Part shown: positions 1 through 64,000 of the stretch, one piece after another | Layout of the letters: each line of letters starts with the position of its first letter | Position numbering within the stretch: position 1 is the stretch's first letter | Translations under genes and position numbers: made by a program | Origin: a virus | Taxonomy: Duplodnaviria; Caudoviricetes | DNA: 64,000 nucleotides | Direction: 5' to 3' (one strand) | IMG/VR virus record: IMGVR_UViG_3300042402_002715 | Location: 518-64,517 of that record | The notes under the pieces: generated by a model | The model's input: only the letters and a program-made list of their open reading frames with translations | What the model was told of the DNA's origin: nothing | Database searches by the model: none

Positions 1-261
1 TTAATTGCATCAAATGTTGGTCCTTACACGATTGATTTAAAACATGCACTTAAAAATGGTGAGTTTACAGATGGAAATGCTCTTCTTGTAAATGAAAACA
101 ACAATCATAGTGACTGGGCAAAAAACATCAAAAAATTAGTTGACAATCCAAACATGATTACCGATCTTGGTGAAAGACTGTATGAAACAGTAAAAGACAA
201 GTATGACTTGAATAACGTTACCAACACAAGGGCAGAATTTTACAAATCTTTAATTAAATAA
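1..261 (+). CDS. Glycosyltransferase (GT-B/GT4-like), C-terminal part, truncated by window edge
   Basis: Frame 1 reads LIASNVGPY...GNALLV...WAKNIKKLVDNP...LYETVKDKY to TAA at 259-261, typical of a GT4 C-terminus. Confidence 0.7.
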   Translation, partial: LIASNVGPYTIDLKHALKNGEFTDGNALLVNENNNHSDWAKNIKKLVDNPNMITDLGERLYETVKDKYDLNNVTNTRAEFYKSLIK

Positions 262-263
262 AA

Positions 264-965
264 ATGATAAACATACCTATTACAAAAATTTTATTCTTAG
301 ATATTGAAACAGTTGGTGGCTGTCCGGATTATGAGTCTTGTCAAAAGTTTAGTCCTGAAATTGCAAGTCAGTTTGATAAATATTTTGATTGGTTTTTAAA
401 ACGATTTCCAGAAGATAGTACACTTTCTAAAGATGATGTTTTTAAAAAACGAGCAGCTCTTGTTCCAGAATTTTCAAAAATTGTTTGTGTATCTGTAGCC
501 TTTGTTTTAGACAACGGTGAAACAAAAAAACAATCTTTTTATGGTGAAGATGAAAAAACTTTATTAAAAGAAGTTAGAGTTCTTTTGGATCGTTGTGAAA
601 AACTTGGGTTCTATCTTTGTGGTCACAATCTTAAAAACTTTGATATTCCGATGCTTGCAAAAAGAATGATTATAAATGGAATTCGTCCATCTAAAATTCT
701 TCCATCTTATGATACAAAACCTTGGGAGATAAAAGCAATTGACACAAAAGAAATTTGGCAATACGGTTCATACACATCAATTGGTTCTTTGGATTTATTA
801 TGTTCTTGTTTAGATATACCAACACCTAAAGATGGTGAAATAACTGGAGCTAATGTTCATAAAGCGTACTGGGAAGATCAAAAAATAAAAGAAATTACAG
901 AATACTGTGAAAAAGATGTGGATGTATTAATTGAAGCAATAATGAAATTAAAAAGTTTAGAATAA
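264..965 (+). CDS. PolB-like 3'-5' exonuclease (DEDD family)
   Basis: LDIET (ExoI), GHNLKNFDIP (ExoII), YCEKDV (ExoIII). Confidence 0.85.
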   Translation: MINIPITKILFLDIETVGGCPDYESCQKFSPEIASQFDKYFDWFLKRFPEDSTLSKDDVFKKRAALVPEFSKIVCVSVAFVLDNGETKKQSFYGEDEKTLLKEVRVLLDRCEKLGFYLCGHNLKNFDIPMLAKRMIINGIRPSKILPSYDTKPWEIKAIDTKEIWQYGSYTSIGSLDLLCSCLDIPTPKDGEITGANVHKAYWEDQKIKEITEYCEKDVDVLIEAIMKLKSLE

Positions 966-1570
966 TGAGTGAAGAACAAAAAAATGAATTAGGTGATCTT
1001 GATTCCCTATTTACCGGAGAAAGTGTAAACGATGAAGAAACTTTTGACCCAAACATCTTTAGCACGATGTTATCTGAGTTTGGTCTTGATATAAATCAAT
1101 TGTCAAATGAAATGGAAGAATATCAACCAACAATGCCTTTAAGATTTTCATCGTCAAATGAAAATTCAGTTGATCCAGAATATGCTTACCCAACAGATTC
1201 AGGTTTTGATTTGTATTCAACAGAAGAAATTACAATTGAATCTTTTGGTAGATCTTTAGTTCCTACCGGTTTACATTTTGATATTCCAGATGGTTACGAA
1301 ATACAAGTTAGATCAAAAAGTGGTCTAGCTTTAAAACAAGGATTAATGGTTTTAAATTCTCCAGGAACTGTAGATCAAGGGTATACTGGTGAAATTAAAG
1401 TTATATTATTTAATACTACGACTAATAAAATTAAAATTGAGAAAGGTCAAAAAATTGCTCAAGCAGTTGTTAATCCTGTTGTTTCCGGTAAATGGATTAA
1501 TTTAGTTAAAGTTGATAACATTGATGACAAAGATAGGTCTGATAACGGATTTGGTTCAACAGGAATTTAG
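965..1570 (+). CDS. dut: dUTPase (trimeric) with acidic N-terminal extension
   Basis: DSGFDL, RSKSGLA, GTVDQGYTGE, RSDNGFGSTG motifs. Confidence 0.95.
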   Translation: MSEEQKNELGDLDSLFTGESVNDEETFDPNIFSTMLSEFGLDINQLSNEMEEYQPTMPLRFSSSNENSVDPEYAYPTDSGFDLYSTEEITIESFGRSLVPTGLHFDIPDGYEIQVRSKSGLALKQGLMVLNSPGTVDQGYTGEIKVILFNTTTNKIKIEKGQKIAQAVVNPVVSGKWINLVKVDNIDDKDRSDNGFGSTGI

Positions 1571-1571
1571 T

Positions 1572-2318
1572 ATGGAAAATTTAATATGTTTTACTTTAGG
1601 TTATAATTTAGACTATTTAAAATTAACTAAATTATGTGTTGATAGTTTAAAAAATACAGGATATTCTGGTGATTTATTATTTATCACCGATATGAAAAAT
1701 GAAATTCTGGAAACTATTACTTATGATGGGAATATTTTGTTTATGGAAACAAAAAAATCCGATTTAATCGGTTCATCATCAAATAAATTAAAAATACACA
1801 AATACGAAGAAATTTTAAAATATAATAAAGTTATTTGTTGTGATTTGGATACTCTTTGGTTAAAATCCCCAAATATTTTATTTGAGTCAATGACTGAAGA
1901 TAAATTTTATGTTGCTGACGATAACCATTCAAACCTTTTAATGTCAGCACCACAACACTATTACGGTGATTACCTACTAACTAATGATGAATTACACGAA
2001 ATAAATCTTAACCAAATTAAAGGATTTAGTGCTGGTTTTTTTGCTTTCCCAACAAAACTGTTAAAACATCTTATTGAGATGGATAGTCTTTATGATAATA
2101 GTACAATTGAATCTCCTTGTGCTGAACAACCAGTTTTTAATTCATATTTGTGGAGAAAAAAACTTTATTCAAATTCTTTTAATGGCTTAGTTAGTCACGG
2201 TGGATACTGGGGACACATTTTTAATGGTGTTTTAATACATTTTCCAGGCGGTATTGGTAATTTCCAAGTCAAATATAATAAAATGATTAATTATTTAAAA
2301 AATATAAAAAATGAATAA
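1572..2318 (+). CDS. Glycosyltransferase (GT8/nucleotide-diphospho-sugar transferase-like)
   Basis: DLD (DxD) motif, FSAGFF, EQPVFN, LIHFPG; ATG at 1572 directly after the dut stop preferred over the 1512 start. Confidence 0.6.
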   Translation: MENLICFTLGYNLDYLKLTKLCVDSLKNTGYSGDLLFITDMKNEILETITYDGNILFMETKKSDLIGSSSNKLKIHKYEEILKYNKVICCDLDTLWLKSPNILFESMTEDKFYVADDNHSNLLMSAPQHYYGDYLLTNDELHEINLNQIKGFSAGFFAFPTKLLKHLIEMDSLYDNSTIESPCAEQPVFNSYLWRKKLYSNSFNGLVSHGGYWGHIFNGVLIHFPGGIGNFQVKYNKMINYLKNIKNE

Positions 2319-2958
2319 AAATAAATTTTTAGAAATTGTAAAACCAATCACTATGACATCAAAGGAAAGAATTGATTGTTTATATGATTCGTTAGAATAT
2401 ATTAGAACTAATAATATTGACGGTGATTTTGTTGAGTGTGGTGTTTGGAAAGGTGGTAATATTTTAGGGATAATGGAATATTTAAATTACCACAAAATGT
2501 ATGATAGAAAAGTTTGGGCTTATGATACATTTTTAGGTATGACAGAACCAGAAAGTGTTGACATAGATTTAAATGGTAATAGTGCTAAATCAATGTTAGA
2601 ACACATAATGTGTATATCAACAATAGACGAATTTAAAAAAAATATAGAGAATACTAAATTTCCTGTTGATAATCTTAAAATAATAATTGGGGATATTTGT
2701 GAAACATTAAAAAATAAAAATAATATCCCGGATAAAATATCTCTTTTAAGGTTGGATACTGATTGGTATAAATCAACAAAAATTGAACTTGAGATGTTGT
2801 ACCCAAATTTAAAAAATGATGGTATTTTAATTGTTGACGATTACGGTCATTGGAGTGGATCAAAAAAAGCAGTAAATGAGTATTTTGAAAATAAAAAAAT
2901 AAACATAAGTCATATTGACTATACAGGAATTAAAATAATTAAAAATGAAAGTATTTGA
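2311..2958 (+). CDS. TylF/MycF-family O-methyltransferase
   Basis: GDFVECGVWKGG, YDTFLG, LRLDTDWYKST, IVDDYGHWSG. Confidence 0.9.
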   Translation: MNKNKFLEIVKPITMTSKERIDCLYDSLEYIRTNNIDGDFVECGVWKGGNILGIMEYLNYHKMYDRKVWAYDTFLGMTEPESVDIDLNGNSAKSMLEHIMCISTIDEFKKNIENTKFPVDNLKIIIGDICETLKNKNNIPDKISLLRLDTDWYKSTKIELEMLYPNLKNDGILIVDDYGHWSGSKKAVNEYFENKKINISHIDYTGIKIIKNESI

Positions 2959-3490
2959 AACTAGGGAAGATTTGTTAAAAAGTTTAGATTCTAATCTTAT
3001 AATTTGTGAGATTGGGGTATTTAAAGGCGAATTTTCAAAATTTATATTAGATAATTTATCACCAAAAGAATTACACTTAATTGATGTTTTTGAGGGTACT
3101 GTTGGTTCTGGAGATAAAGATGGTAATAATGTTGTATTTGTAAATTTAAATGAAGAACTAGTTAGAATAACATCAGAATTTAAACCTTTTGAAAACGTTA
3201 AAATTCATAAAGGTTTTAGTGGACAAATTTTAAATCAATTTGACGACGAATATTTTGATTTAATTTACATTGATGGTGATCATTCGTATTTTGGAGTAAA
3301 AAACGATATTAATTTATCATATCAAAAAACCAAACCTAATGGTTTTATTTGCGGACATGATTATGTCTCACCCAGATTTGAGGGGGTTGTTAGAGCTGTT
3401 AATGAATTTTGTAATGAAAAAAATTTAAAAATAGATTATCTCTCAAAAGATGGTTGCCCAACATATTGTATAAAAAAATTAAAAAATTAA
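2945..3490 (+). CDS. Class I SAM-dependent methyltransferase (Methyltransf_24-like)
   Basis: EIGVFKG, DLIYIDGDHSY, GHDY. Confidence 0.85.
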   Translation: MKVFETREDLLKSLDSNLIICEIGVFKGEFSKFILDNLSPKELHLIDVFEGTVGSGDKDGNNVVFVNLNEELVRITSEFKPFENVKIHKGFSGQILNQFDDEYFDLIYIDGDHSYFGVKNDINLSYQKTKPNGFICGHDYVSPRFEGVVRAVNEFCNEKNLKIDYLSKDGCPTYCIKKLKN

Positions 3491-3494
3491 AATT

Positions 3495-4088
3495 ATGACA
3501 GAACTATGTGAACTTTTTTATAAGTATAAATCGGATAAATGTCCAAAAGTATTTCATTCTTATTCACCAAAATACTATGATATTTTAAAAGAATATAAAA
3601 ATAATTTTAAGTATATCTTAGAGGTTGGTGTCGGTACTAAAGAGATTATGACGCCAATATCTGGTTCAGATTATCAGATTGGGTCAAGTTTAAAAGGTTG
3701 GCGTGATTTTTTTGTAAATTCTTTTATTTTTGGTTTAGATATAAATAAGGATGTTCTTTTTGAAGATGAGAGAATAAAGTGCTTTTACACTGATCAATCA
3801 AAAAGTGATTCTCTACTTAATACAATTAATGAAATAAATAAATTTACAAATAAAACAATAAATTATGATTTAATCATTGACGATGGTAGTCACGAGGTAG
3901 AACATATGGTTTTAACATTTAAAACTTTAAAAGAATTTTTAAATAAAGGTGGTTTCTATATAATAGAAGATATAAAATTAAAAGACTTAAAATTTTTTGA
4001 GGGGTTAGCTTGTGAAAATTACGAAATAATTTACTCACATAATGGTAAATTTGAATGGGATTCTTTTCTAGTTTTTAGAAAAAGATAA
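3495..4088 (+). CDS. Class I SAM-dependent (sugar O-)methyltransferase
   Basis: SDK..HSY..YY, LEVGVG, DLIIDDGSH, YIIEDI. Confidence 0.8.
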   Translation: MTELCELFYKYKSDKCPKVFHSYSPKYYDILKEYKNNFKYILEVGVGTKEIMTPISGSDYQIGSSLKGWRDFFVNSFIFGLDINKDVLFEDERIKCFYTDQSKSDSLLNTINEINKFTNKTINYDLIIDDGSHEVEHMVLTFKTLKEFLNKGGFYIIEDIKLKDLKFFEGLACENYEIIYSHNGKFEWDSFLVFRKR

Positions 4089-4107
4089 TTAAAAAAATTA
4101 ATATAAA

Positions 4108-4704
4108 ATGGAAGAAAAAAATGAAATTTTAAAAATCATTGATGGTCACAACATTAACGGGTTTAATGTTAATGGTGGGACAGATAAAGCTTGGGGACAT
4201 AGTTATGACATATTTTATTCAGAACATTTTGAAAAATATAGGAAAACTTCTGGTGCAATATTAGAAATAGGTGTTCAATACGGTGGGTCGTCATTACTAT
4301 GGCATGACTTTTTACCTAATTATAACATTGTTATGGTTGATATTCATAATCAAGTTCATTCAAGTATTTGGGAAAAAATGAATAGTGATAGGTATGAATA
4401 TATTAATATGGATGCTTTTAATTTAAAAAGTTTAGAATTATTATCTGAAAAATACCAAGAAGGTTTTGATATTATTGTTGAAGATGGTCCTCACACTTTA
4501 GAAACTCAAATTTTTACATTAAAGGAGTATTCTAAACTTTTAAAACCAGGTGGAATACTTGTTATTGAGGACATTCAAAAAATAGAGTATGTTGACAATT
4601 TATTATCCACTAATATTGATTGTGACTATAGTTCATTAGAATTAATTGATTTACGACACATTAAAAACAGATATGATGATTTATTAATCGTTTTAAAAAA
4701 ATAA
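4108..4704 (+). CDS. Class I SAM-dependent (sugar O-)methyltransferase, paralog of upstream gene
   Basis: TDK..HSY..FY, LEIGVQYGGS, DIIVEDGPH, LVIEDI. Confidence 0.8.
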   Translation: MEEKNEILKIIDGHNINGFNVNGGTDKAWGHSYDIFYSEHFEKYRKTSGAILEIGVQYGGSSLLWHDFLPNYNIVMVDIHNQVHSSIWEKMNSDRYEYINMDAFNLKSLELLSEKYQEGFDIIVEDGPHTLETQIFTLKEYSKLLKPGGILVIEDIQKIEYVDNLLSTNIDCDYSSLELIDLRHIKNRYDDLLIVLKK

Positions 4705-4710
4705 AATAAT

Positions 4711-5445
4711 ATGAAAGTAGCATTAGTTTGTATTGCAAAAAATGAAGACAATTATGTCCAAGAATGGATTGATTATCATAAAAAAGTTGGTTTTGATGAT
4801 ATTTTTATTTATCAAAATAACTGGCGTTGGTCTGGTGAATCTGAAAAAGTACATAAAATAAATTTTGATGGTAAAAATTTGCAGATTGTGGCATATAATA
4901 ATTTTCTACAGTCCTATAAAAATGAATTTGATTGGGTCGCTTTTTTTGATGTTGATGAATTTTTAGTTTTAAAAAAACATAAAAACATTAAGGAATTTTT
5001 AAACGATTATTCTGATTTTGATGCTGTTGGTATTAACTGGGTTTTATTTGGGAATAATGGACACACTAAAGTTGATTCAGAACATAGTTTAATTAAAAGG
5101 TTTACAAAAAGACAATCAAATGTAAATCAACATATTAAAAGTATTGTAAAGATGAATAAAAATTTAAATATGATTATTCATAATCCTACAACACCATGGG
5201 TAAATACAGAAAAAGAATATAAATTAGGACCTTTTAATATAAACGGTACAATTGAAATTGCCCAGATTAATCATTATTTTTGTAAAACGGAAGAAGAGTT
5301 TGTTGAAAAAATCAATCGTGGTAAAGCCGATAACCCGTCTATTAGAACTATGGACGAATATGAACAACATAATTTCAACGACGTAGAAGATCTAATAGCT
5401 TATAAATTTATGTACAATGATAACAATAATATACTCAACACATAA
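4711..5445 (+). CDS. Glycosyltransferase family 2/92-like
   Basis: CIAKNE..YVQEWIDYH, FFDVDEFL, INHY. Confidence 0.85.
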   Translation: MKVALVCIAKNEDNYVQEWIDYHKKVGFDDIFIYQNNWRWSGESEKVHKINFDGKNLQIVAYNNFLQSYKNEFDWVAFFDVDEFLVLKKHKNIKEFLNDYSDFDAVGINWVLFGNNGHTKVDSEHSLIKRFTKRQSNVNQHIKSIVKMNKNLNMIIHNPTTPWVNTEKEYKLGPFNINGTIEIAQINHYFCKTEEEFVEKINRGKADNPSIRTMDEYEQHNFNDVEDLIAYKFMYNDNNNILNT

Positions 5446-6931
5446 AGATAAAGAATATAACGATAAATTTAACACCCATCTTGAAACAACTTCGGGTCTT
5501 AAAGACATTCAAATACTATTTTATGAAAATAATAATCAGTATTCTTTATCTGAATTATATAACAAAGGAATAAAAAACTCTATTTACGATATTGTCGTTT
5601 GTTGTCATAATGATATTAAACTTGAAAAAAACTGGGGTAAAAAATTACTGGATGATTTTTATAACAATCCAGAATTTGGTATTATAGGAAAGGCCGGATC
5701 TTGTTATTTTCCAGAATCTGGTGTCTATTGGGAAAAATTACATCAAACAATGGTTGGTCAAGTTTATCATCACCCAGAAAACCAAAAAAAGTTTTTAAGT
5801 AGGTATTCACCAAAATTACCATTTTTAATTCCTGTTGTTACAGTAGACGGTCTTTTCATTTCATTTGATAAAACAAAAATTAAACACAGCTTTGATGAGT
5901 CTTATGGAAAATTTCATTTTTACGATCATGGATTTGCTATTCCAAATTATTTAAATGGTGTTAAATTAGGTGTAACCTCTTCTTTTGAGATTACTCATCA
6001 ATCGGTCGGTCAACCTAATCAAGAATTTTGGGTGAGTAAAGAAAAGTTTGTTGAGAAATGGGGTCACATATTACCTTTAGATTTAAAACCTGAGTCCCCA
6101 TTTGTCCCAGAAATAAAAAGAAAAAAATTTAAAAAATTTGGTAAAGTTGCAATAGTTATACCAACAAAAGGAAATGTTAACATGTTAATTGATTGCATTA
6201 AATCATTCAACGATCATTGTGACTCAAATCAATATAATATTTTTATTGCTGATACCGGTTCTGAAAAGTCGGAAATAGACATTATAAAAGAAAAAATATT
6301 GGATTTTAGTAATGTTACTTTAATTGAGTATGATTACTATAATTTTTCAAAAATTAATAACAATGTTGTTAAAAATTATGTGACAAAAGATTTTGAATTT
6401 TTGTTGTTTTCAAATAACGATATTAAAATACTAAATGACGTTATTACCGGAATGTTAAATATTTTTAACGAAAATAAACACGTCGGGACCGTTGGGGCCA
6501 GGTTACATTTTGCTGATAATACAATACAACATGATGGTATTTTTATGGGTGTAAATATAATGAATAAATCAATTGATGTTGGTCACCTAAACTTAAAAAA
6601 TTATTATAATTTTTTTAACTCTCCTAAAATTGTTTTTGGCAACACTGGAGGTCTTTTAATGATTAGAAAAAATGTTTTTGAATTATGTGGTATGTTTAAT
6701 GAAAATTATATATCGTGTTTTGAGGATGTTGAGTTAAACATAAAAACATTATCTATGAAACTTAATAATTATGTTTGTAGTAACTGTGTTGCTTATCACT
6801 ATGAATCCACAACTCGTAATGAAGATCCGGATAAATTAAAAAAATTAAGAATAGACTATGCCAACTGTTTAGTTCCGACCGTAACAGAAAATTGGGAACA
6901 CATAAAAAATAAATTAATTGAACTAAAGTAA
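5417..6931 (+). CDS. Two-domain GT-A glycosyltransferase (GT-like family plus GT2)
   Basis: CCHNDI, VDGLF, FHFYDH in the N-half; IVIPT, DTGS, NNDI, FEDVE in the C-half. Confidence 0.85.
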   Translation: MITIIYSTHKDKEYNDKFNTHLETTSGLKDIQILFYENNNQYSLSELYNKGIKNSIYDIVVCCHNDIKLEKNWGKKLLDDFYNNPEFGIIGKAGSCYFPESGVYWEKLHQTMVGQVYHHPENQKKFLSRYSPKLPFLIPVVTVDGLFISFDKTKIKHSFDESYGKFHFYDHGFAIPNYLNGVKLGVTSSFEITHQSVGQPNQEFWVSKEKFVEKWGHILPLDLKPESPFVPEIKRKKFKKFGKVAIVIPTKGNVNMLIDCIKSFNDHCDSNQYNIFIADTGSEKSEIDIIKEKILDFSNVTLIEYDYYNFSKINNNVVKNYVTKDFEFLLFSNNDIKILNDVITGMLNIFNENKHVGTVGARLHFADNTIQHDGIFMGVNIMNKSIDVGHLNLKNYYNFFNSPKIVFGNTGGLLMIRKNVFELCGMFNENYISCFEDVELNIKTLSMKLNNYVCSNCVAYHYESTTRNEDPDKLKKLRIDYANCLVPTVTENWEHIKNKLIELK

Positions 6932-6953
6932 TGATTTTATCACACAGTAAAAA

Positions 6954-7790
6954 ATGACAAAAAAAATAATTAACTTCACACCAACCGGAACCCAAACAAC
7001 TAGAGACAACTCTTTAGCTCCGCTTACCCCAAATGAAATAATTGAGGAAGTACACCAAGCATATGAGTTCGGAATTACAATGACGCACATTCACGCTAGA
7101 GACCCAAAAGATTTTAAGAACACTTATAAAAATGAAGTATACCGTCCAATAATTGAAGGTATTAGAAAACACTGTCCGGATTTAACAATCTGTGTTTCGT
7201 TAACAGGAAGACTACACCCAGAGTTTGAGAAACGATCTGAAGTATTAGAACTATATCCAGATATGGGGTCATTAACAATGTCCTCTTTAAATTTCCCAAA
7301 AGCAGCTTCAGTTAATGAGCCTGATATGATTTTAAAATTAATTCAAAAGATGAAAGATTATGGTGTAACTCCGGAATTAGAATGTTTTGACACTGGAATG
7401 ATTAACTACACAAAATATCTAATAAATAAGGGTATATTAGAGGGTCCTAATTATATGAATGTAATTTTAGGTAACATTTATAATACACAAAGCGATATAT
7501 CTTCTGTATCATCAATAATTAGTAATTTACCAGAAAACACTAAAGTTTGTATTGGTGGGATAGGTAAAGAACAATTAAAATCAAATATATTAGGACTATT
7601 GTATGCTGATGGAATTAGAATTGGATTGGAGGATAATTTATACTACACAAATAAAATTAAAACAACTAATATTAAATTATTACAAAGAATCCGTAATATA
7701 ATAAACGAAATGGGTTTGGATGTTTTATCACCATTAGAATTTAAAAATTTAGGATATGGAAATAAAAAAATTAACAATATTAGGTTTTAG
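6954..7790 (+). CDS. Beta-keto acid cleavage enzyme (BKACE/Kce, DUF849)
   Basis: PTG, PLTPNEI, HIHARD, PELECFD, RIGLEDN. Confidence 0.85.
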   Translation: MTKKIINFTPTGTQTTRDNSLAPLTPNEIIEEVHQAYEFGITMTHIHARDPKDFKNTYKNEVYRPIIEGIRKHCPDLTICVSLTGRLHPEFEKRSEVLELYPDMGSLTMSSLNFPKAASVNEPDMILKLIQKMKDYGVTPELECFDTGMINYTKYLINKGILEGPNYMNVILGNIYNTQSDISSVSSIISNLPENTKVCIGGIGKEQLKSNILGLLYADGIRIGLEDNLYYTNKIKTTNIKLLQRIRNIINEMGLDVLSPLEFKNLGYGNKKINNIRF

Positions 7791-8397
7791 TGAGGGTGCG
7801 TTAACAATGTTATTGGACATTTTAGATTCTCAAGAAATTTATCCCGTCATTGATGTAATCAATAATTTAAATTTAAAACCCAATAAAAAATACAAACACC
7901 CAAGGTTTAACATTAATTTAATTAGTGGTGTTGAAATTGGCGATAAATTAATCATATTAGGAGTTACAACACCTAATATCAAGAAAAAAATCTGTAATAC
8001 TTTTAATATTGACATTAATCAAAACTTAATTAATTTAATTTCTAGTAAATCCAACATTTCAAAAACGGTTGAGATAGGTAAAGGAGTATCTATTAACGTT
8101 AATAGTTGTATTGCTGGTCACTCTAGGATTGAGGATTTTGTTTTTATTAATAGAAATGTTAGTATTGGGCACCATACTGTTATAGGTAAATATACAACTA
8201 TAAATCCTGGTGTTAATATTGCGGGAAATGTAACAATAGGTGAAGAATGTTTAATTGGTATTGGGGCCAATATAATTGACGGTGTTAAAATTGGTAATAA
8301 TGTTACTATTGGTGCTGGGTCTTTGGTAACTAAAGACATACCTGATAATGTTATAGCTTATGGAACACCATGTAAAATAATTAAAAATAATGGATAA
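7756..8397 (+). CDS. Hexapeptide-repeat sugar acetyltransferase (NeuD/PglD-like)
   Basis: Left-handed beta-helix repeats, IGHH, GAGSLVTKDIP..YGTPCK. Confidence 0.85.
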   Translation: MEIKKLTILGFSEGALTMLLDILDSQEIYPVIDVINNLNLKPNKKYKHPRFNINLISGVEIGDKLIILGVTTPNIKKKICNTFNIDINQNLINLISSKSNISKTVEIGKGVSINVNSCIAGHSRIEDFVFINRNVSIGHHTVIGKYTTINPGVNIAGNVTIGEECLIGIGANIIDGVKIGNNVTIGAGSLVTKDIPDNVIAYGTPCKIIKNNG

Positions 8398-8962
8398 AAT
8401 TTTTTGTATCGGATCAAATAAAACTGGAACAACTTCATTAACTAAAGCATTACAAATTTTAGGTTATTCGGTATGTCCAGAACATATAATGTTTAATCAA
8501 AATTCTAAACATTTTTATAATCAAAGTATTGGTAATTACACCCAATTATTTAGGTTAATTGATTTATATGACGCATTTGAAGATCGTCCATGGAACCATT
8601 CAGATTTTTATAAAAAATTAGATGAGAATTTTCAAAATTCAAAATTTATATTAACTATTAGAGATACTGATAATTGGATAAATTCCTATAGAAGGTGGTC
8701 AAAAAAAATAAATTTAAAGGGAGGATGGTTTTATCGATTAGTTTCTAATATTTGTTACGGTGTTGACGATTTTTTAAATAATGAAGACATTATGAGGGTA
8801 AAATACGAACAAAGAAATCAAGAAATAATAAATTATTTTAAAGATACTGATAAGTTATTAATTTTAAATTTTGAAGAATCCCAAAATTGGGATAGTTTAT
8901 GTAATTTTTTAAAGAAACCAATACCCACTCAAAATTTCCCACATTTAAATAGAACAAAATAA
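8390..8962 (+). CDS. Sulfotransferase-family P-loop protein
   Basis: IGSNKTGTTSL, FILTIRD..W..S, WDSLCNFL..FPHLN. Confidence 0.75.
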   Translation: MDKIFCIGSNKTGTTSLTKALQILGYSVCPEHIMFNQNSKHFYNQSIGNYTQLFRLIDLYDAFEDRPWNHSDFYKKLDENFQNSKFILTIRDTDNWINSYRRWSKKINLKGGWFYRLVSNICYGVDDFLNNEDIMRVKYEQRNQEIINYFKDTDKLLILNFEESQNWDSLCNFLKKPIPTQNFPHLNRTK

Positions 8963-8977
8963 AACATATAAAATAAT

Positions 8978-9553
8978 ATGTTACACATTATAACCCCACT
9001 TTATCGTTTTAATTTAATTGAAAAGGTATATAATTCTATTTTAATGAATGATGATATAACTTGGCACATTTCAAAATCAAATAAACGAGAAGATTTAAAT
9101 TATGATTTTTTAAAAAAGGATAAAAGAATTAAATTATATAATGTTGATTGTGATGATAATGAAATTTATAAAAAAAGAAACGTTGTTTTTGAAAATATTA
9201 AAGATGGTTATTTTTGTTTACTAGATGACGATACTATTTTTCACGAAAATATGTATATAAAATATTTGGATTGTGTTGAAAATAATTTTAAAGGGATGCT
9301 CGTTGGGGAACAGACGGATTCGGACGGAGAACTAAGATTAATTGCCAGCAAACCTGTTTATGAAAAAATTGACACTGGTAATGTAATTTCACACCATAAA
9401 TGTTTAGAAATTTGTAGATGGCCTAGCTATCACCAACCAGGAATAAATCAAAAAGATTTTCTTTTTTGGGAATCAGTTTATAATTACTATGGTAATAAGT
9501 GTGGAATTTGGAACCAACCATTAAGTTTTTACAATAAATTAAAAGAAAATTAA
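8978..9553 (+). CDS. GT2-like glycosyltransferase
   Basis: IITP, LDDD, IDTG motifs. Confidence 0.6.
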   Translation: MLHIITPLYRFNLIEKVYNSILMNDDITWHISKSNKREDLNYDFLKKDKRIKLYNVDCDDNEIYKKRNVVFENIKDGYFCLLDDDTIFHENMYIKYLDCVENNFKGMLVGEQTDSDGELRLIASKPVYEKIDTGNVISHHKCLEICRWPSYHQPGINQKDFLFWESVYNYYGNKCGIWNQPLSFYNKLKEN

Positions 9554-9554
9554 A

Positions 9555-10286
9555 ATGACGACTAGAAAAAAAACAACACCTAAAGAAGAAACGGCACAAC
9601 CACTCTCAAGAAAAGATTTTATAAATTCCGTAATTAAGAAAAGACAAAAAAATAAATTCTTGTCGGAGCACCAAGAAGACTATTACAACATTTTAAAAAC
9701 AAATCAAATTACAATTGCTTCCGGACCAGCTGGAGTTGGTAAATCTTATATCGCAATGAAAGCGGCTGTTGATTTACTTATTGATCCGGATAATTCATAT
9801 GAAAAAATAATAATTGTTAGACCAGCTGTTGAAGCTGAAGAAAAACTTGGGGCACTTCCTGGCAATCTTGAAGAAAAACTAGATCCATACATTTTTCCAT
9901 CTTACTATCTTTTAAATAAAATTATTGGTAAAGAAGCAAGAGAAAAATTAAAAGATGCTGAGATTATTGAAGTTTTTGCTCTAGCTTATATGAGGGGAAT
10001 GAACATTGACAACTCAATATTAATTTTTGAAGAGGCACAGAACTCAACACCAAACCAAATGAAATTATTGTTAACAAGGATTGGATATAACAGTAAATTT
10101 TTTATTTCTGGTGATTTAGAACAGACTGATAGATACAAAGACAAAAAACAATCAGGTCTTTACGATGCACTACAAAGATTTAAAAACATTTTAGATATTG
10201 GTGTTTATGATTTTAGAAATGCTAAAAATGTTCGTAATCCATTAATTAGTAAAATTTTAGCAGAATATGAAGAGAATAGGGATTGA
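9555..10286 (+). CDS. phoH: PhoH family ATPase
   Basis: GPAGVGKS, RPAVE, LGALPG, YMRG, EEAQN, GDLEQTD, VRNP. Confidence 0.95.
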   Translation: MTTRKKTTPKEETAQPLSRKDFINSVIKKRQKNKFLSEHQEDYYNILKTNQITIASGPAGVGKSYIAMKAAVDLLIDPDNSYEKIIIVRPAVEAEEKLGALPGNLEEKLDPYIFPSYYLLNKIIGKEAREKLKDAEIIEVFALAYMRGMNIDNSILIFEEAQNSTPNQMKLLLTRIGYNSKFFISGDLEQTDRYKDKKQSGLYDALQRFKNILDIGVYDFRNAKNVRNPLISKILAEYEENRD

Positions 10287-10938
10287 GGTTAATGGTGTTT
10301 TAAGGGACACAATAGAAAAATTTAAACAAGTTTATGAAAAACAATTAATTGATAATAATCAATCTGAATTTGTTTTACAAACTTATGAACTTGATATGTC
10401 CGGAAATACGGAAGAGTTGGTATCACCTAAACCATTTGATTATGGTATCATTAATAATGAGGTAACATCATTAAGTTTATTGGAACACTTTAAATTTCAA
10501 AATAAAGAAGAGTTATATTCATTTATGTATGAAGAATATACTATGGAGTTGTTTGGTCATGCCCCATCAACAGAAATGACAACTTTTAATATGTTAAATG
10601 ATTTATATTATGAATTAAGAGAAGAATATAATTTAAGTATTGTCTCAGATGAGATTGGTAGATCAAAACCAGCAACATTATTTTTCCTATCAAAATTTGG
10701 TTGTCTATTAGAAAAAGTATTTTTTTATAGTGAAACAACTAAAAATAACATGTGGAATAGTGTGGACATTTTACTTACATCAAACCCTAGCTTATTATTA
10801 GAAAAACCGAAAGATAAAATTGTTGTAAAATTTAATACAACATATAATAAACAAATAAAATCCGACTATGAAATTTCTTCTTTATCGGAATTTAAAAACA
10901 CTTTAGAAAAAATATTAGAACATGTTCCAAATTTTTAA
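10267..10938 (+). CDS. HAD-fold 5'-nucleotidase-like protein (degenerate motif I)
   Basis: RIGIEVNGVLRD resembles HAD motif I (D replaced by E/N); YN near the C-terminus. Confidence 0.45.
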   Translation: MKRIGIEVNGVLRDTIEKFKQVYEKQLIDNNQSEFVLQTYELDMSGNTEELVSPKPFDYGIINNEVTSLSLLEHFKFQNKEELYSFMYEEYTMELFGHAPSTEMTTFNMLNDLYYELREEYNLSIVSDEIGRSKPATLFFLSKFGCLLEKVFFYSETTKNNMWNSVDILLTSNPSLLLEKPKDKIVVKFNTTYNKQIKSDYEISSLSEFKNTLEKILEHVPNF

Positions 10939-11176
10939 CGAAAACTATTACTTGGATTTAGATGAATTAGAGAATTATACTCAATTTACTGGTAGTTCAG
11001 GAGAAACAAACATTCATCTTGTTAAATACGAAACCGTAAAAACAATGATTGATGTTGTATTAAGTGAGGAAAATGAGGTTGATGAAAATTTAGGTATGAA
11101 AACCAATGAAGTATCAATCCCTTTTAAAATCGCATTTAACACTTTATTAATGAAAAAAATAATAAACAAAATATAA
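10922..11176 (+). CDS. Hypothetical protein
   Basis: 84-aa ORF translationally coupled within the operon. Confidence 0.7.
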   Translation: MFQIFNENYYLDLDELENYTQFTGSSGETNIHLVKYETVKTMIDVVLSEENEVDENLGMKTNEVSIPFKIAFNTLLMKKIINKI

Positions 11177-11181
11177 AAAAT

Positions 11182-12243
11182 ATGAATCAAGAACAAATAT
11201 CAAAACTAGAAAGTTCTATTGAGAACATGAAAAATAAAACCATGAGGATTTATTTTTTAGTTCAAGATACGAAAGGTAATGCAAAAGCTTCTGTAAGATA
11301 CATCTATCAGATGGCAATGTCTTTAAAAAAATCTGGATACAACGCAATTATTTTACATGAAAAACCAGACTATTATGGTGTAACTAATTGGTTGGGTAAT
11401 AACTATATGGAAGAGTTAGAACATAGATCAATTGAAGGTGCAAACCTAGAAGTCTCACCAGAAGATTTAATAGTTATACCGGAACTATATGGTTTCATTA
11501 TGGATCAAATTAAAAAATTACCGTGTGGTAAAGTAGTGTTATGTCAATCTTATGACTATATCTTTGATACTCTACAACCAGGAGATTCTTGGGCTCAGTT
11601 TGGTTTTATAAAATGTATAACAACATCTGAAAAACAAAAAGAGTGGATTATCAACACAATGAGAAATGTTTCTGTTGATGTTATTGAACCTTTTATTTCT
11701 GAAAATTTTAAAAAACAAGAGTTTCCACCAAAAACTATTATTAACATTCACACAAGAGAACATAGAGATACAACAAACACAATTAAAGCGTTTTATTCTA
11801 GATTCCCACAATACAGATGGTTTACGTTTAGAGATTTAAGAGGATTATCTGAAGAAGAATTTGCTGAAAGAATGAAAGATAGTTTTGCATCTGTTTGGGT
11901 TGATAATATTTCCGCTTACGGAACATTCCCTTTAGAGTCTATTAAATCAGGTATTCCGGTTATTGGTGTTGTACCTAATATGGTGCCAGAGTGGATGAAT
12001 GAAAATAATGGTATTTGGATTAACAATCAAAATATTCTAGTTGATGTTATTGCAGATTTTGTACAAAACTGGTTAGAAGATAATATCAGTCCAGAACTTT
12101 ACTCAGAAATAGATAAGACTTCAGAATCATTAAAAACTAGTGAGGACTTTGAAAAATCAGTAAATGAAATTTTTGATAATATGGTAACAAAAAGATTAAC
12201 ATCCTTTACGGAACAACTAAATAAACTTGAAACAATTGAATAA
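11182..12243 (+). CDS. GT-B fold glycosyltransferase-like protein
   Basis: DLIVIPE, CQSYDY, YGTFPLES..SGIPVIG (GT4-like). Confidence 0.6.
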   Translation: MNQEQISKLESSIENMKNKTMRIYFLVQDTKGNAKASVRYIYQMAMSLKKSGYNAIILHEKPDYYGVTNWLGNNYMEELEHRSIEGANLEVSPEDLIVIPELYGFIMDQIKKLPCGKVVLCQSYDYIFDTLQPGDSWAQFGFIKCITTSEKQKEWIINTMRNVSVDVIEPFISENFKKQEFPPKTIINIHTREHRDTTNTIKAFYSRFPQYRWFTFRDLRGLSEEEFAERMKDSFASVWVDNISAYGTFPLESIKSGIPVIGVVPNMVPEWMNENNGIWINNQNILVDVIADFVQNWLEDNISPELYSEIDKTSESLKTSEDFEKSVNEIFDNMVTKRLTSFTEQLNKLETIE

Positions 12244-12244
12244 A

Positions 12245-13045
12245 ATGGAAAATAAAATATCAGTAGTACTACCAATTAAAAGTGGTAAATATGGTTTGTT
12301 TGATGAGTATTTCACAAAAGCAATCCAATCAATTAAAAATCAATCATCTTACGTTGAGGAGGTAATCCTTGTTCATACAGATGAAACAATATTAGATAAC
12401 TTTCTAGGTGGGTTTGACTTTAGTGGTCTAACAGTAAACAAAGTTTTGTGGACTGAAGAACCTAACTTTGCAAAACAAGTAAACAAGGGTGTAAGTGAAG
12501 CTAAGAGTGAATGGGTTTCTTTATTAGAGTTTGATGACGAATATTCAAACATTTGGTTTAAAAATGTTGATAAATATATCAAACATTATCCAGAAGTGGA
12601 ATCATTTTTACCTATCGTTGTTGATGTTGATGAAAAAGGAATTTTTGCTGGGTTTACTAATGAGGCAACTTTTGCTGCTAACTTTACTAGTGATCTTGGT
12701 GTATTGTCTAATGACATTTTACAAACATACCAAAACTTTCAAATTTCTGGAATTGTTATTAAAAAAGATGTTTTTCTAAAAAATGGTGGTTTTAAATCAA
12801 ATATCAAATTAACTTTTGGTTATGAGTTCTTTTTGAGAATGACAAACCAATCAGTAAAGTTTTTAACAATTCCAAGGATCGGATACAAACATATTAACAT
12901 GAGAGAAGGCTCAATTTTTTGGAATTATAAAAATGGTAATGATAGATTAAGTGAAGACGAAGTTAAATTTTGGATTGAATCGGCAAAAAAAGAATATTTA
13001 TTTACCGCTGAAAGAGAAATAAAATATGAGCCACAAGAAGTTTAA
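12245..13045 (+). CDS. Glycosyltransferase family 2
   Basis: ISVVLP, QVNKG, LEFDDEY; ATG at 12245 after the upstream stop. Confidence 0.75.
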   Translation: MENKISVVLPIKSGKYGLFDEYFTKAIQSIKNQSSYVEEVILVHTDETILDNFLGGFDFSGLTVNKVLWTEEPNFAKQVNKGVSEAKSEWVSLLEFDDEYSNIWFKNVDKYIKHYPEVESFLPIVVDVDEKGIFAGFTNEATFAANFTSDLGVLSNDILQTYQNFQISGIVIKKDVFLKNGGFKSNIKLTFGYEFFLRMTNQSVKFLTIPRIGYKHINMREGSIFWNYKNGNDRLSEDEVKFWIESAKKEYLFTAEREIKYEPQEV

Positions 13046-13794
13046 TGGTTGAAAATGAAAATTTAAACACTGAACTTAACGAAAAGAAAAAGAAAGGAAG
13101 AAAACCAACTGTAAAAAAATATTTTGATGAGCCAGAAGAAAATGCCGTAAGATTGTATTTGGGAACTGATTCTAAAGAAGATAAAAATAAAATTTACAAT
13201 GAGTTTTTAAGACATCCTTTAGATAAAATGATTTCGTCAATAATAAGACGATACAAGTTATATAGAAAAGATATGGACTTTGAAGAGGTCCATATGGATA
13301 CACATTCGTTTTTAATGACAAAGATGGATAAGTTTAAACCATCTAAGGAAAAAAAAGCGTATTCATATTTTGGTACAATATGTAAAAATTATTTAATGGG
13401 TCAAATACAAAAAGACCAGAAAGAGACAAATAGAAAAATTTCTTATGAAGATATTTCAAGTGACATAGATAATATGCCAAACATGGTATATTACATTGAT
13501 GGTGACGAAATAACAACAGAACAAATAATAAGTAAGTTTCTTGACGAATTAAAAATTTCTATGGATGAAAAAGGTGTTACAGAACAAGAAGTAAAATTAG
13601 GTGAGGCGTTACACGACATATTTCAAAATTACTCAACAATTTTTCAAGAAACTTCAAATAATAATAAGTTCAATAAAAACATAATATTATTTGAATTAAG
13701 AGAAATGACAAACTTATCAACAAAAGAAATTAGGAACTCATTAAAAAGATATAAAAAAATATATTTTAAAATTGTTAGCGAATTAACAAAATAA
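13045..13794 (+). CDS. Late transcription sigma factor (T4 gp55-like)
   Basis: KFKPSKEKKAYSYFGTICKNYL resembles gp55 region 2; sits just before the structural genes. Confidence 0.65.
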   Translation: MVENENLNTELNEKKKKGRKPTVKKYFDEPEENAVRLYLGTDSKEDKNKIYNEFLRHPLDKMISSIIRRYKLYRKDMDFEEVHMDTHSFLMTKMDKFKPSKEKKAYSYFGTICKNYLMGQIQKDQKETNRKISYEDISSDIDNMPNMVYYIDGDEITTEQIISKFLDELKISMDEKGVTEQEVKLGEALHDIFQNYSTIFQETSNNNKFNKNIILFELREMTNLSTKEIRNSLKRYKKIYFKIVSELTK

Positions 13795-13808
13795 ATATTT
13801 ATTAAATT

Positions 13809-14180
13809 ATGCCAAGACCACAAAAAAAAGAAATTAACCTAACTAAGGAATCAATGTTGTCATTGATGCAAGAAATCTATAATGAACTTGTTGAACAAAG
13901 GAATACCGCAATTAGAATTCAAAACAAAATGTTAAATCTAATGAAGGAAGTTGAGGATATGACTTTAATTGGTCCTATAATTGAAAAACAACAAAAAATT
14001 GTTAACGATTGTGTTGAGAAAAAACTATCCCTTTCAAAATTACAAGCACAAATCTGGCAAAAAACTCAAGATAAACAAGAAAATTTTACTCTTACTGATT
14101 TAGATTTTGATGATGCGATTATGAAATCACTCATAGATAAAGATACTTCTTCAGACGGTGGATATAAAATGAATAAATAA
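13809..14180 (+). CDS. Hypothetical coiled-coil protein
   Basis: 123-aa ORF; ATATTTAT late-type motif at 13795-13802. Confidence 0.7.
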   Translation: MPRPQKKEINLTKESMLSLMQEIYNELVEQRNTAIRIQNKMLNLMKEVEDMTLIGPIIEKQQKIVNDCVEKKLSLSKLQAQIWQKTQDKQENFTLTDLDFDDAIMKSLIDKDTSSDGGYKMNK

Positions 14181-14186
14181 TTTATT

Positions 14187-16106
14187 ATGGCTGTTTTAGA
14201 TGTAAATGATGGGTTTAAGTCTGTTGGGGATAAAATCTCAACAACAAAGAAATATAAAAAAATAAAAGAAGATTTTGATGTTTTAAAAAAAAAGAAAGGT
14301 GATACTTTTGAAAAAAAAAGTTCTGATTTAAAAAAACAACTTTCTGAAGCCAACAAACAACAAAAAAAATTTTTAAAAGAACAGAAATCTCAAATTGATA
14401 ATTTATTAGATTTAAAATTTCTATCAACTGGATCTGGTTCTAGTACAAAAAAATATTTGAAAAAAACTTTTGTTAAGTCAATTGAGGAACTAAAACCAAA
14501 AATTTTAGATTTGTTAATCCAAGAATTTATTTCAGCTATTGGATGTTCTCAAGATCAGGAATTTACAAATCAAACTTTATACATTAGGGTAAAACCTCTT
14601 GATTTACAAAATATACTAAAAGAAGATCCACAAGGTGATGTTGGTAAATTATTATACGAACAAACTGATGTTCAGTATGGTAATTTTCCATTTTCAATGA
14701 ATAGGGAATTATATAGTAGAATACAAAATATTAATCAACCATTTTCAGTTCCAGCCGGTGGTTCACCATACAAAGGTAAATCAAATCAAGATTTATTTGA
14801 CATAACGTATGTTGAAAGTTACTTTGATCCAATATCATCTCAGACAATACAGGGTAATTTTTATAAAATTGATTTAAAGAACAGAGTAAACGGTGTAAAT
14901 AAAATTACTGAATTTATTAAAGATTACTTTGCAAGTATATCAATAGTAGATTTAAAAAATTTATTTTCAAACTTAATGAATCAATTAAGTGGTGCTATAT
15001 CAATTAAAAAAGGTGAAGGAAAGTTAGACCTTGGTGATTTACAAAAAATACTTTTAATCTTACAAAGAGTTTTAGGTTTATGTGTTGATAAGACAGAAGA
15101 AATTGATGTTTCAGGAACTGCAAAAGTTTCAGATAGTGATGCTTTGGATGATTCTTTCTTTGAGTTTACTGAAGTTGATTTAAGAATTATTGATCAAAAA
15201 ATATCCGACATTAAACTTGGTGTTGTTGAGTTTGAGGAGTGTGACACTGTTAAGTTACCTGTAAATACTGATGATATTATATCAGCACTTAATAATCTTA
15301 ATTTTATTGATAATAGTAATAACAATAATAATATAGACGATGCTGCCGATTTAACAGATGTTTTAACAAATAATCCGGGTTGGTTCCCATTACAAATTAA
15401 CATAGATTTAAGTTTTCTTAAAGAGTTTCCTAAAGCATTAATTTTAACATTATTATCACCAAAAGTTTTATTACCATTATATATAATGTTAAAAGCTGTT
15501 GGTGACAATGTAGATCTTTTAATAAATTCATTTATGGATTTTGCAAAAAAATTTAAATCATTAATTTTTAAACTAACTTCAAAAATCGGTTCTTTGTTTA
15601 CAAAAATTTTATTTGAAATAATTAAAAAAGATATTAAAAATCTTATAAGATCTGTAATTGGTGATATAAAAAATGAAAAAATAAGGAATAGACTAGAAGC
15701 AATCCGAGCACTAACCGAAGTTCTTGTGACACTTGCAAGAGTTATAAAAGATTTTAGGGAATGTAAAAGTGTTATTGATGAACTTTTAGCTTTACTAAAA
15801 ATTGCCGGAAGAGGTTTTGGAAATAAAATTCCTTACCCATTACTTTTAGCTTCCGAATTTTTAGATGGGTATTCTTCAAGTCGGGCTTTTTTGAACGTTA
15901 TAGAAGAGTTTGAAAAATTGGGATTACCTACGGGTCCTATGCCAGATGGTAGTCCAAATTTAATGTTAATTTCACTTAAAGCATTATTAGATGGTCAAGA
16001 AAAAGAAGATAGACAAAATGGTGGGTTACAGGTTGCAGTTAAACCTATGGCGGTATCACCAATAAACTTAACACAAGGTCTTACCATATACGGTACGAAA
16101 ACTTAA
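14187..16106 (+). CDS. Hypothetical, probable virion/baseplate-region protein
   Basis: 639-aa ORF in the late operon, adjacent to a gp5-like gene. Confidence 0.55.
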   Translation: MAVLDVNDGFKSVGDKISTTKKYKKIKEDFDVLKKKKGDTFEKKSSDLKKQLSEANKQQKKFLKEQKSQIDNLLDLKFLSTGSGSSTKKYLKKTFVKSIEELKPKILDLLIQEFISAIGCSQDQEFTNQTLYIRVKPLDLQNILKEDPQGDVGKLLYEQTDVQYGNFPFSMNRELYSRIQNINQPFSVPAGGSPYKGKSNQDLFDITYVESYFDPISSQTIQGNFYKIDLKNRVNGVNKITEFIKDYFASISIVDLKNLFSNLMNQLSGAISIKKGEGKLDLGDLQKILLILQRVLGLCVDKTEEIDVSGTAKVSDSDALDDSFFEFTEVDLRIIDQKISDIKLGVVEFEECDTVKLPVNTDDIISALNNLNFIDNSNNNNNIDDAADLTDVLTNNPGWFPLQINIDLSFLKEFPKALILTLLSPKVLLPLYIMLKAVGDNVDLLINSFMDFAKKFKSLIFKLTSKIGSLFTKILFEIIKKDIKNLIRSVIGDIKNEKIRNRLEAIRALTEVLVTLARVIKDFRECKSVIDELLALLKIAGRGFGNKIPYPLLLASEFLDGYSSSRAFLNVIEEFEKLGLPTGPMPDGSPNLMLISLKALLDGQEKEDRQNGGLQVAVKPMAVSPINLTQGLTIYGTKT

Positions 16107-16108
16107 TT

Positions 16109-16318
16109 ATGGACAAAGTAGAATCATCAAAAATTGTAGAAATAATTAAAGAACATAAAACAAGACCTAATAAGGATCTTATTTTAGCTTTAGAATTTAT
16201 AAAAAAAGATTATGAATTAACTAAAGAAAACTTAATAAAATTAAGTGAACATTTAGATAAATTAGAATTAAGTTACAACACAATATTAAAAGAATATGAG
16301 TCGAGAGGTATGGTATAA
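16109..16318 (+). CDS. Hypothetical small coiled-coil protein
   Basis: 69-aa ORF packed between neighbours. Confidence 0.6.
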   Translation: MDKVESSKIVEIIKEHKTRPNKDLILALEFIKKDYELTKENLIKLSEHLDKLELSYNTILKEYESRGMV

Positions 16319-17855
16319 CGATAAAACAATTTTCCAAGGATATGTAAAAGACAATCAAGATCCTATGATGCTTGGTAGAGTTAGAGCTGTTCCTTTATTT
16401 GAGAGGTATCAGGACTCTTTACCGGAAGATTGGCAAGAAGAAAGAGATAAATGGACATCAAAAGACCCATTTATCTTTTTACCACTTTTACCTTATTATA
16501 TAAATCAAGTTCCAAAAAATAATGAATATGTGAACATATTTTATTATAATAAGGGCGAAAGATTAGATAATAGTAAATTTTATATCCAAGGACCAATTAC
16601 AAGACCACAAAACAATTTTAAAGAAGAATATACCAATTCACAATCAATGCTCGCTAGTGGTGAGTTTTTTAAACCGGCAAATTCTTTAAAAGATAGAACA
16701 ACTGGACTAACAGACCCAAAAGTTTTTGGTATATATGCTGAACCTGGTGATAATGCAATTATGGGTAGGGGAACTTCAGACATTGTGGTTAAAGAAAATG
16801 ATGTATTAATTAGGTCTGGAAAACTAAATCCTTTGTTATCATCAAGTGCTGATTTTAATTTACCGGTACCAAATGATAAAAGATCTTTTTTACAAATATC
16901 AACGTTTGGTTTAGAAAAGGTTGATAACCCAACACAAACAGTTACGTCATCAGAAATAATACCAAAAGAAGTAAAAAATCTTGTTGAGTGGGAAATAACA
17001 AACCCATCAACGACTGGAACAACATATGACGGTAATGTGAAATTATATAGTATTAAAAAAACGCCAGAAACATTAAGTAATAAAATATTTTTAGATACAG
17101 ATTTAACACAATTTATTAATACTAAATTATTTGAATTATCTTTTACTGGATTAACAAAAGATGATTCTATTAACTTTATTAACCAATTTATACAAGGTGT
17201 TAATAACGGAAAAATTAATATAAATGGATATATGTCATATCCATCACAAAATGGGTCAAACTTAGAAGATCAATTTCCTTTTATTTTTAGACCAACAAAA
17301 AACACAACAAACACATATCTAGGTGCAACAATAGATAGTGGTGTAAGTGGGTTAACTTCTTTTAATACAGTTGTTGATTTTTTCTCAAAAATAAAGTTAT
17401 CACCAGCAAATAAAGAATTTGGATTTGGTCTTGTTTGGGATAAAAATGTTTTAGGACAACAAGAAACTTTAAAGACATCAACAATTGAAAGTTCAAGTTA
17501 TAAGTCAAATCCAGTTACGTATGGTGCTTTGGGTGGTGATTTTCTTTATCTATTATCTCATAAATCTGTGATACCAACAAAGGGGGATCCAATTGATTTA
17601 AAAGGGACTCTATATGGTATACCACAACCAAAATTTACAGATGAAATAATAAATAAGACAGACCCAATGGTAAGAGGTGATCAATTAATGGATTTAATAA
17701 ATTTAATTGTTAAGTTTCTTGTTTCCCATGTTCACGCATTTCCAGGACTTGCACCTGTCCCAGTAGGAACTGACGGAACCTCATCTCAAGACATCATACA
17801 AAAATTATTAGACGCAGATAAAACAATATTAAATCAAAATATTCGGATTAATTGA
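16296..17855 (+). CDS. Baseplate hub/central spike protein (T4 gp5/VgrG-like N-terminal OB fold)
   Basis: GYVKDNQDPMMLGRVRA...VPK..EYV at the N-terminus; C-terminal HVH motif typical of spike tips. Confidence 0.65.
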   Translation: MSREVWYNDKTIFQGYVKDNQDPMMLGRVRAVPLFERYQDSLPEDWQEERDKWTSKDPFIFLPLLPYYINQVPKNNEYVNIFYYNKGERLDNSKFYIQGPITRPQNNFKEEYTNSQSMLASGEFFKPANSLKDRTTGLTDPKVFGIYAEPGDNAIMGRGTSDIVVKENDVLIRSGKLNPLLSSSADFNLPVPNDKRSFLQISTFGLEKVDNPTQTVTSSEIIPKEVKNLVEWEITNPSTTGTTYDGNVKLYSIKKTPETLSNKIFLDTDLTQFINTKLFELSFTGLTKDDSINFINQFIQGVNNGKININGYMSYPSQNGSNLEDQFPFIFRPTKNTTNTYLGATIDSGVSGLTSFNTVVDFFSKIKLSPANKEFGFGLVWDKNVLGQQETLKTSTIESSSYKSNPVTYGALGGDFLYLLSHKSVIPTKGDPIDLKGTLYGIPQPKFTDEIINKTDPMVRGDQLMDLINLIVKFLVSHVHAFPGLAPVPVGTDGTSSQDIIQKLLDADKTILNQNIRIN

Positions 17856-17875
17856 TATTTATTATAAAAAAGTAA

Positions 17876-19336
17876 ATGTCAATTAATAATTCATATTTTA
17901 GTAGGAACAATACCCTCATTTCAAATAGCTTTGTTAACACCGGAAGAAATCCTGTTATGGAATTATTTTATGGTGAAGGAAGTCTTGTTAACCCTATTGG
18001 TTATACAAGATTTATTTTTGATCTTGATTTAAAACTTCTTAAAGAAAAAGTCGCACAAGGAATTATATCTACTGGTTGTACAACAAGCATGAAACATACT
18101 TTACGAATGACTAACACAAGTTATTTTGATAAAGATTTCTTAAACAGTAAAACATCACAAGGTAGATTAAGGGCAACATCTTTTGACTTAATTCTTTTTA
18201 GAATACCATATGTAAACCTAGACCAAGATCAACCACAAAATTGGGACGAAGGTGTTGGTTATGATTACTACGATGTAATTACTGGAATACCAAATGATAA
18301 GAACTACTCTGATCGTCCATCAAACTGGTATCAAACAACAACCATTGGTGTTTGGGAACAACCAGGAATATACGATAATAACAATGGTGGTCTATTTCCA
18401 TATTCAGGTCTTACAATTGTTGCTACACAACATTTTGAATTTGGTGATGAGAACATTGAGTTTGATATGAGTAATGAAATCAATAATCTATTACAAGGTG
18501 GAATACCAAATTGTGTGGGTTGGGGAATTGCTTATGTTCCACAAGTTGAAAATTTAAGTGGGACAACAGGAACATATTCTGTTGGGTTCTTTACAAGACA
18601 CACTCAAACATTTTATGAACCATTTTTGGAAACCGTATATGATGATTTAATTGAAGATGATAGAAATTCATTTTCTTTAGGTAAAGCAAACAAGTTATAT
18701 TTATATATCTACGAAGATGGCGATTTTAAAAATTTAGACAGACCTCCATTAGTCACAATAAGTGATGCGGGTGGAGATCCAATTGCAGGCCTAATAAATT
18801 TAACAGCATGTACAAAAACTAAAGGTGTTTACGAAATTACAATACCACCACTTTTAGGTTATAAAACTCCTTGTACTTTTCAAGACACTTGGACAAATAT
18901 TGTAATGGATGGTTTTATATTACCTGATGTTTATAATGATTTTGTTTTATACCCAGTTCAAAAAAATATTCAAATAGGAACATCAACAAATGATCCAAAA
19001 GTTTATGGTTTTGACTTTTTTGGTATTAAACAAGATGAAAAAATATTAAACACAGATATAAGAAAAGTTGGTGTTATTATAAAACAAGCATATACAACAA
19101 ATAAAATGTTACCAAAAGTAGGAGCGTTTTATAGAATATATGTTAGAGAAGGAACAACTGAAGTTCAAGTACAAGACTGGTCAAAACTTAATAGAACACC
19201 AAACGAATATTATTTTATTTTTGATACCAGAGATAAAATACCAAATGAATATTATGTTGATTTAAAGGTAATTTCTTCTGGTGAAGTTAATACTTATAAA
19301 AAACAAATAAAATTCCAAATTGTAAATAAAAAATAA
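17876..19336 (+). CDS. Probable structural protein (beta-rich)
   Basis: 486 aa with RFIFDLD and WDEGVGYDY; ATATTTAT motif at 17855-17862. Confidence 0.5.
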   Translation: MSINNSYFSRNNTLISNSFVNTGRNPVMELFYGEGSLVNPIGYTRFIFDLDLKLLKEKVAQGIISTGCTTSMKHTLRMTNTSYFDKDFLNSKTSQGRLRATSFDLILFRIPYVNLDQDQPQNWDEGVGYDYYDVITGIPNDKNYSDRPSNWYQTTTIGVWEQPGIYDNNNGGLFPYSGLTIVATQHFEFGDENIEFDMSNEINNLLQGGIPNCVGWGIAYVPQVENLSGTTGTYSVGFFTRHTQTFYEPFLETVYDDLIEDDRNSFSLGKANKLYLYIYEDGDFKNLDRPPLVTISDAGGDPIAGLINLTACTKTKGVYEITIPPLLGYKTPCTFQDTWTNIVMDGFILPDVYNDFVLYPVQKNIQIGTSTNDPKVYGFDFFGIKQDEKILNTDIRKVGVIIKQAYTTNKMLPKVGAFYRIYVREGTTEVQVQDWSKLNRTPNEYYFIFDTRDKIPNEYYVDLKVISSGEVNTYKKQIKFQIVNKK

Positions 19337-19350
19337 AAAAAAAATAAAGA

Positions 19351-19968
19351 ATGGCAAATTACCTAATACAATCTTGTGATGGTCTAACAAGTTTAATTGT
19401 TGATACAAACGGAAACACTATAAATATTGGTTCAAAATATTTTTTTACATTTACAGGTGAAACGTTACCAATCTGTGGTGAGGTGATTAGTGAAGATTCT
19501 GGATCAATAAACGAGACATTAAATACCGTAACTTTATATTCTAACTGTTTAGAATGTTTAGAAAGTGAAGGATTTTCTGCGGAATTATCATCATGTAATG
19601 ATGAATTCATTTATCCCCAAATATTAAATGAATTTCCTAACTTACCTATAGTCGGTGAATATTACAGATTTTGCGATCCTTCTGGTGGTGGACTTTGTTT
19701 TTGTTTTGAATTTGTAGGTTTTACATATGAGCCAGGAATACCGGCACTTTATAATGGTGGACCCTTTTTAGATTGTGATTGTCAAGAACAACCAAGAAAT
19801 TCAGGAACTGAAAGTTTAATTTGTGAAATTTGTTGTGATTGCGGAGCAACAGGATCAACAGTAAATCAAATAACACCACCTCATCCAGTATGGACTGATG
19901 GATATGGAACTCAGGTTACACAATTAAACATGATTACATTAGGTGGGCCTAATGGGTTGAATAATTAA
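19351..19968 (+). CDS. Cys-rich repeat protein, probable virion fibre/decoration
   Basis: CxxC repeats; C-terminal PPHPVWTDGYGT..TQLNMITLGG.NGLNN shared with the next gene. Confidence 0.55.
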   Translation: MANYLIQSCDGLTSLIVDTNGNTINIGSKYFFTFTGETLPICGEVISEDSGSINETLNTVTLYSNCLECLESEGFSAELSSCNDEFIYPQILNEFPNLPIVGEYYRFCDPSGGGLCFCFEFVGFTYEPGIPALYNGGPFLDCDCQEQPRNSGTESLICEICCDCGATGSTVNQITPPHPVWTDGYGTQVTQLNMITLGGPNGLNN

Positions 19969-19977
19969 GTACTAAAT

Positions 19978-22002
19978 ATGGCAGATACAGTAAGATTATC
20001 GGGTGAAAGATGTTGTGATAATAGGTTTTTCGATAGAATAGACATTGTTGAACCATTAAGCGCAATTACCACTGGTAGTACATTACAACTTCAAAATCAA
20101 GAGGGTATATTTTGTATGAATGTATTAACTGTAGAAGTGGGTCCTTATGGTGTAAATCATACTCTACTTGATGTTTTTACAACTTGTGAAGAATGTTTAA
20201 GTGGAACATCTAATGCGGTACAAATAGAAACTTGTAATGGTCAAAACAATTATTTTGTAGATATTAATTCTTTTACAACACTACCAACAATAGGTGATAT
20301 TTACTATATTAATATAACAAGAAATAATAAACTAGTTGAGGATTGTTTTACTATTGTATGTTATAAAAATACTGAAGAACCATTGTTTAATGTCATCTCA
20401 ATTTCTGACCCATATACAGGATGTACAGAATGTTATGTTAACAACTTTCAAGTATGGGAAGTGATTGATTGTTTTGGTGTAAATACATATTATGTTAGTT
20501 TACCCCCAAACAATGACTATACTAATTATATAATAACATTTGAATTAGTTTTTGGTGAACAAATTTGTGGTACTGTAACACAAGTTAATATATTTGCCGA
20601 ACCAGATGTTACTTTAATCTCAATTTTAGGTTTGTCCACTGAAGTAGAAGGTGGTACCGTTTCTTGTGAAGATTGTTTATCGATAAGTAGTGAAAAAAGA
20701 ATAATTGTTAATTGTTTAAATAGTGACAACACACAAGTAGTATGGGGCTCAGTATTTTATGAGGGTAGTGAAGTAACAAATTTGTCAACAGAGGATGGTT
20801 GTTTTGAGGTTGGTGATTTAACGGAATCGGCAGTCACAATAAACACATTTCTAAATTATGATCCACAACCTAATTGTCAAGAATGTATACAATGTGAAGG
20901 ATTGTATTACACCTACTCAAGTTGTACAAATAGTGGTCCAGTATTCTCTATAGATGAATTTACACCATTACCAACATCTTTAGGTGATGGTTTTTATGGT
21001 CCGTTTACAGGAATAACAGATGGTAATGGTGTTGGTTTTGGTTTATATATCACTGTTTCTGAAGGTCAGATTGTTGGTTCAACATTTGATGTTGGTGTTG
21101 GTTACCAAGTTGGTGATACAATTACAATATCATCTGAATTAGTAGGAACAGAATCAGATTTAGTAATCACAGTATCCGAAGTTACAACTACAGGAGTAGT
21201 TTTTTCTTATCAGTATGTTGAAGATTCTATTGGAAAAAGTTTTTATATTCCTTATTTAGATGATTGTGTAGAGATAACCAACATTTCAAACATAGGATCT
21301 CCAAATTTTTTCATTTTAAGTTTTGAAGTTTTTGATAATTGTACAAGTTGTCTTCTTAATAATGATTTTTACGTATGGTTAGCTGAAGAATGTAATACAT
21401 TAAATCAAAATGTGGTTGTTTTAAATAGTAATTCATTTAATATTGGAGATTATGTAAAAGTTTTAAGAGGATCAACTGAATTTCAATGTCATAGATTAAT
21501 TAATCCTTACGTTTACGATACTTCAAATTACACTACGTATTTATCAAATTCTGTAACACCATTTAGTGATTGTGAAACATGTAATAGTGGAACTTTAATT
21601 GGGGCCTCAATTGCAAAGTGTGGTGGTGGAGGACAACAGTTTGTTAATATTCCAATAAACACATGGAATCAAATGGAGTATTTAGATTCACAATCTATAT
21701 TTGTTTTAGAACAATATGGTCAATGTTATGGATTATTAAATGCTTGCCCATTAGAACCTAATTATACGACAATATACCCAATTGAAACTTATTACAATTG
21801 CATCACATGTTTAGACGATAACACAAGATTCCCAAGAAGTGCAAATACTGAAACATTTTTATGTCAAGAAATATGTACATCTGGTGGCACAACTACAATA
21901 TCGGTAACACCACCTCATCCAGTATGGACTGACGGTTATGGAACTGAAGTAACTCAATTAAATATGATTACATTAGGTGGAATAAATGGTTTAAATAATT
22001 AA
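19978..22002 (+). CDS. Large Cys-rich repeat protein, probable virion fibre/decoration
   Basis: Seven CxxC-ending repeats (CEECL, CTECY, CEDCL, CQECI, CTSCL, CETCN, CITCL); same C-terminal module as the upstream gene. Confidence 0.55.
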   Translation: MADTVRLSGERCCDNRFFDRIDIVEPLSAITTGSTLQLQNQEGIFCMNVLTVEVGPYGVNHTLLDVFTTCEECLSGTSNAVQIETCNGQNNYFVDINSFTTLPTIGDIYYINITRNNKLVEDCFTIVCYKNTEEPLFNVISISDPYTGCTECYVNNFQVWEVIDCFGVNTYYVSLPPNNDYTNYIITFELVFGEQICGTVTQVNIFAEPDVTLISILGLSTEVEGGTVSCEDCLSISSEKRIIVNCLNSDNTQVVWGSVFYEGSEVTNLSTEDGCFEVGDLTESAVTINTFLNYDPQPNCQECIQCEGLYYTYSSCTNSGPVFSIDEFTPLPTSLGDGFYGPFTGITDGNGVGFGLYITVSEGQIVGSTFDVGVGYQVGDTITISSELVGTESDLVITVSEVTTTGVVFSYQYVEDSIGKSFYIPYLDDCVEITNISNIGSPNFFILSFEVFDNCTSCLLNNDFYVWLAEECNTLNQNVVVLNSNSFNIGDYVKVLRGSTEFQCHRLINPYVYDTSNYTTYLSNSVTPFSDCETCNSGTLIGASIAKCGGGGQQFVNIPINTWNQMEYLDSQSIFVLEQYGQCYGLLNACPLEPNYTTIYPIETYYNCITCLDDNTRFPRSANTETFLCQEICTSGGTTTISVTPPHPVWTDGYGTEVTQLNMITLGGINGLNN

Positions 22003-22006
22003 AATT

Positions 22007-22456
22007 ATGAATATAGAAAGAATAATAAGAAAAGTTTTAAAAGAAGAAGACGAACACAGATCTGGAAGATACATGTTTTTTTCTAATCTAGAACAAATGA
22101 AAAGACAATGTGATTTATTGTTAGATTTAGATGAAGAAATGGTTGAGTCTATTTTAGAAGATGGTCACGATTGGGCTCAAGACCACATAGCTGAAGCAAA
22201 AAACAATATAGATCAAGTATTTGATTTTATTATGAACGAATCAGAAGGTGGCGAAGAAAGTGATTACGACGATGATATGGTAATGGAAGGAAGAAAAAAA
22301 ACCGGAACAAAATTATGTGCTAGAGGAAAAGCTGCTGCCAAATCTAAATTTGATGTTTACCCCAGTGCATATTCAAATGGTTACGGAATTCAGGTTTGCC
22401 AAGGAAAAAAACCTGGTCTTGACGGTAAAAAAAGATGTTCTGGAGTTTATTGTTAA
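22007..22456 (+). CDS. Hypothetical protein, probable internal head protein
   Basis: N-terminal IERIIRKVLKEE motif; C-terminal KFDVYPSAYSNG basic domain. Confidence 0.55.
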   Translation: MNIERIIRKVLKEEDEHRSGRYMFFSNLEQMKRQCDLLLDLDEEMVESILEDGHDWAQDHIAEAKNNIDQVFDFIMNESEGGEESDYDDDMVMEGRKKTGTKLCARGKAAAKSKFDVYPSAYSNGYGIQVCQGKKPGLDGKKRCSGVYC

Positions 22457-22472
22457 AAATATCTTAAAATAG

Positions 22473-22505
22473 TTTGGTAATATGATTATTTTTTTTATAT
22501 CTTTG
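22473..22505 (+). promoter_or_regulatory. Bacteroidota primary-sigma promoter (-33 TTTG, -7 TATCTTTG)
   Basis: TTTG at 22473-76, 21-nt spacer, TATCTTTG at 22498-505, 16 nt before the ATG at 22521. Confidence 0.6.
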
Positions 22506-22520
22506 TAGAAATAATAAACA

Positions 22521-22943
22521 ATGATAAAGAGAATAGTTAGATTTTTTAGAAGATTAAAGTTAAGATTTTACTTATTGGGTAAAAAAGGCAAGATGTTTAA
22601 AACATACGAAGAAGAAGTGTCGTCATACGAAAAGACTTGTTTTCAAATTTGTCTTAAGACTATAAAACATCCCTCAACAAAATTTATGATTGCCCCAATG
22701 TCAAATAAAAGATACATTGAAAATAAAGAAATGGATATTTTTATTACAATGGATTATAGTAGGATTGATTTAACAAATCATGTCTATCACTATAGTGTAA
22801 AACTAAATAATAGAGATTGGGAAAGAATTACATATATCTTTGATGTTGAGACAGAAAAGAGAAGATTGAACTATGAAGATATCATTAATTCTCAGATAAA
22901 AAATTCTTTACATAATGTATTAGAAAGAATTTCTAATCTCTGA
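22521..22943 (+). CDS. Hypothetical protein
   Basis: 140-aa ORF with its own promoter. Confidence 0.7.
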   Translation: MIKRIVRFFRRLKLRFYLLGKKGKMFKTYEEEVSSYEKTCFQICLKTIKHPSTKFMIAPMSNKRYIENKEMDIFITMDYSRIDLTNHVYHYSVKLNNRDWERITYIFDVETEKRRLNYEDIINSQIKNSLHNVLERISNL

Positions 22944-23903
22944 TAAAATATTAAAAACAATGGAGTCTACGGACTCCTTTTTTGTTTTGTAAGAAGTCAT
23001 TACAGGTTTTTGTCCTTTACCAGATTGTGGATCATTTTTTTCTGCCTTTCTTTTTTGTTGACAGGCGTTTCTTTTTTGTGATACCGACATTTTACCCGCA
23101 ACACCAGCGGCTCTACATTTAGGGTAAGATCCGGAACTAGCATCAGATCTACCACAAGGTGGATGTTTACCATCAACTTTTCTACATATATCAACCCATG
23201 GTCCTTTTGGTTGTGATGAACCTTTTGGTTTTTTCTTTTTCCCAAACCATACAGCAAGGTCCTCTTTTATTGTATGTACGGGATATGTTTCATCTTTTAA
23301 TTTTTTAAAAAATTCAGGTCCTTTATAATATGTATTACTTTTTTTATTATTTTTTAAATTACTTTTTTTGGAATGATGATTTACACTAAAATCAAATTCG
23401 TACTCAAAAGGTGCTAAAGTTGTGTTTGGCCATTTTTTTAACCCTATTGAAAACGGTCCATTAAATTCCCCAGCAGTTACTGAAGTGTCAGCTTCTTTTA
23501 TTATTTTTTTATTAAAAAGATCACTAACTACTGTATTTTTTTTAATTTCTACCCATTCTTTAATTGGAACAAATTTTAATTTTTTCCCTGGAGTTTGATT
23601 TATAGCATTACCATCTTCATCACTTCTTGTTAAGTTAGGATGATTTTTTAAAAAGATAGAATTTTTTTTTGCTTTTGTTTCAATTTTTTTTATTTGTTTT
23701 TTTGTTTCATCCATTTTACCATCATAACTGTCATAAGACAATAATGGACTATCGTATTTTGATACAGGAATTGTAAAAGGTGCCATTTGATTTTTTTCAA
23801 ACAAACGAATTCCAGGTTGTAAAGGGGCGATATAAGAACCTCTACCACCACCATCAGAAGTAGCTTCTCTTAATATTTTCTTTATTAATTTATCGTCTAT
23901 CAT
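22920..23903 (-). CDS. Hypothetical protein, probable internal head protein with basic Cys-containing C-terminal domain
   Basis: LIKKILREA N-terminus, repeated IKE sites, WFG..WVDI..PCGR..YPKCR; late motif at 23911-18. Confidence 0.55.
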   Translation of the reverse strand: MIDDKLIKKILREATSDGGGRGSYIAPLQPGIRLFEKNQMAPFTIPVSKYDSPLLSYDSYDGKMDETKKQIKKIETKAKKNSIFLKNHPNLTRSDEDGNAINQTPGKKLKFVPIKEWVEIKKNTVVSDLFNKKIIKEADTSVTAGEFNGPFSIGLKKWPNTTLAPFEYEFDFSVNHHSKKSNLKNNKKSNTYYKGPEFFKKLKDETYPVHTIKEDLAVWFGKKKKPKGSSQPKGPWVDICRKVDGKHPPCGRSDASSGSYPKCRAAGVAGKMSVSQKRNACQQKRKAEKNDPQSGKGQKPVMTSYKTKKESVDSIVFNILSEIRNSF

Positions 23904-23926
23904 TGTTAATATAAATATTTGTAAAA

Positions 23927-24142
23927 ATGGAAACTGAAGAAAATAAAGAATTATTTGGTAATTTATTTGGAACTATTGATCTTTTAAGTGAAGATCATCT
24001 TGAAGTAATACTTACAACTATGGATAAAGAACATTCTTTATATTATTTAATTGAGTCAGTTAAGGCTGCACACAAACGAGGTGCTTTTACAATAGGTGAA
24101 GTTGAGATAATCTCAAAGGCTATTAGAACAATATCAAAATAA
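23927..24142 (+). CDS. Hypothetical protein
   Basis: 71-aa ORF. Confidence 0.6.
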   Translation: METEENKELFGNLFGTIDLLSEDHLEVILTTMDKEHSLYYLIESVKAAHKRGAFTIGEVEIISKAIRTISK

Positions 24143-24149
24143 CCTTACT

Positions 24150-25208
24150 TTATTTTATTTTTTTTATCATTGTCCCGTCATCATATATCTCAATGATTAT
24201 ACCGGTGGTATATATAGGATCAACCTTTTGTCCTAATAGATTTATATAACCTATAATTTTTTTATCTGTAATATCTCTTGTAATTACAATTGGACCAAAT
24301 GTTTCATATTTTCCATCAATATCATATTGTTGTAATCTATAATATGTTAAAGGGTTTAAATTATAGTCAATATACGAATATTTAATATCTTCCGTAGAAT
24401 TTTCTGCAGCAATTTTAGTTGTAATTTTTTTCCAATTTTCACCATCTACACTAGACTCTAAATCAAAATGACTTGAGTTCTGTTCAGACTCGGTAGTCCA
24501 ATTAATTAAATTAAACTTTGAGTAGGTAACACCATCAAAATAACTTAATTCAACAGGTAATGGACCACCTGTTCTAGTTAATTCAAAATTATCCATCCAC
24601 CATTCTTCACCAGCTGAATTTGCTCTAGCAAATATATCAATAGCAATTTGTGTTGTACCCGCAGGTATATTAAGTTGTATTACAGAATACCCATCGCCTG
24701 TGGATGTTCTATCACCTCCTGCAGATGGTCCTATGGTCGTTAAAGTACCATTGGCAGTTTTAGTATATGCTGTTGAATTATAGTTCCAAAATGCGTTTGA
24801 AGCACCAGTAATACGAAGTTCATTGACATATGAAGTACCACCGTTTGTTGATAATTGCACTGTGATATAATCACCAATATCAACTCCCCGTGTTCCTGAT
24901 GTTGATGTAAAACGGTAAGACCCTAATCTAAATTTGAATTGATAATCATATGCGGCGTCTACAACTAAGTTAGGAAATGAATACCAATCTGATTCATATG
25001 CCGATGTACCATTACCTGTACCATAGATTACAGCACTAGAGGTTGATGAAACAAAGGCATTTGTATAATAACCGGTTGTAGCAGCTGGAATCCACCAAAC
25101 ACCTGACCAATCAACATCAAATGTTTCTACATAATCAAATTTATAAAGTGTTTGTGATATTAAATTTGTTGTAACCAACATCAATAGGGTTAAAAAAATG
25201 TTTTTCAT
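24150..25208 (-). CDS. Secreted protein with Bacteroidota LPVEL/T9SS-type C-terminal region
   Basis: Signal peptide MKNIFLTLLMLV; GGPLPVELSYF..NWTTESEQNSSHFDLESSVDG..YYRLQQYDIDG; YINLLGQKV..IYDDG..KKIK. Confidence 0.7.
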   Translation of the reverse strand: MKNIFLTLLMLVTTNLISQTLYKFDYVETFDVDWSGVWWIPAATTGYYTNAFVSSTSSAVIYGTGNGTSAYESDWYSFPNLVVDAAYDYQFKFRLGSYRFTSTSGTRGVDIGDYITVQLSTNGGTSYVNELRITGASNAFWNYNSTAYTKTANGTLTTIGPSAGGDRTSTGDGYSVIQLNIPAGTTQIAIDIFARANSAGEEWWMDNFELTRTGGPLPVELSYFDGVTYSKFNLINWTTESEQNSSHFDLESSVDGENWKKITTKIAAENSTEDIKYSYIDYNLNPLTYYRLQQYDIDGKYETFGPIVITRDITDKKIIGYINLLGQKVDPIYTTGIIIEIYDDGTMIKKIK

Positions 25209-25306
25209 AATTAAGTATTTTTTCTTAATAAATACTTTGAAAAAGTTTAATTATAAAGTTAAAATTTACTTAAATGAACATTTAGTGTTATTAAATTATT
25301 ATTCAT

Positions 25307-25337
25307 AAAAAAAGGAGATAATTTCTTATCTCCTTTT
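25307..25337 (-). terminator. Rho-independent terminator after the major capsid gene
   Basis: AAAAGGAGATAA-GAAA-TTATCTCCTTTT followed by a T run on the minus strand. Confidence 0.75.
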
Positions 25338-25358
25338 CTCTTATTCAGTTTTAATTGA

Positions 25359-27230
25359 TTATCTCAATTCTCTTAAGTCAAACGTTCTAACTCCATCAAC
25401 TGTGATACGTCCGTAGAAACGGTTGTTAACCATTTTCTTAGCATATCTCGTCATTATACCTTTGATAGGTGTAAAGTTGAATGGGTTATACATTGTAGGT
25501 GTTAATTGAAGAGGTACATACGGTGCGTAAATGTAACCAGTGTCAAGTAAAGATGTTCCTTTGTGACCAATCAAGATTTGATTTGGTGGGAAGTAAGGAT
25601 CTCTATACACTTGGTAACGACCAGAAAGTGTACCAACTCTTTCAATACCCATGTTGTATTGATCTTGCTCAGGAGACGCGTTAGATACGTGGAAGTATTC
25701 TAAATCATCAAAGATTGCAGAAACCTCAGAAGATACGATGATCCAGTTAGCACCACCTCTAAGTGTAGACTTGTGGATTTGTGCTGACAATTGGTTAATC
25801 GCTGTGATCAAAGTTTGGTTCCAGTCTTTTTGAGTATAAGAAGTTGTTAAACTCAATCTTCTCCATCCGTTGTAATCCCATCTTAAATTCCAAGCAGCAC
25901 CTTTTCTCAAGTCTCTCAAGATTTCTCTATCAATTTCAGCAGCAACTTGTTCTGATAATAAAGCTGTTAATTCAGCTTCAGCATCAATATTATGGAATGC
26001 AGCAACGTCTTGTGCAAGTTCTGGAGACCATTGTGCTCTTAATTTTCTTTCAGTTACAGAAACTGTTACTGATTGAAGATCAAAAGATACTTCACCAATT
26101 TCTTCAGCAAACTCAAGATTTTCGTAAGTTCTATACATAGCTATTAATTCAGTTCCCTCTAAAGCACCTAATGTAGATCCTGTATAGCCATCTAAAGACT
26201 CAGCGCCACAATCAAAACATGCTGGACAAGAAAGGTCAACTTCTAAATAGATACATCCTGTATTATCACAGATGTCGTAGTAAGTACCACCATTTCCGTA
26301 GTTAGGACTGTTAAAGAAGTTTGTTTGTGTAGGTTGTCCTTGATTGTAATCAACGATACCTTTACCATATTGTTGAGTTACAACTCTAAACAATAATGGT
26401 TTACCAACTCCGTTAGCGGCATCCCAAACAACATTACAAGTATCAGCAGATGTAGTAATAGGAGATGTTGCAAAAATTCTTAAATCAGAAAGAAAAGTTT
26501 CACTATCAACTTCGTTACCATCAGGTCCGATTAATTTACCAGCACCAACATTTAAAGTTCTAAAGTCACACATCTTAACGATAATTTTTCTTCTGTTACC
26601 ATTTTCGTAAGCGGCAGCAGCACCAGCGGTATCTAATGAACCGTTATCCCAAATTACCATGTTAGTTTGTGCCGTTACAGCAGACCATTTTCCTTTTGAG
26701 TAATCAAATAATCCTGGAGGATCTAAACCAGCTTCTGAACCTTCATAAAATAAATCATAAAGATTTTTAGCGTATGCGTTACCATTTGGTGGATAACCAG
26801 CACCAATTTGTTGTTGGATGTCTGTGCCTGAATTTCCTGGAGATCCTACTGGAGGATAGTGAGTAGCAACATCAGTTGGATTAGTTTCTTGGTATCCTTG
26901 GATACGAGGCACAAAGTAGAACAATTTACCGATAGGTAAGTTCATTGCTTGTACAGAAACGATATCGTTAGCTAACAATTTAGAGAAAACTCTTCTTACG
27001 ATAGGGAAAACAACAGTTTCAAATGCTCCGTTAGAACCTTCTGAAGTTGCTTCGTTAATCAAGTGAGAAGCTTGGTTTTCGTATAATTGTGCTACGTTCT
27101 CTTTTAGGTGGCCTTTAAGACCTTCAAGGAACCCTAATCTGTCCCATTTGTTAATTGTATCTTCTTTGATAACTTTAAGGTGTTTTAACCCAATGTTACC
27201 TACAAGACCTGATTCTAATAATGCTCCCAT
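25359..27230 (-). CDS. Major capsid protein (T4 gp23-like)
   Basis: VFPIVRRV, VSVQAM, RKLRAQWSPELAQD, AEIDREI, YAPYVPL, GIMTRYA. Confidence 0.95.
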   Translation of the reverse strand: MGALLESGLVGNIGLKHLKVIKEDTINKWDRLGFLEGLKGHLKENVAQLYENQASHLINEATSEGSNGAFETVVFPIVRRVFSKLLANDIVSVQAMNLPIGKLFYFVPRIQGYQETNPTDVATHYPPVGSPGNSGTDIQQQIGAGYPPNGNAYAKNLYDLFYEGSEAGLDPPGLFDYSKGKWSAVTAQTNMVIWDNGSLDTAGAAAAYENGNRRKIIVKMCDFRTLNVGAGKLIGPDGNEVDSETFLSDLRIFATSPITTSADTCNVVWDAANGVGKPLLFRVVTQQYGKGIVDYNQGQPTQTNFFNSPNYGNGGTYYDICDNTGCIYLEVDLSCPACFDCGAESLDGYTGSTLGALEGTELIAMYRTYENLEFAEEIGEVSFDLQSVTVSVTERKLRAQWSPELAQDVAAFHNIDAEAELTALLSEQVAAEIDREILRDLRKGAAWNLRWDYNGWRRLSLTTSYTQKDWNQTLITAINQLSAQIHKSTLRGGANWIIVSSEVSAIFDDLEYFHVSNASPEQDQYNMGIERVGTLSGRYQVYRDPYFPPNQILIGHKGTSLLDTGYIYAPYVPLQLTPTMYNPFNFTPIKGIMTRYAKKMVNNRFYGRITVDGVRTFDLRELR

Positions 27231-27314
27231 TTTTAATTTTTTTTAGCTTTATTTTTATTTATGTATTGTATAAATATACTTTACTTTTGAAAAAGTTAAT
27301 TTTTCGTTTATTTT

Positions 27315-28913
27315 TTATAGTTTTCCCATCAAATCTTTCATTCTTAAGAACTGTGGATTTTCATATGTTTTAGATTCAATTAAACTAACTGCCGATCCAG
27401 ACGACGCTGTTTTATTTACAGTTCTTTCAATTGACTCATTCAATGAACCACCTTCATTAAGAGAATTATTTGATAATTCAGACTTAACAACTCTATAAAG
27501 ATTTTTTGATTCTTTTAATGTTTCAACATCATCAAATCTTCTCAAGATGTTAATCTTTTCTTGTTTTGTTGTTGAATGCTCAGTAAACAATCTTGTTGCA
27601 TAAGCTAAGTTTGAATTAAATACTGCAACTTCATTTAATTTAGTTCTAAACAAATCAAGTGCTTTTCTGTATTCATCATTTTTAGTTCTTAACTCAATTA
27701 CTTCTTCTTTAAGATGTCTTGGTGCTGCTTTTGGTTTAGGTAAACCTCTACCAAATGATCTTCCAGAACCGTAAGTTCTTGAAGCTTCTTTAGTTTCGAC
27801 TTTTTTACCTTTTTTGATTGGTCTAAATTCACCATCAAGGTTTTCACCATCTTTATACGTAAATTTAGCTTTACCCATTCCAACACCTTTTGTTCCTTCT
27901 TTTTGTTTAGGCATTTTATAATCAGTAACTTGACCGTATTTGAATTTAGGTCCTTTACCGGTTAACCCTTTAGAACTTTTTTTGGTTTTTTTAGATTCAT
28001 AAATGTTTAAATCATCTTCTTCTTCTTCACCTTCAAAGTCCATCATGTCCATATCATCCATTTCCATCATGTCCATATCATCCATTTCCATCATGTCCAT
28101 ATCATCCATTTCCATCATGTCCATATCATTCATTTCTATTTCATACATGATACCCTCAACCTCTTCGCTATCCTCCATATCTTCTTCATCTTCAAAAGAA
28201 AAATCTTCATCTTCTTCGTCTTCATATCCAAAGTCCATGTCTTCATCTTCTTCGTCTTCATATCCAAAGTCCATGTCTTCATCTTCTTCGTCTTCATATC
28301 CAAAGTCCATGTCTTCATCTTCTTCGTCTTCATATCCAAAGTCCATGTCTTCATCTTCTTCAAATTCGTTTAGTTCAGTACCGTCTTCATACATTTCCTC
28401 AAGTTCTGAGTCAAATGCTGTTTCATCAAAATTTTCCATAGATTCATTTAATTTAATGATGTATTCATCGTCATCATCTGTTAATGTGATAATATTGTTA
28501 TCTCTTGTAACTACAACGCCATCATTATCACCCATGGCTTTAAATACTCGGATTACTTCAGCATCAGAGGCATCTCTCATGTCTATTGTTTCATCTTCAC
28601 CAGTTTCCATTCCAGCCAAACTTTCATCACCCATCATTTCTGGGTCCTCAAGTGCAGGTTCTGCCGCTACCATATTAGGATCCATTTCCATTCCAGTCTC
28701 GTCAGACATCATAGCCGGGTCTTCTGTAGCAACATCTTCTGGGTTCATTTCTGGTTCTATAACCTCTTCTTGTTCCATAAGAGATTCTTTTACTAGTGAA
28801 TTAATTTCTTTCCTCATTGTTGATGAAAGTATTCCTTGTGCATTTTTTTTAAGAGATTCTTCCAAATTCTTTATTTGGAACAATGCGTCTTCTATCATGT
28901 TTTTTTCTCCCAT
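27315..28913 (-). CDS. Prohead core/scaffold protein (gp22-like), highly acidic
   Basis: Lies between protease and capsid genes; LNEVAVFNSNLAYAT..F; many LxES sites; C-terminal RMKDLMG. Confidence 0.75.
   Translation of the reverse strand: MGEKNMIEDALFQIKNLEESLKKNAQGILSSTMRKEINSLVKESLMEQEEVIEPEMNPEDVATEDPAMMSDETGMEMDPNMVAAEPALEDPEMMGDESLAGMETGEDETIDMRDASDAEVIRVFKAMGDNDGVVVTRDNNIITLTDDDDEYIIKLNESMENFDETAFDSELEEMYEDGTELNEFEEDEDMDFGYEDEEDEDMDFGYEDEEDEDMDFGYEDEEDEDMDFGYEDEEDEDFSFEDEEDMEDSEEVEGIMYEIEMNDMDMMEMDDMDMMEMDDMDMMEMDDMDMMDFEGEEEEDDLNIYESKKTKKSSKGLTGKGPKFKYGQVTDYKMPKQKEGTKGVGMGKAKFTYKDGENLDGEFRPIKKGKKVETKEASRTYGSGRSFGRGLPKPKAAPRHLKEEVIELRTKNDEYRKALDLFRTKLNEVAVFNSNLAYATRLFTEHSTTKQEKINILRRFDDVETLKESKNLYRVVKSELSNNSLNEGGSLNESIERTVNKTASSGSAVSLIESKTYENPQFLRMKDLMGKL
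28040..28360 (-). repeat. In-frame tandem repeats in the scaffold gene (about 4 x 36 nt and about 4 x 24 nt)
   Basis: Encode DMDFGYEDEEDE and DMDMMEMD units. Confidence 0.9.
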
Positions 28914-29017
28914 TGATATTTTTCTTTACAATATAAATATTGGTAGTTGGAGAAAAATTCGGTGTAAAATAAAAAAGGGGACAAAATTGCCCCCTTTTAT
29001 AAAAAAATAATTTTTAA

Positions 29018-29233
29018 TTAGTCTATTACTTCATCAATTTTACTTTCAGTTATTGATGTGATTCTCCAATCCATTGTATAGTTTTCATATACTTTTGTTA
29101 CTTTTGCCTCAACATCAGTAGGTGTATAACCTAATACTAATTTTTCTTCTTTTACTTTTTTTACTCTACCAGATTCACTGTCTAATAGATCCGATGTGAT
29201 TTTTGCTACAAAATATTTTTCTCCTTGTTCCAT
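29018..29233 (-). CDS. Small protein resembling Bacteroidota DUF4494 family
   Basis: YFVAKI..ESGRVKKVKEEKLV..TDVEAKV..ITSITESKIDEV pattern. Confidence 0.5.
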   Translation of the reverse strand: MEQGEKYFVAKITSDLLDSESGRVKKVKEEKLVLGYTPTDVEAKVTKVYENYTMDWRITSITESKIDEVID

Positions 29234-29237
29234 AATT

Positions 29238-29954
29238 TTATTTTTCTAAATAATGAGACAATTTTTTCATTAAGTCAAGAGATTTGTTACCAGTTTCACC
29301 AACATTTCTTTCAATTGACATTTTTTTCTCCTCATCTAGATTTTCTTCATATTTCATTCTATCGTCTTTATTTAAAAATAAATAAGCCCCAGGTGTTGAT
29401 GGTGATGAAACAAGGTCAAAACAAATTAGTTCAAAATCATCTTGTACTTCATTTTGTTCCCCAACCTTTTTAAGTGACCCAACACCACGAGAAGATATAC
29501 CTAAAGTAACACCTTGTCTTAAATAATTTGCGGCAATGTCTCCTTTTGTTGAACAAATCCCTCTTTCATGAAAGCCTGGACTTGTAAGTAATTTTAATTT
29601 ACCCAATAATACTGGACCATCCCACCATACTTCAGTGATTATGTGTGATACACGATCAAGATCAATAAGAGAAGATTCTGGGTGATTTAATTCAGATAGA
29701 GATGTTCCTTTCTCAATCATCTTTTTATAGTTATCAGCTTCTCTTTTTAAGATTTTTTCTGGGTATACTCTACCGTTCCTATTAGGTGTATTATATTTTT
29801 GTAAAACCGCATAAAATTCAAAGGGTTTTGAGTAATCCAAGAAATTTTTTTGTTCCATAATAAAATGGTTACCACTTTCTCTTGGGTTTATATATCCCGC
29901 ATCATATTCAATAAGAATACCCTTACCAGTTTCGTTAGGTGCTAAAATTTTCAT
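29238..29954 (-). CDS. Prohead core protease (T4 gp21-like)
   Basis: NRNGRVYP, ELNHP, VSH, GISSRGVGS, FDLVSSPSTPGA. Confidence 0.92.
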   Translation of the reverse strand: MKILAPNETGKGILIEYDAGYINPRESGNHFIMEQKNFLDYSKPFEFYAVLQKYNTPNRNGRVYPEKILKREADNYKKMIEKGTSLSELNHPESSLIDLDRVSHIITEVWWDGPVLLGKLKLLTSPGFHERGICSTKGDIAANYLRQGVTLGISSRGVGSLKKVGEQNEVQDDFELICFDLVSSPSTPGAYLFLNKDDRMKYEENLDEEKKMSIERNVGETGNKSLDLMKKLSHYLEK

Positions 29955-29975
29955 ATTTAATTTTTATTATAAATA

Positions 29976-30443
29976 TTACTCCTTTTCGGTTTTTATTTTT
30001 ATTAACTTAGTATTTCCATTTTTAGTCAAGTAAAATTTAAAATATTCATTCTTTGTTAATACATCGGAATATATTTCTTTTATAATATTTTTTAATGATT
30101 TTTTTAATTTTGTCGATTTAAAGTCTATTTCTTGTTTTAAAAATAAATTTATTTCTAAATTCATAAAAGATTTCTTTTTTAAGTGTAACCCACTAGTTCT
30201 TAAGTCTAGATCTACAATAAATTTATCATCAAATAAATTTTTATCTATACTCTGAAATACTGAATGTTTAACTGATCTATTCATATTTAAAACAATTCTA
30301 TTCCAGTTTTCATAATCTTCTTTTGGTTCTACCCAGGTCTGTAAGTTTAAATATAGTGATTTAAATTCTTTTGAATCTACTGTACCGTAATGTACTTTAG
30401 ATGTTCTGAAACCATTTATTTTGGTGGTTTTTCCTTTCTTCAT
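29976..30443 (-). CDS. Hypothetical protein
   Basis: 155-aa ORF in the head module. Confidence 0.7.
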   Translation of the reverse strand: MKKGKTTKINGFRTSKVHYGTVDSKEFKSLYLNLQTWVEPKEDYENWNRIVLNMNRSVKHSVFQSIDKNLFDDKFIVDLDLRTSGLHLKKKSFMNLEINLFLKQEIDFKSTKLKKSLKNIIKEIYSDVLTKNEYFKFYLTKNGNTKLIKIKTEKE

Positions 30444-30532
30444 AATTTTTTTCCATGTGACTTTGGTTTATTTTTAAAAAAAATACTTAATTTTGTGATA
30501 TATATCAATATAATAAACATTTTAAATAAATT

Positions 30533-30718
30533 ATGTTAATAGTCCAAGTAAAAAAAAATGACATAGAGAGAGCTCTTAAAGAGCTAAAGAGTAAAGTTAT
30601 AAAAACTCGTCAAAATTCACATCTCAATTATAGAAAGGAATTTACAAAAAAATCAGTTGAGAGGAGAGATTTGTTAAACAAAGCAATCTATAGACAAAAA
30701 TTACAATCAAATAGTTAA
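30533..30718 (+). CDS. rpsU: Ribosomal protein bS21 (phage-encoded)
   Basis: MLIVQVK..IERALK.LK.K....RKEFTKKSV.RR....KAIY.Q matches the Bacteroidota bS21 pattern; antisense within the head module. Confidence 0.85.
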   Translation: MLIVQVKKNDIERALKELKSKVIKTRQNSHLNYRKEFTKKSVERRDLLNKAIYRQKLQSNS

Positions 30719-31431
30719 ATATTTTTATTTAATTCTTGTAGTTTAAAATAATTTAATTTATCGTACTTTTCGTTTTTAACTTTTGTTATTGTCTCCGTTA
30801 TTTTAAATTTAACGTCATTGTCAGTTTCTTTAGATTTTAAATCATTTAATTTGTCAATAACATCTTCTTTAATTATTTCATATTTTAAAGTTAACTTTTC
30901 GTCCGACTCTGATAATATTGATTCTAATTTTATTTTTTCATTTTCATTTAGTGATGACAAATAATTTTTTACGGTTTTATTTGCAATCTGAACCATCTGA
31001 TTAATACTAATATTTTTTAGTTCGTCAACATTTTCATCTTTTTTCTTTAGATTTTCTATTAAAATATTTTTACTTTTAATTTTATTTTCTAATGTTAAAA
31101 GATTACTAGAAAAAACATTATCAATATCTTCGTAAATATTTTTTGTTTTAATATCACTAACCCATAATTCTAAATCATCCATATCAGATTTAGAAATTTT
31201 GTTAACAGTATTTTCATAGATAGTAATACTTTGATTTACAAAATCAGAAGCTATAGATTCGTTTAAACCTTTTTTTGATGATAACTCATCGTATAAATAA
31301 TAAATTTTATTTATGTTTTTATTTTTTGCAACTAATTGGTCAAAGACAAATAAATCTCTTTTTATTGTATTGTTTGTGTATGATTCTACCAAACATTTTT
31401 CTATTTTTGATTTAAGTAATCCAAATTTCAT
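30715..31431 (-). CDS. Hypothetical head-module protein
   Basis: 238-aa ORF downstream of portal; late motif at 31446-53. Confidence 0.7.
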   Translation of the reverse strand: MKFGLLKSKIEKCLVESYTNNTIKRDLFVFDQLVAKNKNINKIYYLYDELSSKKGLNESIASDFVNQSITIYENTVNKISKSDMDDLELWVSDIKTKNIYEDIDNVFSSNLLTLENKIKSKNILIENLKKKDENVDELKNISINQMVQIANKTVKNYLSSLNENEKIKLESILSESDEKLTLKYEIIKEDVIDKLNDLKSKETDNDVKFKITETITKVKNEKYDKLNYFKLQELNKNI

Positions 31432-31452
31432 AACTAATTTTTATTATAAATA

Positions 31453-33243
31453 TTAACCATTAAGTAATTTTTCAAGTTCATTCTCAATCTGACCTAAAGA
31501 ATTGCTACCTTTGGATAGATCTATGTAATCATCACCAAATATATTATCACTTTCAAGTAATATATTTAGGTTGGATTTTTCAACACCGTCCATCATAGGT
31601 GCCGGTTCGCCTCCTGCTGGTGCTGGTGGAGGTCCTCCTCCTGCCGGTGGTGGTGTTCCTCCTGCCGCATTTGTAGTTTCCCCAGATACGGTTTTATATA
31701 ATTTGTCAACATTATCAAATAATCCGGTATGTGTTATAACTGTTGCTGTATTTGCGATTTCAGCGGCCACAGCTCTTTCTAATCTTATCTGCTGGATTTC
31801 AAGTTTAATATCTTCATCAGAAAACCCAAATATGTGTTTTTTAGCCCAAGTTGCTGATGTTGGTTGTATCGTGTTTGGGATTTCTGTAACCATATCTTTA
31901 TAAAGAGTTACCTTTTCTTTCCAAACATCTATCATTAATAAATCCGCCTGTTTAGATGGATTTGTAAGCCCTAAAGTAAAATTCCCAAGTTCATCTTCAA
32001 ACCCAAGTAAAAATAAATGAATAATTGCAATTTTATTTAATTCAGCAATTACTGCTTTTTGAATTTTATTGATTGTTCTTGCAAAACGAATATCTAAAAG
32101 TGAAAGGTTTTTTCCATCACCAACTGGTTCCTCAAAGCCTAAATAAGCTTTTGGAATTCTAAGTGCCGTAACTAATTTCTTTTGGATGTACTCAATGTCG
32201 GCAATTTCAGATAAATTTGCCGCACCTGGTAAAGTATCAATTGGCATTGCTGCGGCAGCATCCCTAACTGGAATAAAATAATCTTGATCTACCGCCATTT
32301 GATTAAATCTTAAATCCACATTACCAGTGTTTTTATCGACAACCTGATCACGTTTAAATTTATTTGCAACACGTTGTACATAAGCTTCAACATCTTTGTC
32401 ATCCATGTTTCCAACAAATACTTTAAAAACTCTTCTTTCTGGTGCTCTAGATGTACGATAAATTAACATCGCATCTTCAGATAACACAAGTTGTTTCCAA
32501 ATCCTTCTTGCTTTCTCAAGCATTGATGTTCCATATGGGAGTTTTCTATCATCACCAAGTAGTCTAAAGTGCGCAATCTCCCAAGTATTAAACTCCATAT
32601 CTTTTGTTTTCCAATTAAACTTCAAAGTTTTGTTTTTAAATTCAACATCAGAACCAATATTAGCTGTCATGGTTCTTGCTTCCATTCCTCTTTCCACCCT
32701 TTCAATTTCAATATTTGGTAATTGTAAACAACCAACAATTCCTTTTTCCGGATCTAGTTTTAAATAGACAAAATTATCACCATATTTACATGTATTTCTA
32801 ATCCACATTGGTAAATTAATACTTATATCTAAAACTTTATTAAATAAATCGGCTAGAATTGCTTTAACTCTTTTTGATTCAGAATATATTTGTAATACAT
32901 AACCATCTTGGTTTGGTGTTGTTGATTCTTCAGAGTATATATCAAGTGCTGTTGAGATTTCTGGGGTATATTCCATAGATTCATAATCATAGAATGCAGA
33001 AATCCTATTTGGTTCGTAATATACAGCTTGAGCATATAAGTTATTTTCTATTTTTTTCCAGTTATCCTGAATGTATAGACTTTGTTGCATTTGCAACTTT
33101 TCTCTTTCATACTCTTCTTTATCAGGTGTTCTTAGTAATACTTTTTTGTCTAGTCTATAAGACGGTTCATCCATATTTAACAGAGAATTGGGTCCAAACG
33201 TTTTGGATAACTTCTGCCATATTGTTAAATTATTTTGTTCCAT
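31453..33243 (-). CDS. Portal protein (T4 gp20-like)
   Basis: PEISTALD, YGTSMLE.AR, EDAMLIYR..RAPERRVF, DYFIP, IDTLPG, ALRIPK. Confidence 0.95.
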   Translation of the reverse strand: MEQNNLTIWQKLSKTFGPNSLLNMDEPSYRLDKKVLLRTPDKEEYEREKLQMQQSLYIQDNWKKIENNLYAQAVYYEPNRISAFYDYESMEYTPEISTALDIYSEESTTPNQDGYVLQIYSESKRVKAILADLFNKVLDISINLPMWIRNTCKYGDNFVYLKLDPEKGIVGCLQLPNIEIERVERGMEARTMTANIGSDVEFKNKTLKFNWKTKDMEFNTWEIAHFRLLGDDRKLPYGTSMLEKARRIWKQLVLSEDAMLIYRTSRAPERRVFKVFVGNMDDKDVEAYVQRVANKFKRDQVVDKNTGNVDLRFNQMAVDQDYFIPVRDAAAAMPIDTLPGAANLSEIADIEYIQKKLVTALRIPKAYLGFEEPVGDGKNLSLLDIRFARTINKIQKAVIAELNKIAIIHLFLLGFEDELGNFTLGLTNPSKQADLLMIDVWKEKVTLYKDMVTEIPNTIQPTSATWAKKHIFGFSDEDIKLEIQQIRLERAVAAEIANTATVITHTGLFDNVDKLYKTVSGETTNAAGGTPPPAGGGPPPAPAGGEPAPMMDGVEKSNLNILLESDNIFGDDYIDLSKGSNSLGQIENELEKLLNG

Positions 33244-33282
33244 ATTTAAAAATTTAATAACTTTCTTTTTTTTCTAAATGTT

Positions 33283-33546
33283 TTAGCACCAAACCAAATT
33301 AAAATAATCTTGTGTGATCAAATTGTTTAATTGTTGTGTTTCCAAATTACAAGTTTGAATTGGAATTGTTGTGGTTGTAGTTGTTGTTGGTGAGATTACT
33401 GGGGCTTCAGCAAATTCTTCGTATGGTTTTCTTTTCTTATTGAAGTCCGGTTTAAAAGTTTTTGTGCTATAAATGTCTTGACCAACAACAATAAGTGAAG
33501 ATCCACCAATTTTTTTCCCTGATTTTTTTCTACGACTTAAACCCAT
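33283..33546 (-). CDS. Hypothetical protein with Thr-rich linker
   Basis: 87-aa ORF between terminase and portal; late motif at 33551-58. Confidence 0.55.
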   Translation of the reverse strand: MGLSRRKKSGKKIGGSSLIVVGQDIYSTKTFKPDFNKKRKPYEEFAEAPVISPTTTTTTTIPIQTCNLETQQLNNLITQDYFNLVWC

Positions 33547-33557
33547 AACAATAAATA

Positions 33558-35330
33558 TTATCGTTTACCAAATAACCAACCGTACTCAATATAATCATTT
33601 TTTGATGGTCCAGAAAAGTCTCTACCATATCTATCATTTCTTACATTTGTGTTTGGTAGTACTGGATTAAAAAAAGCTTCTTTTGCTACAGCTTCGTTAT
33701 TTGCTACCGTCCAGGATTCAATCATTATTTTTGTTTTTTCTGTCACTTTCTCCAATTTAGAAAATGAAGATTCACCAACATATATTGCCATTGACACTCC
33801 CATAATAAGGTCATCGTGTTGTCCTTTTTGATGGTCTGGTCTACCGTTAACATAAACAAAAGTGTTCATTTCATTATACAACCTAACACTTTTTATTTTA
33901 AATTTGTGTCTTACATATTCCTCAAATGCTGCAATAATTTGTACACGTTTGTTATTAAAATTAATTCCTGGTATTTTATCAACAGAAGTTTTATTGACCG
34001 CCCATATATTCATCGAGTCAACACCATCAATATATAAACTCTTATATCCAAGTTCTTGCATTTTTCTTACAGTAGTGATTCCCATACCACCGGTGATATC
34101 AACAACACAAAACGCATTATAAATTAACCCCCACTTATATGCAATTTCAGCTAAAGCATCAGGCGGGATTTTTCCAACATATTCTAAAACTTGTTCTCTT
34201 TCATCAAAATCAATTATTTGAATGGATGAAAAGTCTTCACTATCACCACGAGAAACGTCAACACCCATAATGTATTTGTGTCCCTGGACCGGTTCTTTCC
34301 ACATCCACAAAGAATTACCCATCATTTTTGTTGGGGCATCTTCTATTGTATTTTGTTTAATATACTCTAATTGTTTTGAATCAAATACGTTATCACCAGA
34401 ACCTAAAAATTCGCAATTAAGTTCCTGATTAATTTTTCTTTTATCGTATTTAAGTTTTTTAACCATTTTCTCATACCAAGTAGAACATGGTTTGTATCCT
34501 TTTGAGAAATACTCTTTTATTTTTTCATAATCTCTATCGTATGGATCTGAATCCGCAAATGACACATTTCCAGAATGATCTTTTTCATCTTTGTTTAAAA
34601 GATAATCAACCATATCATCAGTTGGTACCAAAAAAAGATCTTTTGAATATCTTGGGTCTTTCCACCAAAACATCTCAGAAATTTTAAAGTTATTAATCCC
34701 TTTATTTGCCTGGTTATAAATTTCATAATAAATTGGGTCATATCCGTTTGGTGTTGACACAACAATTACTTTACCACCGGTAGATAGTGACGCCATACAA
34801 GCAGCCCAGAAATCACCGTCAGCTTCAATAAACGCCGCCTCATCAAAAACAAGTATTGTTGGTGTATAACCCCTTAAGGCATCTCGTGATGTTGCAACAG
34901 CTTTTACTTCACAACCATTCGTAAGTTTATAATGTCTTTGTGAATTTTTATCAGCAGAAAACCCGGTCCCAACCCATGAAGGCCATTGATCGACAAATGC
35001 TCTAATTTTATTTGCCATCTCCATTGATGTATCAAGTTTGTTGGCAATAATCAATATTTTTTCAGGTCTTTCTTTTTTTGCAAATACTAATCTTTTTGAT
35101 ATCCAAGCAGCAGTTACCGTTGATACCCCAGCCTGACGGTATTTTAATGCGATATTTTCTTCGTATTCTTCATAATCTTTTAGTAGGGATACTTGATCCG
35201 GAAATAACTCAAGTGGTACGTATTTAGATACGGTGTTATCATAAGTTTGTAGGTATGTTCTTAATGCGTATGGAGTGTCTTTCATGCACCTTACATACTC
35301 TAACATTATTTGTTCTTTAGTTAAAGCCAT
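33558..35330 (-). CDS. Terminase large subunit (T4 gp17-like)
   Basis: KYRQAGVST (Walker A), FDEAAF, STPNG, QELNCEF, GVDVSRG, HDDLIM. Confidence 0.95.
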   Translation of the reverse strand: MALTKEQIMLEYVRCMKDTPYALRTYLQTYDNTVSKYVPLELFPDQVSLLKDYEEYEENIALKYRQAGVSTVTAAWISKRLVFAKKERPEKILIIANKLDTSMEMANKIRAFVDQWPSWVGTGFSADKNSQRHYKLTNGCEVKAVATSRDALRGYTPTILVFDEAAFIEADGDFWAACMASLSTGGKVIVVSTPNGYDPIYYEIYNQANKGINNFKISEMFWWKDPRYSKDLFLVPTDDMVDYLLNKDEKDHSGNVSFADSDPYDRDYEKIKEYFSKGYKPCSTWYEKMVKKLKYDKRKINQELNCEFLGSGDNVFDSKQLEYIKQNTIEDAPTKMMGNSLWMWKEPVQGHKYIMGVDVSRGDSEDFSSIQIIDFDEREQVLEYVGKIPPDALAEIAYKWGLIYNAFCVVDITGGMGITTVRKMQELGYKSLYIDGVDSMNIWAVNKTSVDKIPGINFNNKRVQIIAAFEEYVRHKFKIKSVRLYNEMNTFVYVNGRPDHQKGQHDDLIMGVSMAIYVGESSFSKLEKVTEKTKIMIESWTVANNEAVAKEAFFNPVLPNTNVRNDRYGRDFSGPSKNDYIEYGWLFGKR

Positions 35331-35354
35331 AAAGATATTTTAATATAAATATCA

Positions 35355-35388
35355 AAACCCCCAGTTATTTTCATAAAAGGGGGTTTTA
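35355..35388 (-). terminator. Probable intrinsic terminator upstream of the terminase gene
   Basis: AAAACCCCC...GGGGGTTTT inverted repeat. Confidence 0.55.
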
Positions 35389-35407
35389 GGACAATATATT
35401 ATTTAAA

Positions 35408-36679
35408 TTAAATACCTAGTTGTGATAAAATGTCATCATCTTCTTCATCCTCTTCTTCATCATCATTTTCTTCTAATTCTCTTACGATTTCATTTACCAT
35501 TCTTTGTATCTTATCTTTACCTGATTGTTTTTCTTCTAAAACTTCTTTGAACAGTTGGAAAAACTCTTCAGCCGGCATAGCACTTAATCGCATAAATAGA
35601 TAATGTTGGATGTGTTTCATATCATCTTCAGTTAGAATCTCAATAGGATATGATTTTTGTAATAATTCCCAGAACACCGGACCTAATTTTAAATCCCAAG
35701 CTTCTGCTGGAACCGTATCTTCAGCACCCATAATCATTTCAGCTTGTCTTGGATCGTCAGGTAAACCATGAGTTCCAAATACTTCGTAAACACCTTTAAC
35801 AAGTTCATGAACTAATGTTGGGAAGTTTACACCTCTAGCTTTAACTGTTGGTGGATCTGTTTGGTTATCAATCTCAGAAGTCCCAACTTCACTACCACCT
35901 TGACCAGACATAGCTTCAAGTGTTTCTTCTGGATACAACCAGTATAAGTGATCAATAATTGCTGTTGTAATACCGTATAGTTCAATAAGATTTGGGTCAA
36001 TTTCGTTTAATCTTTGTGATACCATATGATACATATATTGACCTTTTTTTGCGGCACCACCAATAAGAGCATTAATCATTCTTCTTTTTGCTCTTTCTCT
36101 GTCAAAGTTGTCCATAGCATCTAAGAAAGCCTCAACATCGTTTTCATGTTCTTGAGCACTTTTAAAAGCATCCATCATTTCTTCTCTTGATGGTTCTTCA
36201 GCTTGTCTTCTCATTCTTTCGTTTGACTCACTTTGACCCATACCCATAAGTTTTGCGTCAAATTGTAAAGAACCTGGAGGAATTGCCATTTCTTTTTTAA
36301 CTAATTCAACAGCTAAAGTTTCAAGTTCTTCTTTATATCTCGACTCAATTGATCCACTTTGTCTTAATGCCTGCATTACTAACATCATTAAATTCATTAA
36401 CGGATTACCACTTGTAAGATGTCTGGTAGAACCAACACTTCTTTCTAATGCCGATCTTAATTTACCAACAGTATCGTTAAATCTTTTAGATGAAATAAGC
36501 TCAACAAAATCTCTACTCATCTTTGGCATTGCAGGATGTTTTGAGTATGGTGTAGATTTATCTAAAATCTTTCTTTCAATACTTGGATCCATTCTTTCTG
36601 GACCTTCATAATCAATTGGAGCTTCATTTAAAACTCTTTTTACAATATTATCAATTTGTCTATTTGTTAAATTTCCCAT
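35408..36679 (-). CDS. Hypothetical protein, probable internal head protein (HExxK-like motif)
   Basis: IDNIVKRVLNEA N-terminus; FPTLVHELVKG..E..AEAWDLKLG. Confidence 0.55.
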   Translation of the reverse strand: MGNLTNRQIDNIVKRVLNEAPIDYEGPERMDPSIERKILDKSTPYSKHPAMPKMSRDFVELISSKRFNDTVGKLRSALERSVGSTRHLTSGNPLMNLMMLVMQALRQSGSIESRYKEELETLAVELVKKEMAIPPGSLQFDAKLMGMGQSESNERMRRQAEEPSREEMMDAFKSAQEHENDVEAFLDAMDNFDRERAKRRMINALIGGAAKKGQYMYHMVSQRLNEIDPNLIELYGITTAIIDHLYWLYPEETLEAMSGQGGSEVGTSEIDNQTDPPTVKARGVNFPTLVHELVKGVYEVFGTHGLPDDPRQAEMIMGAEDTVPAEAWDLKLGPVFWELLQKSYPIEILTEDDMKHIQHYLFMRLSAMPAEEFFQLFKEVLEEKQSGKDKIQRMVNEIVRELEENDDEEEDEEDDDILSQLGI

Positions 36680-36688
36680 TATATTTTT

Positions 36689-37750
36689 TTATTTTAAATT
36701 AACCTTAAGTTTATCCCATTTTAAGAAATTTGGTAAAGATCTTTTTACTGCTTTTGGTGCCGGATTGTGTTTTGGCTGAAATGGATTTTTCTTACCTGGA
36801 TCTTTTTCTTTGGTTCTTTCTTTTGTTCCAGGTTTTGTTGGTGCTACTGTTTGTTCTTTAAATTCATTTTTAGCTTTTGGCGCTGGTCTATGTTTTGGTT
36901 CGTAAGGATTTTTTCTTTCCTTATCTTTTTCTTTTTCTCTTGTTTTTGTTCTTTCTTTTTCTTTTGTGTCACTAGCTTTTGGGGGTGGATTATGTTTTGG
37001 TTCATAAGGATTTTTTCTATCCTTATCTTTTTCTTTTTCTCTTGTTTTTGTTCTTTCTTTTTCTTTTGTGTCTTCACCTAAAGAGAACATTTTACCGATT
37101 GGTCTTTTCATTGTTTTCATTTCTTTTCCTTCGTCTTGTGAAAACATAGAATTCCTTTTTGGTTTTTTCAACATGAAAGATTCTGACTTATTAACTTTTT
37201 CATTTAAAGTGTTTATAAGTTGGGATTTTGTCATTGCAGGATTGATATATCTATCAACCATCTCAACAATACTATCCTCAAGGTATTTTTCATATCCTTC
37301 AGTTTTTACTTTTACACTTTTTTCTGGGTGTAATTTTTTAGGTAGATCTTTGTCTTTGGTATCCTGTTGGAACTCATTTGCTAATTTACACCACTTACTT
37401 TTTTTGTCACCACTTTTGGTACATTTATTCCAGAAAAATCTTTGTTGTGCGGTGGATTTAAATCTTTCATTTGTTTCACCAGTTTCTTTTAGAGGTGTAA
37501 CAACTGTTTTACCACCGGTTGTGTCAACCTCAACACCATTAACCATAGTTTTAGCATTTGGTTTTACTAAATATGATGTCGTAGGTTTTGTTATTGGAGT
37601 TGTATTTTGTGGTGTTGTAGATTGTTCTTTAGTCTCTAGTTTGTTAAACTTTTCAACTAGAACCTTAATTTGTGATTCATTTAATTTAGATATTGTTTTT
37701 ACACCCAAACCATTATCCAAAAGGATTTTTACATATTTGTTAGTTTTCAT
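36689..37750 (-). CDS. Lys-rich repeat protein, probable internal head/DNA-binding protein
   Basis: Three ~33-aa repeats (TKEKERTK..KNPYEPKHNP.PKA). Confidence 0.55.
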   Translation of the reverse strand: MKTNKYVKILLDNGLGVKTISKLNESQIKVLVEKFNKLETKEQSTTPQNTTPITKPTTSYLVKPNAKTMVNGVEVDTTGGKTVVTPLKETGETNERFKSTAQQRFFWNKCTKSGDKKSKWCKLANEFQQDTKDKDLPKKLHPEKSVKVKTEGYEKYLEDSIVEMVDRYINPAMTKSQLINTLNEKVNKSESFMLKKPKRNSMFSQDEGKEMKTMKRPIGKMFSLGEDTKEKERTKTREKEKDKDRKNPYEPKHNPPPKASDTKEKERTKTREKEKDKERKNPYEPKHRPAPKAKNEFKEQTVAPTKPGTKERTKEKDPGKKNPFQPKHNPAPKAVKRSLPNFLKWDKLKVNLK

Positions 37751-38150
37751 ATACTATTTTTTTTTCAAATTCTAAAACGACATCTCGTTCGTATAGTTTA
37801 TCTTTTACATCTTGTTCAGTATCACCAAACTTGAATACCAATCTTTTTGTTATTGAGAAATCAACCTCATCACACTCTCTTTCCCAACCCATTGCAATCA
37901 CACCATCCATAGAGTCTAAAACAGAAAAAACATCAGATTCTTGAACCAAATCTAATGTTATTTTTTCATTTTTTAGTGTTCCGACTTTTTTAATATATTC
38001 GACATCAGGTGGTGATGGATAACCATTTGCTGGTTTTGATTCCCAGTTTTCACCCCAAACATCTTCAGTTGTATCTGAGAATATAAATTCATAGATATTA
38101 TCACCTTTATAGTTTGGTCCCATCCCATTTATATAAATTAAATAACTCAT
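37740..38150 (-). CDS. Hypothetical protein
   Basis: 136-aa ORF, coupled to neighbours. Confidence 0.7.
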   Translation of the reverse strand: MSYLIYINGMGPNYKGDNIYEFIFSDTTEDVWGENWESKPANGYPSPPDVEYIKKVGTLKNEKITLDLVQESDVFSVLDSMDGVIAMGWERECDEVDFSITKRLVFKFGDTEQDVKDKLYERDVVLEFEKKIVYEN

Positions 38151-39613
38151 AGAACCTGTCCTTCTGGTGTTATTTTTCTTTCAGTTAATCCTTGTTTGAA
38201 TACTAAATTTTTCTTTGTTGTAGAACCAATTAGTTTTGCTTTAGGGAATTTCTCAATAAATTTTAAAGCCATTCTTTCTTGTCTTAAAGATTCTGAAAGT
38301 CTTTTAATTTCTGATGTATTTTTTCTTTTTATAAATTCAATTTCTTTTCTTGTTTCTTCTTCTTTTATAATATGTTCATCTTCTTTTATATTAAAATAAT
38401 TTGAAATGATTCTATCAACAGTAGATTCACCGATATTTTCAGAGTAGCTGCGTTTTTTTCTTCTTCTGTCTCTTCTTTGACCTTCCATCATTTTATCTGC
38501 TAACACAGAACTATACGCACCTTTAAATTTATTTACAAAAGCATCACTTAAATTTTTAAATCCTTCTGCCATTTCACCTGGTGCCGGAGCCGGTGCTCCT
38601 TCTGGTGCTGGTGGAGGTCCTTCTAATCCTGGTTCTGCGCCCAAACCACCCATTGGTTCTTCTTCAGATTCCATACCCATATCATCTTCCATTCCTTCTT
38701 CACCCTCTTCTTCTTCACCTTCCAGTCTATTAATGATCTCTTCAATATCATCTTCATCCAAAGCCTCAACATCAATTGCTGATATAATTGAGTTTATAAC
38801 ATACTTAATGTTATCTGAACTCATTTCTTTATCTTCACCGTAAGATCTTAATTTTTGTGCTAATTTCCCAGTAAGTTTTTGGATAAGTTTAAATGTAATC
38901 TCTTCTTTTTTATCTTCACCACCTTCTTCTGGTTCCATACCAAGATCTCCTTCTGGAGCTGGCTCCATTCCTTCACCACCTTCTAGTCCAGCGTCTGGCA
39001 TTGGTGGTACAGCTCCAGCATCTCCTTCTGGTGGCGTCATCCCAGGTAACGTCTGAGCCGCGTCAGTAGGTGCTGCCAATGGCGGTGCTGCCTGTGCATT
39101 TGGGTCTAAAGCCGGATCTCCTTGTTCCTCAAGTGGTGCCGTAGGTATTGGTGCGGCTCCCGCTACTGGAGGGGTTGTTGGTGCTTCCGGAGCAGGCGTT
39201 GTTTCTGATTTAGTTTCCTCTTTTTTTTTATCACCTAAGTCTAGATAGTACTTTTTTTTTTCAGACTGTTCAAACAAAGCAGTTCCTTTTTTGTTCTCAT
39301 AAAGAGTATTTTTCTCCTTTGCAACCAAATTTAATCTTTTTAATGCTTGAGAATATGATTTATAATATTTTCTTTCTTGTATATTTTCTAAATAATTAAT
39401 TTCACCATTAAATGACTCTTTAATTATATATCCTTGTTTTTCTTTCACAATGACATAGTCAATATTATCCGCTAATTTAACAGAAAATACATTTTCTTTA
39501 TCTTCATTTAAGTTAGAACCTTTATTACCATCATATGTTGCAATTTCCATGATTCTACGGATTTTATCCATTCCGCTAAGTTTTTCACTTCCAATAGGTC
39601 TTAATCCTCCCAT
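38147..39613 (-). CDS. Hypothetical acidic/Pro-rich protein, probable internal head protein
   Basis: DKIRRIMEIA N-terminus, many xLxE sites, Pro/Ala-rich disordered centre; two late motifs at 39646 and 39658. Confidence 0.55.
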   Translation of the reverse strand: MGGLRPIGSEKLSGMDKIRRIMEIATYDGNKGSNLNEDKENVFSVKLADNIDYVIVKEKQGYIIKESFNGEINYLENIQERKYYKSYSQALKRLNLVAKEKNTLYENKKGTALFEQSEKKKYYLDLGDKKKEETKSETTPAPEAPTTPPVAGAAPIPTAPLEEQGDPALDPNAQAAPPLAAPTDAAQTLPGMTPPEGDAGAVPPMPDAGLEGGEGMEPAPEGDLGMEPEEGGEDKKEEITFKLIQKLTGKLAQKLRSYGEDKEMSSDNIKYVINSIISAIDVEALDEDDIEEIINRLEGEEEEGEEGMEDDMGMESEEEPMGGLGAEPGLEGPPPAPEGAPAPAPGEMAEGFKNLSDAFVNKFKGAYSSVLADKMMEGQRRDRRRKKRSYSENIGESTVDRIISNYFNIKEDEHIIKEEETRKEIEFIKRKNTSEIKRLSESLRQERMALKFIEKFPKAKLIGSTTKKNLVFKQGLTERKITPEGQVL

Positions 39614-39687
39614 AGTTATTTGTTTTTTTAATTAATTTTTTATTAATAAATATAACAATAAATATCTTTATCTATTTAATTGTTAAA

Positions 39688-40419
39688 TTATTGTTTTATG
39701 GATAGTCTATCATCCAAAATTTTTGAATATGCTGTCATTAATTTTTCGATGTAACCATTTCTTCTTAAGACTTTAAACACAAGATTTTCAATTGAGTACT
39801 CTCCATCTTTTTCTAATCCACAGATTCTAAATTTTTTAAGTTTTGACTTATATTTTTTTAAAAGATTTCTTGATGTTTCAATGTCTTCCTCATCAATATT
39901 TTTAATCACACCGTCAATTATATTCATCCATTGTTTTGTTTTTTCTTTTAATAAAGATTTATCAATATTAACATCTTCATTTTTTGGTTCGTTTACCCAC
40001 ATGTCAAACAAAACAGAATAAATACCTGAACTAAAAGCAACCTCATTTTCATCTTGTACAAAACATTCGGCATCATAACCAAATATTTTTATATTATGTC
40101 TTTGGTTAAATATAATTTTTTTTAAGTCAAAAAATTCAATATATAATTCTTTAGTATTTGGAGGAAATTGAGAATAGTTTATAACAATGTGCAAATCTAT
40201 ATCCGAATATTTTGACCAATTATAATTTGCTAAAGAACCAATCATAATTATATCAGAAATTAAAAGCTCTATACCAAGAAAATCTATAAATTCATTTGCA
40301 ATTTCCAAAAGTCTATTTCTAACAATTGGTTCCATTCTAACTGAATTACCAAACTTTTCCCAAATTTTAGGGTTTAATTCTTTTTTTGGTTCAAAACTTT
40401 GTATAAGTGCATTATCCAT
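39688..40419 (-). CDS. Pol-beta superfamily nucleotidyltransferase
   Basis: IGSLANYNWSKYSDIDLH (GS..DxD) plus a downstream acidic residue. Confidence 0.85.
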   Translation of the reverse strand: MDNALIQSFEPKKELNPKIWEKFGNSVRMEPIVRNRLLEIANEFIDFLGIELLISDIIMIGSLANYNWSKYSDIDLHIVINYSQFPPNTKELYIEFFDLKKIIFNQRHNIKIFGYDAECFVQDENEVAFSSGIYSVLFDMWVNEPKNEDVNIDKSLLKEKTKQWMNIIDGVIKNIDEEDIETSRNLLKKYKSKLKKFRICGLEKDGEYSIENLVFKVLRRNGYIEKLMTAYSKILDDRLSIKQ

Positions 40420-40446
40420 TACATATAAATATAATGGTTTATTGAT

Positions 40447-40692
40447 TTACTCAGCTTTCTTGTATTTGAAAGTTTTAGATATATTTTTACTAAAGAAAGC
40501 ACCTTGTGATGGTGCAAGTCTAAACTGTGTGTAAATTTGATGTGGGACATCGTCATAAACATATGACCCACCATGTTTGAACTCAACTATTAATTTTTTT
40601 GTTAAAGTATCATATTCTGTTTTTACAATATTTGAAGATTCAATCTCGTTCAATATTTTTGTTCCTTTAATTTCTTCTCTTGTTACTGCCAT
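40447..40692 (-). CDS. KTSC domain protein
   Basis: SSNI..EYD..KKLIVEFKHGGSYVYDDVP..Y......SQGAFF..NI; probable start ATG at 40692. Confidence 0.85.
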   Translation of the reverse strand: MAVTREEIKGTKILNEIESSNIVKTEYDTLTKKLIVEFKHGGSYVYDDVPHQIYTQFRLAPSQGAFFSKNISKTFKYKKAE

Positions 40693-40699
40693 AATTTTA

Positions 40700-42646
40700 T
40701 TAATTTTTACTCCAAATAGGACAATTAATTTTTCTAACCGGTTGTTTGTATTTAGTAAAGTTAACTGCTCTTCCAGCTCTAACCCAAAATTTTCTTGCTT
40801 TAGCTTTAAAATCGCCACCACCAATATCAAGATCTAAATCCCACTCAATACTTGTCCAAACAATTATAACCCCAAGACCCCCAGAAGTTGAAACAATAAA
40901 ATCAACATCTTTTCCGGTATCTGCAATAGTTTTTGGAGCTTCCATTGCCATGTTAAAACCACAAGTTGCGTGTCTAAATCGCGAATATAGTTGTTCATAT
41001 TCATCATTTAAAGCTTGAGTCCCAATTTGAGTACCGGCTAACTGAGTAGCTTTTCTTACTGCAACCTCATCTCTATTACCATAAAACTCTCTTGGTGTTA
41101 ATTTTGGATTACGAGCACGAGCTTTCAAATACAATGGAGCGTTAGCATAAGCTGTTTTAAAGTCCATTGGGGTACCATCTAAGAATGTACTTTCTGTATT
41201 GTTCCATCCTGGTCCTACATTTGGATCTGATAATTCTAATACAACAGTTCTATCAAACCCAGACAATTCAGACTCATCTAAAATTTCATTTAAAAAGGTT
41301 TTCATAGCTTCAATCCTATCACGAGAAAGTGGAATATTATTTGTTTCATCATAATTTCCTTTTTTATCCGAATAAGTAGTTCTTACTTTACTTGTTGATG
41401 AATAAAAATTTAAATATAAACCTTTAGGTGTTGCTGTGTTGTTTGATTCTTTCATAATTCGTTTATATTCAGCAACAGCTTCATTTACTTTTTTTCTAAG
41501 TTCACCTTTAGTTTCGTCAGTTATAGTTACACCATCGTCACCAAAAAAGTTTCTTGAGATCTCATCTCTTTGCTCAACACCGATATTATCTGGTGGCCAA
41601 CTATATGTTGTTGTTATTAATTGAACCCCGGTATTATTTTCTTTTTTCTTTTCATTTTGGTATTGTGAAAGTACTGAAATATTTTCAGTTTCAATTCTAA
41701 TATCCTTAGCCTTAACAATCATACTTTGAGGTGTTGGATTAATACCTCTAAAAAAACCATCTAAAAATGCTTTATTTTTTAATTGTTCACTGGCTTGGAT
41801 TGTTAATTGAGCTATTACACTTTCTTTATATGGTGATGTTTGTTCTGTGCTAAGTTGAACACGACTATCGTTTTCTGCGGAATATCTTACATCAACATCT
41901 TTTAAAGTTTGGATTAATTCATCACCGGTCATTGGGTCGTAATTATCATTCCCATAAGAAGTATTAAACGTTCCTTTGGAATCAAGAGCACTAAAAATGT
42001 AATTCATTAAGTTTATAATTTCACTACTAGATTCAGTTGGGATAAAAACATTTTTTGAATTAAATGCTGTAAGTTCTGTATTTAATCTATCAACTTCCTT
42101 TTTAATATTCACATAAATTTCATTTGATGGTGATGTTGCAAGTTTGTTTTTAACTTTTAGTATTGCACCTAAAGCTTGTTTTTGTTTTATACTATCTTCT
42201 GGTTTTTGTGTTGCTGATGTTTTTTTAGTTTTATTGTTTGCCAAAATTTTTGTCTTATCAACACCTTTTAAACCAGAAGTTTTCATAAGTTGATTTACTG
42301 TATTTTCTGGTGAATTATCAAGACCAAAAGTTAAATCATCACCAAGCCAATTTTTTAAGGATTGTCTGGTTTCTGGAGAATCGTTTTCTTCAAACCATTG
42401 TAGCATACCAAGATATATTGGTGATTGTGAAAATTTTTCATCACTATCCCTTTCTTGTATATATGCAATTATATTTTTAATATTTGCGTTTTCCCATTGT
42501 TTTTTACCGCCTTCAGTCCAATCTGTATATTTTAATACTTGTTCTTGAATTAACCATCTATTTTTTTGTTCAGATATTACCTTACCAGGTGTATAATCAA
42601 AATAGAATTTCATTCTATTTATTTCTTCTAAAATATTTTTTTTCAT
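40700..42646 (-). CDS. Hypothetical large protein, probable internal/ejection protein
   Basis: MKKNILEEINRMK..ISEQ N-terminus; late motif at 42680-87. Confidence 0.55.
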   Translation of the reverse strand: MKKNILEEINRMKFYFDYTPGKVISEQKNRWLIQEQVLKYTDWTEGGKKQWENANIKNIIAYIQERDSDEKFSQSPIYLGMLQWFEENDSPETRQSLKNWLGDDLTFGLDNSPENTVNQLMKTSGLKGVDKTKILANNKTKKTSATQKPEDSIKQKQALGAILKVKNKLATSPSNEIYVNIKKEVDRLNTELTAFNSKNVFIPTESSSEIINLMNYIFSALDSKGTFNTSYGNDNYDPMTGDELIQTLKDVDVRYSAENDSRVQLSTEQTSPYKESVIAQLTIQASEQLKNKAFLDGFFRGINPTPQSMIVKAKDIRIETENISVLSQYQNEKKKENNTGVQLITTTYSWPPDNIGVEQRDEISRNFFGDDGVTITDETKGELRKKVNEAVAEYKRIMKESNNTATPKGLYLNFYSSTSKVRTTYSDKKGNYDETNNIPLSRDRIEAMKTFLNEILDESELSGFDRTVVLELSDPNVGPGWNNTESTFLDGTPMDFKTAYANAPLYLKARARNPKLTPREFYGNRDEVAVRKATQLAGTQIGTQALNDEYEQLYSRFRHATCGFNMAMEAPKTIADTGKDVDFIVSTSGGLGVIIVWTSIEWDLDLDIGGGDFKAKARKFWVRAGRAVNFTKYKQPVRKINCPIWSKN

Positions 42647-42737
42647 TTTTTTTAAATTTTCTTTTAAATTTTCTTTTAAATAAATATCACAATAAAAAAA
42701 AGTGTTATATTTGTATTATAATTTTAAAATATTTAAT

Positions 42738-43247
42738 ATGAAATCTTTAGTCACAATTTTCACAATTTTTATTTCCGCAATTTGTTTTACTCAAACAAAA
42801 CATGATGATTTAGATGAAATGTTTATTAAAAGAAACAAATCAGAATATAACAAAGTTAATTTTGATAGTTTGAGTAATTCATTGGTCAATATTATAAACC
42901 AATATAGAATTAAAAATAAATTAAGTAAATTTTCTGTAGATACTAATTTAATTAATTATTCTAAAAATTGGGGTAAATCTTTGTGTGATAAAAACACACT
43001 TATTCACTCAGATTTTACAGGAACAGATATTATTGGTGAAAACATTTATGGACTTTTTACTTATGGTACGTTTATCTGTAATGTCGAATACTTCAATAAA
43101 CAACCACAAATAATTTTTGATTCTTGGAGAACATCAACTGGTCATAATGAAACTATGTTAAATGTTAGGGCAACTAAAATTGGTTTGTTTATCTATACTG
43201 AGTATAAAGTCAAATTTAAATTAGTAACCGTAATGGTTATAGAATAA
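42738..43247 (+). CDS. CAP/SCP domain secreted protein
   Basis: Signal peptide; INQYR, LIHS, GENI, WRTSTGHNETML; TATATTTG -7 element at 42706-13. Confidence 0.8.
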   Translation: MKSLVTIFTIFISAICFTQTKHDDLDEMFIKRNKSEYNKVNFDSLSNSLVNIINQYRIKNKLSKFSVDTNLINYSKNWGKSLCDKNTLIHSDFTGTDIIGENIYGLFTYGTFICNVEYFNKQPQIIFDSWRTSTGHNETMLNVRATKIGLFIYTEYKVKFKLVTVMVIE

Positions 43248-43271
43248 AAAACCCCCTTAATGGGGGTTATT

Positions 43272-43646
43272 TTATTTTAGGGAGTTAAGTTCGTCTCGTA
43301 ATTCTATTGCCCTTTCAAAGTTCTGAGTTTTTATACATTCATCCAGTTCTTTCTTCAGACCACTTATTTTTTCTTTGTTTTTTTCAAGGTTTTTAATTTT
43401 GTCTCTTAACTCCACAGCTTCCTCAAAATTTTGTTCCTCAACAGCCATATTAAGTTTTTGTTTTAAAAGATATAACTCATCAGATTTATTTAGATCACCT
43501 TTAGTATTTGTGATGTAAGTAAATGTAATTGAGCCATCTTCTGATTTGTAAGTTTTCTTTTCAAAATTAGTATCATTTAAGTTAATACCACTTCTAAATG
43601 AAAACATTTCATTAAAAATTTTATCAAATTCATTCCAGTTAAACAT
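43272..43646 (-). CDS. Protein with two UvrB/UvrC (UVR) motifs (McsA C-terminus-like)
   Basis: LKQKLNMAVEEQNFEEAVELRDKI and LKKELDECIKTQNFERAIELRDEL. Confidence 0.8.
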   Translation of the reverse strand: MFNWNEFDKIFNEMFSFRSGINLNDTNFEKKTYKSEDGSITFTYITNTKGDLNKSDELYLLKQKLNMAVEEQNFEEAVELRDKIKNLEKNKEKISGLKKELDECIKTQNFERAIELRDELNSLK

Positions 43647-43714
43647 AATTTTATTTTTTTTTATAAGTTTATTTTGTCCCGGTTTTGACTAAATCCGCAC
43701 CAAAACAAAAAACA

Positions 43715-43757
43715 TGACAAATTGTCAGTGTTTTTTTAAGTAACTGACAAAAAGTCA
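43715..43757. promoter_or_regulatory. Two 13-bp palindromic operator-like sites (TGAC-N5-GTCA) between the divergent UVR and clpC genes
   Basis: TGACAAATTGTCA at 43715-27 and TGACAAAAAGTCA at 43745-57, 30 bp apart. Confidence 0.5.
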
Positions 43758-43807
43758 AATATTGACAACACAGAAGATTATATTTAAAATTAAATAAAAC
43801 ATTTATT

Positions 43808-45871
43808 ATGGCAATAGAATTTGTAGATGACAACGACAAAAACAAAAAGAAAACTGATGGTGGAACACCTGTTTTAGATAACTTCAGTAAAGATTTAATC
43901 AAACAAGCTCAATTAGGAAAATTAGATCCTGTAATTGGTAGGGAAAAAGAAATTTTAAGAATTGCTCAAGTCCTATCAAGAAGAAAGAAAAATAACCCAA
44001 TCATTATTGGTGAACCAGGTGCTGGAAAAACGGCAATAGTTGAGGGTCTTGCAATGATGATTCATAGCGGTGAATGCCCTAAAAATTTATCAGATAAAAG
44101 AATTGTATCATTAGACATTAATTCAATTGTTGCTGGAACAAAATATAGAGGACAATTTGAAGAAAGAATGAAAGTTATAATTGAGGAGTTACAAAATAAC
44201 CCAAATATTATAATTTTTATTGATGAAATTCATACAATGGTTGGTGCTGGCAATAGTTCGGGTTCACTTGATGCGTCAAACATATTCAAACCGGCATTAT
44301 CAAGAGGTGAAATTCAGTGTATTGGTGCTACAACTCTTGACGAATATAGAAAACACTTTGAGAAAGATGGTGCTCTAGAAAGAAGATTCCAAAAAATTAT
44401 TGTTGATCCGTCAACAAAACAAGAAACATTTGAGATTCTTAAATTAAGTAAAGAAAAATATGAAGATCATCACAAGGTTAATTACACCGATGAAGCTCTT
44501 TGGTTATGTGTCGAATTAGCTGACCGGTATATTACAGATAGAGAATTTCCAGATAAAGCATTTGATATTTTAGATGAAGTTGGGTCAAGGATGCAAATTG
44601 ATATTAAACTTCCGGAACATATTGAAAAATTAAAACAGGAAGCTCAAGACATCAAAAAGGAAAAAGCTGATGTTATTAAAAAACAAAAATATGAAATGGC
44701 TGCTGAATTAAGAGACCGTGAAAAAAATATTTTAACTAACCTTGAGGATGAAAAAAAGAAATTTGAGGAAGAGTTAAAAACTAGTAAAAGAGGTATTCCA
44801 GAAGAGTTAATTTACGAGGTTGTCTCAAACATGACAAAGATACCAGTAAGTAAAATTAATGTGGATGAAAAAAACTCACTTGTTAATTTAGAAGACACTC
44901 TAAATGCTAACGTTATTGGTCAAGAAGAAGCCGTTAAAAAAATATCAAAGTCAATTAGAAGGAATAGGGTCGGTATTAAAGATCCAAATAGACCAATAGG
45001 TTCATTTATATTCCTTGGGTCAACCGGTGTTGGTAAGACGTTTTTAGCTAAAAAACTGGCAAAAGAAATTTTTGGTAGTGAAGATAGTTTGATTCGTGTT
45101 GATATGTCCGAATATCAGGAAAAACACACCATATCAAGACTAATAGGTTCTCCTCCGGGATATGTTGGTCACGAAGAGGGTGGACAATTGACAGAACAAG
45201 TAAAAAATAAACCATATTCAGTGATTTTATTTGATGAGGTAGAAAAGGCAAATAAAGAAATTTTTGGAACTTTACTTCAAATGTTAGATGATGGACATAT
45301 GACAGATGGGTTAGGTAGAAAGATCAATTTTAAAAATTGTTTAATTATTATGACATCAAATATTGGTGTTAGAAAAGTTCAAGATTTTGGAAGTGGTGTT
45401 GGGTTTAAAACAAACAACAACAGTGAAGCTGTTCAAGAGGAATATAAAAGAGATGTTTTGAAAAAAGAATTAAGTAAGTTTTTTGCTCCAGAATTTTTAA
45501 ATAGAATTGATGATATTGTAATCTTTAATTCTTTGAAAAAAGAACATGTTGATAAGATTGTTAAACTTGAGATTGATAAATTAATTGATAGATTAAAATC
45601 AATGAAATACAATTTTACATATGAACAATCGGTAATTGAAAAAATTGCAAAGGTTGGGTTTGATGAATTGTTTGGAGCAAGACCAATCAAAAGAGCAATC
45701 CAGGATAAAATAGAAGATCTTATTTCAGAAAAAATATTAACAAATGAGGTTGTAGAGGAAAAACAATATATGTTATTTGTTAAAGGAGAAGGTGATGAGC
45801 AAACCATAGAACTAGAAGAAAGGGTTGTTCAAGAACCAAAGAAAAAGGGAAGAAAGAAAAAGGAGGATTAA
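43808..45871 (+). CDS. clpC: ClpC-like AAA+ unfoldase lacking the Clp N-terminal domain
   Basis: Two Walker A motifs (GEPGAGKT, GSTGVGKT), UVR middle domain, GVGF ClpP-docking loop; protein begins just before AAA-1. Confidence 0.9.
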   Translation: MAIEFVDDNDKNKKKTDGGTPVLDNFSKDLIKQAQLGKLDPVIGREKEILRIAQVLSRRKKNNPIIIGEPGAGKTAIVEGLAMMIHSGECPKNLSDKRIVSLDINSIVAGTKYRGQFEERMKVIIEELQNNPNIIIFIDEIHTMVGAGNSSGSLDASNIFKPALSRGEIQCIGATTLDEYRKHFEKDGALERRFQKIIVDPSTKQETFEILKLSKEKYEDHHKVNYTDEALWLCVELADRYITDREFPDKAFDILDEVGSRMQIDIKLPEHIEKLKQEAQDIKKEKADVIKKQKYEMAAELRDREKNILTNLEDEKKKFEEELKTSKRGIPEELIYEVVSNMTKIPVSKINVDEKNSLVNLEDTLNANVIGQEEAVKKISKSIRRNRVGIKDPNRPIGSFIFLGSTGVGKTFLAKKLAKEIFGSEDSLIRVDMSEYQEKHTISRLIGSPPGYVGHEEGGQLTEQVKNKPYSVILFDEVEKANKEIFGTLLQMLDDGHMTDGLGRKINFKNCLIIMTSNIGVRKVQDFGSGVGFKTNNNSEAVQEEYKRDVLKKELSKFFAPEFLNRIDDIVIFNSLKKEHVDKIVKLEIDKLIDRLKSMKYNFTYEQSVIEKIAKVGFDELFGARPIKRAIQDKIEDLISEKILTNEVVEEKQYMLFVKGEGDEQTIELEERVVQEPKKKGRKKKED

Positions 45872-45887
45872 AAACCCTCCTTTTCTT

Positions 45888-46673
45888 TTAATGTTTAGTG
45901 TAACCTAATTCCTCTATCATTAACTTACCAACTTTTATGCCATTATATGTGTCCTCAACAACAACATATTCATTTCTTGTGTGGTAGTTGTAATAACCAA
46001 TTGATATGTTAAAACAAGATAGACCAAAATTTTGGTTTAACGGAAAGATGTCCGTGTAAGGGTGTCTGTGGTATTTGGTATCACCTGGAAAGTGCTCTGT
46101 AATTAAACGACCACCAACATTAAAAAATTCTGAATCTCTTTTAAACATTGGTTTATTCATCAAAAACTCGGAAATCATATTGTTTTCTGGTGCGTCAAAT
46201 TGAATTACATATCCGATGTTTTTAAAAAACTTGGGGTCAGCATTAGATGATCCTTTACACCCAGTTTCTTCAGCAACAAAAAACGCAGCTTTTAGATTTG
46301 GTAATTCTTTTAGTAATTCAAGACAAGCATATACACCACATTTATCATCACCACCAATACCGGTTGGGTTTCCTTCATTGTTATATGCTTTGAGTGCCAG
46401 TTTTATTTCTTTCTGAGCATTTGGTAACATTTCCTCAACAACATTTATTGTGTCAATGTTATGAACAGTATCGGTGTGAGCAACAACACAAGGAAAATGG
46501 GAAATATCACCATCAGTTTGTTTTGTTGCATAAACATTGTTAAATTGATCAATGTAGTGTGGAATATTGTTTTCAGTCAACCAATTACTTATAAACTCAA
46601 CCATTAAATGTTCTTGATATGTTTTTGTTGGGACCGATAATACTTCCTTTAATAATTCAAAATTTCTTTCCAT
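45888..46673 (-). CDS. M20/M28-family metallopeptidase
   Basis: AHTDTV, GGDDKCG, EETG, FD and C-terminal H metal ligands. Confidence 0.8.
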   Translation of the reverse strand: MERNFELLKEVLSVPTKTYQEHLMVEFISNWLTENNIPHYIDQFNNVYATKQTDGDISHFPCVVAHTDTVHNIDTINVVEEMLPNAQKEIKLALKAYNNEGNPTGIGGDDKCGVYACLELLKELPNLKAAFFVAEETGCKGSSNADPKFFKNIGYVIQFDAPENNMISEFLMNKPMFKRDSEFFNVGGRLITEHFPGDTKYHRHPYTDIFPLNQNFGLSCFNISIGYYNYHTRNEYVVVEDTYNGIKVGKLMIEELGYTKH

Positions 46674-46700
46674 ACAACAAATATAGAAATAAAATATGAT

Positions 46701-47768
46701 TTACAAAAATTTTCTTAAAGTTTTTTTGACACTTTCAAATAATTCCGGATGGTATAATGTTAAATTAAGATCTTCAAGGTTATTAATAGATCTTTGTTGA
46801 ATAGGTGAACCTGAACCTGGTTTTTGGATTTGCATATGTAGTGTATTTGTCTTTTCATCCAAAGATATAAACTTTATAGTAATCTTTTTTTCAGGAATAT
46901 TAATCCATTTATCAAACCCACCAAGTTCATGGACTTTATTGTATAGTTTATTAAATTCTTCAATATCATACTCATCAGAATTATCACGAATTTCATCAAG
47001 TATTTTTTCTAAATGTTTTTTAAAGTTTTCTTGTTCTAAATTTTTATCAAAATCATCACACCAACCTTCGTATTGAAGATTCTCCCAATCACCAATATAA
47101 CTAACTTGTGGGTATTTTTCGTGTAATTTTGTTAGAAGTCCTTTAAGATCTTCATCTTCAGCGTTTAGTAAACGATATAGTTTTAAAATAACATTAACTG
47201 TTGTCTCAAATTTATAACCGTGACTTTTTTGAACTATTCCGAACCTTTTAAATGGGTTATCAGTTTCTTTTACTATCACCTGTTTTGCACCCTCATAAAT
47301 ACATTCCTCTCTTTGTTCGGCACTGTCATAAACCAATTCATCAATTACATCTTTAAATCTAGTTTCTAAAAATCTTGATATTTTAGATAAATTACCATAA
47401 TCACCTTCAATAACCCTTAAAGTTGGGTTTGTGTATTTTAATATCTCATTTACAAGTTCTGTATTTTCTTGATTAAAGTTTTGTAACGTATATCCTTCAC
47501 TCCAATCATCATCATATCTGTAAGTATCCCAATCACCATGATAATAACTACTCATAAATCTTTTAAATATATAACGATCCTCATCATCCTCATTAACACC
47601 TAAAACATCTAAAAAATCATCGTCATCATCAAAAGTAATTACAACCTTGATTGAATTTGATCCTCTTGTATGACGAACATCATATATTAACTTATCTGGA
47701 TAGGACCATCTATTGATTTCTTGACCATTTGATAAATTTTTAAAAAATTCGTAGGTTTCACTTGCCAT
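46701..47768 (-). CDS. Hypothetical protein
   Basis: 355-aa ORF; late motif at 47774-81; C-terminal LFESVKKTLRKFL. Confidence 0.7.
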   Translation of the reverse strand: MASETYEFFKNLSNGQEINRWSYPDKLIYDVRHTRGSNSIKVVITFDDDDDFLDVLGVNEDDEDRYIFKRFMSSYYHGDWDTYRYDDDWSEGYTLQNFNQENTELVNEILKYTNPTLRVIEGDYGNLSKISRFLETRFKDVIDELVYDSAEQREECIYEGAKQVIVKETDNPFKRFGIVQKSHGYKFETTVNVILKLYRLLNAEDEDLKGLLTKLHEKYPQVSYIGDWENLQYEGWCDDFDKNLEQENFKKHLEKILDEIRDNSDEYDIEEFNKLYNKVHELGGFDKWINIPEKKITIKFISLDEKTNTLHMQIQKPGSGSPIQQRSINNLEDLNLTLYHPELFESVKKTLRKFL

Positions 47769-47784
47769 ATTAGATAAATATAAT

Positions 47785-47813
47785 TATATTTGTATTTATA
47801 TATAGTTCTTTGA
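47785..47813 (+). promoter_or_regulatory. -7 promoter element and boxA-like motif upstream of tmRNA
   Basis: TATATTTG at 47785-92; GTTCTTTGA at 47805-13. Confidence 0.6.
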
Positions 47814-47819
47814 TAATAT

Positions 47820-48209
47820 GGGGGTGTTTTTGGATTTGACAGGTATTGGCTGAGGAATAAGGGCATGTAGGGACTGAATTAATCTCTTTAAAAACTGATT
47901 CACAAAACAACTGGCAATGTGCTAAACAAAATGGAAACTCTTGGATTAGTAAGAGGTTCTGAAGTTACTGTAGCTTAATTAGATACGGAAACGGGGGGTC
48001 GGCAGACATATAACCTAGCAACAGAAGTCGTAGCTTGATAGAGCACACCGGATGGCTCTTTAAATCCGATTCGGGACCATTGGTTGTTGATTTACGATGG
48101 TGAAGAACAAATCAAATATTTTGGGGTATTAGAAAATACCAACCTAAACATGTAGTCCTTATCTGACAGGATATTATGGACGAGGGTTCGAGTCCCTCCA
48201 CCTCCACCA
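47820..48209 (+). ncRNA. ssrA: tmRNA
   Basis: GGGGGTG/CACCTCC acceptor with G3-U70, T arm GAGGG-TTCGAGT-CCCTC, ACCA 3' end, GATTTGAC in the 5' part; tag ORF 47913-47978 GNVLNKMETLGLVRGSEVTVA*. Confidence 0.95.
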
Positions 48210-48212
48210 ATT

Positions 48213-48240
48213 AAAACCTCATCTCAGGATGGGGTTTTTT
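48213..48240. terminator. Bidirectional intrinsic terminator
   Basis: AAAACCTCATC-TCAG-GATGGGGTTTTTT. Confidence 0.7.
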
Positions 48241-48242
48241 AA

Positions 48243-50039
48243 TTAACCAAAATGTTTATATGCGTTACCAATAGCAGATGCTAATGAAACTTTGGTACCT
48301 ACTTTATCTGTTAACCACCCACCAATCAATTGACCGTCTTTATCTGAACTATTAGGGTCCCATTTACCACCTTTAGACCAAGTTTTACCATTCCAAAATT
48401 TTACACTACCATTTTTGTAAAAACCAAGTTGTTTTCCACCATCGTACCCAGTTATAAAATAAGCTTCACCATTACTTGCGTCTTGTATTTTTAGTTTTGG
48501 TGATTTAGTTACACCTAACGCCTTTTTTAGACTACCCCAAATTGATGGACCAAGAACTGTATTCATTACACTCTTTTTTAACTTACCTGTTGGGTCCATA
48601 GCATATCCCGCGTATCCTCCAGTTACGGCATTTAACCTATCTTTACCTACGGTCATAACAACTTTTTGTCCTGTCTCACCTGCAGATTTAGTTAAACTTT
48701 TTTTAATTTTATCAAGAACTTTTGGTATATAGGTAATACCCTTCTCAATCGCCTTAATTGTTGGTCCAATAACAGGTACTTTTTGTTTTAACATTCTAAG
48801 ACCTAGTTTTGCATTGGTTGCAGCCTTTCTTATTAATGTATCTATATTTTTAACTACGTTTTGAACATAAGGATAAAAAGACGGTAGATTTTTTTGTAAC
48901 CACGCGATTAATACGTGTGCTTCTTGAGCTGCTTCTTTTCCTGGTTTTGCAAGACCTTTCCAAGCTTTACCAATCCAAGCACCTAAACCGGCACTAAGTA
49001 TTGCCGCACAATCAGCAATAATGTCAATAAGATTTAATATACCTTTTTCTATATATTTGTAACAATCATATGCTAACATTAGTGACCAAATTATTGGTTC
49101 GGCGATTTCACCAATACCAACAGCATCTAAACCTATTGTTACTATAGAACCTTTAACACCACCTAAAAAATCTCTTATTCCCTCAATCATTTGATCTGGA
49201 GTTGCGGTTTGAAAAAATCTAAAGGCTTTATATTGATCTCTTGTTAATTTTAAACCATTTAAACCAGGAACTAATAACCACCAATCACTATCAAAACCTA
49301 AATTTTTATCAGCCCAATTAACTGCCGAATCCAAAGTTTTAGTTGACGTATCATACACATCTTTACCAACATCGGTTATTGTATCCATCCACCCTTTTTC
49401 TGTTTTTTTTGGCGCAACCTTTTTTGGTGCAACCTTTTTTGGTTTGGTTTTCATTAGATTAGTAAATTGTGGACCACCTGCGGCTCCGGTAAGTTTACCC
49501 CATTGACCTAAATTGAAGGCCGGATTAATAAACTTAGATTCTATAATCATATTACTAGCTGGTTGTCCAGCGTACTTTCCTCCCTGAAATTTAAATAACC
49601 AAAGTTTTTTATCAGCACCAGTAAAAGTAATAGGCCATCCACCATTTTTGTTAGTATCTTTATTAATAACCCAAGGTCCCCAATACATAAAAGCTGATTT
49701 TACTGGATCATTAGCAACTTGCCATTGTACTGGAATACCACCTTTTTTTAGTTGGTCAAATAGTATTTTCCAATAACCAATTTGATCCGAACCTCTAACC
49801 CATTGTTCTGAGATAACATTTTGTTTTCTTGTTTCCCAAACTTCTTTAAAAACTCTTTTTAATTCAGTTTCAGAAATAATTTCTGTATTTTTTTTTGGTA
49901 TAAATAAGTTTTCTATTTTATTTTGAATAACTAGATTTTTTGTATTATTGAAATTTTCAGATACTAAATTTTTAGAATCGTAATTCATCACAAAACCAAT
50001 TCTTTTTAAATCATCTTCAAGTATTATATTACTAACCAT
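48243..50039 (-). CDS. Large protein, paralog of the next gene, with hydrophobic membrane-type central region
   Basis: About 200-aa N-terminal region shared with 50073-52154; Gly/Ala-rich hydrophobic helices. Confidence 0.6.
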   Translation of the reverse strand: MVSNIILEDDLKRIGFVMNYDSKNLVSENFNNTKNLVIQNKIENLFIPKKNTEIISETELKRVFKEVWETRKQNVISEQWVRGSDQIGYWKILFDQLKKGGIPVQWQVANDPVKSAFMYWGPWVINKDTNKNGGWPITFTGADKKLWLFKFQGGKYAGQPASNMIIESKFINPAFNLGQWGKLTGAAGGPQFTNLMKTKPKKVAPKKVAPKKTEKGWMDTITDVGKDVYDTSTKTLDSAVNWADKNLGFDSDWWLLVPGLNGLKLTRDQYKAFRFFQTATPDQMIEGIRDFLGGVKGSIVTIGLDAVGIGEIAEPIIWSLMLAYDCYKYIEKGILNLIDIIADCAAILSAGLGAWIGKAWKGLAKPGKEAAQEAHVLIAWLQKNLPSFYPYVQNVVKNIDTLIRKAATNAKLGLRMLKQKVPVIGPTIKAIEKGITYIPKVLDKIKKSLTKSAGETGQKVVMTVGKDRLNAVTGGYAGYAMDPTGKLKKSVMNTVLGPSIWGSLKKALGVTKSPKLKIQDASNGEAYFITGYDGGKQLGFYKNGSVKFWNGKTWSKGGKWDPNSSDKDGQLIGGWLTDKVGTKVSLASAIGNAYKHFG

Positions 50040-50072
50040 TAGTTTTATTTATAAATATTGTTTATAACTAGT

Positions 50073-52154
50073 TTATCTTGCAACATTAGTTGTCTCAACG
50101 TCTCTATTAAGGGGTTGTTGAGCATTAAGATTGTTTTGTCTATCTTTTATACTAGCAAGTCTTTTTTGTTCTGCCGCAGCAGCTTCTTTTCGTCTTTTTT
50201 GTTCTGCATCTGTTGCAATTTTGTTTACGTCAACACCAGCAGTTTTAGCTGTTGTGTCAACTGATTTTACTAATCCCTTTGTTGCTCCACCAACACTTTT
50301 TGCTGTTGTTGCTGATACAGAACTTAATTTACCAATATCAGAACCGATATCACCCTGTCCAGATAATTTACCACTTCTTTGTAAATCAATTTTCTTATTG
50401 GCACCCTGCATTCCTTGTATGCCTCCACCGCCAGTGTATCCTAATTTTGCGAATTTGACAACTTTTCCACCAGTCTCACCACCAACATCTTGACCAACAG
50501 CTTCAGCGCCGGCCCAACCTAAATCTGAAGTCAAATCTGATGTAAGATTTGTTTTTAATTTCTGTGATGCTTTCTTTTGTATATATGCCTTTCCTCTTTC
50601 AGATGCCACCGTACTACCAGCTCCGGCTGCAATTACAAAATCGTCAATAAATTTTGATACTGTGTTTGCTACAGAATTTATTGCTGTACCAATTTTTGAT
50701 TTTGCTAGATATTTCCACCAAGATGTTGTTGTTAACCATTTTATAGCTTTGGAGATCATGCCACCAATTTTTGATACTCCGGATTTAATAAGGTCCATAA
50801 TACCTTTAAACCATTTAAACTTTGAGATTTTTGCAATTACACCACCTAATTTAGTTCCAGTACCCATTAATGGTTTTAACACACTACCAACAGTTTTGCC
50901 GACGGCACCAGTTGTTAAAATATTTACAACATCTAAAAGGATCTCAACAATTTTTGCTTTACCACTAGCAATCCAAACTAAAATATCACCTACTAATAAG
51001 ATACCCCAACCTATTGAACTTACAACTTTACCAACACCTGTAAAATCTAAAATAGTTGTTACTGCCGCACCAGCAACACCACCTAAAAACATTCTTAGAG
51101 ACTCAATTAATTTTTCAAAACCATCAATCGGTCTTGAAAATAGTTGTTGTACTCCTTCAGCGGCCTTTTCATAAGCATTTAGACCTGTAACATCCCCAAC
51201 AACACCAGCGGCTCTCATAGTTTGACTAACTGGTGGCGCTTTATATCCTAATTTTTGTAATCCAGTCCATATTTTACGGTATTGGCCATAATCATAATCA
51301 CTCATCTCATCTTTCGCCCAATCACCAACATTTTTAATACCGGACATGCCTCTAGCTAAAACTTTTGCATTTACCGCATCAAGGATTTGTTTACAAGTTA
51401 TTCTCCCGTATGCTGCAACGGCTTCAGCTTCGTATGTACCGGCACCATCAAAGGCGTAAGCTAATTCTTTAAAAATATCAGCAGCAACAGCAGGTATTTG
51501 ATTTGCCGCAATTGGTTTACCATCAGCGGTTTTACAAGCGGCAGATCCTCCTGATTTTGGTTTTGATTTAGATAATTTAAGAAATTCAGGACCACCTACA
51601 GCACCGGTAGTTTTACCCCATTGAGCTAAATTAAATGTTGCATTAATAAATTTAGATTCTAAGTTTATATTATTAGCTGGTTGTCCAGCGTATTTTCCTC
51701 CTGGGAATTTAAACAACCAAAGTCTTTTGTCGGCACCAGAAAAACTAATTGGCCACCCACCATTTTTATTAGTATCTTTCCAAATAACCCAAGGTCCCCA
51801 ATACATAAATGTTGATTTAACTGGATCATTAGCAACTTGCCATTGTACACCAATCCCTGAAGATTTAAGTTGATCAAATAATACTTTCCAATACCCAACT
51901 TGATCGGCACCTCTGACCCATTGTTCAGCAATTAAATTTTGTCTTGATTCCCAAACTTCTTTGAATGCTTTTTTAAGTGTTGTTTCAGAAATAACCTCAT
52001 TACTTGTTTTAGGTGTGAATAAAGTTTCTATTTTGTTTTCAACAATAACATTTTTACTTGTTTTTTCATTTTCAGTAACAAGTTTTCCTGGTTCATAATT
52101 CATCATGAATCCAATTCTCTTTAAATCTTCTATTAATAAAGTTTGATTAGTCAA
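50073..52154 (-). CDS. Large protein with shared N-terminal domain, annexin-like repeat and hydrophobic helices
   Basis: TTG start at 52154 (aligns with the paralog N-terminus; late motif at 52168-75); ELAYAFDGAGTYE..WAKDEMS. Confidence 0.55.
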   Translation of the reverse strand: MTNQTLLIEDLKRIGFMMNYEPGKLVTENEKTSKNVIVENKIETLFTPKTSNEVISETTLKKAFKEVWESRQNLIAEQWVRGADQVGYWKVLFDQLKSSGIGVQWQVANDPVKSTFMYWGPWVIWKDTNKNGGWPISFSGADKRLWLFKFPGGKYAGQPANNINLESKFINATFNLAQWGKTTGAVGGPEFLKLSKSKPKSGGSAACKTADGKPIAANQIPAVAADIFKELAYAFDGAGTYEAEAVAAYGRITCKQILDAVNAKVLARGMSGIKNVGDWAKDEMSDYDYGQYRKIWTGLQKLGYKAPPVSQTMRAAGVVGDVTGLNAYEKAAEGVQQLFSRPIDGFEKLIESLRMFLGGVAGAAVTTILDFTGVGKVVSSIGWGILLVGDILVWIASGKAKIVEILLDVVNILTTGAVGKTVGSVLKPLMGTGTKLGGVIAKISKFKWFKGIMDLIKSGVSKIGGMISKAIKWLTTTSWWKYLAKSKIGTAINSVANTVSKFIDDFVIAAGAGSTVASERGKAYIQKKASQKLKTNLTSDLTSDLGWAGAEAVGQDVGGETGGKVVKFAKLGYTGGGGIQGMQGANKKIDLQRSGKLSGQGDIGSDIGKLSSVSATTAKSVGGATKGLVKSVDTTAKTAGVDVNKIATDAEQKRRKEAAAAEQKRLASIKDRQNNLNAQQPLNRDVETTNVAR

Positions 52155-52244
52155 AATAATTTTATTAATAAATATTAGAATTTTATAAAAAATAAAAAAC
52201 CCCACCAAAAAAGTGAGGTCTTTAAAAAAATTCAAATCTTTAAG

Positions 52245-52418
52245 TTATTTAACAGATGTAGAATCTTTTACGGTTTCTGTTGCATTTGTTGTTGCGCTAT
52301 CAGTAGCACATTCAGTAGCATTAGGCGTTGCGTTTTCTGTTGCTGATTTTTCACCGCAAGATGTCATTAGAGAAATTGTGGTTAAAAGTGTCAAAGAAAT
52401 CAAAAATAATTTTTTCAT
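52245..52418 (-). CDS. Small lipoprotein (57 aa)
   Basis: MKKLFLISLTLLTTISLMTSC lipobox, Ala/Thr-rich tail; below the ORF-track size cutoff. Confidence 0.7.
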   Translation of the reverse strand: MKKLFLISLTLLTTISLMTSCGEKSATENATPNATECATDSATTNATETVKDSTSVK

Positions 52419-52496
52419 TTTTAAAAGAGAAATTAAGGTTTATTTATTATATATATACTAAAAAAATTTATAAAGTAAAAAGTAAAGAAAAAAAAA

Positions 52497-53362
52497 GGTT
52501 GAGATTACACCTGTGTTTGAGAACCTTTGGAAGGATTATTGTTTCCCTTCGTATCCACTTTCTTTTGGAAAGTATTTCTCAGTGACGGTCTTTTAGGTTT
52601 ACCACTCCTTTAGGTTTGAATTACTCTCATCTTACTTGACTCTTTCCGAGGATGCCTCCCCAGTTCGTCCTTGCGGGACTAAAGGTTTTTCGGATAATTA
52701 CACTCAGACTTGGGATCCTTGTGTGCAATGAACGGCTCATTACTATGTAGTCACCTTTCATCCAAACCTGACAGACACTTTTCCTTTTTGTTGTTAATAA
52801 TTTAGTTTTATTACTTTCCATAAAGTAGTTGTGTTGTGGATTATCAAAGTAGTGGTCTGTCAACCGAGCCAATTCATCTTTTGAACGAATCGATACTCAA
52901 CTACTCTGTGAAATGTCCCCATTTCCATATTTCTAGACTACTTCGAGATCGAACCCTTGGTAGGGGACGGTCAAGGTTAGTAACAACACCACTTGTACAC
53001 TAACATACCTTTCGGTTTTAAGTATCCTATCATAATGGAACACGCAATGATAAAATTGGATAATCTTATTTTTTGCAATATCCCTACGGGTTATTCCTAT
53101 TGGTGTTCCCACCTCAATCAAACGACCCACATCGCCCAATCATCTAACCACTTTCCCTACAGCGTTGCCCTCGGTACTAAAGATTAAACGGTATCCCGCT
53201 TGTGTACTCAAGTTCAGTTACCTAAACCGCAAATAAGTTAACACAACTTACTCACTTTATCCTGGTTTCCCAGTTTATTTTATGGACTATACACGGCCCA
53301 ATATCTTTATCAGTTTTGGTTTTAAATCCTAAGATTTTAACCTACTCCTGAACGGATAATCT
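52497..53362 (-). ncRNA. Large structured ncRNA (~870 nt), GOLLD-like
   Basis: No credible ORF, GC well above flanks, many hairpins incl. CTGG-GAAA-CCAG, ACC-GAAA-GGT, CC-GCAA-GG, TTTAG-GTAA-CTGAA; own promoter and boxA; size and tRNA-proximal phage context fit GOLLD. Confidence 0.65.
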
Positions 53363-53368
53363 AAATTT

Positions 53369-53412
53369 TCAAAGAACGTTTTCGGTCATTTCCGAATTGT
53401 TTTACAAAGTTA
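53369..53412 (-). promoter_or_regulatory. -7 promoter element and boxA-like motif for the large ncRNA
   Basis: TAACTTTG at 53412-05; GTTCTTTGA at 53377-69. Confidence 0.65.
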
Positions 53413-53453
53413 AGACTTTTATTTTGATTTGTCAAGTACTTTGTGAACTTTTT

Positions 53454-53603
53454 TTATTTTTTTTCTACGTAGACTTTATCAGTACCATATTTATTTGCCA
53501 TTATATGGGCAAACTCTAAATTTGGTGTAAAAACTTTTTGTCCGTTATTGTTGATGTATCCGTAGATAGCAACCTCAACTAATTCTGTTTCTTGTTCTGT
53601 CAT
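53454..53603 (-). CDS. Small hypothetical protein (49 aa)
   Basis: MTEQETELVEVAIYGY...YVEKK*; TATGTTTG -7 element upstream. Confidence 0.55.
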   Translation of the reverse strand: MTEQETELVEVAIYGYINNNGQKVFTPNLEFAHIMANKYGTDKVYVEKK

Positions 53604-53657
53604 TTTGTTTGATTTATATTTCAAACATAAAATAATTATTCGGTTGTGTCAAGAAAA

Positions 53658-54608
53658 TTATAAAACTTTTTTAATTATTTGATTGATTCTTTTTGTGTTT
53701 TTTGAAAACTTTTCTTCTTTCAATAACCACCCAAGGATATTCATTCCGGTTTTTTTATTTTTTTGTTCATCACTATCTAAACAAGTTTTTGCTAAAGTTA
53801 AAATTTCTTCATCACTTTTAGATGAATCACATTTTCTTCCAGCATTTAAAAATTTAAACTGTCCTGTTGTGTTTTTTTCGTTTCTCAAACACTGACAAAA
53901 ATCTGTAGTGACTGGTTTTGACTTTTCTTCTGGTTTTTTTTCTTCTGATTTCTTTTCTTCTGGTTTTTTATCTTTTGATTTCTTTTCTTCTGGTTTTTTA
54001 TCTTTTACATCTTTTGCCAGTAAAGGATCTGAATCCGGAAGTTCTGATTCTGGTGTGTTCCAGTATTTTGTCATATACGCCTTACAAGTTGCACCTTCAG
54101 TTTTCATTTTATTTGATGATACCTCACCATGACCATATATATTTGATAGTGGATAACCTAATGATTTTACCAATTTTAAAGCCGTTTTACATTGAGGGAT
54201 TAAAATATCATTATCTTCCTTTGCTATTATCTCAACACCTTGTGATGAGCTATTACCAAGATCTTTTGGTGCGGAAGGATAAAGTGATGTAACATGGGCA
54301 CCTTTAGCCCCAGAAGGTAAACCTTTATATAATTTACCATCCCTATCAATAATCCAATGAATTCCTAAGCCTCTCGCATTTAATACACTTATAACTTGAG
54401 AAGCCAGACCTCTACCAGCTGTATGATGAACAATAAAATATTTATCATTTGGTAATTTTTTTGATTTAAAAGTTGATGTTCCGGAAATATCGGTAATATC
54501 TAAAGCACCCTCTTTAAGAATGTTTTTTTTAAAACTAAAAGATGATATAGACTCATAAAGTCTATCAATTTCCATAAGTTCATTTTTTTTTCCAGGAATA
54601 TAACCCAT
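53658..54608 (-). CDS. N-acetylmuramoyl-L-alanine amidase (Amidase_2)
   Basis: IVHHTAG, HWIIDRDG, GAH, GVE, YGHGE..C. Confidence 0.85.
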   Translation of the reverse strand: MGYIPGKKNELMEIDRLYESISSFSFKKNILKEGALDITDISGTSTFKSKKLPNDKYFIVHHTAGRGLASQVISVLNARGLGIHWIIDRDGKLYKGLPSGAKGAHVTSLYPSAPKDLGNSSSQGVEIIAKEDNDILIPQCKTALKLVKSLGYPLSNIYGHGEVSSNKMKTEGATCKAYMTKYWNTPESELPDSDPLLAKDVKDKKPEEKKSKDKKPEEKKSEEKKPEEKSKPVTTDFCQCLRNEKNTTGQFKFLNAGRKCDSSKSDEEILTLAKTCLDSDEQKNKKTGMNILGWLLKEEKFSKNTKRINQIIKKVL

Positions 54609-54617
54609 ACAGTTTTT

Positions 54618-55100
54618 CTATATAAATACTGTGGTTTTATTAAACCAATCAGGGATATCCCTATTTTTCCAATTTACAAATGATTTTTTTGCTTCTCTAT
54701 AATAATTTCTATAAGATTCTATAACGTCATTACCAATTTTGAATTCATCACCCATAGCAAGTGGTGGACAAGTAAAATCAACATCTTGAATATTTGGTTT
54801 ATTATCTAAACACCATTCTATAATATCTTGTGATTTATGTCTTTTACCGTATCGATAGGTATATTCTTTACACAATTCCAAACCAAGATCACATAGATAA
54901 AGGTAATTTGAGAGGGATTCTCTTGTCCAGATAGCGCAAGGATGGTTTTTGTGTGATAATTTATAAGGGGCTTCGGTTCCAATAACCCAATGAACACCAC
55001 AAAGAAGTTGTGCTGTTTCAAGGATCATTTTTACAACGTGTTTATCACAATGATACTTAGCGCATTTTTTTGTATCAAAATCAAGGAAAAATATATTCAT
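54618..55100 (-). CDS. Pyrimidine-dimer DNA glycosylase/endonuclease V-like protein
   Basis: MNIFFLD..DKHVVKMILETAQLL..HKNHPC.IW..EYTYRYGKRH. Confidence 0.8.
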   Translation of the reverse strand: MNIFFLDFDTKKCAKYHCDKHVVKMILETAQLLCGVHWVIGTEAPYKLSHKNHPCAIWTRESLSNYLYLCDLGLELCKEYTYRYGKRHKSQDIIEWCLDNKPNIQDVDFTCPPLAMGDEFKIGNDVIESYRNYYREAKKSFVNWKNRDIPDWFNKTTVFI

Positions 55101-55129
55101 ATTGCTAAGTTAATGAAAAAATCAATAAC

Positions 55130-55828
55130 TTACAACATTGCACCATGTGATTTTTTGTGATGTCCACCACTATTACCAATAGGAATTGTAACACCAGCCT
55201 TAAGTTGTCCGCCTTGGTTGAAATACCCAGTATTTACAGAATGACTATCATGAGATTGGTGTGGCATTTTCATTCCCATACTCAAACCGATATTTTTGTT
55301 TCCAATATGTGCATGAGTACCAACACCTAATTCTTCTGGAGTACCTTTTTTATCAAATACAATATCCGCATGAAATTTATCATTTCCAACTCCAAATTCC
55401 CAACCTTTAATTGTTTGGTTGTCAATTTTATCTTTTTCTGGTTTAAAAGACAATTCAATATGTTTTGAAAGTTCTGGTAAAAATTCAGCGGTATTTATTT
55501 TTTGTTTAAGAACATTTATATCAGGTATTTTTGCAACATAGTTTGGATTTGCCATTATTGAATTTAGAACCTGTTGATTTTTTGATGTATCTGTAAGATC
55601 TATTTGATTTGTACTTATTAAGGTTTGCAAATCTACTGGTTTATCACTCACAGGCAATGGTTGTGTTGCCGGTAGGGGTTGTTGAGGTGTTGTTTGTGTT
55701 GCCGGAGGTGTTGTTTGTGTTGCCGGAGGTGTTGTTGGGTCCTCGGCCTCCATTAAAAATTTGTTATTAATATACCTTTGTTCGGATATTAAATTTGCTT
55801 CTTGTATATATCTTCTTTTTGTTGACAT
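55130..55828 (-). CDS. Hypothetical protein with TTPPATQ repeats
   Basis: 232-aa ORF; KRRYIQEANLISEQ N-terminus. Confidence 0.6.
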   Translation of the reverse strand: MSTKRRYIQEANLISEQRYINNKFLMEAEDPTTPPATQTTPPATQTTPQQPLPATQPLPVSDKPVDLQTLISTNQIDLTDTSKNQQVLNSIMANPNYVAKIPDINVLKQKINTAEFLPELSKHIELSFKPEKDKIDNQTIKGWEFGVGNDKFHADIVFDKKGTPEELGVGTHAHIGNKNIGLSMGMKMPHQSHDSHSVNTGYFNQGGQLKAGVTIPIGNSGGHHKKSHGAML

Positions 55829-55892
55829 TTTTTTAGTATTTTAAATAGTTAAAACCCCACCTAAGAAGATGGGGTTAATAATTTTAAATAAA

Positions 55893-56060
55893 TTATTTTT
55901 TAGTAATTACAGACCAAATAGCACCTGCTAAAGTCATTGCACCACCGATAATTTCAGTAACGGTACTTTCATCAATCCATCCTTTCATTACAACGATACC
56001 ACCAACAAATGTTAATGTGTGTCTAACAATTCCTAAAACTTGTTCTTTCGTTAACTTCAT
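55893..56060 (-). CDS. Putative holin (55 aa, two TM segments)
   Basis: MKLTKEQVLGIVRHTLTFVGGIVV..IIGGAMTLAGAIWSVITKK*; late motif at 56093-100; near the amidase. Confidence 0.65.
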   Translation of the reverse strand: MKLTKEQVLGIVRHTLTFVGGIVVMKGWIDESTVTEIIGGAMTLAGAIWSVITKK

Positions 56061-56124
56061 TTTTTTTGTATTTAACGTTTATTTGTTTTTATATAAATAC
56101 AAAAAGATATGAAAAAATGTCAAT

Positions 56125-56214
56125 TTAGATATTATCTTCTTTATGTGTAAGGTAAGAAACGACAACAATTCCTAAGATTGCTATGGGTACTAAACAAGCT
56201 ACAATTACTTCCAT
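56125..56214 (-). CDS. Single-TM micropeptide (29 aa)
   Basis: MEVIVACLVPIAILGIVVVSYLTHKEDNI*; late-type motif at 56231. Confidence 0.45.
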   Translation of the reverse strand: MEVIVACLVPIAILGIVVVSYLTHKEDNI

Positions 56215-56322
56215 GATATATGTTTTTTTAATAAATACAAATACAAAATACGTTCCAATATGGTAGATGAATAGAACTATGTTATAGATTATTATTCACC
56301 GATTTTAAACCAACGTTTTTAG

Positions 56323-56405
56323 ATGTCAGGGTGGGATTTGAACCCACAATGAGCAGCCTTCCTCAACGGAAGGATTCGGCACCGATGCTTTTTACACTCC
56401 TGACA
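56323..56405 (-). ncRNA. Aberrant tRNA-like RNA
   Basis: TGTCAGG/CCTGACA acceptor and GTGGG-TTCAAAT-CCCAC T arm; irregular D region; CCTTCC-GTTGA-GGAAGG hairpin without U33. Confidence 0.55.
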
Positions 56406-56490
56406 AACAACGACTCTTCAACTTTCTACTCCCAGCACCGAGGAATTGTATATAACTTAGCCCATCTCACCGCTGTGTGGGAACTGAAGT

Positions 56491-56553
56491 TTATCGTCTT
56501 TTTCTTATGACAAACATAAATAATATAAATAATACTAACAATACTGGTGTCAT
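56491..56553 (-). CDS. Hydrophobic micropeptide (20 aa)
   Basis: MTPVLLVLFILFMFVIRKRR* with an A/T-rich initiation region. Confidence 0.45.
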   Translation of the reverse strand: MTPVLLVLFILFMFVIRKRR

Positions 56554-56737
56554 AATTTTTAATTTTAAAAAAGGTGGAGATTTGCACCAACATATGATCA
56601 CCCACATGTCTCGTTTCTTTTGTTTTTGGTACTCCACCATTGTAAGTTTCCCTTTTATATCTTACACCACCATTCACGAGATATCCCGAATTCTCCAACG
56701 GTTGTTACTCTACTACCAGGAATCAAGCAACCGATTG

Positions 56738-56839
56738 TAGTCAGGACAGGATTTGAGCCTGTATAATTAGCTTACGATTATCTAATTACCCACTTTTACA
56801 AGCAGTTCGGGGTTGCGTCTACCATTCCGCCACCTGACT
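56738..56839 (-). ncRNA. Aberrant tRNA-like RNA with Leu-type D arm (102 nt)
   Basis: AGTCAGG/CCTGACT acceptor, GCGGAATGGTAGACGC D arm, enlarged anticodon arm containing CTTGTAA, long variable arm, T loop CTCAAAT. Confidence 0.65.
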
Positions 56840-56845
56840 ATATTT

Positions 56846-56921
56846 TGGCGGCTCCAACGGGACTCGAACCCGTACCACACGCCGTGACAGGGCGGTATTG
56901 TAGCCATTCAACCATGGAGCC
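56846..56921 (-). tRNA. tRNA-Asp(GTC)
   Basis: Cloverleaf; loop CT-GTC-AC; encoded CCA. Confidence 0.92.
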
Positions 56922-56930
56922 AAAATTTTG

Positions 56931-57002
56931 TAGTCTGTACGGGAATCGAACCCGTGACTTCGCCGTGAAAGGGCGACGACTTAACCCCTTGTCGAACAGA
57001 CC
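56931..57002 (-). tRNA. tRNA-Glu(TTC)
   Basis: Cloverleaf; TCGCC-CTTTCAC-GGCGA. Confidence 0.92.
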
Positions 57003-57019
57003 ATTTTAATTTAGTTTTA

Positions 57020-57051
57020 CAAAGATAGTTAGTTTATTTTAATCTACCAAA
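57020..57051 (-). promoter_or_regulatory. Bacteroidota promoter module (repeated at 58138-58169 and 58564-58595)
   Basis: TTTGGTAGATT..(20-nt spacer)..TAnnTTTG in three near-identical copies. Confidence 0.7.
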
Positions 57052-57192
57052 TCTTTTTTTAAGTTTTTTCTTTAATGTTTTTACAAAATCAGATTTAAAA
57101 TTAGTTTTAACAAATTTTACTTTAGATGATTCTGAAGTTCCTGATAAAACCATATTTTCCATCATTTATTCTTTTTACTCGTTTATTTTTTG

Positions 57193-57265
57193 AGCGGAAG
57201 AAGGGACTCGAACCCTCAACCACCTGCTTGGAAGGCAGGAGCTCTACCAATTGAGCTACTTCCGC
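57193..57265 (-). tRNA. tRNA-Gly(TCC)
   Basis: GCGGAAG acceptor; CCTGC-CTTCCAA-GCAGG. Confidence 0.95.
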
Positions 57266-57271
57266 TTATTG

Positions 57272-57352
57272 TACTGACGGTTGGACTCGAACCAACGTTT
57301 TAAACTTACCGCTACAGGCATAGATGATATAAGCATCCACTGGTACGTCAGC
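57272..57352 (-). ncRNA. D-arm-less tRNA-Ile(TAT)-like RNA
   Basis: GCTGACG/CGTCAGT acceptor, GGATG-CTTATAT-CATCT arm, canonical T arm; only ~7 nt where the D arm should be, 25-nt variable region. Confidence 0.6.
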
Positions 57353-57358
57353 ATTTAG

Positions 57359-57432
57359 TTGCGTCGTTCTGGAATCGAACCAGATTTATGAGGCTTATGA
57401 GACCCCCCCAGATACCAACCTGTCCACTCGCA
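57359..57432 (-). tRNA. tRNA-Met(CAT), irregular acceptor stem
   Basis: GGGGT-CTCATAA-GCCTC; T arm TCTGG-TTCGATT-CCAGA. Confidence 0.75.
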
Positions 57433-57437
57433 ATATG

Positions 57438-57543
57438 TAGTCAAAGAAGGAGTCGAACCTTCACGAGATAAGTGTGAAAATCACCTTACCCCAAGGAGTT
57501 TTGAGTATTATCTCCCAGCGTCTACCAATTCCGCCACTTGACT
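57438..57543 (-). ncRNA. Aberrant tRNA-Leu(CAA)-like RNA (106 nt)
   Basis: AGTCAAG/TTTGACT acceptor, Leu-type D arm, 13-nt anticodon loop ATAATA-CTCAAAA, ~31-nt variable arm, normal T arm. Confidence 0.65.
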
Positions 57544-57779
57544 GTTTTGAGGTTGAGAGCCTCAGTGTTGTTATGACGTAGTTAATCACACTCCTACTGT
57601 ATTCCTTTCTCAAGGGAACAACACAATTTTACTGTAGTTTAGTAGTTGACTCAAACTCTCGTTTCACCATCTTGAGTCAACAGGTTAATGCACTTTACGA
57701 GTTTCCCGTTTCTTACAACCACAATATTTTCCAATATTTCAAAGAATCCTTTTCCTTATTTGTTTAACAAAGATATGTA

Positions 57780-58117
57780 TTATTTTGTATTAATTATTTT
57801 ATATTTTCTTCCTTCTTTTTTTAATGTACCAACAAGGTCTTCTTTATAGTCAATTCCACTCCAAAAACCAGATCCGTCTGACCAAACACCTTTTTTATTG
57901 TTTTTATAAACCATATCACCTTCAAATGTAATGTATTCAGGTTGGTCATTTTTAGTCAAAGCATATGCTCTTGTCATTTCTCTATTCTCAGATGGTGAAT
58001 AATTACCTAACCAATCTTGTCTGCATAAAAATGTTGCTTGTCCAACAATAACTTCTTGCCCATCAAGAATAACTTTTTTGTTGAATTTTTTTTAAATGTA
58101 TAAATGTAAGTACCCAT
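57780..58117 (-). pseudogene. Hypothetical gene interrupted by a frameshift in an A8 tract
   Basis: MGTYIYTFKK then frame change at TTT-A8-TTC (58093-86); one extra A joins it to the 57977-57780 ORF. Confidence 0.55.
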
Positions 58118-58156
58118 ATGTTTTTTTATTTGTTTTACAAAGATATGTATTTTATT

Positions 58157-58273
58157 TCAATCTACCAAATCTTTTTTAAACTTTTCTTTTCTTGTATATT
58201 TCTTTTTATTACGATACACATTTGGCCTTGTTGTCATCATAATCTCCTGATATGTAATCTCAATTGTTTTCAT
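58157..58273 (-). CDS. Small basic protein (38 aa), ArfA-like motif
   Basis: MKTIEITYQEIMMTTRPNVYRNKKKYTRKEKFKKDLVD*. Confidence 0.5.
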   Translation of the reverse strand: MKTIEITYQEIMMTTRPNVYRNKKKYTRKEKFKKDLVD

Positions 58274-58559
58274 CGTTATATAATCTTTGAACGTGTTTAA
58301 TTATTTTATTTATATCTTCTTCTGTTTGGTAAGCTAGTACATCATTTGTTATTTCTGTATCATAACAAATCTCCCACTGATTTTTTGTTCCTTTTAAAAT
58401 TGCAACCTCCCAAGTATTATCATCTGTATATGAATAAAACCCACTTGGTGTTAAAAATCTAACAGCAGATAAACCATAACCACCAGGAAAAAAAATTAAT
58501 CCTTGTTGTCCATGCCCAGATTTATGTGGTTCAAATTCTATATCCTTAAATGTTATCAT
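58260..58559 (-). CDS. Hypothetical phage protein
   Basis: 99-aa ORF, FPGGYGLSAV..WEVAILK; -7 element at 58564-71. Confidence 0.7.
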   Translation of the reverse strand: MITFKDIEFEPHKSGHGQQGLIFFPGGYGLSAVRFLTPSGFYSYTDDNTWEVAILKGTKNQWEICYDTEITNDVLAYQTEEDINKIIKHVQRLYNDENN

Positions 58560-58598
58560 AAAACAAAAGTATAAATAATTTTTTAATCTACCAAATTT

Positions 58599-58636
58599 TC
58601 AAAGAACAAAAAAACCCCTCTTTTTTAGAGAGGGGC
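58599..58636 (-). terminator. Attenuator terminator followed directly by boxA-like motif
   Basis: CCCCTCT-CTAAAAA-AGAGGGG-T7 then GTTCTTTGA (58607-599). Confidence 0.75.
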
Positions 58637-58662
58637 TTCAAAATTTTTATATGTATAAAATC

Positions 58663-58731
58663 TTACACCCTCTCCTTAAAAGAATCCTCAGCTAAATCGC
58701 CTCCTATCAATGATATGTGTAAATTTTTCAT
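58663..58731 (-). CDS. Putative leader peptide (22 aa) of the attenuator for tRNA cluster 2
   Basis: MKNLHISLIGGDLAEDSFKERV*; late motif at 58752-59; final codons GAGAGGG complementary to terminator arm CCCTCTC. Confidence 0.6.
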   Translation of the reverse strand: MKNLHISLIGGDLAEDSFKERV

Positions 58732-58790
58732 TTGCGGTTTTTTATTTTGATATAAATATAGTAATAATTTTAAAAGTGTCAAGTTTTATT

Positions 58791-59297
58791 TTAATCTTCG
58801 ATGCTATCAAGTAATTCAACAACCTCATCAACTGATTTTTCTAACACTTTTATATTTTTTATTGTGGCATCATCTTCAGCAAAATCTTCTAAATCTCTAA
58901 CTTTATCATAAGCAGATTCCAAGTCATTTAATAATCCATTAAGATCAATATCATAATCTTCAAAATCACTTTTATGAAGTTTGACACCTTTTTCATTATA
59001 AGACCTAACCAATTGTTTAAGAACACTTAATGTTTTTTTCATTTTGATAAAATCATCCATTAAATCTTCAGCTACTTTATATTGGCCGTGTTCAAAAGAA
59101 TCTCCTTTTATCATTGTTTTTAATTTACCAAATGCAATCATCATTCTACCAACACCATTAAATATTGCCATTGAAATATTGTTTGCGGTTTTTCTAACTT
59201 TCAAATCTTTTTTTACGTTTGGGTAACCATCTTCATTAATTACACGTTTAACAATTCTTGTTAAGTCTGATTCTGTTAATCTTATTATTCTTTTCAT
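58791..59297 (-). CDS. Hypothetical protein, probable internal head protein
   Basis: MKRIIRLTESDLTRIVKRVINE N-terminus; late motif at 59316-23. Confidence 0.65.
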   Translation of the reverse strand: MKRIIRLTESDLTRIVKRVINEDGYPNVKKDLKVRKTANNISMAIFNGVGRMMIAFGKLKTMIKGDSFEHGQYKVAEDLMDDFIKMKKTLSVLKQLVRSYNEKGVKLHKSDFEDYDIDLNGLLNDLESAYDKVRDLEDFAEDDATIKNIKVLEKSVDEVVELLDSIED

Positions 59298-59343
59298 AAT
59301 TTTTATATTTTATTAATAAATATATAGATGATTAAAAAAGTTG

Positions 59344-59417
59344 TACCCCCAGCAGGACTCGAACCTGCAAAAATGTGAGCCTAAATCACACTCGTATACC
59401 AATTCCGACATAGAGGC
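59344..59417 (-). tRNA. tRNA-Leu(TAG) lacking the long variable arm
   Basis: TGTGA-TTTAGGC-TCACA; variable region only TTTTT. Confidence 0.8.
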
Positions 59418-59426
59418 ATTTTGTTG

Positions 59427-59498
59427 AGGTCCTAATTGGAATCAAACCAATCTAACCGGTTTTGCAGACCGGTGCCTAAGTCTCTCGGCCATAGGACC
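59427..59498 (-). tRNA. tRNA-Cys(GCA)
   Basis: CCGGT-CTGCAAA-ACCGG; U73 discriminator. Confidence 0.88.
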
Positions 59499-59503
59499 AT
59501 ATA

Positions 59504-59959
59504 TTAACGGCAGTGGTAATCTGCCGCTTTTGTTGCAATTTGATTATGGGGTTTTATATTTGTTTTATATCCCAAGGATGTCGCCCACCCAACAGCTGGT
59601 TGAACCAGTTTTGAACTAAAGTGTTTTTCATCACTATTAAAGTCCAAATCAATTTCAACTTTTACTTTTACTTTCTGGGTTAACCATTCGGCAACCTCAA
59701 TTGAATAATCGGCCTCATTCCAAAGACGTGTCCATTTATCTTTTATTTTTTTCACTTTTTGTTTGTGAAGAATATAATGAACACCCCTATTTCCATACCT
59801 ATATGCTATTACCGTAACATACACGGTACTTCTTCTGTGGTTTTGTGAGTCAGTCCCAATGTGGACTTCCACCCAGGGACATTCTTTTAGAACACCCAAA
59901 GTGTGATTAACCACATCTGGTATTGCAACACCATTAACCGTTCTAAAAACTCTGTTCAT
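59504..59959 (-). CDS. RNase H-like YkuK/DUF458 family protein
   Basis: IGTDSQN, RLWNEA..SIEVA, EIDLDFN..FSS, IKP..ATKAAD. Confidence 0.8.
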   Translation of the reverse strand: MNRVFRTVNGVAIPDVVNHTLGVLKECPWVEVHIGTDSQNHRRSTVYVTVIAYRYGNRGVHYILHKQKVKKIKDKWTRLWNEADYSIEVAEWLTQKVKVKVEIDLDFNSDEKHFSSKLVQPAVGWATSLGYKTNIKPHNQIATKAADYHCR

Positions 59960-59981
59960 TTTAGTTAATTTTAATTGTTTG

Positions 59982-60054
59982 TGGACAGGGAGGGTGTCGA
60001 ACCCCCGACTCCAGGATCTTCAATCCTGAGCTCTACCAACTGAGCTACCTGTCC
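59982..60054 (-). tRNA. tRNA-Phe(GAA)
   Basis: CAGGA-TTGAAGA-TCCTG cloverleaf. Confidence 0.93.
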
Positions 60055-60063
60055 TTATTTTTG

Positions 60064-60134
60064 CACGTGGTGTAGGGATCGAACCTACCCGGCGAGGTTT
60101 TGGAGACCTGCCCGACGCCCTGTCTGTACCACGT
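60064..60134 (-). tRNA. tRNA-Trp(CCA)
   Basis: AGGT-CTCCAAA-ACCT; ACGTGGT/ACCACGT acceptor; G73. Confidence 0.85.
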
Positions 60135-60172
60135 AAATTTGCCCGACCTAGCTCGGGACCGACATCGGATAT

Positions 60173-61027
60173 TCATATACTATCTAACCAAGAATTACCA
60201 AGTTTAACATAATCTTCATTTATCTCATATCCCTCAAAATTACATTCTAAAGTTTTTGAAACAACACATTCACTTCCAGATCCTGCAAATATAATTAAAA
60301 CATTTGGTTTTAATTCTTTTGGTATTGAGGATTTTATTAATTTTTCGGTTAAAGATAATGGTTTTTGTGTTGGGTGTACAATTATTTTATGATTTTCGTG
60401 ACTCTTTTTTTCTTTTGGTTCACAAAAAATGTTACAAGTATCACAATAAAAATACCTTTCTTTTGCACCCGATCCTCCAGCTAATGATGGTATTTTTATT
60501 ACATCCCTTGGTAATGCGCCATTTTCGTTTGCATTATAAATTGTTTCTTTATCACCAAATCTCCCTTTAGTTGCCTTTCTTTTTTTTCCTGCGGCATTCT
60601 TAATAAAACTTTCAGTATAATCTTCTCTAACATCATCCAAATTAAAATTTACAGTTTCACCTTTCCAAACATGGATTATTGATTCGTGACTTCTTTGCCA
60701 AAATTTATAGTGTGGGACCGTTTTATTTGTATAATGCCAGACTAACCATTTTTTTGTTTCATACTTAATATTAACAAATATATGTGCTAAAATCTCACTA
60801 AAACCATAAATAAAAATAGAACCACCAGGTTTTAATACTCTATATGATTCAATAAACCATTCATTACACCAATCCAAATAATCCTTTAATGTTCTTTTAT
60901 CTGAATCATTACCAAAATCTTTACCTATATTATATGGTGGATCTATAATGATTGTATCAATTGTATTGTCTTCTTTTTTTTTTAATTCGATTATACAGTC
61001 AACATTTAATATTTTGTTTTTTAACAT
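60173..61027 (-). CDS. N6-adenine/N4-cytosine DNA methyltransferase (beta class)
   Basis: DPPY, HPTQKP, FAGSGS; small CxxC..H..H insert. Confidence 0.9.
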   Translation of the reverse strand: MLKNKILNVDCIIELKKKEDNTIDTIIIDPPYNIGKDFGNDSDKRTLKDYLDWCNEWFIESYRVLKPGGSIFIYGFSEILAHIFVNIKYETKKWLVWHYTNKTVPHYKFWQRSHESIIHVWKGETVNFNLDDVREDYTESFIKNAAGKKRKATKGRFGDKETIYNANENGALPRDVIKIPSLAGGSGAKERYFYCDTCNIFCEPKEKKSHENHKIIVHPTQKPLSLTEKLIKSSIPKELKPNVLIIFAGSGSECVVSKTLECNFEGYEINEDYVKLGNSWLDSI

Positions 61028-61611
61028 ATCGTTATTTTTTTTACAAAATTTATTAATGATAAATCAACCTCAACCCATAGTTGGTGTGACATTGATTTAG
61101 TTATTTTACATTTAATTTTACCATCTTTACTTATACCCTCCCAACCAGAAACTCTATTTTTATATTTACCTTTTTTTCCTATTGTTTCTATCCATTTGAA
61201 ATTTTTATAATCAAAAATTTCTTTATTAATATAATTTATAAAATAATTTTTATCCCAAATTTCACTATCATTTCTAGATAAAAATAAAAAACTATCATAA
61301 TTAACGTTTTCCAAAAAATCTAATTTTTCCTCAATTGTTTCAAATCTACCAAGCCTATGTGATGAAAAAATTAATTTATTATCTTTTATTGTTCCGGTTT
61401 TTAGTTGTGGTAAAAATTTATTATTATCTAATTCAAAATTTAAATCGTGACCAGTACTATGGTTAAATGCGGTATACTTAGAATTTTCTTTGTTCATTAC
61501 TTGGTCTACTAAATCTTCCCAAGCTTCTGCCTTTACTGGTATTCTATAAATTTGGTGGTGTTGATATAACTTAGTTTCAATAAGTGATAAGATCTCTTCG
61601 TTAAATTTCAT
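61021..61611 (-). CDS. Putative restriction endonuclease-like protein (PD-(D/E)xK-like)
   Basis: WE..HSTGHD..QLK pattern; overlaps the MTase start; true start ATG 61611 (longer ORF would run through tRNA-Arg); own -33/-7 promoter at 61646-16. Confidence 0.45.
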   Translation of the reverse strand: MKFNEEILSLIETKLYQHHQIYRIPVKAEAWEDLVDQVMNKENSKYTAFNHSTGHDLNFELDNNKFLPQLKTGTIKDNKLIFSSHRLGRFETIEEKLDFLENVNYDSFLFLSRNDSEIWDKNYFINYINKEIFDYKNFKWIETIGKKGKYKNRVSGWEGISKDGKIKCKITKSMSHQLWVEVDLSLINFVKKITIC

Positions 61612-61653
61612 AATACAAATGTAATTAAAATTTTTTAAATGACAAACTAATTG

Positions 61654-61726
61654 TACCCCCTCAGAGACTCGAACTCCGACCTGACACCTTAGAAGAGTGT
61701 TGTACTTCCAATTATACGAAAGGGGC
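61654..61726 (-). tRNA. tRNA-Arg(TCT)
   Basis: ACACT-CTTCTAA-GGTGT cloverleaf. Confidence 0.9.
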
Positions 61727-61730
61727 AAAT

Positions 61731-61895
61731 AAAAGATGATGAACAACTTTATCAGGAATCCCGTCCTCAGACTTCACACACCATTAGAGAGCTGGGTTGT
61801 TACATCAACACAATTAAGATTGAATACCTATCCTTAGTGTGTACCCTTGCGAACACCTCTCCGTGTCCGTTGTTCTACGCCTTTTATCATCTTTT
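61731..61895 (-). ncRNA. Orphan rod-shaped structured RNA (~165 nt)
   Basis: Nested pairings AAAAGATGAT/ATCATCTTTT, GAACAAC/GTTGTTC, GGAGAG/CTCTCT, GGGT/ACCC, ACACA/TGTGT. Confidence 0.55.
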
Positions 61896-61896
61896 G

Positions 61897-61968
61897 TACC
61901 TTCGGAGAGGGTCGAACTCCCAATCATCAGATTCGTATTCTGAGGCTTTTCCATTAAGCTACGAAGGT
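61897..61968 (-). tRNA. tRNA-Arg(ACG)
   Basis: TCAGA-ATACGAA-TCTGA cloverleaf. Confidence 0.9.
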
Positions 61969-61974
61969 ATATTG

Positions 61975-62048
61975 TGTGTATGATGGGTCACGATCCCATG
62001 GCCTCCACTTTCACAGAGTGGCACTCTACCAACTGAGCTACATACACC
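61975..62048 (-). tRNA. tRNA-His(GTG)
   Basis: CCACT-CTGTGAA-AGTGG; G-1 present; T loop ATCGTGA. Confidence 0.85.
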
Positions 62049-62054
62049 ATGTTG

Positions 62055-62123
62055 TCCCGTATGTTGGACTTGAACCAACCTCAAGTCGGATATGAACCAA
62101 CTTTGATCCCTGATCATACGGGA
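62055..62123 (-). tRNA. tRNA-Met/Ile2(CAT) with minimal D loop
   Basis: AAGTTGG-TTCATAT-CCGACTT; D arm GATC-AGG-GATC; canonical T arm. Confidence 0.65.
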
Positions 62124-62127
62124 GTTG

Positions 62128-62216
62128 AGGAAAGCAGTGGTAACGATCCACAATCGGAGTCTCACCGATCGCAATGCTTAGCAGGCATGCCCCGTCGCCT
62201 TCAGGGATTACTTTCC
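62128..62216 (-). tRNA. tRNA-Ser(GCT)
   Basis: ATGC-CTGCTAA-GCAT; long variable arm; T loop ATCGTTA. Confidence 0.85.
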
Positions 62217-62221
62217 ATTTG

Positions 62222-62294
62222 TGCTCATCACCGGTTACGATCCGATTCTCTCCACGATATCAGCGTGGTGCTTTCCCGATTAAGCTAGATGAGC
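62222..62294 (-). tRNA. tRNA-Ile(GAT)
   Basis: CCACG-CTGATAT-CGTGG; T loop ATCGTAA. Confidence 0.88.
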
Positions 62295-62455
62295 TGGTAC
62301 GTATTTAGGGGTATTTCTTAACCACCCCCTCAGCTCGTCAGCATCTCGGTGGTCGATACTTTAGTCACAGCGAACCCAACTGCTGTTTCTTACTAGATGC
62401 TCGCGGCCTACTTACTCGAGACGTTACCACTACGGGGAACCCAACATTGTATCTT

Positions 62456-62533
62456 TGGCGGACCAGGTAGGACTCGAACCTACTATCCCTCGCTTAACAG
62501 GCGAAAGCTTATAACCACTTAAGCTTCTGGTCC
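62456..62533 (-). tRNA. tRNA-Asn(GTT)
   Basis: TTCGC-CTGTTAA-GCGAG; encoded CCA. Confidence 0.92.
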
Positions 62534-62537
62534 AGTG

Positions 62538-62618
62538 TGGAAGTGGTAGGGGTCGAACCTACACGCCTTTCGGACTTGATTTACAGTCAAGCGAGCCAGC
62601 CAAATGCTCAACACTTCC
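62538..62618 (-). tRNA. tRNA-Tyr(GTA)
   Basis: CTTGA-CTGTAAA-TCAAG; variable arm CC-GAAA-GG. Confidence 0.9.
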
Positions 62619-62624
62619 TTATTG

Positions 62625-62695
62625 TACCTCAAGATGGATTTGAACCACCACCGATAGTTTGTAATACTACCACGCTCCGATTACGCCATTAGGGC
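62625..62695 (-). tRNA. tRNA-Val(TAC)
   Basis: GTAGT-ATTACAA-ACTAT; one mismatch in the acceptor stem. Confidence 0.75.
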
Positions 62696-62756
62696 CTTTG
62701 TTTCTACAAAGATAATATTTTTTTTTAATTCTTCAGACATTGACTGAATTTTTTTG

Positions 62757-62830
62757 TGTCCCCGGTGAGACTCGAACTCACACTCTTTCCATTAAAAGTG
62801 GAAAGCTTTAACCAGTTAAGCTACGAGGAC
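62757..62830 (-). tRNA. tRNA-Lys(TTT)
   Basis: TTCCA-CTTTTAA-TGGAA cloverleaf. Confidence 0.93.
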
Positions 62831-62891
62831 TTTTGTTTGTTATACTTGTCACTTTCCATAACACTTGTTTTTATTTGTTTATTTTATTTAG

Positions 62892-62964
62892 TCTAAGTGA
62901 CAGGGGTCGAACCTGCGGCCTGAGCGTCCCAAACGCCCCGCTCTACCATCTGAGCTACACCTAG
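62892..62964 (-). tRNA. tRNA-Pro(TGG)
   Basis: GGGCG-TTTGGGA-CGCTC cloverleaf. Confidence 0.92.
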
Positions 62965-62972
62965 TTATTATT

Positions 62973-63061
62973 TGGAGGAAGAAGTAGGTGTCGATCCCAA
63001 TACCCGCAAAGGTACCACCCGTTTTCAAGACGGGGTCATAGGCCGCTATGATTCATCTTCC
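62973..63061 (-). tRNA. tRNA-Ser(TGA)
   Basis: CCCGT-CTTGAAA-ACGGG; long variable arm; encoded CCA; T loop ATCGACA. Confidence 0.88.
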
Positions 63062-63614
63062 TTTTATTCCAGTCAATTTTTGCTTTTATACTTAATTTTT
63101 CTTTTGTTTCTTTTGAAACGTATAATCCTTTAGTCCATCCTTTTAAAATATAAGCTTCTAGTTCTGTTTTTTTTATTTTTTTATTTACACAATCTTTATT
63201 AATCCATGTGGTACCAAATTGTGAATTTTTTTCACCAGATCCTTGTCCTTTTTTAGTGTTACTTATTTTTAACTTAATATCTTCAGAATGTGTTTTTCCG
63301 TAGAAACCATTTATTTCTAATAATTTACCACCATAACCACCTAAAGCAATATTCATACATAATTTGTCTTTCAATAAACTTTCATTTACAATTTCCTTTT
63401 CTTTATTTATTAGTAAATCCCTGTTTGGGAAAAACTCAATTATTTCTTTTGTGTGGTTTTCAATCCCGTATTTTTTAATTGAGTTCCAAAGTTTTTTTCC
63501 AGACCCCATATATCCATCTTCTAAATTATCTGTCGAATGTATTCCGACATAAAATTTATTTGTTACACTACAAATAATTTTATAAATGTAGTGATGTTTT
63601 TTTTCTACTACCAT
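63036..63614 (-). mobile_element. Free-standing GIY-YIG homing endonuclease (Seg-like, NUMOD3)
   Basis: YIYKII...FYVGIH..Y.GSG, FYGKTHSEDIKLKIS; start ATG 63614; inserted between tRNA-Gln and tRNA-Ser. Confidence 0.85.
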
Positions 63615-63658
63615 AATTAAAATATGTTTTTTATAATAGTTTATGTTCCAATTTATTG

Positions 63659-63729
63659 TTGTTCCCCAAGGACTCGAACCTCGATTCCACGGACCAAAAC
63701 CGCGTGTCCTGCCATTAGACGAGGGAACA
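63659..63729 (-). tRNA. tRNA-Gln(TTG)
   Basis: CGCGG-TTTTGGT-CCGTG; T1-A72. Confidence 0.92.
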
Positions 63730-63745
63730 TTATAAGGCCAATATG

Positions 63746-63754
63746 TCAAAGAAC
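63746..63754 (-). promoter_or_regulatory. boxA-like antitermination motif
   Basis: GTTCTTTGA near the head of tRNA cluster 1. Confidence 0.55.
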
Positions 63755-63770
63755 TTTTTCTTTTTGTTTG

Positions 63771-63843
63771 AGGTTTCTATCAGGGTCGAACTGATGACTC
63801 CGGGTTACAAAGCCGGGATATTACCAAACTATACTAAGAAACC
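63771..63843 (-). tRNA. tRNA-Thr(TGT)
   Basis: CCGG-C-TTTGTAA-C-CCGG; GGTTTCT/AGAAACC acceptor. Confidence 0.85.
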
Positions 63844-63853
63844 AATATAAAAC

Positions 63854-63881
63854 AAAAAACCCAAGGTTTGTTGCCTTGGGT
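63854..63881 (-). terminator. Attenuator terminator upstream of tRNA cluster 1
   Basis: ACCCAAGG-CAACAAA-CCTTGGGT-TTTTT, 10 nt before tRNA-Thr. Confidence 0.75.
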
Positions 63882-63914
63882 CTTATATTCCTTTATTATG
63901 TAGGTTAATCGTTA

Positions 63915-64000
63915 TTAACTCATAAATGAAAATGCCCTAGACTGTTTAAGCGTGTTATAGCAGAACGACCACTGATTGCTCGGTTGCTTGCTAATGACCA
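63915..64000 (-). CDS. Putative leader peptide of the attenuator for tRNA cluster 1 (5' end beyond window)
   Basis: ...VISKQPSNQWSFCYNTLKQSRAFSFMS-TAA-TAA; GTCTAGGG (63942-35) complementary to terminator arm CCCAAGGC with one mismatch. Confidence 0.5.
   Translation of the reverse strand, partial: VISKQPSNQWSFCYNTLKQSRAFSFMS

Follow-up and report, generated by a model that had tools for sequence, protein, structure and literature searches.

A full-length GOLLD RNA gene behind a leader resembling that of Bacteroidota rRNA operons in a tailed jumbo phage

Introduction

GOLLD RNAs are about 800 nt in length, occur in phages and lake metagenomes near tRNA genes, and are, as far as is known, among very few natural RNAs that assemble into large cages without protein. 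They have been reported to rise during phage lysis and to be associated with ribosomes. The discovery paper of the family is said to be that of Weinberg et al. from 2009.

The closest described systems are RNA cages. In the available part of the structural work, the env-38 GOLLD was described as a 14-mer cage made of RNA only (Kretsch et al. 2025, PMC12286853), and the same partial text describes ROOL as a large RNA of phages and prophages that is located near tRNAs and forms an RNA-only cage. According to the accessible text of PMC12990946, the 3′ domain of the Streptococcus agalactiae GOLLD was mainly a decamer.

Bacterial rRNA (rrn) operons were the other system to which the present locus was compared. 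In E. coli, antitermination in the rrn leader involves a boxB hairpin, boxA, NusB–NusE (S10), NusA, and NusG, and rrn operons carry boxA in both the leader and the spacer. In Bacteroidota, the promoter consensus consists of TTTG near −33 and TAnnTTTG near −7.

In this study, a GOLLD gene was analyzed in a 64,000-nt stretch of viral DNA, hereafter the window, which makes up almost all of a 64.5-kb IMG/VR virus record with an estimated completeness of 22%. The GOLLD family is known, and what is new is one more member together with its rRNA-style leader, which is a modest addition. As a whole, the locus is best explained as a full-length GOLLD gene that forms its own transcription unit with an rRNA-type leader and whose product would, by homology, form a cage; a probability of about 0.75 was assigned to this reading.

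Identification of a full-length GOLLD RNA gene

The sequence was compared with Rfam models. The GOLLD model (RF02032) was matched on the minus strand at positions 52496..52908 of the window with 320.7 bits, against a cut-off of 150, and an E value of 4.8e-91. The match covered model positions 1–416 of 416, and no second GOLLD match was present in the whole record. As a full-length match above the cut-off indicates a GOLLD member and not a new class, it is virtually certain that the block belongs to the GOLLD family. The original prediction had offered a GOLLD member or a new giant noncoding RNA class as alternatives and had proposed a search with Rfam models; the former alternative was borne out, with GOLLD matched from end to end. 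The Rfam search returned no ROOL match in the window, and no other family was matched in the 5′ half at E ≤ 1, except for a chance-level match on the opposite strand (E = 0.59).

The RF02032 model spans just the conserved 3′ half of GOLLD, and thus the upstream part of approximately 460 nt required separate evidence. This part, the GOLLD 5′ domain (52909..53368, minus strand), lies outside the Rfam model and is conserved and covarying in related viral loci. It is contiguous with the 3′ domain, and the two domains occur together in nearly all related loci; the 5′ half of the window copy aligned to nearly all of the viral loci with 67–92% identity. When the 5′ domain was searched with blastn, two public phage records only were matched, while parts of the 3′ domain also matched Acinetobacter phages.

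The block is a gene for a full-length GOLLD RNA of approximately 870 nt with a leader of approximately 30–40 nt. The length from the base after the boxA-type motif described below (53368) to the last Rfam-matched base (52496) was 873 nt, in agreement with the predicted length of about 870 nt. From the presumed transcription start near 53400 to the end of the T-run, the length was about 913 nt, and the GOLLD body in relatives measured 840–907 nt.

The earlier description of the block as ORF-free, GC-elevated, and dense in hairpins and GNRA tetraloops also held. In segments of 200 nt, the GC content was 0.37–0.44 across 52500–53299, compared with 0.19–0.35 in 52000–52499 and 0.225–0.285 in 53300–53899. 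The longest ORF in the block was 81 aa, with ORFs of 81 and 68 aa on the minus strand. A conserved protein-coding frame had been named in advance as a finding that would speak against the prediction; across 52 relatives no reading frame was conserved, the longest stop-free stretch varied from 57 to 146 aa, and the alignment contained indels that were not multiples of three. The folding energy of the 914-nt RNA was −235.9 kcal/mol, compared with −213.2 ± 7.6 kcal/mol for 20 shuffled sequences (z = −2.98), none of which folded as well. In the consensus structure, the window copy had 22 hairpin loops, six of which were GNRA tetraloops (GAAA twice, GUAA, GGAA, GGGA, and GUGA).

Structural conservation of the two domains

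To gather relatives, an exact pattern of 30 nt was taken from the 3′ domain, and it matched 98 viral stretches, 80 of them with 2-kb flanks; because the pattern was exact, the sample is biased toward close kin. The full-length loci numbered 73 including the window, and the 52 unique ones were aligned. The same pattern gave 0 stretches in 185,579 species genomes, a result that concerns that exact subtype pattern alone and not GOLLD in bacteria. The 52 unique full-length sequences of one subgroup also provide a comparative set for the 5′ domain, which is poorly catalogued.

Covariation on homologues, which the original prediction had proposed as a check, was assessed using RNAalifold and slid controls, in which the pairing partner was shifted by 1–3 columns. 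In total, 193 pairs were predicted from the 52 unique relatives. Compensatory double changes, in which both partners differ in one or more sequences and still pair, were shown by 109 of them; these counts are to be read with the caveat that a single alignment served both to predict the structure and to score it and that the 52 sequences are related. For the 5′ domain, 101 pairs were predicted, 98.0% of the cells were paired, and 65 pairs had double changes, whereas the slid controls gave 16–23 double-change pairs with 35–42% of the cells paired. For the 3′ domain, 99.0% of the cells were paired in 91 predicted pairs, and 44 pairs had double changes as against 5–14 in the slid controls. Structural selection acts on both halves of the RNA, and the 5′ half covaries as strongly as the 3′ half. 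One 5′-domain hairpin combines an invariant GAAA loop with a covarying stem, which is CUGG/CCAG in the window and CUAC/GUAG or CCAC/GUGG elsewhere.

Two long-range helices were considered and rejected. A leader–trailer helix of AGAUUA near the 5′ end with UAAUCU in the last loop was dropped because relatives with UAUUCU on the 3′ side keep GAUUA on the 5′ side. The helix that RNAalifold placed between columns 125–128 and 1173–1176 was disregarded because it pairs the promoter with the RNA body.

Within the 3′ domain, a variable AU-rich linker is located at 52780..52847 (minus strand). It measures 68 nt in the window copy and 51–73 nt among the 52 relatives, where its hairpins are weak and variable, and no tRNA was found within it in any of the 52. 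By its position, we infer that the linker is the counterpart of the disordered linker inside the env-38 cage, as the latter is described in the available part of PMC12286853.

Signals for transcription of the GOLLD gene

The original prediction had placed a −7 box, a small leader hairpin, and a further box ahead of the RNA body, and all three were found on the minus strand at 53412–53405, 53396–53381, and 53377–53369, respectively. Upstream of them, an A-rich tract (53449..53464, minus strand) overlaps the stop codon of a small upstream ORF, and a run of at least six A was present within 40 nt upstream of the −7 box in 45 of the 52 relatives. The tract resembles an UP element and may act as one. 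The promoter block itself, TTGACA-N17-TAACTTTG (equivalent to TTG-N20-TAACTTTG), occupies 53435–53405 of the window; it consists of TTGACA with the “−33” TTG at 53430..53435 and the “−7” box TAACTTTG at 53405..53412, both on the minus strand and both recognized from the sequence and the relatives.

The pattern TT[GT]-N19-21-TAnnTTTG was present in 48 of the 52 unique relatives, and TAnnTTTG was found upstream of GOLLD in 50 of them. In the window, TTG-N20-TAnnTTTG occurred eight times against 2.78 expected, and none of 100 shuffles reached eight. As judged from these patterns, the putative promoter fits the Bacteroidota type. In the alignment, conservation starts at the A-tract and promoter and not farther upstream, and the promoter and leader signals persist with differing upstream neighbors, namely, a tRNA in four loci and protein-coding sequence elsewhere.

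The leader hairpin, TTCGG-AAATGA-CCGAA, is located at 53381..53396 (minus strand), the position of boxB in an rrn leader, and is part of the minimum-energy fold. Among relatives whose leader measures 24–28 nt, the stem had 4–7 bp with varying sequence, for example, TTCGG/CCGAA, TCAGG/CCTGA, ATCGG/CCGAT, and CTTGG/CCAAG. The 635-kb phage LR745206 has a hairpin in this position whose sequence is unrelated.

At the other end of the gene, a T-run at 52488..52495 (minus strand) directly follows the last hairpin (AGGU-GUAAUCUCA-ACCU) and, as read from its sequence, is the presumed termination site. A T-rich tail (at least 7 of 12) directly 3′ of the last hairpin was found in 36 of the 52 relatives, and a canonical hairpin with a T-run lay 28–33 nt downstream in seven more. 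Neither a T-rich tail nor a terminator within 47 nt was found in the other nine, four of which appeared, by eye, to run into a tRNA 5′ end. The putative terminator of the window is atypical in that the stem of the last hairpin has just 4 bp.

The phage, its gene neighborhood, and the host

The window encodes a major head protein, head protease, portal, large terminase, PhoH-like protein, dUTPase, and endolysin. As the record was estimated to be 22% complete, the genome should be near 290 kb, and several related contigs measured 270–304 kb. The source is a fragment of a tailed jumbo phage of roughly 290 kb.

On the same minus strand as GOLLD, an array of 17 tRNAs spans 56846–63843, i.e., 3.4–10 kb upstream of the RNA. 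A tmRNA gene at 47820–48209 lies 4.3 kb from GOLLD. The gene next upstream on the minus strand is a small ORF (53454–53624), which is preceded by the endolysin gene (53658–54608, minus strand). A tRNA lay within 2 kb in 23 of the 80 related loci with flanks. In Acinetobacter phage AM24, the GOLLD, which is unannotated, lies between tRNA-Asn and tRNA-Asp.

A ClpB-like ATPase of the phage was 55–61% identical to Bacteroidota proteins (Cryomorpha, Flavobacteriales, Kriegella, Pedobacter, Bacteroides, and others) and 45–52% identical to those of other phyla. Based on this identity together with the promoter type, the host is probably a member of the Bacteroidota.

The boxA-type motif of the leader

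The boxA-type motif GTTCTTTGA (53369..53377, minus strand) was recognized from the sequence, the relatives, and Bacteroidota rRNA leaders. Among the 52 unique relatives, 51 had the leader box GTTCTTT[GA] and one had a deletion there. The distance from the −7 box to the start of this motif was 27 nt in the window and 24–28 nt in most relatives, and the motif was fixed while the preceding hairpin and the following stem region varied. RNAalifold left it unpaired, and the variable 5′ end of the GOLLD body comes after it.

To compare the motif with rRNA operons, 16S genes were located in five Bacteroidota genomes reached via the ClpB search, and the five operons (three genomes) with at least 300 nt upstream of 16S were counted. 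All five carried AAGTTCTTTGA, which preceded the 16S start by 90, 104, or 150 nt. In three of the five, AGTTCTTTGA appeared again 454–501 nt past the 16S end, in the presumed 16S–23S spacer. Across both strands of these genomes, the 10-mer AGTTCTTTGA had 27, 60, and 45 copies in 2.9, 5.3, and 4.4 Mb, respectively. The motif was absent from the 195 nt available upstream of 16S in the fourth genome, and the fifth had no upstream sequence. Since the motif occupies the 16S leader and the spacer, which are the two rrn places of boxA, it was taken to be the box of Bacteroidota rRNA operons. At the level of sequence and position, the boxA label is therefore well founded. Accordingly, the predicted “rRNA-style promoter and boxA” stood with respect to sequence and position (48 of 52 promoters, 51 of 52 boxes, and all five 16S leaders), while binding of Nus factors to the motif and prevention of termination by it are putative.

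In the window, GTTCTTTGA occurred four times against 1.2 expected, which is a weak enrichment when taken alone, as three of 100 shuffles also reached four. Of the other three copies, one precedes the tmRNA by 6 nt and is itself preceded by a promoter-like site, one separates tRNA-Thr from tRNA-Gln, and the fourth copy of the window (58599–58607) lies upstream of a promoter and not in a leader. The box was also found 5–7 nt before tmRNA in at least 98 viral stretches, at least five of them on contigs that also hold this GOLLD subtype. The joint presence of GOLLD with a tmRNA and a tRNA array carrying the same box points toward a translation-linked role. In some relatives, the RNA body contained a second GTTCTTTG, at a place taken by GATATTG in others.

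In Acinetobacter phage AM24 and in LR756502, no boxA-like motif was found in several hundred bases upstream of GOLLD. Thus, the box is a feature of a subgroup and is not general to GOLLD. As to whether a GOLLD phage of another phylum carries the boxA of that phylum, AM24 and LR756502 neither confirm nor refute the Bacteroidota reading.

In the literature search, no paper linking GOLLD with boxA or antitermination was found. Queries for boxA with TTCTTTGA returned unrelated papers only, with “boxa” matched inside other words. In the available part of PMC12286853, the terms “promoter”, “terminator”, and “Rho” led to a T7 promoter only, and in the accessible text of PMC12990946 “antitermination” appeared only in a T-box reference.

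Presence of the RNA in metatranscriptomes

Between 35 and 43% of the sampled words of the stretch were held by 17 metatranscriptome runs from riverine and other aquatic sources. In four runs from four studies, contigs lay on 52483–53352 with a summed word depth of up to about 10^4; depth on contigs shows presence and not strand, ends, level, or timing. The identity of the contigs to the window ranged from <90% to 100%, and several pieces were without differences. The GOLLD RNA of the window, or of close relatives, is present in river and other aquatic RNA libraries. The flanks at 51700–52308 and 53440–54300 were without cover in these four runs, although relatives with other flanks would not map there, and one run contained a contig of depth 5 at 52327–52494. 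These gaps are therefore not counted in favor of particular transcript ends or of a discrete RNA.

Proposed mechanism and alternative explanations

The following mechanism is proposed from the order of the signals. The host-type promoter would start the RNA, and its first approximately 30 bases would carry the hairpin and a boxA identical to that of rRNA leaders in the host phylum. This leader would recruit the host NusB/NusE-based rRNA antitermination complex. With this complex, RNA polymerase would be protected from Rho-dependent termination over the 0.9 kb of untranslated RNA. The complex may also aid co-transcriptional folding, and transcription would end at the T-run. We incline, by a small margin over even odds, to this reading of the gene as an independent transcription unit that uses the NusB/NusE complex. 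The combination of promoter, hairpin, boxA, and T-run suggests how a phage could make a 0.9-kb untranslated RNA in quantity and which host factors would matter. 

As for the product, its copies are likely to assemble without protein into a closed cage, a view that rests on homology to solved GOLLD RNAs. In such a cage, the 5′ domains would form the caps and the 3′ domains the ring, with the AU-rich linker directed inward. As copy number differs among GOLLD subtypes (14 in env-38), it is not predictable for the RNA of the window. A role of the cage as a container or scaffold for translation-related cargo, such as phage tRNAs, seems doubtful. On a wider scale, a widespread lineage of freshwater Bacteroidota jumbo phages may have placed GOLLD, tmRNA, and some tRNAs each behind the host rRNA boxA and may make them via the host machinery for rRNA antitermination and folding; this is advanced tentatively, at somewhat less than even odds. 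On that view, GOLLD would be made “like an rRNA”, and a leader that stayed on the RNA could also deliver NusB and ribosomal protein S10 to the cage, as one route to the reported association with ribosomes.

Among the alternatives, the one that carries most weight accepts the GOLLD RNA and takes GTTCTTTGA as a site of processing that yields the mature RNA, as the binding site of another factor, or as part of the first helix. The box stands just 6 nt before the mature tmRNA 5′ end, and it does so at 5–7 nt in at least 98 viral stretches; this spacing is tighter than that known for rrn leaders and fits processing or a leader role. The copy of GTTCTTTGA outside any leader, the second GTTCTTTG within the RNA body of some relatives (GATATTG in others), and the GOLLDs of AM24 and LR756502 without the motif also agree with this explanation. 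However, the motif is identical to the Bacteroidota rRNA box at both canonical boxA places, the leader and the spacer, and it stays constant while the preceding hairpin and the following stem region vary. In addition, the box is unpaired in RNAalifold and lies upstream of the variable GOLLD 5′ end. Overall, this alternative was considered rather unlikely, and the antitermination leader is preferred.

It is considerably less probable that GOLLD lacks its own promoter and is the untranslated 3′ part of a late (lysis) transcript covering the endolysin gene and the small ORF. In favor of this, short gaps separate the endolysin gene, the small ORF, and GOLLD, all three of which lie on the minus strand, and the search for a terminator-like site in the last of these gaps gave none. 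The GOLLD of AM24, moreover, forms part of a tRNA operon and is not immediately preceded by a promoter-like motif. Nevertheless, the promoter pattern was kept in 48 of the 52 relatives, even where the upstream neighbors differ and a tRNA ends directly before it, and sequence conservation begins at the A-tract and promoter, not beyond, which favors an independent unit. Most improbable of all is that the block is not GOLLD but a protein-coding region, another ribozyme or intron class, or a new RNA family. The 81- and 68-aa minus-strand ORFs and the approximately 460 nt unmatched by the Rfam model could be cited in its favor. Against them stand the full-length match at twice the cut-off and the lack of any conserved ORF, given stop-free stretches of 57–146 aa and indels that break the triplet frame. 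Moreover, no other Rfam family appeared at E ≤ 1 apart from the chance match at 0.59, and the unmatched part is contiguous with the 3′ domain, co-occurs with it in nearly all related loci, and covaries. A GOLLD gene with its own leader thus remains the preferred reading of the locus.

Comparison with known systems

In its body, the RNA resembles the env-38-type GOLLD as described in the available part of PMC12286853, with a total length of more than 800 nt, a 5′ domain, and a 3′ domain that contains an AU-rich linker. It further shares with environmental GOLLD RNAs the location in a phage near tRNA genes and the 5′-domain hairpin with the invariant GAAA loop. The RNA body showed no feature against GOLLD membership. 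A leader with promoter, hairpin, and boxA-type motif, as it stands ahead of the window copy, is not mentioned in the accessible portions of PMC12286853 and PMC12990946. Particular to its subgroup, which is likened to env-38 by description, are the probable Bacteroidota host and the jumbo phage with a tmRNA.

The S. agalactiae GOLLD belongs to the same family and has the same conserved 3′ domain, whereas it is without several helices of the environmental type and has another copy number, according to the part of PMC12990946 that was available. Because its copy number differs, that of the RNA of the window should not be assumed.

In terms of its leader, the locus follows the bacterial rrn leader in the order of promoter, hairpin, and boxA, and its box is identical to that of Bacteroidota 16S leaders and spacers. 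As in an rrn operon, the product is a long, untranslated, highly structured RNA. Unlike rrn, the unit is encoded by a phage and stands before a non-ribosomal RNA, and its leader, known here from sequence, is very short. ROOL, finally, is unrelated to the GOLLD of the window in sequence and fold, and both are cage-type families of ornate phage RNAs.

Boxes ahead of the tmRNA and among the tRNAs

The boxA-type 9-mer of the GOLLD leader, GTTCTTTGA, was also found ahead of the phage tmRNA (47820–48209, plus strand), where it occupied 47805–47813 on the same strand and ended 6 nt from the tmRNA 5′ end. A promoter-like site, TTG-N20-TATATTTG, was present at 47762–47792 (plus strand), and the whole feature including these upstream signals spanned 47762–48209. 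At least 98 viral stretches had the box located 5–7 nt ahead of a tmRNA 5′ end, and in no fewer than five of them the contig also encoded the present GOLLD subtype.

Besides the GOLLD and tmRNA boxes, two copies of GTTCTTTGA were detected in the window, both on the minus strand. The copy at 58599–58607 directly followed a terminator-like hairpin and was positioned just 5′ of a promoter-like site serving the ORF at 58260–58559. The other, at 63746–63754, was situated between tRNA-Thr and tRNA-Gln, 16 nt ahead of the latter. The array of 17 tRNAs (56846–63843, minus strand) was interspersed with protein genes for an RNase H-like PF04308 protein (59504–59959) and a DNA methylase (60173–61027), as well as a GIY-YIG/NUMOD3 homing-endonuclease-like ORF (63036–63749).

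Conserved module upstream of GOLLD in related loci

A conserved module of approximately 40 nt, with the core RTGAAAGAYACTCGK inside a UUUGAA...UUCAAA stem, was present in 15 of the 80 related loci (L011, L013, L014, L027, L041, L043, L046, L050, L055, L057, L061, L072, L074, L082, and L083) and was absent from the window. It was on the GOLLD strand every time, approximately 810–1120 nt 5′ of the GOLLD pattern; in some loci it stood in place of the short leader hairpin, and elsewhere it was found just 5′ of the promoter. The module had no match in Rfam. In one Bacteroidota genome (L184), the leader of the 16S gene contained a 10-nt string that also occurred in the module; this overlap may be a matter of chance.

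Neighboring genes and the GOLLD RNA of phage AM24

The endolysin (amidase) gene (53658–54608, minus strand), which shares its strand with GOLLD, ended approximately 250 nt 5′ of the promoter of that RNA. Its position is noteworthy because GOLLD expression was reported to rise at lysis (PMC12286853); the link between the two is anecdotal here. Between the gene and the promoter was a 56-aa ORF (53454–53624, minus strand), the sole match of which was a weak one to a WG-repeat and the 3′ part of which aligned 5′ of the promoter in approximately nine related loci. Just 3′ of the GOLLD T-run, a 57-aa ORF (52245–52418, minus strand) had an N-terminal hydrophobic run ending in ...LMTSC, which, judged by eye, resembled a lipoprotein signal.

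The phage-borne ClpB/ClpC-like chaperone gene with two AAA domains (43808–45871, plus strand) is likely host-derived and a clue to the host, since its product was 55–61% identical to Bacteroidota proteins.

In Acinetobacter phage AM24 (L190, KY000079.2), the 790-nt gap between tRNA-Asn and tRNA-Asp (record positions 24801–25590), unannotated in GenBank, contained a GOLLD RNA, the 3′ domain of which scored 214.7 bits (locus positions 1363–1731).

What the first reader, a model, noticed from the sequence alone, without database searches (positions are those of the whole stretch)
58599..58760. Leader-peptide attenuator whose codons mirror the downstream tRNA cluster (candidate tRNA-shortage sensor)
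Seen (minus strand): late-type motif TATATTTATA, then a 22-codon ORF MKNLHISLIGGDLAEDSFKERV*, then terminator CCCCTCT-7nt-AGAGGGG-T7, then boxA-like GTTCTTTGA. The last leader codons (GGAGAGGG) are complementary to the terminator 5' arm (CCCTCTCT), giving a mutually exclusive antiterminator that a ribosome reaching the stop codon would cover. The leader core TTG ATA GGA GGC GAT TTA GCT GAG GAT matches, nearly in order, the tRNAs downstream: Leu(CAA)-like, Met, Ile(TAT)-like, Gly(TCC), Glu(TTC), Asp(GTC). Established: amino-acid biosynthesis attenuators use this geometry, and some host defences cleave tRNAs. Inference: stalling on a depleted tRNA switches on transcription of the phage's replacement tRNAs. 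I know of no description of this for phage tRNA arrays. Caveat: three small ORFs and internal host-type promoters lie between the attenuator and the tRNAs.
Basis: partly seen in the sequence, partly recalled or inferred. Interest (0 to 1): 0.9.

Follow-up and report, generated by a model that had tools for sequence, protein, structure and literature searches.

The report
Leader-peptide attenuator in phage tRNA array
Inside this phage's block of tRNA genes sits a tiny translated "test" gene followed by a switchable transcription stop signal, a design that most likely lets the phage make more tRNAs only when ribosomes read the matching codons slowly, and which I could not find described for tRNA genes.

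Summary
On the minus strand lie a promoter (58782..58751), a 22-codon ORF (58731..58663), an intrinsic terminator (58639..58608) and a GTTCTTTGA motif.

The cassette is conserved in 47 of 50 IMG/VR loci fetched by a 19-nt pattern, while its flanks differ.
- The ORF stays open in 36 of 36 distinct copies. Both other frames carry stops in all 36.
- The proposed antiterminator (ORF end with the terminator 5' arm) is paired in 95.8% of cells. Four pairs change on both sides, and 0 of 500 shuffles do as well.

In 22 of 36 usable contexts the next gene is tRNA-Leu(UAA). The window copy has lost that tRNA by a deletion, so a 99-aa ORF with its own promoter now follows.

Seven leader cassettes of the same design were examined, including a second one at the window's end. 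Each is enriched in codons read by its own downstream tRNAs (Fisher p about 1e-7, post hoc). The window's leader alone is not significant (p 0.05-0.23).

Best reading: a ribosome-mediated attenuator gating a tRNA sub-operon. No expression data exist, and four literature searches found no description. This scan has noted the same class before on other DNA.

The parts
58751..58782 (-). Promoter of the cassette ('P*'): TTGACAC, 15 nt, TATATTTATA. It also fits the Bacteroidota layout (TTG, 19 nt, TAnnTTTa).
   Evidence: Best sigma-70-like site of the region, 11 of 12. Nearly invariant in 36 distinct copies. A similar box precedes a protein gene at 27295..27269.
58732..58750 (-). A-rich 5' untranslated stretch without a Shine-Dalgarno sequence.
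   Evidence: Sequence; conserved in A2. The transcription start was not mapped.
58663..58731 (-). Leader ORF of 22 codons plus TAA: MKNLHISLIGGDLAEDSFKERV.
   Evidence: Open in 36 of 36 distinct copies as 22 or 24 codons, with indels in multiples of 3. Frames +1 and +2 have stops in 36 of 36. pN/pS is 0.44 and 0.66.
58703..58731 (-). Region 1: the start of the ORF (codons 1-10, core TTACAC). It can pair with region 2 and the stop-codon stretch.
   Evidence: Terminator-enforced fold. A 1:2 pairing is in the MFE of 33 of 36 copies, though not of the window's own. It is 95.4% paired in the 24-codon group but shows no two-sided change.
58668..58675 (-). Region 2: GGAGAGGG, codons 19-22, ending 2 nt before the stop.
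   Evidence: Pairs with region 3. On 36 sequences 95.8% of cells are paired, 4 of 8 pairs change on both sides, 0 of 500 shuffles reach this, and slid controls give 46-68%.
58640..58665 (-). A+U-rich spacer that can form its own 9-bp hairpin and stack under the 2:3 helix.
   Evidence: Folds.
58627..58635 (-). Region 3: terminator 5' arm CCCCTCTCT, shared by the antiterminator and the terminator.
58608..58621 (-). Region 4: terminator 3' arm AGAGGGG followed by T7.
   Evidence: The 3:4 helix is 99.6% paired with one C-G to A-U swap in 16 of 36 sequences. Hairpin energy is -13.0 kcal/mol.
58591..58607 (-). GTTCTTTGAAAATTTGG: a recurring motif that precedes stable-RNA genes (boxA-like by resemblance only).
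   Evidence: The pattern has 5 sites in the window against 0.41 expected, and 0 of 100 shuffles reach 5. In relatives it lies 5-12 nt before tRNA-Leu(taa).
58564..58595 (-). Bacteroidota-type promoter (TTTG, 20 nt, TACTTTTG) of the 99-aa ORF. It is fused to the motif above by the deletion that removed tRNA-Leu(taa).
   Evidence: 12 sites against 5.64 expected. Comparison with L003. The motif repeats at 58169..58138 and 57051..57020.
58260..58559 (-). 99-aa ORF of unknown function (phrog_4074), now the first gene after the terminator.
56846..57543 (-). Downstream tRNA block: a tRNA-like RNA at 57543..57438, then Gly(tcc) 57265..57192, Glu(ttc) 57002..56930 and Asp(gtc) 56921..56846.
   Evidence: No other minus-strand terminator was found between 58608 and 55500.
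63856..63998 (-). Second cassette at the head of the array: the 3' part of a leader ORF (cut by the contig end) and a terminator 10-11 nt before tRNA-Thr.
   Evidence: The full 35-codon leader MKTNLRHMVISKQPSNQWSFCYNTL.PSRAFSFMS is seen in relatives.

Best explanation
This is a ribosome-mediated (leader-peptide) transcription attenuator inside a phage tRNA array.

Transcripts start at the promoter at 58782..58751 and a ribosome translates the 22-codon leader.
- If decoding is fast, the ribosome reaches the stop codon and covers GGAGAGGG (region 2). The terminator (regions 3:4) then forms and the transcript ends at the T7 tract.
- If the ribosome stalls with its A site on about codons 4-13 (Leu UUA/UUG, Ile AUA, Gly, Asp), region 2 is free. 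It pairs with the terminator 5' arm, and RNA polymerase reads on into the next genes.
- Without any translation, region 1 pairs with region 2 and termination is again expected.

The leader therefore reports how well the cell decodes the codons served by the tRNAs that follow, and it raises their transcription when supply is short. This is negative feedback on tRNA supply.

In most relatives the first gene behind the terminator is tRNA-Leu(UAA). In this window that tRNA has been deleted, so read-through now enters three small ORFs and reaches the Leu-like/Gly/Glu/Asp tRNA block about 1.1 kb further on. That block also has promoters of its own.

Shown here: the anatomy, its conservation, covariation of the 2:3 and 3:4 helices, ORF maintenance and class-wide codon matching. 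Inferred: translation, stalling, read-through and the direction of regulation.
For: Conservation as a unit:
- A 19-nt pattern found 50 IMG/VR loci, and 47 carry the cassette.
- Blastn identity is 79-96% while both flanks diverge.

Translation signature:
- The frame is open in 36 of 36 distinct copies (22 or 24 codons).
- Both other frames have stops in 36 of 36.
- pN/pS is 0.44 and 0.66, that is weak constraint on the peptide.

Switch:
- The 2:3 helix is 95.8% paired, against 46-68% for slid controls. It has 4 pairs with changes on both sides, including G-C to G-U to A-U and G-C to U-A series. No shuffle of 500 reaches this.
- The 3:4 helix is 99.6% paired.
- A 1:2 pairing is in the MFE of 33 of 36 copies.
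- With a ribosome footprint imposed, A-site codons 4-13 give the antiterminator (8 of 8 pairs). Codon 16 or the stop gives the terminator (7 of 7 pairs).
- The two conformations are near-isoenergetic, at -31.2 and -32.5 kcal/mol.

Target:
- Of 36 usable distinct contexts, 12 have tRNA-Leu(taa) 25-31 nt after the T tract with no promoter between. Another 10 have it 83-109 nt after.
- The only two minus-strand terminator sites in 55500-64000 are the two that follow leader ORFs.

Same design elsewhere:
- Cassettes with unrelated leader and arm sequences keep the ORF-end-to-arm complementarity. Shuffles doing as well: F5 2 of 500, F6 6 of 500, F7 4 of 500.

Codon matching:
- In 7 of 7 cassettes the leader is enriched for codons read by its own downstream tRNAs and depleted for the other set of the same phage.
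- Fisher combined p is 1e-7 under strict or permissive wobble.
Against: - There is no expression evidence. Only assembled contigs of RNA libraries were available, and the one that covers the cassette also covers the promoter.
- The codon match of this window's leader alone is not significant (p 0.05-0.23).
- Its first codons (Lys, Asn, His) are served by tRNAs of the upstream block.
- The codon test was designed after I had seen the pattern. I defined the tRNA sets, some sets are cut by locus ends, and Ile(tat) in the F1 set is borrowed from sister loci.
- In 10 of 36 contexts a promoter lies between terminator and tRNA-Leu. In 14 of 36, the window included, another gene follows.
- In the window three Bacteroidota-type promoters lie between the attenuator and the tRNAs, so the attenuator cannot be their only control.
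- The 1:2 helix has no two-sided change and is not in the window's own MFE.
- Some copies have poor 2:3 complementarity. F1 E-type is matched by 107 of 500 shuffles and F3 by 166 of 500. Recombinants L039, L077 and L081 mix arm types.
- The antiterminator closes a 32-nt spacer, whereas the terminator loop is 7 nt. Strand displacement could therefore favour termination regardless.
Confidence: 0.62

Rival explanations
1. It is an attenuator that senses translation in general (ribosome availability, or coupling of ribosome and polymerase) and not particular tRNAs. The leader's codon content would be irrelevant in this cassette.
For: The window's leader alone is not significantly matched to its tRNAs. 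There are no runs of one codon as in his or leu leaders. The peptide is weakly constrained. The structural switch is supported independently of codon identity.
Against: Seven of 7 cassettes are enriched for their own tRNA set and depleted for the other set. The head-of-array leader uses amino acids of its 15-17 downstream tRNAs and has no Gly, Asp or Glu. This leader has them and lacks Gln, Pro, Thr, Tyr, Trp and Cys.
Confidence: 0.15
2. It is a self-contained small gene: a roughly 125-nt transcript made from its own promoter and ended by its own terminator. It would act as a small RNA or encode a 22-24-aa peptide with a function of its own. The pairing of ORF end and terminator arm would serve RNA stability or translational control, and nearness to tRNAs would be synteny only.
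For: The unit keeps its own promoter and terminator and is conserved whatever follows it. That includes 14 of 36 contexts with no tRNA next and 10 of 36 with a separate promoter for the tRNA. The first six codons are invariant, partly because of how the copies were found. The terminated RNA would accumulate in any case.
Against: The C-terminal half of the peptide varies freely. No family was found in Rfam. Unrelated leaders keep the same geometry of stop codon, region 2 and terminator arm. Codon matching to downstream tRNAs has no reason under this reading.
Confidence: 0.15
3. It is an ordinary terminator of the upstream 168-aa gene plus a chance ORF and a chance promoter-like site.
For: AT-rich DNA gives many promoter-like sites (42 found against 34.3 expected). 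A 22-codon open frame has roughly a one-in-six chance in such DNA (my estimate).
Against: The upstream gene differs between relatives while the cassette is kept at 79-96% identity. The ORF is open in 36 of 36 copies with 3-nt indels. There is covariation between ORF end and terminator arm.
Confidence: 0.03

Closest known systems
Multivalent leader-peptide attenuators of enterobacterial amino-acid operons (thr, ilvGMEDA, ilvBN, leu; also trp, his, phe). Named from my own knowledge, no call.
   Same: A promoter-proximal short ORF, an intrinsic terminator, and an antiterminator that shares the terminator's 5' arm. There is also a possible 1:2 pairing over the ORF. Several different sensing codons occur in one leader, and stalling would favour read-through.
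   Different: The genes behind the terminator are tRNA genes (and small phage ORFs), not biosynthetic enzymes. The stop codon lies inside or just after region 2, not between regions 1 and 2. There is no run of one codon, so the leader looks like a list of codons for the tRNAs that follow. The element is phage-borne and in a probable Bacteroidota setting without Shine-Dalgarno sequences.
pheST leader (pheM) attenuator of phenylalanyl-tRNA synthetase in E. coli (recalled)
   Same: Leader-peptide attenuation applied to a component of the decoding apparatus, giving feedback from decoding speed to supply.
   Different: It controls a synthetase and one amino acid. Here the product would be the tRNAs themselves, for several amino acids.
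T-box leaders (recalled; Rfam families exist)
   Same: tRNA status decides between terminator and antiterminator in a 5' leader.
   Different: T-boxes bind uncharged tRNA directly, are 200-300 nt long, are not translated and control synthetase or amino-acid genes. No Rfam family, T-box included, matched 58560-58800 at E up to 1. Here an ORF is maintained.
boxA/Nus antitermination sites of rRNA operons (recalled)
   Same: GTTCTTTGA resembles the boxA core and stands between promoters and stable-RNA genes at 5 sites in the window.
   Different: The resemblance is the only evidence; binding of Nus factors was not tested. The motif lies after the attenuator's terminator, so it cannot be what overrides that terminator.

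Membership tests
Leader-peptide (ribosome-mediated) transcription attenuator | Short ORF with a start codon close to the transcription start, maintained in relatives | tested here: met
   A 22- or 24-codon ORF is open in 36 of 36 distinct copies, and the other frames are closed in 36 of 36. The start of transcription is inferred from the promoter only.
Leader-peptide (ribosome-mediated) transcription attenuator | Intrinsic terminator between the leader ORF and the controlled genes | tested here: met
   The stem is at 58639..58611 followed by T7. The helix is 99.6% paired across 36 copies. tRNA-Leu(taa) lies 25-31 nt behind it in 12 of 36 contexts.
Leader-peptide (ribosome-mediated) transcription attenuator | Antiterminator pairing that excludes the terminator and is masked by a ribosome at the end of the ORF | tested here: met
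   95.8% of cells are paired, 4 pairs change on both sides and 0 of 500 shuffles match. Region 2 ends 2 nt before the stop.
Leader-peptide (ribosome-mediated) transcription attenuator | Anti-antiterminator (1:2) pairing, so that untranslated RNA terminates | tested here: inconclusive
   It is in the MFE of 33 of 36 copies, but not the window's. It is 95.4% paired but has no two-sided change, and shuffles do as well.
Leader-peptide (ribosome-mediated) transcription attenuator | Sensing codons cognate to what the operon supplies | tested here: inconclusive
   For this leader alone the match is 5, 8 or 10 of 21 codons with p = 0.23, 0.07 or 0.047, depending on the tRNA set. For the class, 7 of 7 cassettes are enriched, with Fisher p = 1e-7 in a post hoc test.
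Leader-peptide (ribosome-mediated) transcription attenuator | Read-through that depends on leader translation and on stalling | not testable with these tools
   Only contigs of RNA libraries were on hand.
T-box leader | Match to the T-box covariance model (stem I, specifier loop, T-box sequence) | tested here: not met
   No Rfam family matched at 58560-58800 at E up to 1.
boxA (Nus-dependent antitermination site) | Conserved boxA sequence downstream of promoters of stable-RNA operons, bound by NusB/NusE | tested here: inconclusive
   The motif recurs at 5 sites before stable-RNA genes against 0.41 expected and before tRNA-Leu in relatives. Similarity to boxA is recalled, and binding is not testable here.

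The most novel reading that the evidence does not exclude
Large phages of probable Bacteroidota hosts split their tRNA arrays into sub-operons. Each is gated by a translated 'checklist' leader written in the codons that its own tRNAs read. The phage would thus measure, codon by codon, whether the infected cell can decode its genes. It would switch on exactly the tRNA block that is short, whether the shortage comes from a mismatch of codon usage with the current host or from host nucleases that cut tRNAs. That would be the first case of tRNA genes regulated by leader-peptide attenuation, and a built-in sensor of tRNA depletion.
Probability: 0.5. Interest if true: 0.85.

Novelty: new variant of a known kind. 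Interest (0 to 1): 0.77.

Why it matters
Why phages carry tRNA genes has long been debated. The usual answers are codon compensation or replacement of tRNAs destroyed by host defences. I saw the title and abstract start of PMC10264068 and PMC11555353 in search listings. In PMC10264068 I also searched the text for attenuat, leader, terminator and promoter, and found none.

An attenuator that reads the supply of the same tRNAs it controls would show three things. Phages regulate these genes by need. The array is organised into functional blocks. The relevant signal is decoding speed.

It would also extend leader-peptide attenuation from amino-acid supply to tRNA supply. It would give a simple, testable cis element for building tRNA-responsive reporters in Bacteroidota.

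Tried and rejected
- INPHARED phages, distant blastn of 56500-60200: 360 records matched. The 20 listed cover at most 4% of the query. Those with annotation lie on tRNA genes; H1 and H9 have none. There is no cultured relative.
- Rfam at E up to 1: no family hit on the cassette.
- Genome-contig scan with a 21-nt pattern: 2 hits, both without the cassette's promoter, terminator or nearby tRNAs (L111 at a probable gene start, L112 inside an open frame). This gives no host clue.
- RNA libraries: 9 runs hold 5-13% of the words, all as contigs. I laid 4 of the 9 (X3, X6, X8, X1). One 223-nt contig of X3 covers 58590-58787 and then runs on unlike the window. It also covers the promoter, so it shows neither a start, an end nor read-through.
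- Covariation of leader codons with tRNA content inside family 1. For example, E-type leaders have two Ala codons and a tRNA-Ala(tgc) downstream. However, A- and C-type leaders also have one or two Ala codons without that tRNA. No clear pattern emerged.
- 'Codons in the same order as the tRNAs': not seen in the other cassettes.
- Rows left out of the codon test:
  - a hairpin before tRNA-Ala in L030;
  - hairpins before tRNA-Asp in L037 and L100, which follow G+C-rich structured RNA or are weak and have no leader ORF;
  - P*-type promoters in L085, L096 and L070 that lead into ordinary protein genes.
- L034, L052 and L062 are chance matches.
- L071 (cut by the locus end), L073 (terminator deleted), L067 and L081 (too short) were left out of the context count.
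- My 'nascent RNA' pair count used a fixed register and gave 0 of 8 for some codons where the full-length fold gave 8 of 8. I do not use it.
- Host: Bacteroidota is inferred only. The grounds are TTTG-N-TAnnTTTG sites (12 against 5.64 expected) and A-rich starts without a Shine-Dalgarno sequence. The consensus itself I know from memory, plus titles and abstract starts listed.
- Supplementary files of papers were not consulted.
- Not used: complex prediction, structure prediction and the large protein searches.
Full report
WHAT IS THERE. Read on the minus strand, the region holds these elements in order:
- the end of a 168-aa ORF (59297..58791);
- TTGACAC, 15 nt, TATATTTATA (58782..58751), the best sigma-70-like site between 55500 and 64000 at 11 of 12;
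- an A-rich leader;
- ATG at 58731 and 22 codons (MKNLHISLIGGDLAEDSFKERV) up to TAA at 58665..58663;
- a 26-nt A+U-rich spacer;
- a terminator (stem 58639..58611, then T7);
- GTTCTTTGAAAATTTGG (58607..58591);
- a Bacteroidota-type promoter (58595..58564);
- a 99-aa ORF (58559..58260).

ARAGORN finds 17 tRNA genes in the window, all on this strand. Fourteen lie upstream of the cassette and three lie downstream: Gly, Glu and Asp. Rfam adds a 106-nt tRNA-like hit at 57543..57438 and finds no family on the cassette itself. What needs correcting is the setting: the cassette is in the middle of the array.

IS IT CONSERVED? The two flanking proteins led to related IMG/VR contigs. Blastn of the intergenic stretch showed 79-96% identity from the promoter to the GTTCTTTGA motif, while the sequence on either side diverges. 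A 19-nt pattern from the ORF start found 50 loci. Of these, 47 carry the cassette and 3 are chance matches. After removing duplicates there are 36 distinct full cassettes.

IS THE ORF MAINTAINED?
- In all 36 the frame is open, with 22 codons (16 copies) or 24 codons (20 copies).
- The two length classes differ by two 3-nt indels.
- Frames +1 and +2 carry at least one stop in all 36.
- pN/pS is 0.44 and 0.66. Codons 16-21 change freely while the first six are invariant, the latter partly because of how the copies were found.

This is what one expects of a leader that must be translated but whose peptide matters little. It argues against a micro-protein with a conserved sequence.

THE SWITCH.
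Slid controls give 46-68%.
- Four of its 8 pairs change on both sides. One runs G-C, G-U, A-U; another swaps G-C (14 sequences) for U-A (19 sequences).
- None of 500 shuffles reaches the observed values.
- The terminator itself is 99.6% paired, with one C-G to A-U swap.
- There are exceptions. L039, L077 and L081 look like recombinants that combine one type of ORF end with the other type of terminator.
- The E-type copies pair poorly; 107 of 500 shuffles do as well.

In 33 of 36 copies the minimum-energy fold pairs the start of the ORF (region 1) with its end and the stop codon (region 2). This makes a four-region layout like the trp attenuator. That helix is 95.4% paired in the 24-codon group. 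It varies only by one-sided changes, and shuffles do as well, so it is compatible but unproven. It is not in the window's own MFE.

For the window's RNA the two states are nearly equal in energy: -31.2 kcal/mol with 1:2 plus 3:4, and -32.5 with 2:3. The whole leader folds with z = -3.0. I then blocked 30 nt around the A site as a ribosome footprint. Codons 4, 6, 8, 9 and 13 give the antiterminator (8 of 8 pairs, 0 of 7 terminator pairs). Codon 16 or the stop codon gives the terminator (7 of 7 pairs). This is thermodynamic modelling, not kinetics.

WHAT DOES IT CONTROL? Of 40 distinct contexts, 36 were usable; 2 were too short and 2 lacked a terminator.
- In 12, tRNA-Leu(taa) starts 25-31 nt after the T tract, with only the GTTCTTTGA motif between. 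That leaves no room for a promoter.
- In 10, it starts 83-109 nt after, with a Bacteroidota-type promoter between.
- In 14, the window included, another gene comes next.

Comparison with L003 shows what happened in the window. L003 is 96% identical in the cassette and encodes the same peptide. The stretch from ...GAAATATTGGT through the tRNA to ...AAATTTGGT is missing in the window. The motif is therefore fused to the promoter of the 99-aa ORF. The same deletion is in L004/L055 and L005/L070, whose upstream genes differ from the window's. It is thus a lineage and not an assembly error, and the cassette has stayed intact after the loss.

In the window, read-through would cross three small ORFs. 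Promoters lie at 58595 and 58169, and a TATCTTTG box without an upstream TTTG at about 57775 (sequence). Read-through would reach the tRNA block after about 1.1 kb. No other minus-strand terminator was found on the way.

THE SAME DESIGN WITH OTHER SEQUENCES. A search with the promoter alone and a scan for terminators within 130 nt upstream of tRNAs in all fetched loci turned up further cassettes. Their leaders and terminator arms are unrelated in sequence.
- F5 in L106: the ORF end GAAGTTCAG is a perfect complement of the arm, and Asn, Gly, Gly, Asp and Thr tRNAs follow.
- F6 in L106: stands before tRNA-Val.
- F7 in L085/L096: stands before Glu, Phe, Cys, Ile, Trp, Met, Gln, His and Ser tRNAs.
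- F3 and F4 in L094.
- F2: stands at the head of the array in the window's own relatives.

The 3' part of F2 and its terminator are in the window at 63998..63856, 10-11 nt before tRNA-Thr.

Complementarity between the leader and the terminator 5' arm, as the number of 500 dinucleotide shuffles doing as well:
- 4, 5 and 6 for three F1 types;
- 2 (F5), 6 (F6) and 4 (F7);
- 11, 15, 57 and 288 for four F2 variants;
- 12 (F4);
- 166 (F3).

In F1, F5, F6 and F7 the partner lies from 20 nt before to 9 nt after the first base of the stop codon. So the geometry is well supported for four families and weak for the head-of-array type.

DO LEADER CODONS MIRROR THE tRNAs? For seven cassettes I counted the leader codons that the tRNAs between that terminator and the next cassette (or the locus end) can read. 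I compared this with 20,000 random windows of the same length from ORFs of at least 100 codons of the same phages, and with the other tRNA set of the same phage.

Under strict wobble, own-set codons against background frequency and p value:
- 26 of 34 against 0.56 (F2, p = 0.029);
- 10 of 21 against 0.31 (F1, p = 0.11);
- 22 of 39 against 0.39 (F4, p = 0.024);
- 8 of 23 against 0.28 (F3, p = 0.32);
- 18 of 27 against 0.32 (F5, p = 0.00005);
- 11 of 24 against 0.18 (F6, p = 0.017);
- 16 of 27 against 0.30 (F7, p = 0.004).

All seven are above background for their own set and below background for the other set. Fisher's combined p is 1e-7 under either wobble rule. The two leaders of the window's lineage are complementary. 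The head leader uses amino acids of the Thr...Leu(tag) block and has no Gly, Asp or Glu. The internal leader has Leu, Ile, Gly, Asp and Glu and lacks Gln, Pro, Thr, Tyr, Trp and Cys.

Caveats to this test:
- I designed it after seeing the pattern.
- I defined the sets, and some are cut by locus ends.
- Ile(tat) in the F1 set comes from sister loci.
- The background includes some non-coding frames.

For the window's own leader and tRNAs the result is weak:
- 5 of 21 (p = 0.23) with the three ARAGORN tRNAs;
- 10 of 21 (p = 0.047) adding the lost Leu(taa);
- against the 14 upstream tRNAs, 7 of 21 where 0.48 is expected.

MOST LIKELY MECHANISM. This is a ribosome-mediated attenuator. Fast decoding brings the ribosome to the stop codon, where it covers region 2, and the terminator forms. 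A stall on codons 4-13 frees region 2, which takes the terminator's 5' arm, and the polymerase reads on. The class-wide codon matching suggests that what is sensed is the supply of the very tRNAs that lie behind the terminator. That would be a feedback loop on tRNA supply.

Several promoters lie inside the blocks. The attenuator would therefore add to a basal level of expression, not act as the sole switch. The promoter of the cassette belongs to a type different from the internal ones; a similar box stands before a protein gene at 27295..27269. The two routes may thus work at different times, but 'late' is untested. The GTTCTTTGA motif marks stable-RNA units (5 sites against 0.41 expected). 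Its resemblance to boxA is recalled, not tested. I give the attenuator reading 0.62, and within it the tRNA-specific sensing about 0.5.

WHAT IS KNOWN. Leader-peptide attenuation is textbook for amino-acid operons and for pheST (recalled). Four full-text searches found no paper describing it for tRNA genes:
- leader peptide + tRNA genes + attenuation + bacteriophage;
- phage-encoded tRNA + terminator + leader;
- tRNA array + phage + attenuator;
- tRNA operon + leader peptide + transcription attenuation.

I read only listings and abstract starts. A recent paper on phage tRNAs and host defences has none of the words attenuat, leader, terminator or promoter in its text. Subscription journals and supplements were not searchable.

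Notes of this scan show that the same class was reported before on other DNA, including a homologous Leu(UUR)/Gly/Asp/Ala/Glu leader before tRNA-Leu(UAA). These are unchecked AI notes. I reached the reading from my own calls before opening them, and they are not independent evidence.

VERDICT. It is a new variant of a known kind.

Noticed in passing
window 63856-63998 (-), and L003, L007, L037, L072 and others: A second leader/terminator cassette stands at the head of the tRNA array, 10-11 nt before tRNA-Thr, and is cut by the contig end. In relatives the full leader has 34-36 codons (MKTNLRHMVISKQPSNQWSFCYNTL.PSRAFSFMS) and is preceded by two promoters. Its complementarity to the terminator arm is weaker than in the internal cassette (11 to 288 of 500 shuffles do as well).
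   Followed up: partly
window 58591-58607 against L003: tRNA-Leu(taa), which follows the terminator in most relatives, is missing in the window, L004/L055 and L005/L070. The deletion lies between two TTGGT-containing short repeats.
   Followed up: yes
window 47805-47821 (+), 53361-53377 (-), 57731-57747 (-), 58591-58607 (-), 63738-63754 (-): The motif GTTCTTTGAnATnTTGG has 5 sites against 0.41 expected. The site at 63754..63738 lies 8 nt before tRNA-Gln. In relatives the motif lies 5-12 nt before tRNA-Leu, whether or not a promoter precedes it.
   Followed up: partly
window 57272-57543 (-): There are tRNA-like sequences that ARAGORN does not call. A 106-nt Rfam tRNA hit (33.1 bits) lies at 57543..57438. 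Two further stretches lie where relatives have tRNA-Met(cat) and tRNA-Ile(tat).
   Followed up: no
window 57560-57730 (-): A conserved stretch follows a promoter and the ATTCTTTGA motif and has no convincing ORF. The same sequence is seen in L075. It may be a structured RNA.
   Followed up: no
window 59504-59959 (-): A 151-aa ORF with an RNase H-like domain (PF04308, E = 1e-24) sits between tRNA-Phe and tRNA-Cys. It is kept at that place in most relatives (orf151aa).
   Followed up: no
window 63036-63602 (-): A GIY-YIG/NUMOD3-like ORF lies between tRNA-Gln and tRNA-Pro. Both matches are weak and below Pfam's cut-offs.
   Followed up: no
L073 against L080: This natural variant of the cassette has lost the terminator and the following promoter, so the leader's stop region runs straight into the GGTTCTTTGACATATTGG motif. 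The sister locus L080 keeps both.
   Followed up: no
window 27269-27295 (-): AACTTTTT, 13 nt, GTATATTTATA stands upstream of a protein gene. It is the same promoter type as the cassette's, and distinct from the TTTGG...TATCTTTG type inside the tRNA region.
   Followed up: partly

What the first reader, a model, noticed from the sequence alone, without database searches (positions are those of the whole stretch)
63846..64000. Second leader-ORF/terminator ahead of the main tRNA cluster, with complementary amino-acid content
Seen: an intrinsic terminator (63881-54) sits only 10 nt upstream of tRNA-Thr, the first of 18 co-oriented tRNAs. It is preceded by an ORF ending ...VISKQPSNQWSFCYNTLKQSRAFSFMS TAA TAA, and GTCTAGGG can pair with terminator arm CCCAAGGC. 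The 27 visible codons contain V,I,S,K,Q,P,N,W,F,C,Y,T,L,R,M, i.e. every amino acid served by cluster 1 except His, and no Gly/Asp/Glu. Those three are the canonical tRNA types found only in cluster 2, and they appear in the other leader. Inference: two matched codon-sampler attenuators divide surveillance of the tRNA pool. Caveats: the start lies outside the window, a second frame is also open (WSLASNR...HFHL*), and this antiterminator is weaker.
Basis: partly seen in the sequence, partly recalled or inferred. Interest (0 to 1): 0.85.

Follow-up and report, generated by a model that had tools for sequence, protein, structure and literature searches.

The report
Mini-gene and terminator heading phage tRNAs
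A conserved 35-codon mini-gene followed by a transcription stop signal sits directly in front of the tRNA genes of a family of freshwater giant phages, and its RNA can fold in mutually exclusive ways, so it may act as a translation-sensing valve on phage tRNA production.

Summary
A strong intrinsic terminator lies on the minus strand (stem 63884-63856, U-run to about 63849), and tRNA-Thr starts at 63843. The window ends at the contig end. A contig identical over the last 166 nt and about 80 related loci show that the open frame is a complete 35-codon ORF (36 in a second clade) with its own promoter. It is not the tail of a long protein.

The frame is conserved, with no stops, in-frame indels and an excess of synonymous changes (p about 0.003 and 0.014 in two clades). 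The terminator, a hairpin holding the stop codon and a helix joining the ORF's 5' and 3' parts are supported by compensatory changes.

In 67 of 68 loci with enough downstream sequence the first tRNA called downstream is tRNA-Thr (65) or tRNA-Trp (2), starting 16-22 nt after the terminator stem where that gap was measured. A related second cassette (window 58601-58789) has a much stronger antiterminator and usually precedes tRNA-Leu.

My best reading, at about 45%, is a ribosome-sensing attenuator. The "complementary amino-acid content" idea fails, because relatives carry Gly and Asp. Nothing is shown experimentally.

The parts
63918..64000 (-). 3' part of the 35-codon leader ORF: the last 27 codons plus 2 nt. 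Its first 8 codons lie beyond the contig end.
   Evidence: The full ORF comes from L034, which is identical over 166 nt, and from 59 of 59 uncut loci. Coding signature.
63912..63917 (-). Tandem stop codons TAA TAA. The first is the conserved stop (TAA or TGA in relatives).
63934..63942 (-). Segment 2 (GTCTAGGGC). It pairs either with ORF codons 5-7 (UCUUAGAC, outside the window) or with the terminator's 5' arm (antiterminator).
   Evidence: helix 2 is 92% paired with 2 compensatory pairs; antiterminator 80-82% paired, with one pair at CG20/UA8..
63926..63932 (-). UUUUCAU, complementary to the start-codon segment AUGAAAA (outside the window).
   Evidence: 7 pairs, 96.8% paired, almost invariant, one G-C to G-U change. 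Also in the minimum-free-energy (MFE) folds.
63904..63919 (-). Hairpin H2 (GUUAAU-AACG-AUUAAC). Its 5' arm contains the stop codon.
   Evidence: 99.2% paired, one pair UA15/AU6, and G-U variants.
63845..63884 (-). Intrinsic terminator: an 11-bp stem, a 7-nt loop and the run UUUUUUGUUUU. Its 5' arm (63873-63882) is segment 3.
   Evidence: 100% paired, 3 compensatory pairs. At least five different stem versions occur in relatives.
63770..63843 (-). tRNA-Thr(tgt), the first gene behind the terminator.
   Evidence: The first tRNA called downstream is Thr in 48 of 49 loci and in 17 of 19 loci.
62707..62714 (-). The next convincing promoter-like -7 box (TATCTTTG), 12 nt before tRNA-Val. It marks the end of the stretch that depends on read-through (Thr, Gln, GIY-YIG ORF, Pro, Lys).
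58601..58789 (-). Related second cassette: promoter, 22-codon ORF MKNLHISLIGGDLAEDSFKERV (58666-58731) and terminator (58639-58611).
   Evidence: (36.4 bits with model R1).

Best explanation
The finding is the 3' two-thirds of a self-contained leader cassette that heads the tRNA gene cluster of a family of AT-rich freshwater jumbo phages. The cassette has, in order: a promoter, a 5' UTR of about 45 nt, a translated 35-codon ORF, a hairpin that contains the stop codon, a spacer of about 20 nt, a strong intrinsic terminator, and then tRNA-Thr 16 nt after the stem.

I propose that it works as a ribosome-mediated transcription attenuator.
- Segment 2 (GUCUAGGGC, codons 27-30) can pair with segment 1 (codons 5-7). 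That leaves the terminator free to form.
- Alternatively, segment 2 can pair with the terminator's 5' arm, which blocks the terminator.
- A ribosome that runs quickly to the stop codon sits beside segment 2 and melts the stop-codon hairpin. The terminator then forms and only the leader RNA is made.
- A ribosome that lags or stalls early in the ORF masks segment 1. Segment 2 then pairs with the terminator arm, and RNA polymerase reads on into tRNA-Thr, tRNA-Gln, the homing-endonuclease ORF, tRNA-Pro and tRNA-Lys.

The net effect would be negative feedback between translation capacity and phage tRNA synthesis.

Shown: the parts, their conservation, the coding signature, the covariation and the fixed position before a tRNA.
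Inferred: that read-through is regulated, and the direction of that regulation.
For: 1. Complete short ORF. It is 35 codons in 59 of 59 uncut loci, in 33 distinct nucleotide versions, with identity down to 63%. A second clade has 36 or 35 codons, reached by in-frame indels.
2. Coding signature.
- Clade 1 has 101 parsimony events: 42 synonymous, 59 non-synonymous and 0 stops. Under column permutation, no stop occurs in 2.5% of trials and at least 42 synonymous changes in 0.34%.
- pN/pS is 0.41 in this frame, against 0.95 and 0.54 in the other two.
- Clade 2 gives 15 synonymous, 25 non-synonymous and 0 stops, p = 0.014.
3. Terminator. It is 100% paired with 3 compensatory pairs. Hairpin H2 is 99% paired with 1 compensatory pair. 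The segment 1:2 helix is 92% paired with 2 compensatory pairs. In clade 2 that helix is replaced by CUAAUA/UAUUAG, and the closing helix, H2 and terminator appear together in 10 of 13 MFE folds.
4. Antiterminator.
- It is 81.7% paired, against 16-48% when the partner is slid.
- One pair is C:G in 20 sequences and U:A in 8, with none broken. Both columns change on the same two branches of a tree.
- The segment 2:3 duplex averages -8.5 kcal/mol and beats every other ORF window in 39 of 49 distinct sequences.
- With the 3' arm removed, 6 of 12 representatives switch to this fold.
5. Position.
- The upstream flank is unrelated between loci, but conservation begins exactly at the promoter.
- The first tRNA called downstream is Thr in 48 of 49 loci, 16-22 nt after the stem. 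In the second set it is Thr in 17 and Trp in 2 of 19 loci.
- There is no TAnnTTTG box between the terminator and tRNA-Thr or tRNA-Gln.
6. Sister cassette.
- It has the same layout.
- Its antiterminator scores -11 to -18 kcal/mol in 17 of 17 distinct sequences, with matched changes such as GAGAGGG/CCCUCUC to GAGAUGG/CCAUCUC.
- tRNA-Leu(taa) is the first tRNA in 20 of 25 loci.
7. RNA libraries. Contigs from 4 of 4 freshwater metatranscriptome runs bridge the ORF, terminator and tRNA-Thr. This is weak evidence.
8. Atypical protein gene. G is at codon position 1 in 2 of 35 codons, against 0.30 in the window's long ORFs.
Against: - The antiterminator is weak. RNAalifold on partial transcripts recovers only GGG:CCC.
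- In 7 of the 15 clade-2 rows that were scored correctly, the duplex is only about -5 kcal/mol.
- The central mismatch is unpaired in 23 of 28 sequences.
- The covarying pair needs a bulged A and rests on only two independent events.
- There is no run of codons for one amino acid, which is the hallmark of classical leaders.
- pN/pS of 0.41 and invariant H7, P14, W18 and Y22 would also fit a functional micro-protein.
- Promoter-like boxes of the same type sit directly before tRNA-Val (62714-62707) and tRNA-Glu (57027-57020) without any leader. At most four tRNAs therefore depend on this terminator.
- In this window the sister cassette is followed by a promoter-like box and a 99-aa ORF, not a tRNA.
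- One database representative (P0003) has a frameshifted C-terminus.
- The RNA contigs cannot separate regulated from constitutive read-through, or from DNA carry-over.
- The host is unknown. The promoter assignment rests on consensus motifs that I recalled.
Confidence: 0.45

Rival explanations
1. It is an ordinary stand-alone micro-protein gene (35 aa) with its own promoter and terminator that happens to lie next to the tRNA cluster. The downstream tRNAs are made by constitutive leakage through the terminator and from internal promoters. The RNA helices tune mRNA stability or translation.
For: - There is purifying selection on the frame and residues are invariant across clades.
- The gene-start context matches other phage genes. 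The ATATTTAT motif lies before the ATG, as it does for the terminase, portal and head genes.
- Internal promoter-like boxes sit directly before tRNA-Val and tRNA-Glu.
- In this window the sister cassette is followed by a promoter-like box and a protein ORF.
Against: - The cassette sits immediately before a tRNA in 67 of 68 loci, although both flanks are mosaic. The sister cassette shows the same in 20 of 25 loci.
- Covariation links an ORF nucleotide to the base of the terminator.
- Synonymous sites at both ORF ends are almost invariant.
- G is at codon position 1 in only 2 of 35 codons.
- No Pfam or PHROG family matches the peptide.
Confidence: 0.3
2. It is a stable, structured small RNA of about 150-190 nt, ended by the terminator or released by RNase P cleavage at tRNA-Thr. 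This would resemble the small stable RNAs that share the T4 tRNA transcription unit. The open frame would be incidental.
For: - The conserved fold has a closing 5'-3' helix, an internal hairpin and a terminator.
- Long stretches are invariant at the nucleotide level regardless of codon position.
- The T4 tRNA precursor also carries species I and II RNAs (PMC2330249, discussion passages).
Against: - The frame is kept open in all 33 distinct 35-codon versions of clade 1 and in all 20 loci of the second set, where indels are in frame.
- Synonymous changes are in excess in two clades.
- The stop codon is kept at the same place, as TAA or TGA.
- No Rfam family matches.
Confidence: 0.12
3. The hairpin is only the terminator of the upstream operon, and the ORF is a chance open frame.
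For: In AT-rich DNA, 64 of 1187 stop-free 35-residue windows across six frames also lack D, E and G. In L010 an upstream same-strand gene ends about 90 nt before the ORF.
Against: The upstream genes differ between loci, yet the promoter, ORF and terminator block is conserved as a unit. The coding signature also argues against it.
Confidence: 0.03

Closest known systems
Leader-peptide (ribosome-mediated) transcription attenuators of amino-acid operons (trpL, hisL, leuL, thrL, pheL). Recalled from general knowledge. The abstracts of PMC1183508 and PMC3082878 were seen in the listing.
   Same: A promoter, a short translated ORF and an intrinsic terminator precede the regulated genes. Four segments have mutually exclusive 1:2, 2:3 and 3:4 pairings, with segment 1 inside the ORF.
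   Different: It regulates tRNA genes of a phage, not biosynthetic enzymes. It has no tandem regulatory codons. The ORF is longer (35 codons) and under purifying selection. Segment 2 also lies inside the ORF. The antiterminator is weak in this cassette. No Rfam leader family matches.
Phage T4 tRNA gene cluster transcription unit (PMC2330249, discussion passages read).
   Same: A promoter lies just upstream of a phage tRNA cluster. A GIY-YIG homing-endonuclease ORF is embedded between the tRNAs. Small non-tRNA RNAs share the precursor.
   Different: The T4 passages describe no ORF or terminator between the promoter and the first tRNA. There, transcription is said to run through the whole cluster.
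T-box riboswitches (recalled).
   Same: The leader chooses between terminator and antiterminator according to the state of the tRNA pool.
   Different: A T-box binds tRNA directly, has no ORF, and controls aminoacyl-tRNA synthetase and amino-acid genes. No T-box match was found here.
Attenuator-derived small RNA rnTrpL (PMC6614838; only the abstract in the listing was seen).
   Same: The terminated leader transcript could be a product in its own right, both coding and acting as an RNA.
   Different: No trans target is known or predicted here.

Membership tests
Intrinsic (Rho-independent) terminator | A G+C-rich stem-loop directly followed by a U-run on the transcribed strand. | tested here: met
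   11 pairs, 5 of them G-C, a loop of 7 nt and the tail TTGTTTTATA following the stem's own T-run.
Intrinsic (Rho-independent) terminator | The stem is maintained by compensatory changes in relatives. | tested here: met
   100% of cells are paired, and 3 pairs show changes on both sides (25 cells).
Leader-peptide transcription attenuator | A short translated ORF lies between the promoter and the terminator. | tested here: met
   A 35-codon ORF in 59 of 59 uncut loci, with a coding signature. Translation itself was not observed.
Leader-peptide transcription attenuator | The terminator lies upstream of the regulated genes with no promoter in between. | tested here: met
   There are 16 nt from the stem to tRNA-Thr, and no TAnnTTTG box before tRNA-Thr or tRNA-Gln. 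This is motif-based only.
Leader-peptide transcription antiterminator (segment 2:3) | A conserved alternative helix uses the terminator's 5' arm. | tested here: inconclusive
   It is 81.7% paired with one perfectly covarying pair. It is best of all ORF windows in 39 of 49 sequences. RNAalifold recovers only GGG:CCC, and it is weak in 7 of 15 correctly scored clade-2 rows.
Leader-peptide transcription attenuator | An anti-antiterminator (segment 1:2) has segment 1 inside the ORF. | tested here: met
   92% paired, 2 compensatory pairs; replaced by CUAAUA/UAUUAG in clade 2.
Leader-peptide transcription attenuator | A run of regulatory codons for the sensed amino acid. | tested here: not met
   The peptide has 17 residue types and no repeats. 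It is therefore not filed as a member of the classical family.
Leader-peptide transcription attenuator | Read-through depends on translation of the leader. | not testable with these tools
   Only RNA-library contigs that bridge the terminator are available.
Any Rfam RNA family / Pfam or PHROG protein family | A significant match to a curated model. | tested here: not met
   only the tRNA reaches its cutoff; 0 families for the peptide.

The most novel reading that the evidence does not exclude
Two paralogous ribosome-sensing attenuators head the tRNA sub-clusters of these jumbo phages. One lies before tRNA-Thr. The other usually lies before tRNA-Leu(UAA). Each terminates transcription when its mini-ORF is translated quickly and lets polymerase through when decoding is slow. 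The phage would thereby raise its own tRNA output exactly when the host tRNA pool is limiting or under attack. This would be the first feedback control of viral tRNA genes by translation speed.
Probability: 0.3. Interest if true: 0.85.

Novelty: new variant of a known kind. Interest (0 to 1): 0.6.

Why it matters
Many large phages carry tRNA clusters, but how their expression is controlled is largely unknown outside T4. The four literature searches run here (listings and abstracts only) turned up no leader-ORF or attenuator in front of phage tRNA genes.

If the cassette really senses translation speed, it would extend classical attenuation from amino-acid supply to the supply of decoding capacity itself. 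It would also give phage tRNA genes a homeostatic, or defence-responsive, logic.

The element is compact (about 240 nt) and widespread in freshwater metagenomes. A stronger sister element exists as well. The idea is therefore directly testable with reporter constructs.

Tried and rejected
- **Tail of a long protein:** rejected. The ORF has 35 codons, with its ATG 142-143 nt before the terminator core.
- **The other open frame is the real one:** rejected. It acquires TGA in L003-type sequences and has pN/pS of 0.95.
- **Complementary amino-acid content:** rejected.
  - Gly and Asp occur in relatives.
  - The chance of no D/E/G in 35 residues is 3.6e-4 for this phage's protein composition. It is 5.4% for stop-free windows in all six frames.
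  - 17 residue types is reached by 10.8% of windows.
- **Known RNA or protein family:** none found.
- **Cultured phage collection:** blastn found only homing-endonuclease and tRNA pieces, and no relative of the leader.
- **Second copy of the leader in the window:** blastn-short found none. The covariance model found the diverged sister cassette.
- **Profile search of 1.84 billion representative proteins:** 3 hits only.
- **RNAalifold on partial transcripts:** it did not recover the antiterminator beyond GGG:CCC.
- two rows (L081, L088) took the wrong CCC as the terminator arm and should be ignored.
- my first strict promoter pattern missed the box before tRNA-Val. I corrected this, so an earlier thought that 11 tRNAs depend on the terminator was dropped.
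- **RNA runs:** 24 runs were listed, most with small shares, and only X1-X4 were laid. Parts without cover, contig ends at 1644 in X4 and contig starts near the ATG are not interpreted.
- **Not used:** structure prediction, complex prediction and the genome-contig collection.
- **Supplements:** supplementary files of papers were not consulted.

Full report
**Where the finding lies.** The window is bases 518-64517 of a 64.5-kb IMG/VR virus contig that CheckV rates 22% complete. Position 64000 is therefore the contig end, and the ORF's start cannot be read in this record.
- The DNA is 30.6% G+C, and long ORFs have A-rich upstream regions with no Shine-Dalgarno sequence.
- PHROG matches identify a large terminase, a portal and a major head protein. 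Two relatives rated 100% complete are 257 and 304 kb, so this is a jumbo phage.
- All tRNA genes lie on the minus strand: 17 by ARAGORN and 18 by Rfam.

**The observation.**
- On the minus strand the scan finds an 11-pair stem-loop at 63884-63856 followed by UUUUUUGUUUU. It is one of only two long minus-strand terminator-like sites in the last 8 kb.
- tRNA-Thr(tgt) starts at 63843, which is 16 nt after the stem.
- Upstream of the terminator, two frames are open to the window edge.

**Extending the sequence.** The terminator core as an exact pattern found 8 viral contigs. Peptide-profile scans then found 11 viral and 59 metagenome loci, and later 20 more new loci, 17 of them from a second clade. 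Some viral and metagenome records are the same contig, so I count distinct sequences.
- L034 is identical to the window over 63835-64000. It supplies the missing part, giving MKTNLRHMVISKQPSNQWSFCYNTLKQSRAFSFMS.
- The ORF has exactly 35 codons in 59 of 59 loci not cut by a contig end, in 33 distinct nucleotide versions.
- Clade 2 has 36 or 35 codons, which differ by in-frame indels.
- The predicted His codon is present at position 7.

**Is the ORF coding?** The evidence says yes.
- In clade 1, 101 parsimony events fall 21, 33 and 47 on codon positions 1, 2 and 3. They comprise 42 synonymous changes, 59 non-synonymous changes and no stop.
- When variable columns are moved to other positions with the same base, only 2.5% of trials avoid a stop and 0.34% reach 42 synonymous changes.
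- pN/pS is 0.41 in this frame, against 0.95 and 0.54 in the other two.
- Clade 2 gives the same picture, with p = 0.014.
- It is nevertheless an odd protein gene. G is at codon position 1 in 2 of 35 codons, against 0.30 in the long ORFs. No Pfam or PHROG family matches.
- One database representative has a frameshifted C-terminus.

**The block is a unit.**
- In alignments the upstream flank is unrelated between loci. Conservation starts at AAACACTTGTnnATTAGAAAAAAATACCTATCTTTGTA.
- I read this as a Bacteroidota-type promoter (-33 TTG, -7 TAnnTTTG). That consensus is recalled, not tested, and the host is unknown.
- The 5' UTR also holds ATATTTATAA a few bases before the ATG. That motif is over-represented in the window, with 26 matches against 15.6 expected, and it precedes the late structural genes.

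**RNA structure (22 distinct clade-1 sequences).**
- The terminator is 100% paired, with three pairs changed on both sides.
- Hairpin H2 (GUUAAU-AACG-AUUAAC), whose 5' arm contains the stop codon, is 99% paired, with one pair UA15/AU6 and G-U variants.
- AUGAAAA pairs with UUUUCAU and is almost invariant.
- UCUUAGAC (codons 5-7) pairs with GUCUAGGG (codons 27-29). This helix is 92% paired with two compensatory pairs.
- In clade 2 that last helix becomes CUAAUA/UAUUAG. The same overall fold is the minimum-free-energy (MFE) structure in 10 of 13 distinct clade-2 sequences and in 12 of 12 clade-1 representatives.

**The antiterminator.**
- For: it is 81.7% paired in 28 sequences, against 16-48% when the partner is slid.
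- For: the pair next to GGG:CCC is C:G in 20 sequences and U:A in 8, with none broken. Both columns change on the same two branches of a tree built without them, with 31 of 31 sequences concordant.
- For: the duplex averages -8.5 kcal/mol and beats every other ORF window in 39 of 49 distinct sequences. Without the terminator's 3' arm, 6 of 12 representatives fold this way.
- Against: RNAalifold keeps only GGG:CCC.
- Against: the central position is unpaired in 23 of 28 sequences.
- Against: 7 of the 15 correctly scored clade-2 rows reach only about -5 kcal/mol.
- Against: the covarying pair needs a bulged A.

**Link to tRNAs.**
- In clade 1 the first tRNA called downstream is tRNA-Thr(tgt) in 48 of 49 loci with at least 150 nt of downstream sequence. 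It starts 16-22 nt after the stem. The remaining locus has a Ser call at 127 nt.
- In the second set, 17 of 19 loci have Thr first and 2 have Trp. The tRNA-Thr sequence itself comes in several quite different versions.
- In the window no TAnnTTTG box lies between the terminator and tRNA-Thr or tRNA-Gln. A doubtful box lies 43 nt before tRNA-Pro. A good one, resembling the leader promoter, lies 12 nt before tRNA-Val.
- Only Thr, Gln, the GIY-YIG ORF, Pro and Lys therefore sit behind the terminator.

**The sister cassette.**
- A covariance model of the leader finds a weaker relative at 58601-58789 (36 bits), and one each in three large relatives.
- It shares the 5' UTR and the terminator style. 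It encodes MKNLHISLIGGDLAEDSFKERV, which is conserved in relatives with one in-frame indel.
- Its last codons are complementary to the terminator's 5' arm and adjoining loop bases. The duplex scores -11 to -18 kcal/mol in 17 of 17 distinct sequences, and the two sides change together in several lineages.
- In 20 of 25 relatives the first tRNA downstream is tRNA-Leu(taa), starting 79-161 nt after the stop. In this window a promoter-like box and a 99-aa ORF follow instead.
It strengthens the attenuator reading of the family, but not the idea of complementary amino-acid content.

**RNA data.** One search listed 24 runs. Logan contigs of four freshwater metatranscriptome runs were laid on L045. 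In all four, a contig bridges the ORF, terminator and tRNA-Thr. Contigs cannot show ends or levels, and DNA carry-over is possible. This shows only that a joined form is present in RNA libraries.

**Comparison with the known.**
- T4 transcribes its tRNA cluster, segB and two small RNAs from a middle promoter just upstream (PMC2330249, discussion passages). Those passages describe no ORF or terminator in between.
- Classical leader-peptide attenuators share the four-segment logic but have runs of regulatory codons, which are absent here. I therefore say the cassette works like one and do not file it as a member.
- Four literature searches (listings and abstracts) showed nothing on attenuators before phage tRNA genes.

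**Verdict.**
- The attenuator reading is the best single explanation, at about 0.45.
- A stand-alone micro-protein gene with a leaky terminator follows at about 0.3, and a structured small RNA at about 0.12.
- The amino-acid complementarity claim is rejected.

Noticed in passing
window 58601-58789 (-): A second cassette of promoter, 22-codon ORF and terminator, related to the leader. Its last codons are strongly complementary to the terminator's 5' arm. In relatives it usually precedes tRNA-Leu(taa). In this window a promoter-like box and a 99-aa ORF follow it.
   Followed up: yes
window 63036-63614 (-): A GIY-YIG-like homing-endonuclease ORF lies between tRNA-Gln and tRNA-Pro. Its Pfam score is 20.9 bits, just under the cutoff of 22.6. 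blastn hits seg-type endonuclease genes of T4-like phages. The arrangement recalls T4 segB. Relatives such as L010 lack the insertion.
   Followed up: partly
window 57270-57650 (-): Rfam calls a 106-nt tRNA at 57438-57543 (33 bits) that ARAGORN misses. By eye, further tRNA-like sequences lie on either side of it. These may be tRNAs with insertions or unusual arms.
   Followed up: no
window, about 20 sites on the minus strand between 23.9 and 59.3 kb: The motif ATATTTAT occurs 26 times against 15.6 expected, with no shuffle reaching 26. It sits 5-40 nt before the starts of the terminase, portal, head and other genes. It is probably this phage's late promoter or start-region motif, and it also precedes both leader ORFs.
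   Followed up: partly
window 58594-58564, 58168-58138, 57050-57020 (-): There are three copies of TTGGTAGATT followed by about 13 A-rich bases and then TAnnTTTG. These promoter-like repeats lie within the tRNA region. The last is 18 nt before tRNA-Glu.
   Followed up: no
window end (64000) and loci L023, L044, L075-L080: Many assemblies, including this contig, break inside or just after the leader ORF. The flank upstream of the promoter is unrelated between relatives. The leader appears to mark a mosaic junction.
   Followed up: partly
window 58791-59297 (-); L010 7692-8129 and 10715-11041: A paralogous family of small proteins that begin MK(K/R)IIRLTESDL.RI(V/I)KR is scattered among the tRNA genes. 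It has no Pfam match.
   Followed up: no
window 59504-59959 and 60173-61027 (-): An RNase H-like protein (PF04308) and an N6/N4 DNA methylase (PF01555) are embedded in the tRNA cluster.
   Followed up: no
window about 57650-57700 (-): A perfect 10-bp inverted repeat, GTTGACTCAA...TTGAGTCAAC, lies downstream of a TATCTTTG box and ahead of the tRNA-like region. It has no T-run.
   Followed up: no
L093, L096, L097 (clade 2 leaders): In 3 of 13 clade-2 folds the 5' part CAACUAAUAAAC pairs instead with GUUUAUNAGUUG, which spans the last codons and the stop. It forms a perfect 12-bp helix in L093. This may be a further alternative helix.
   Followed up: no
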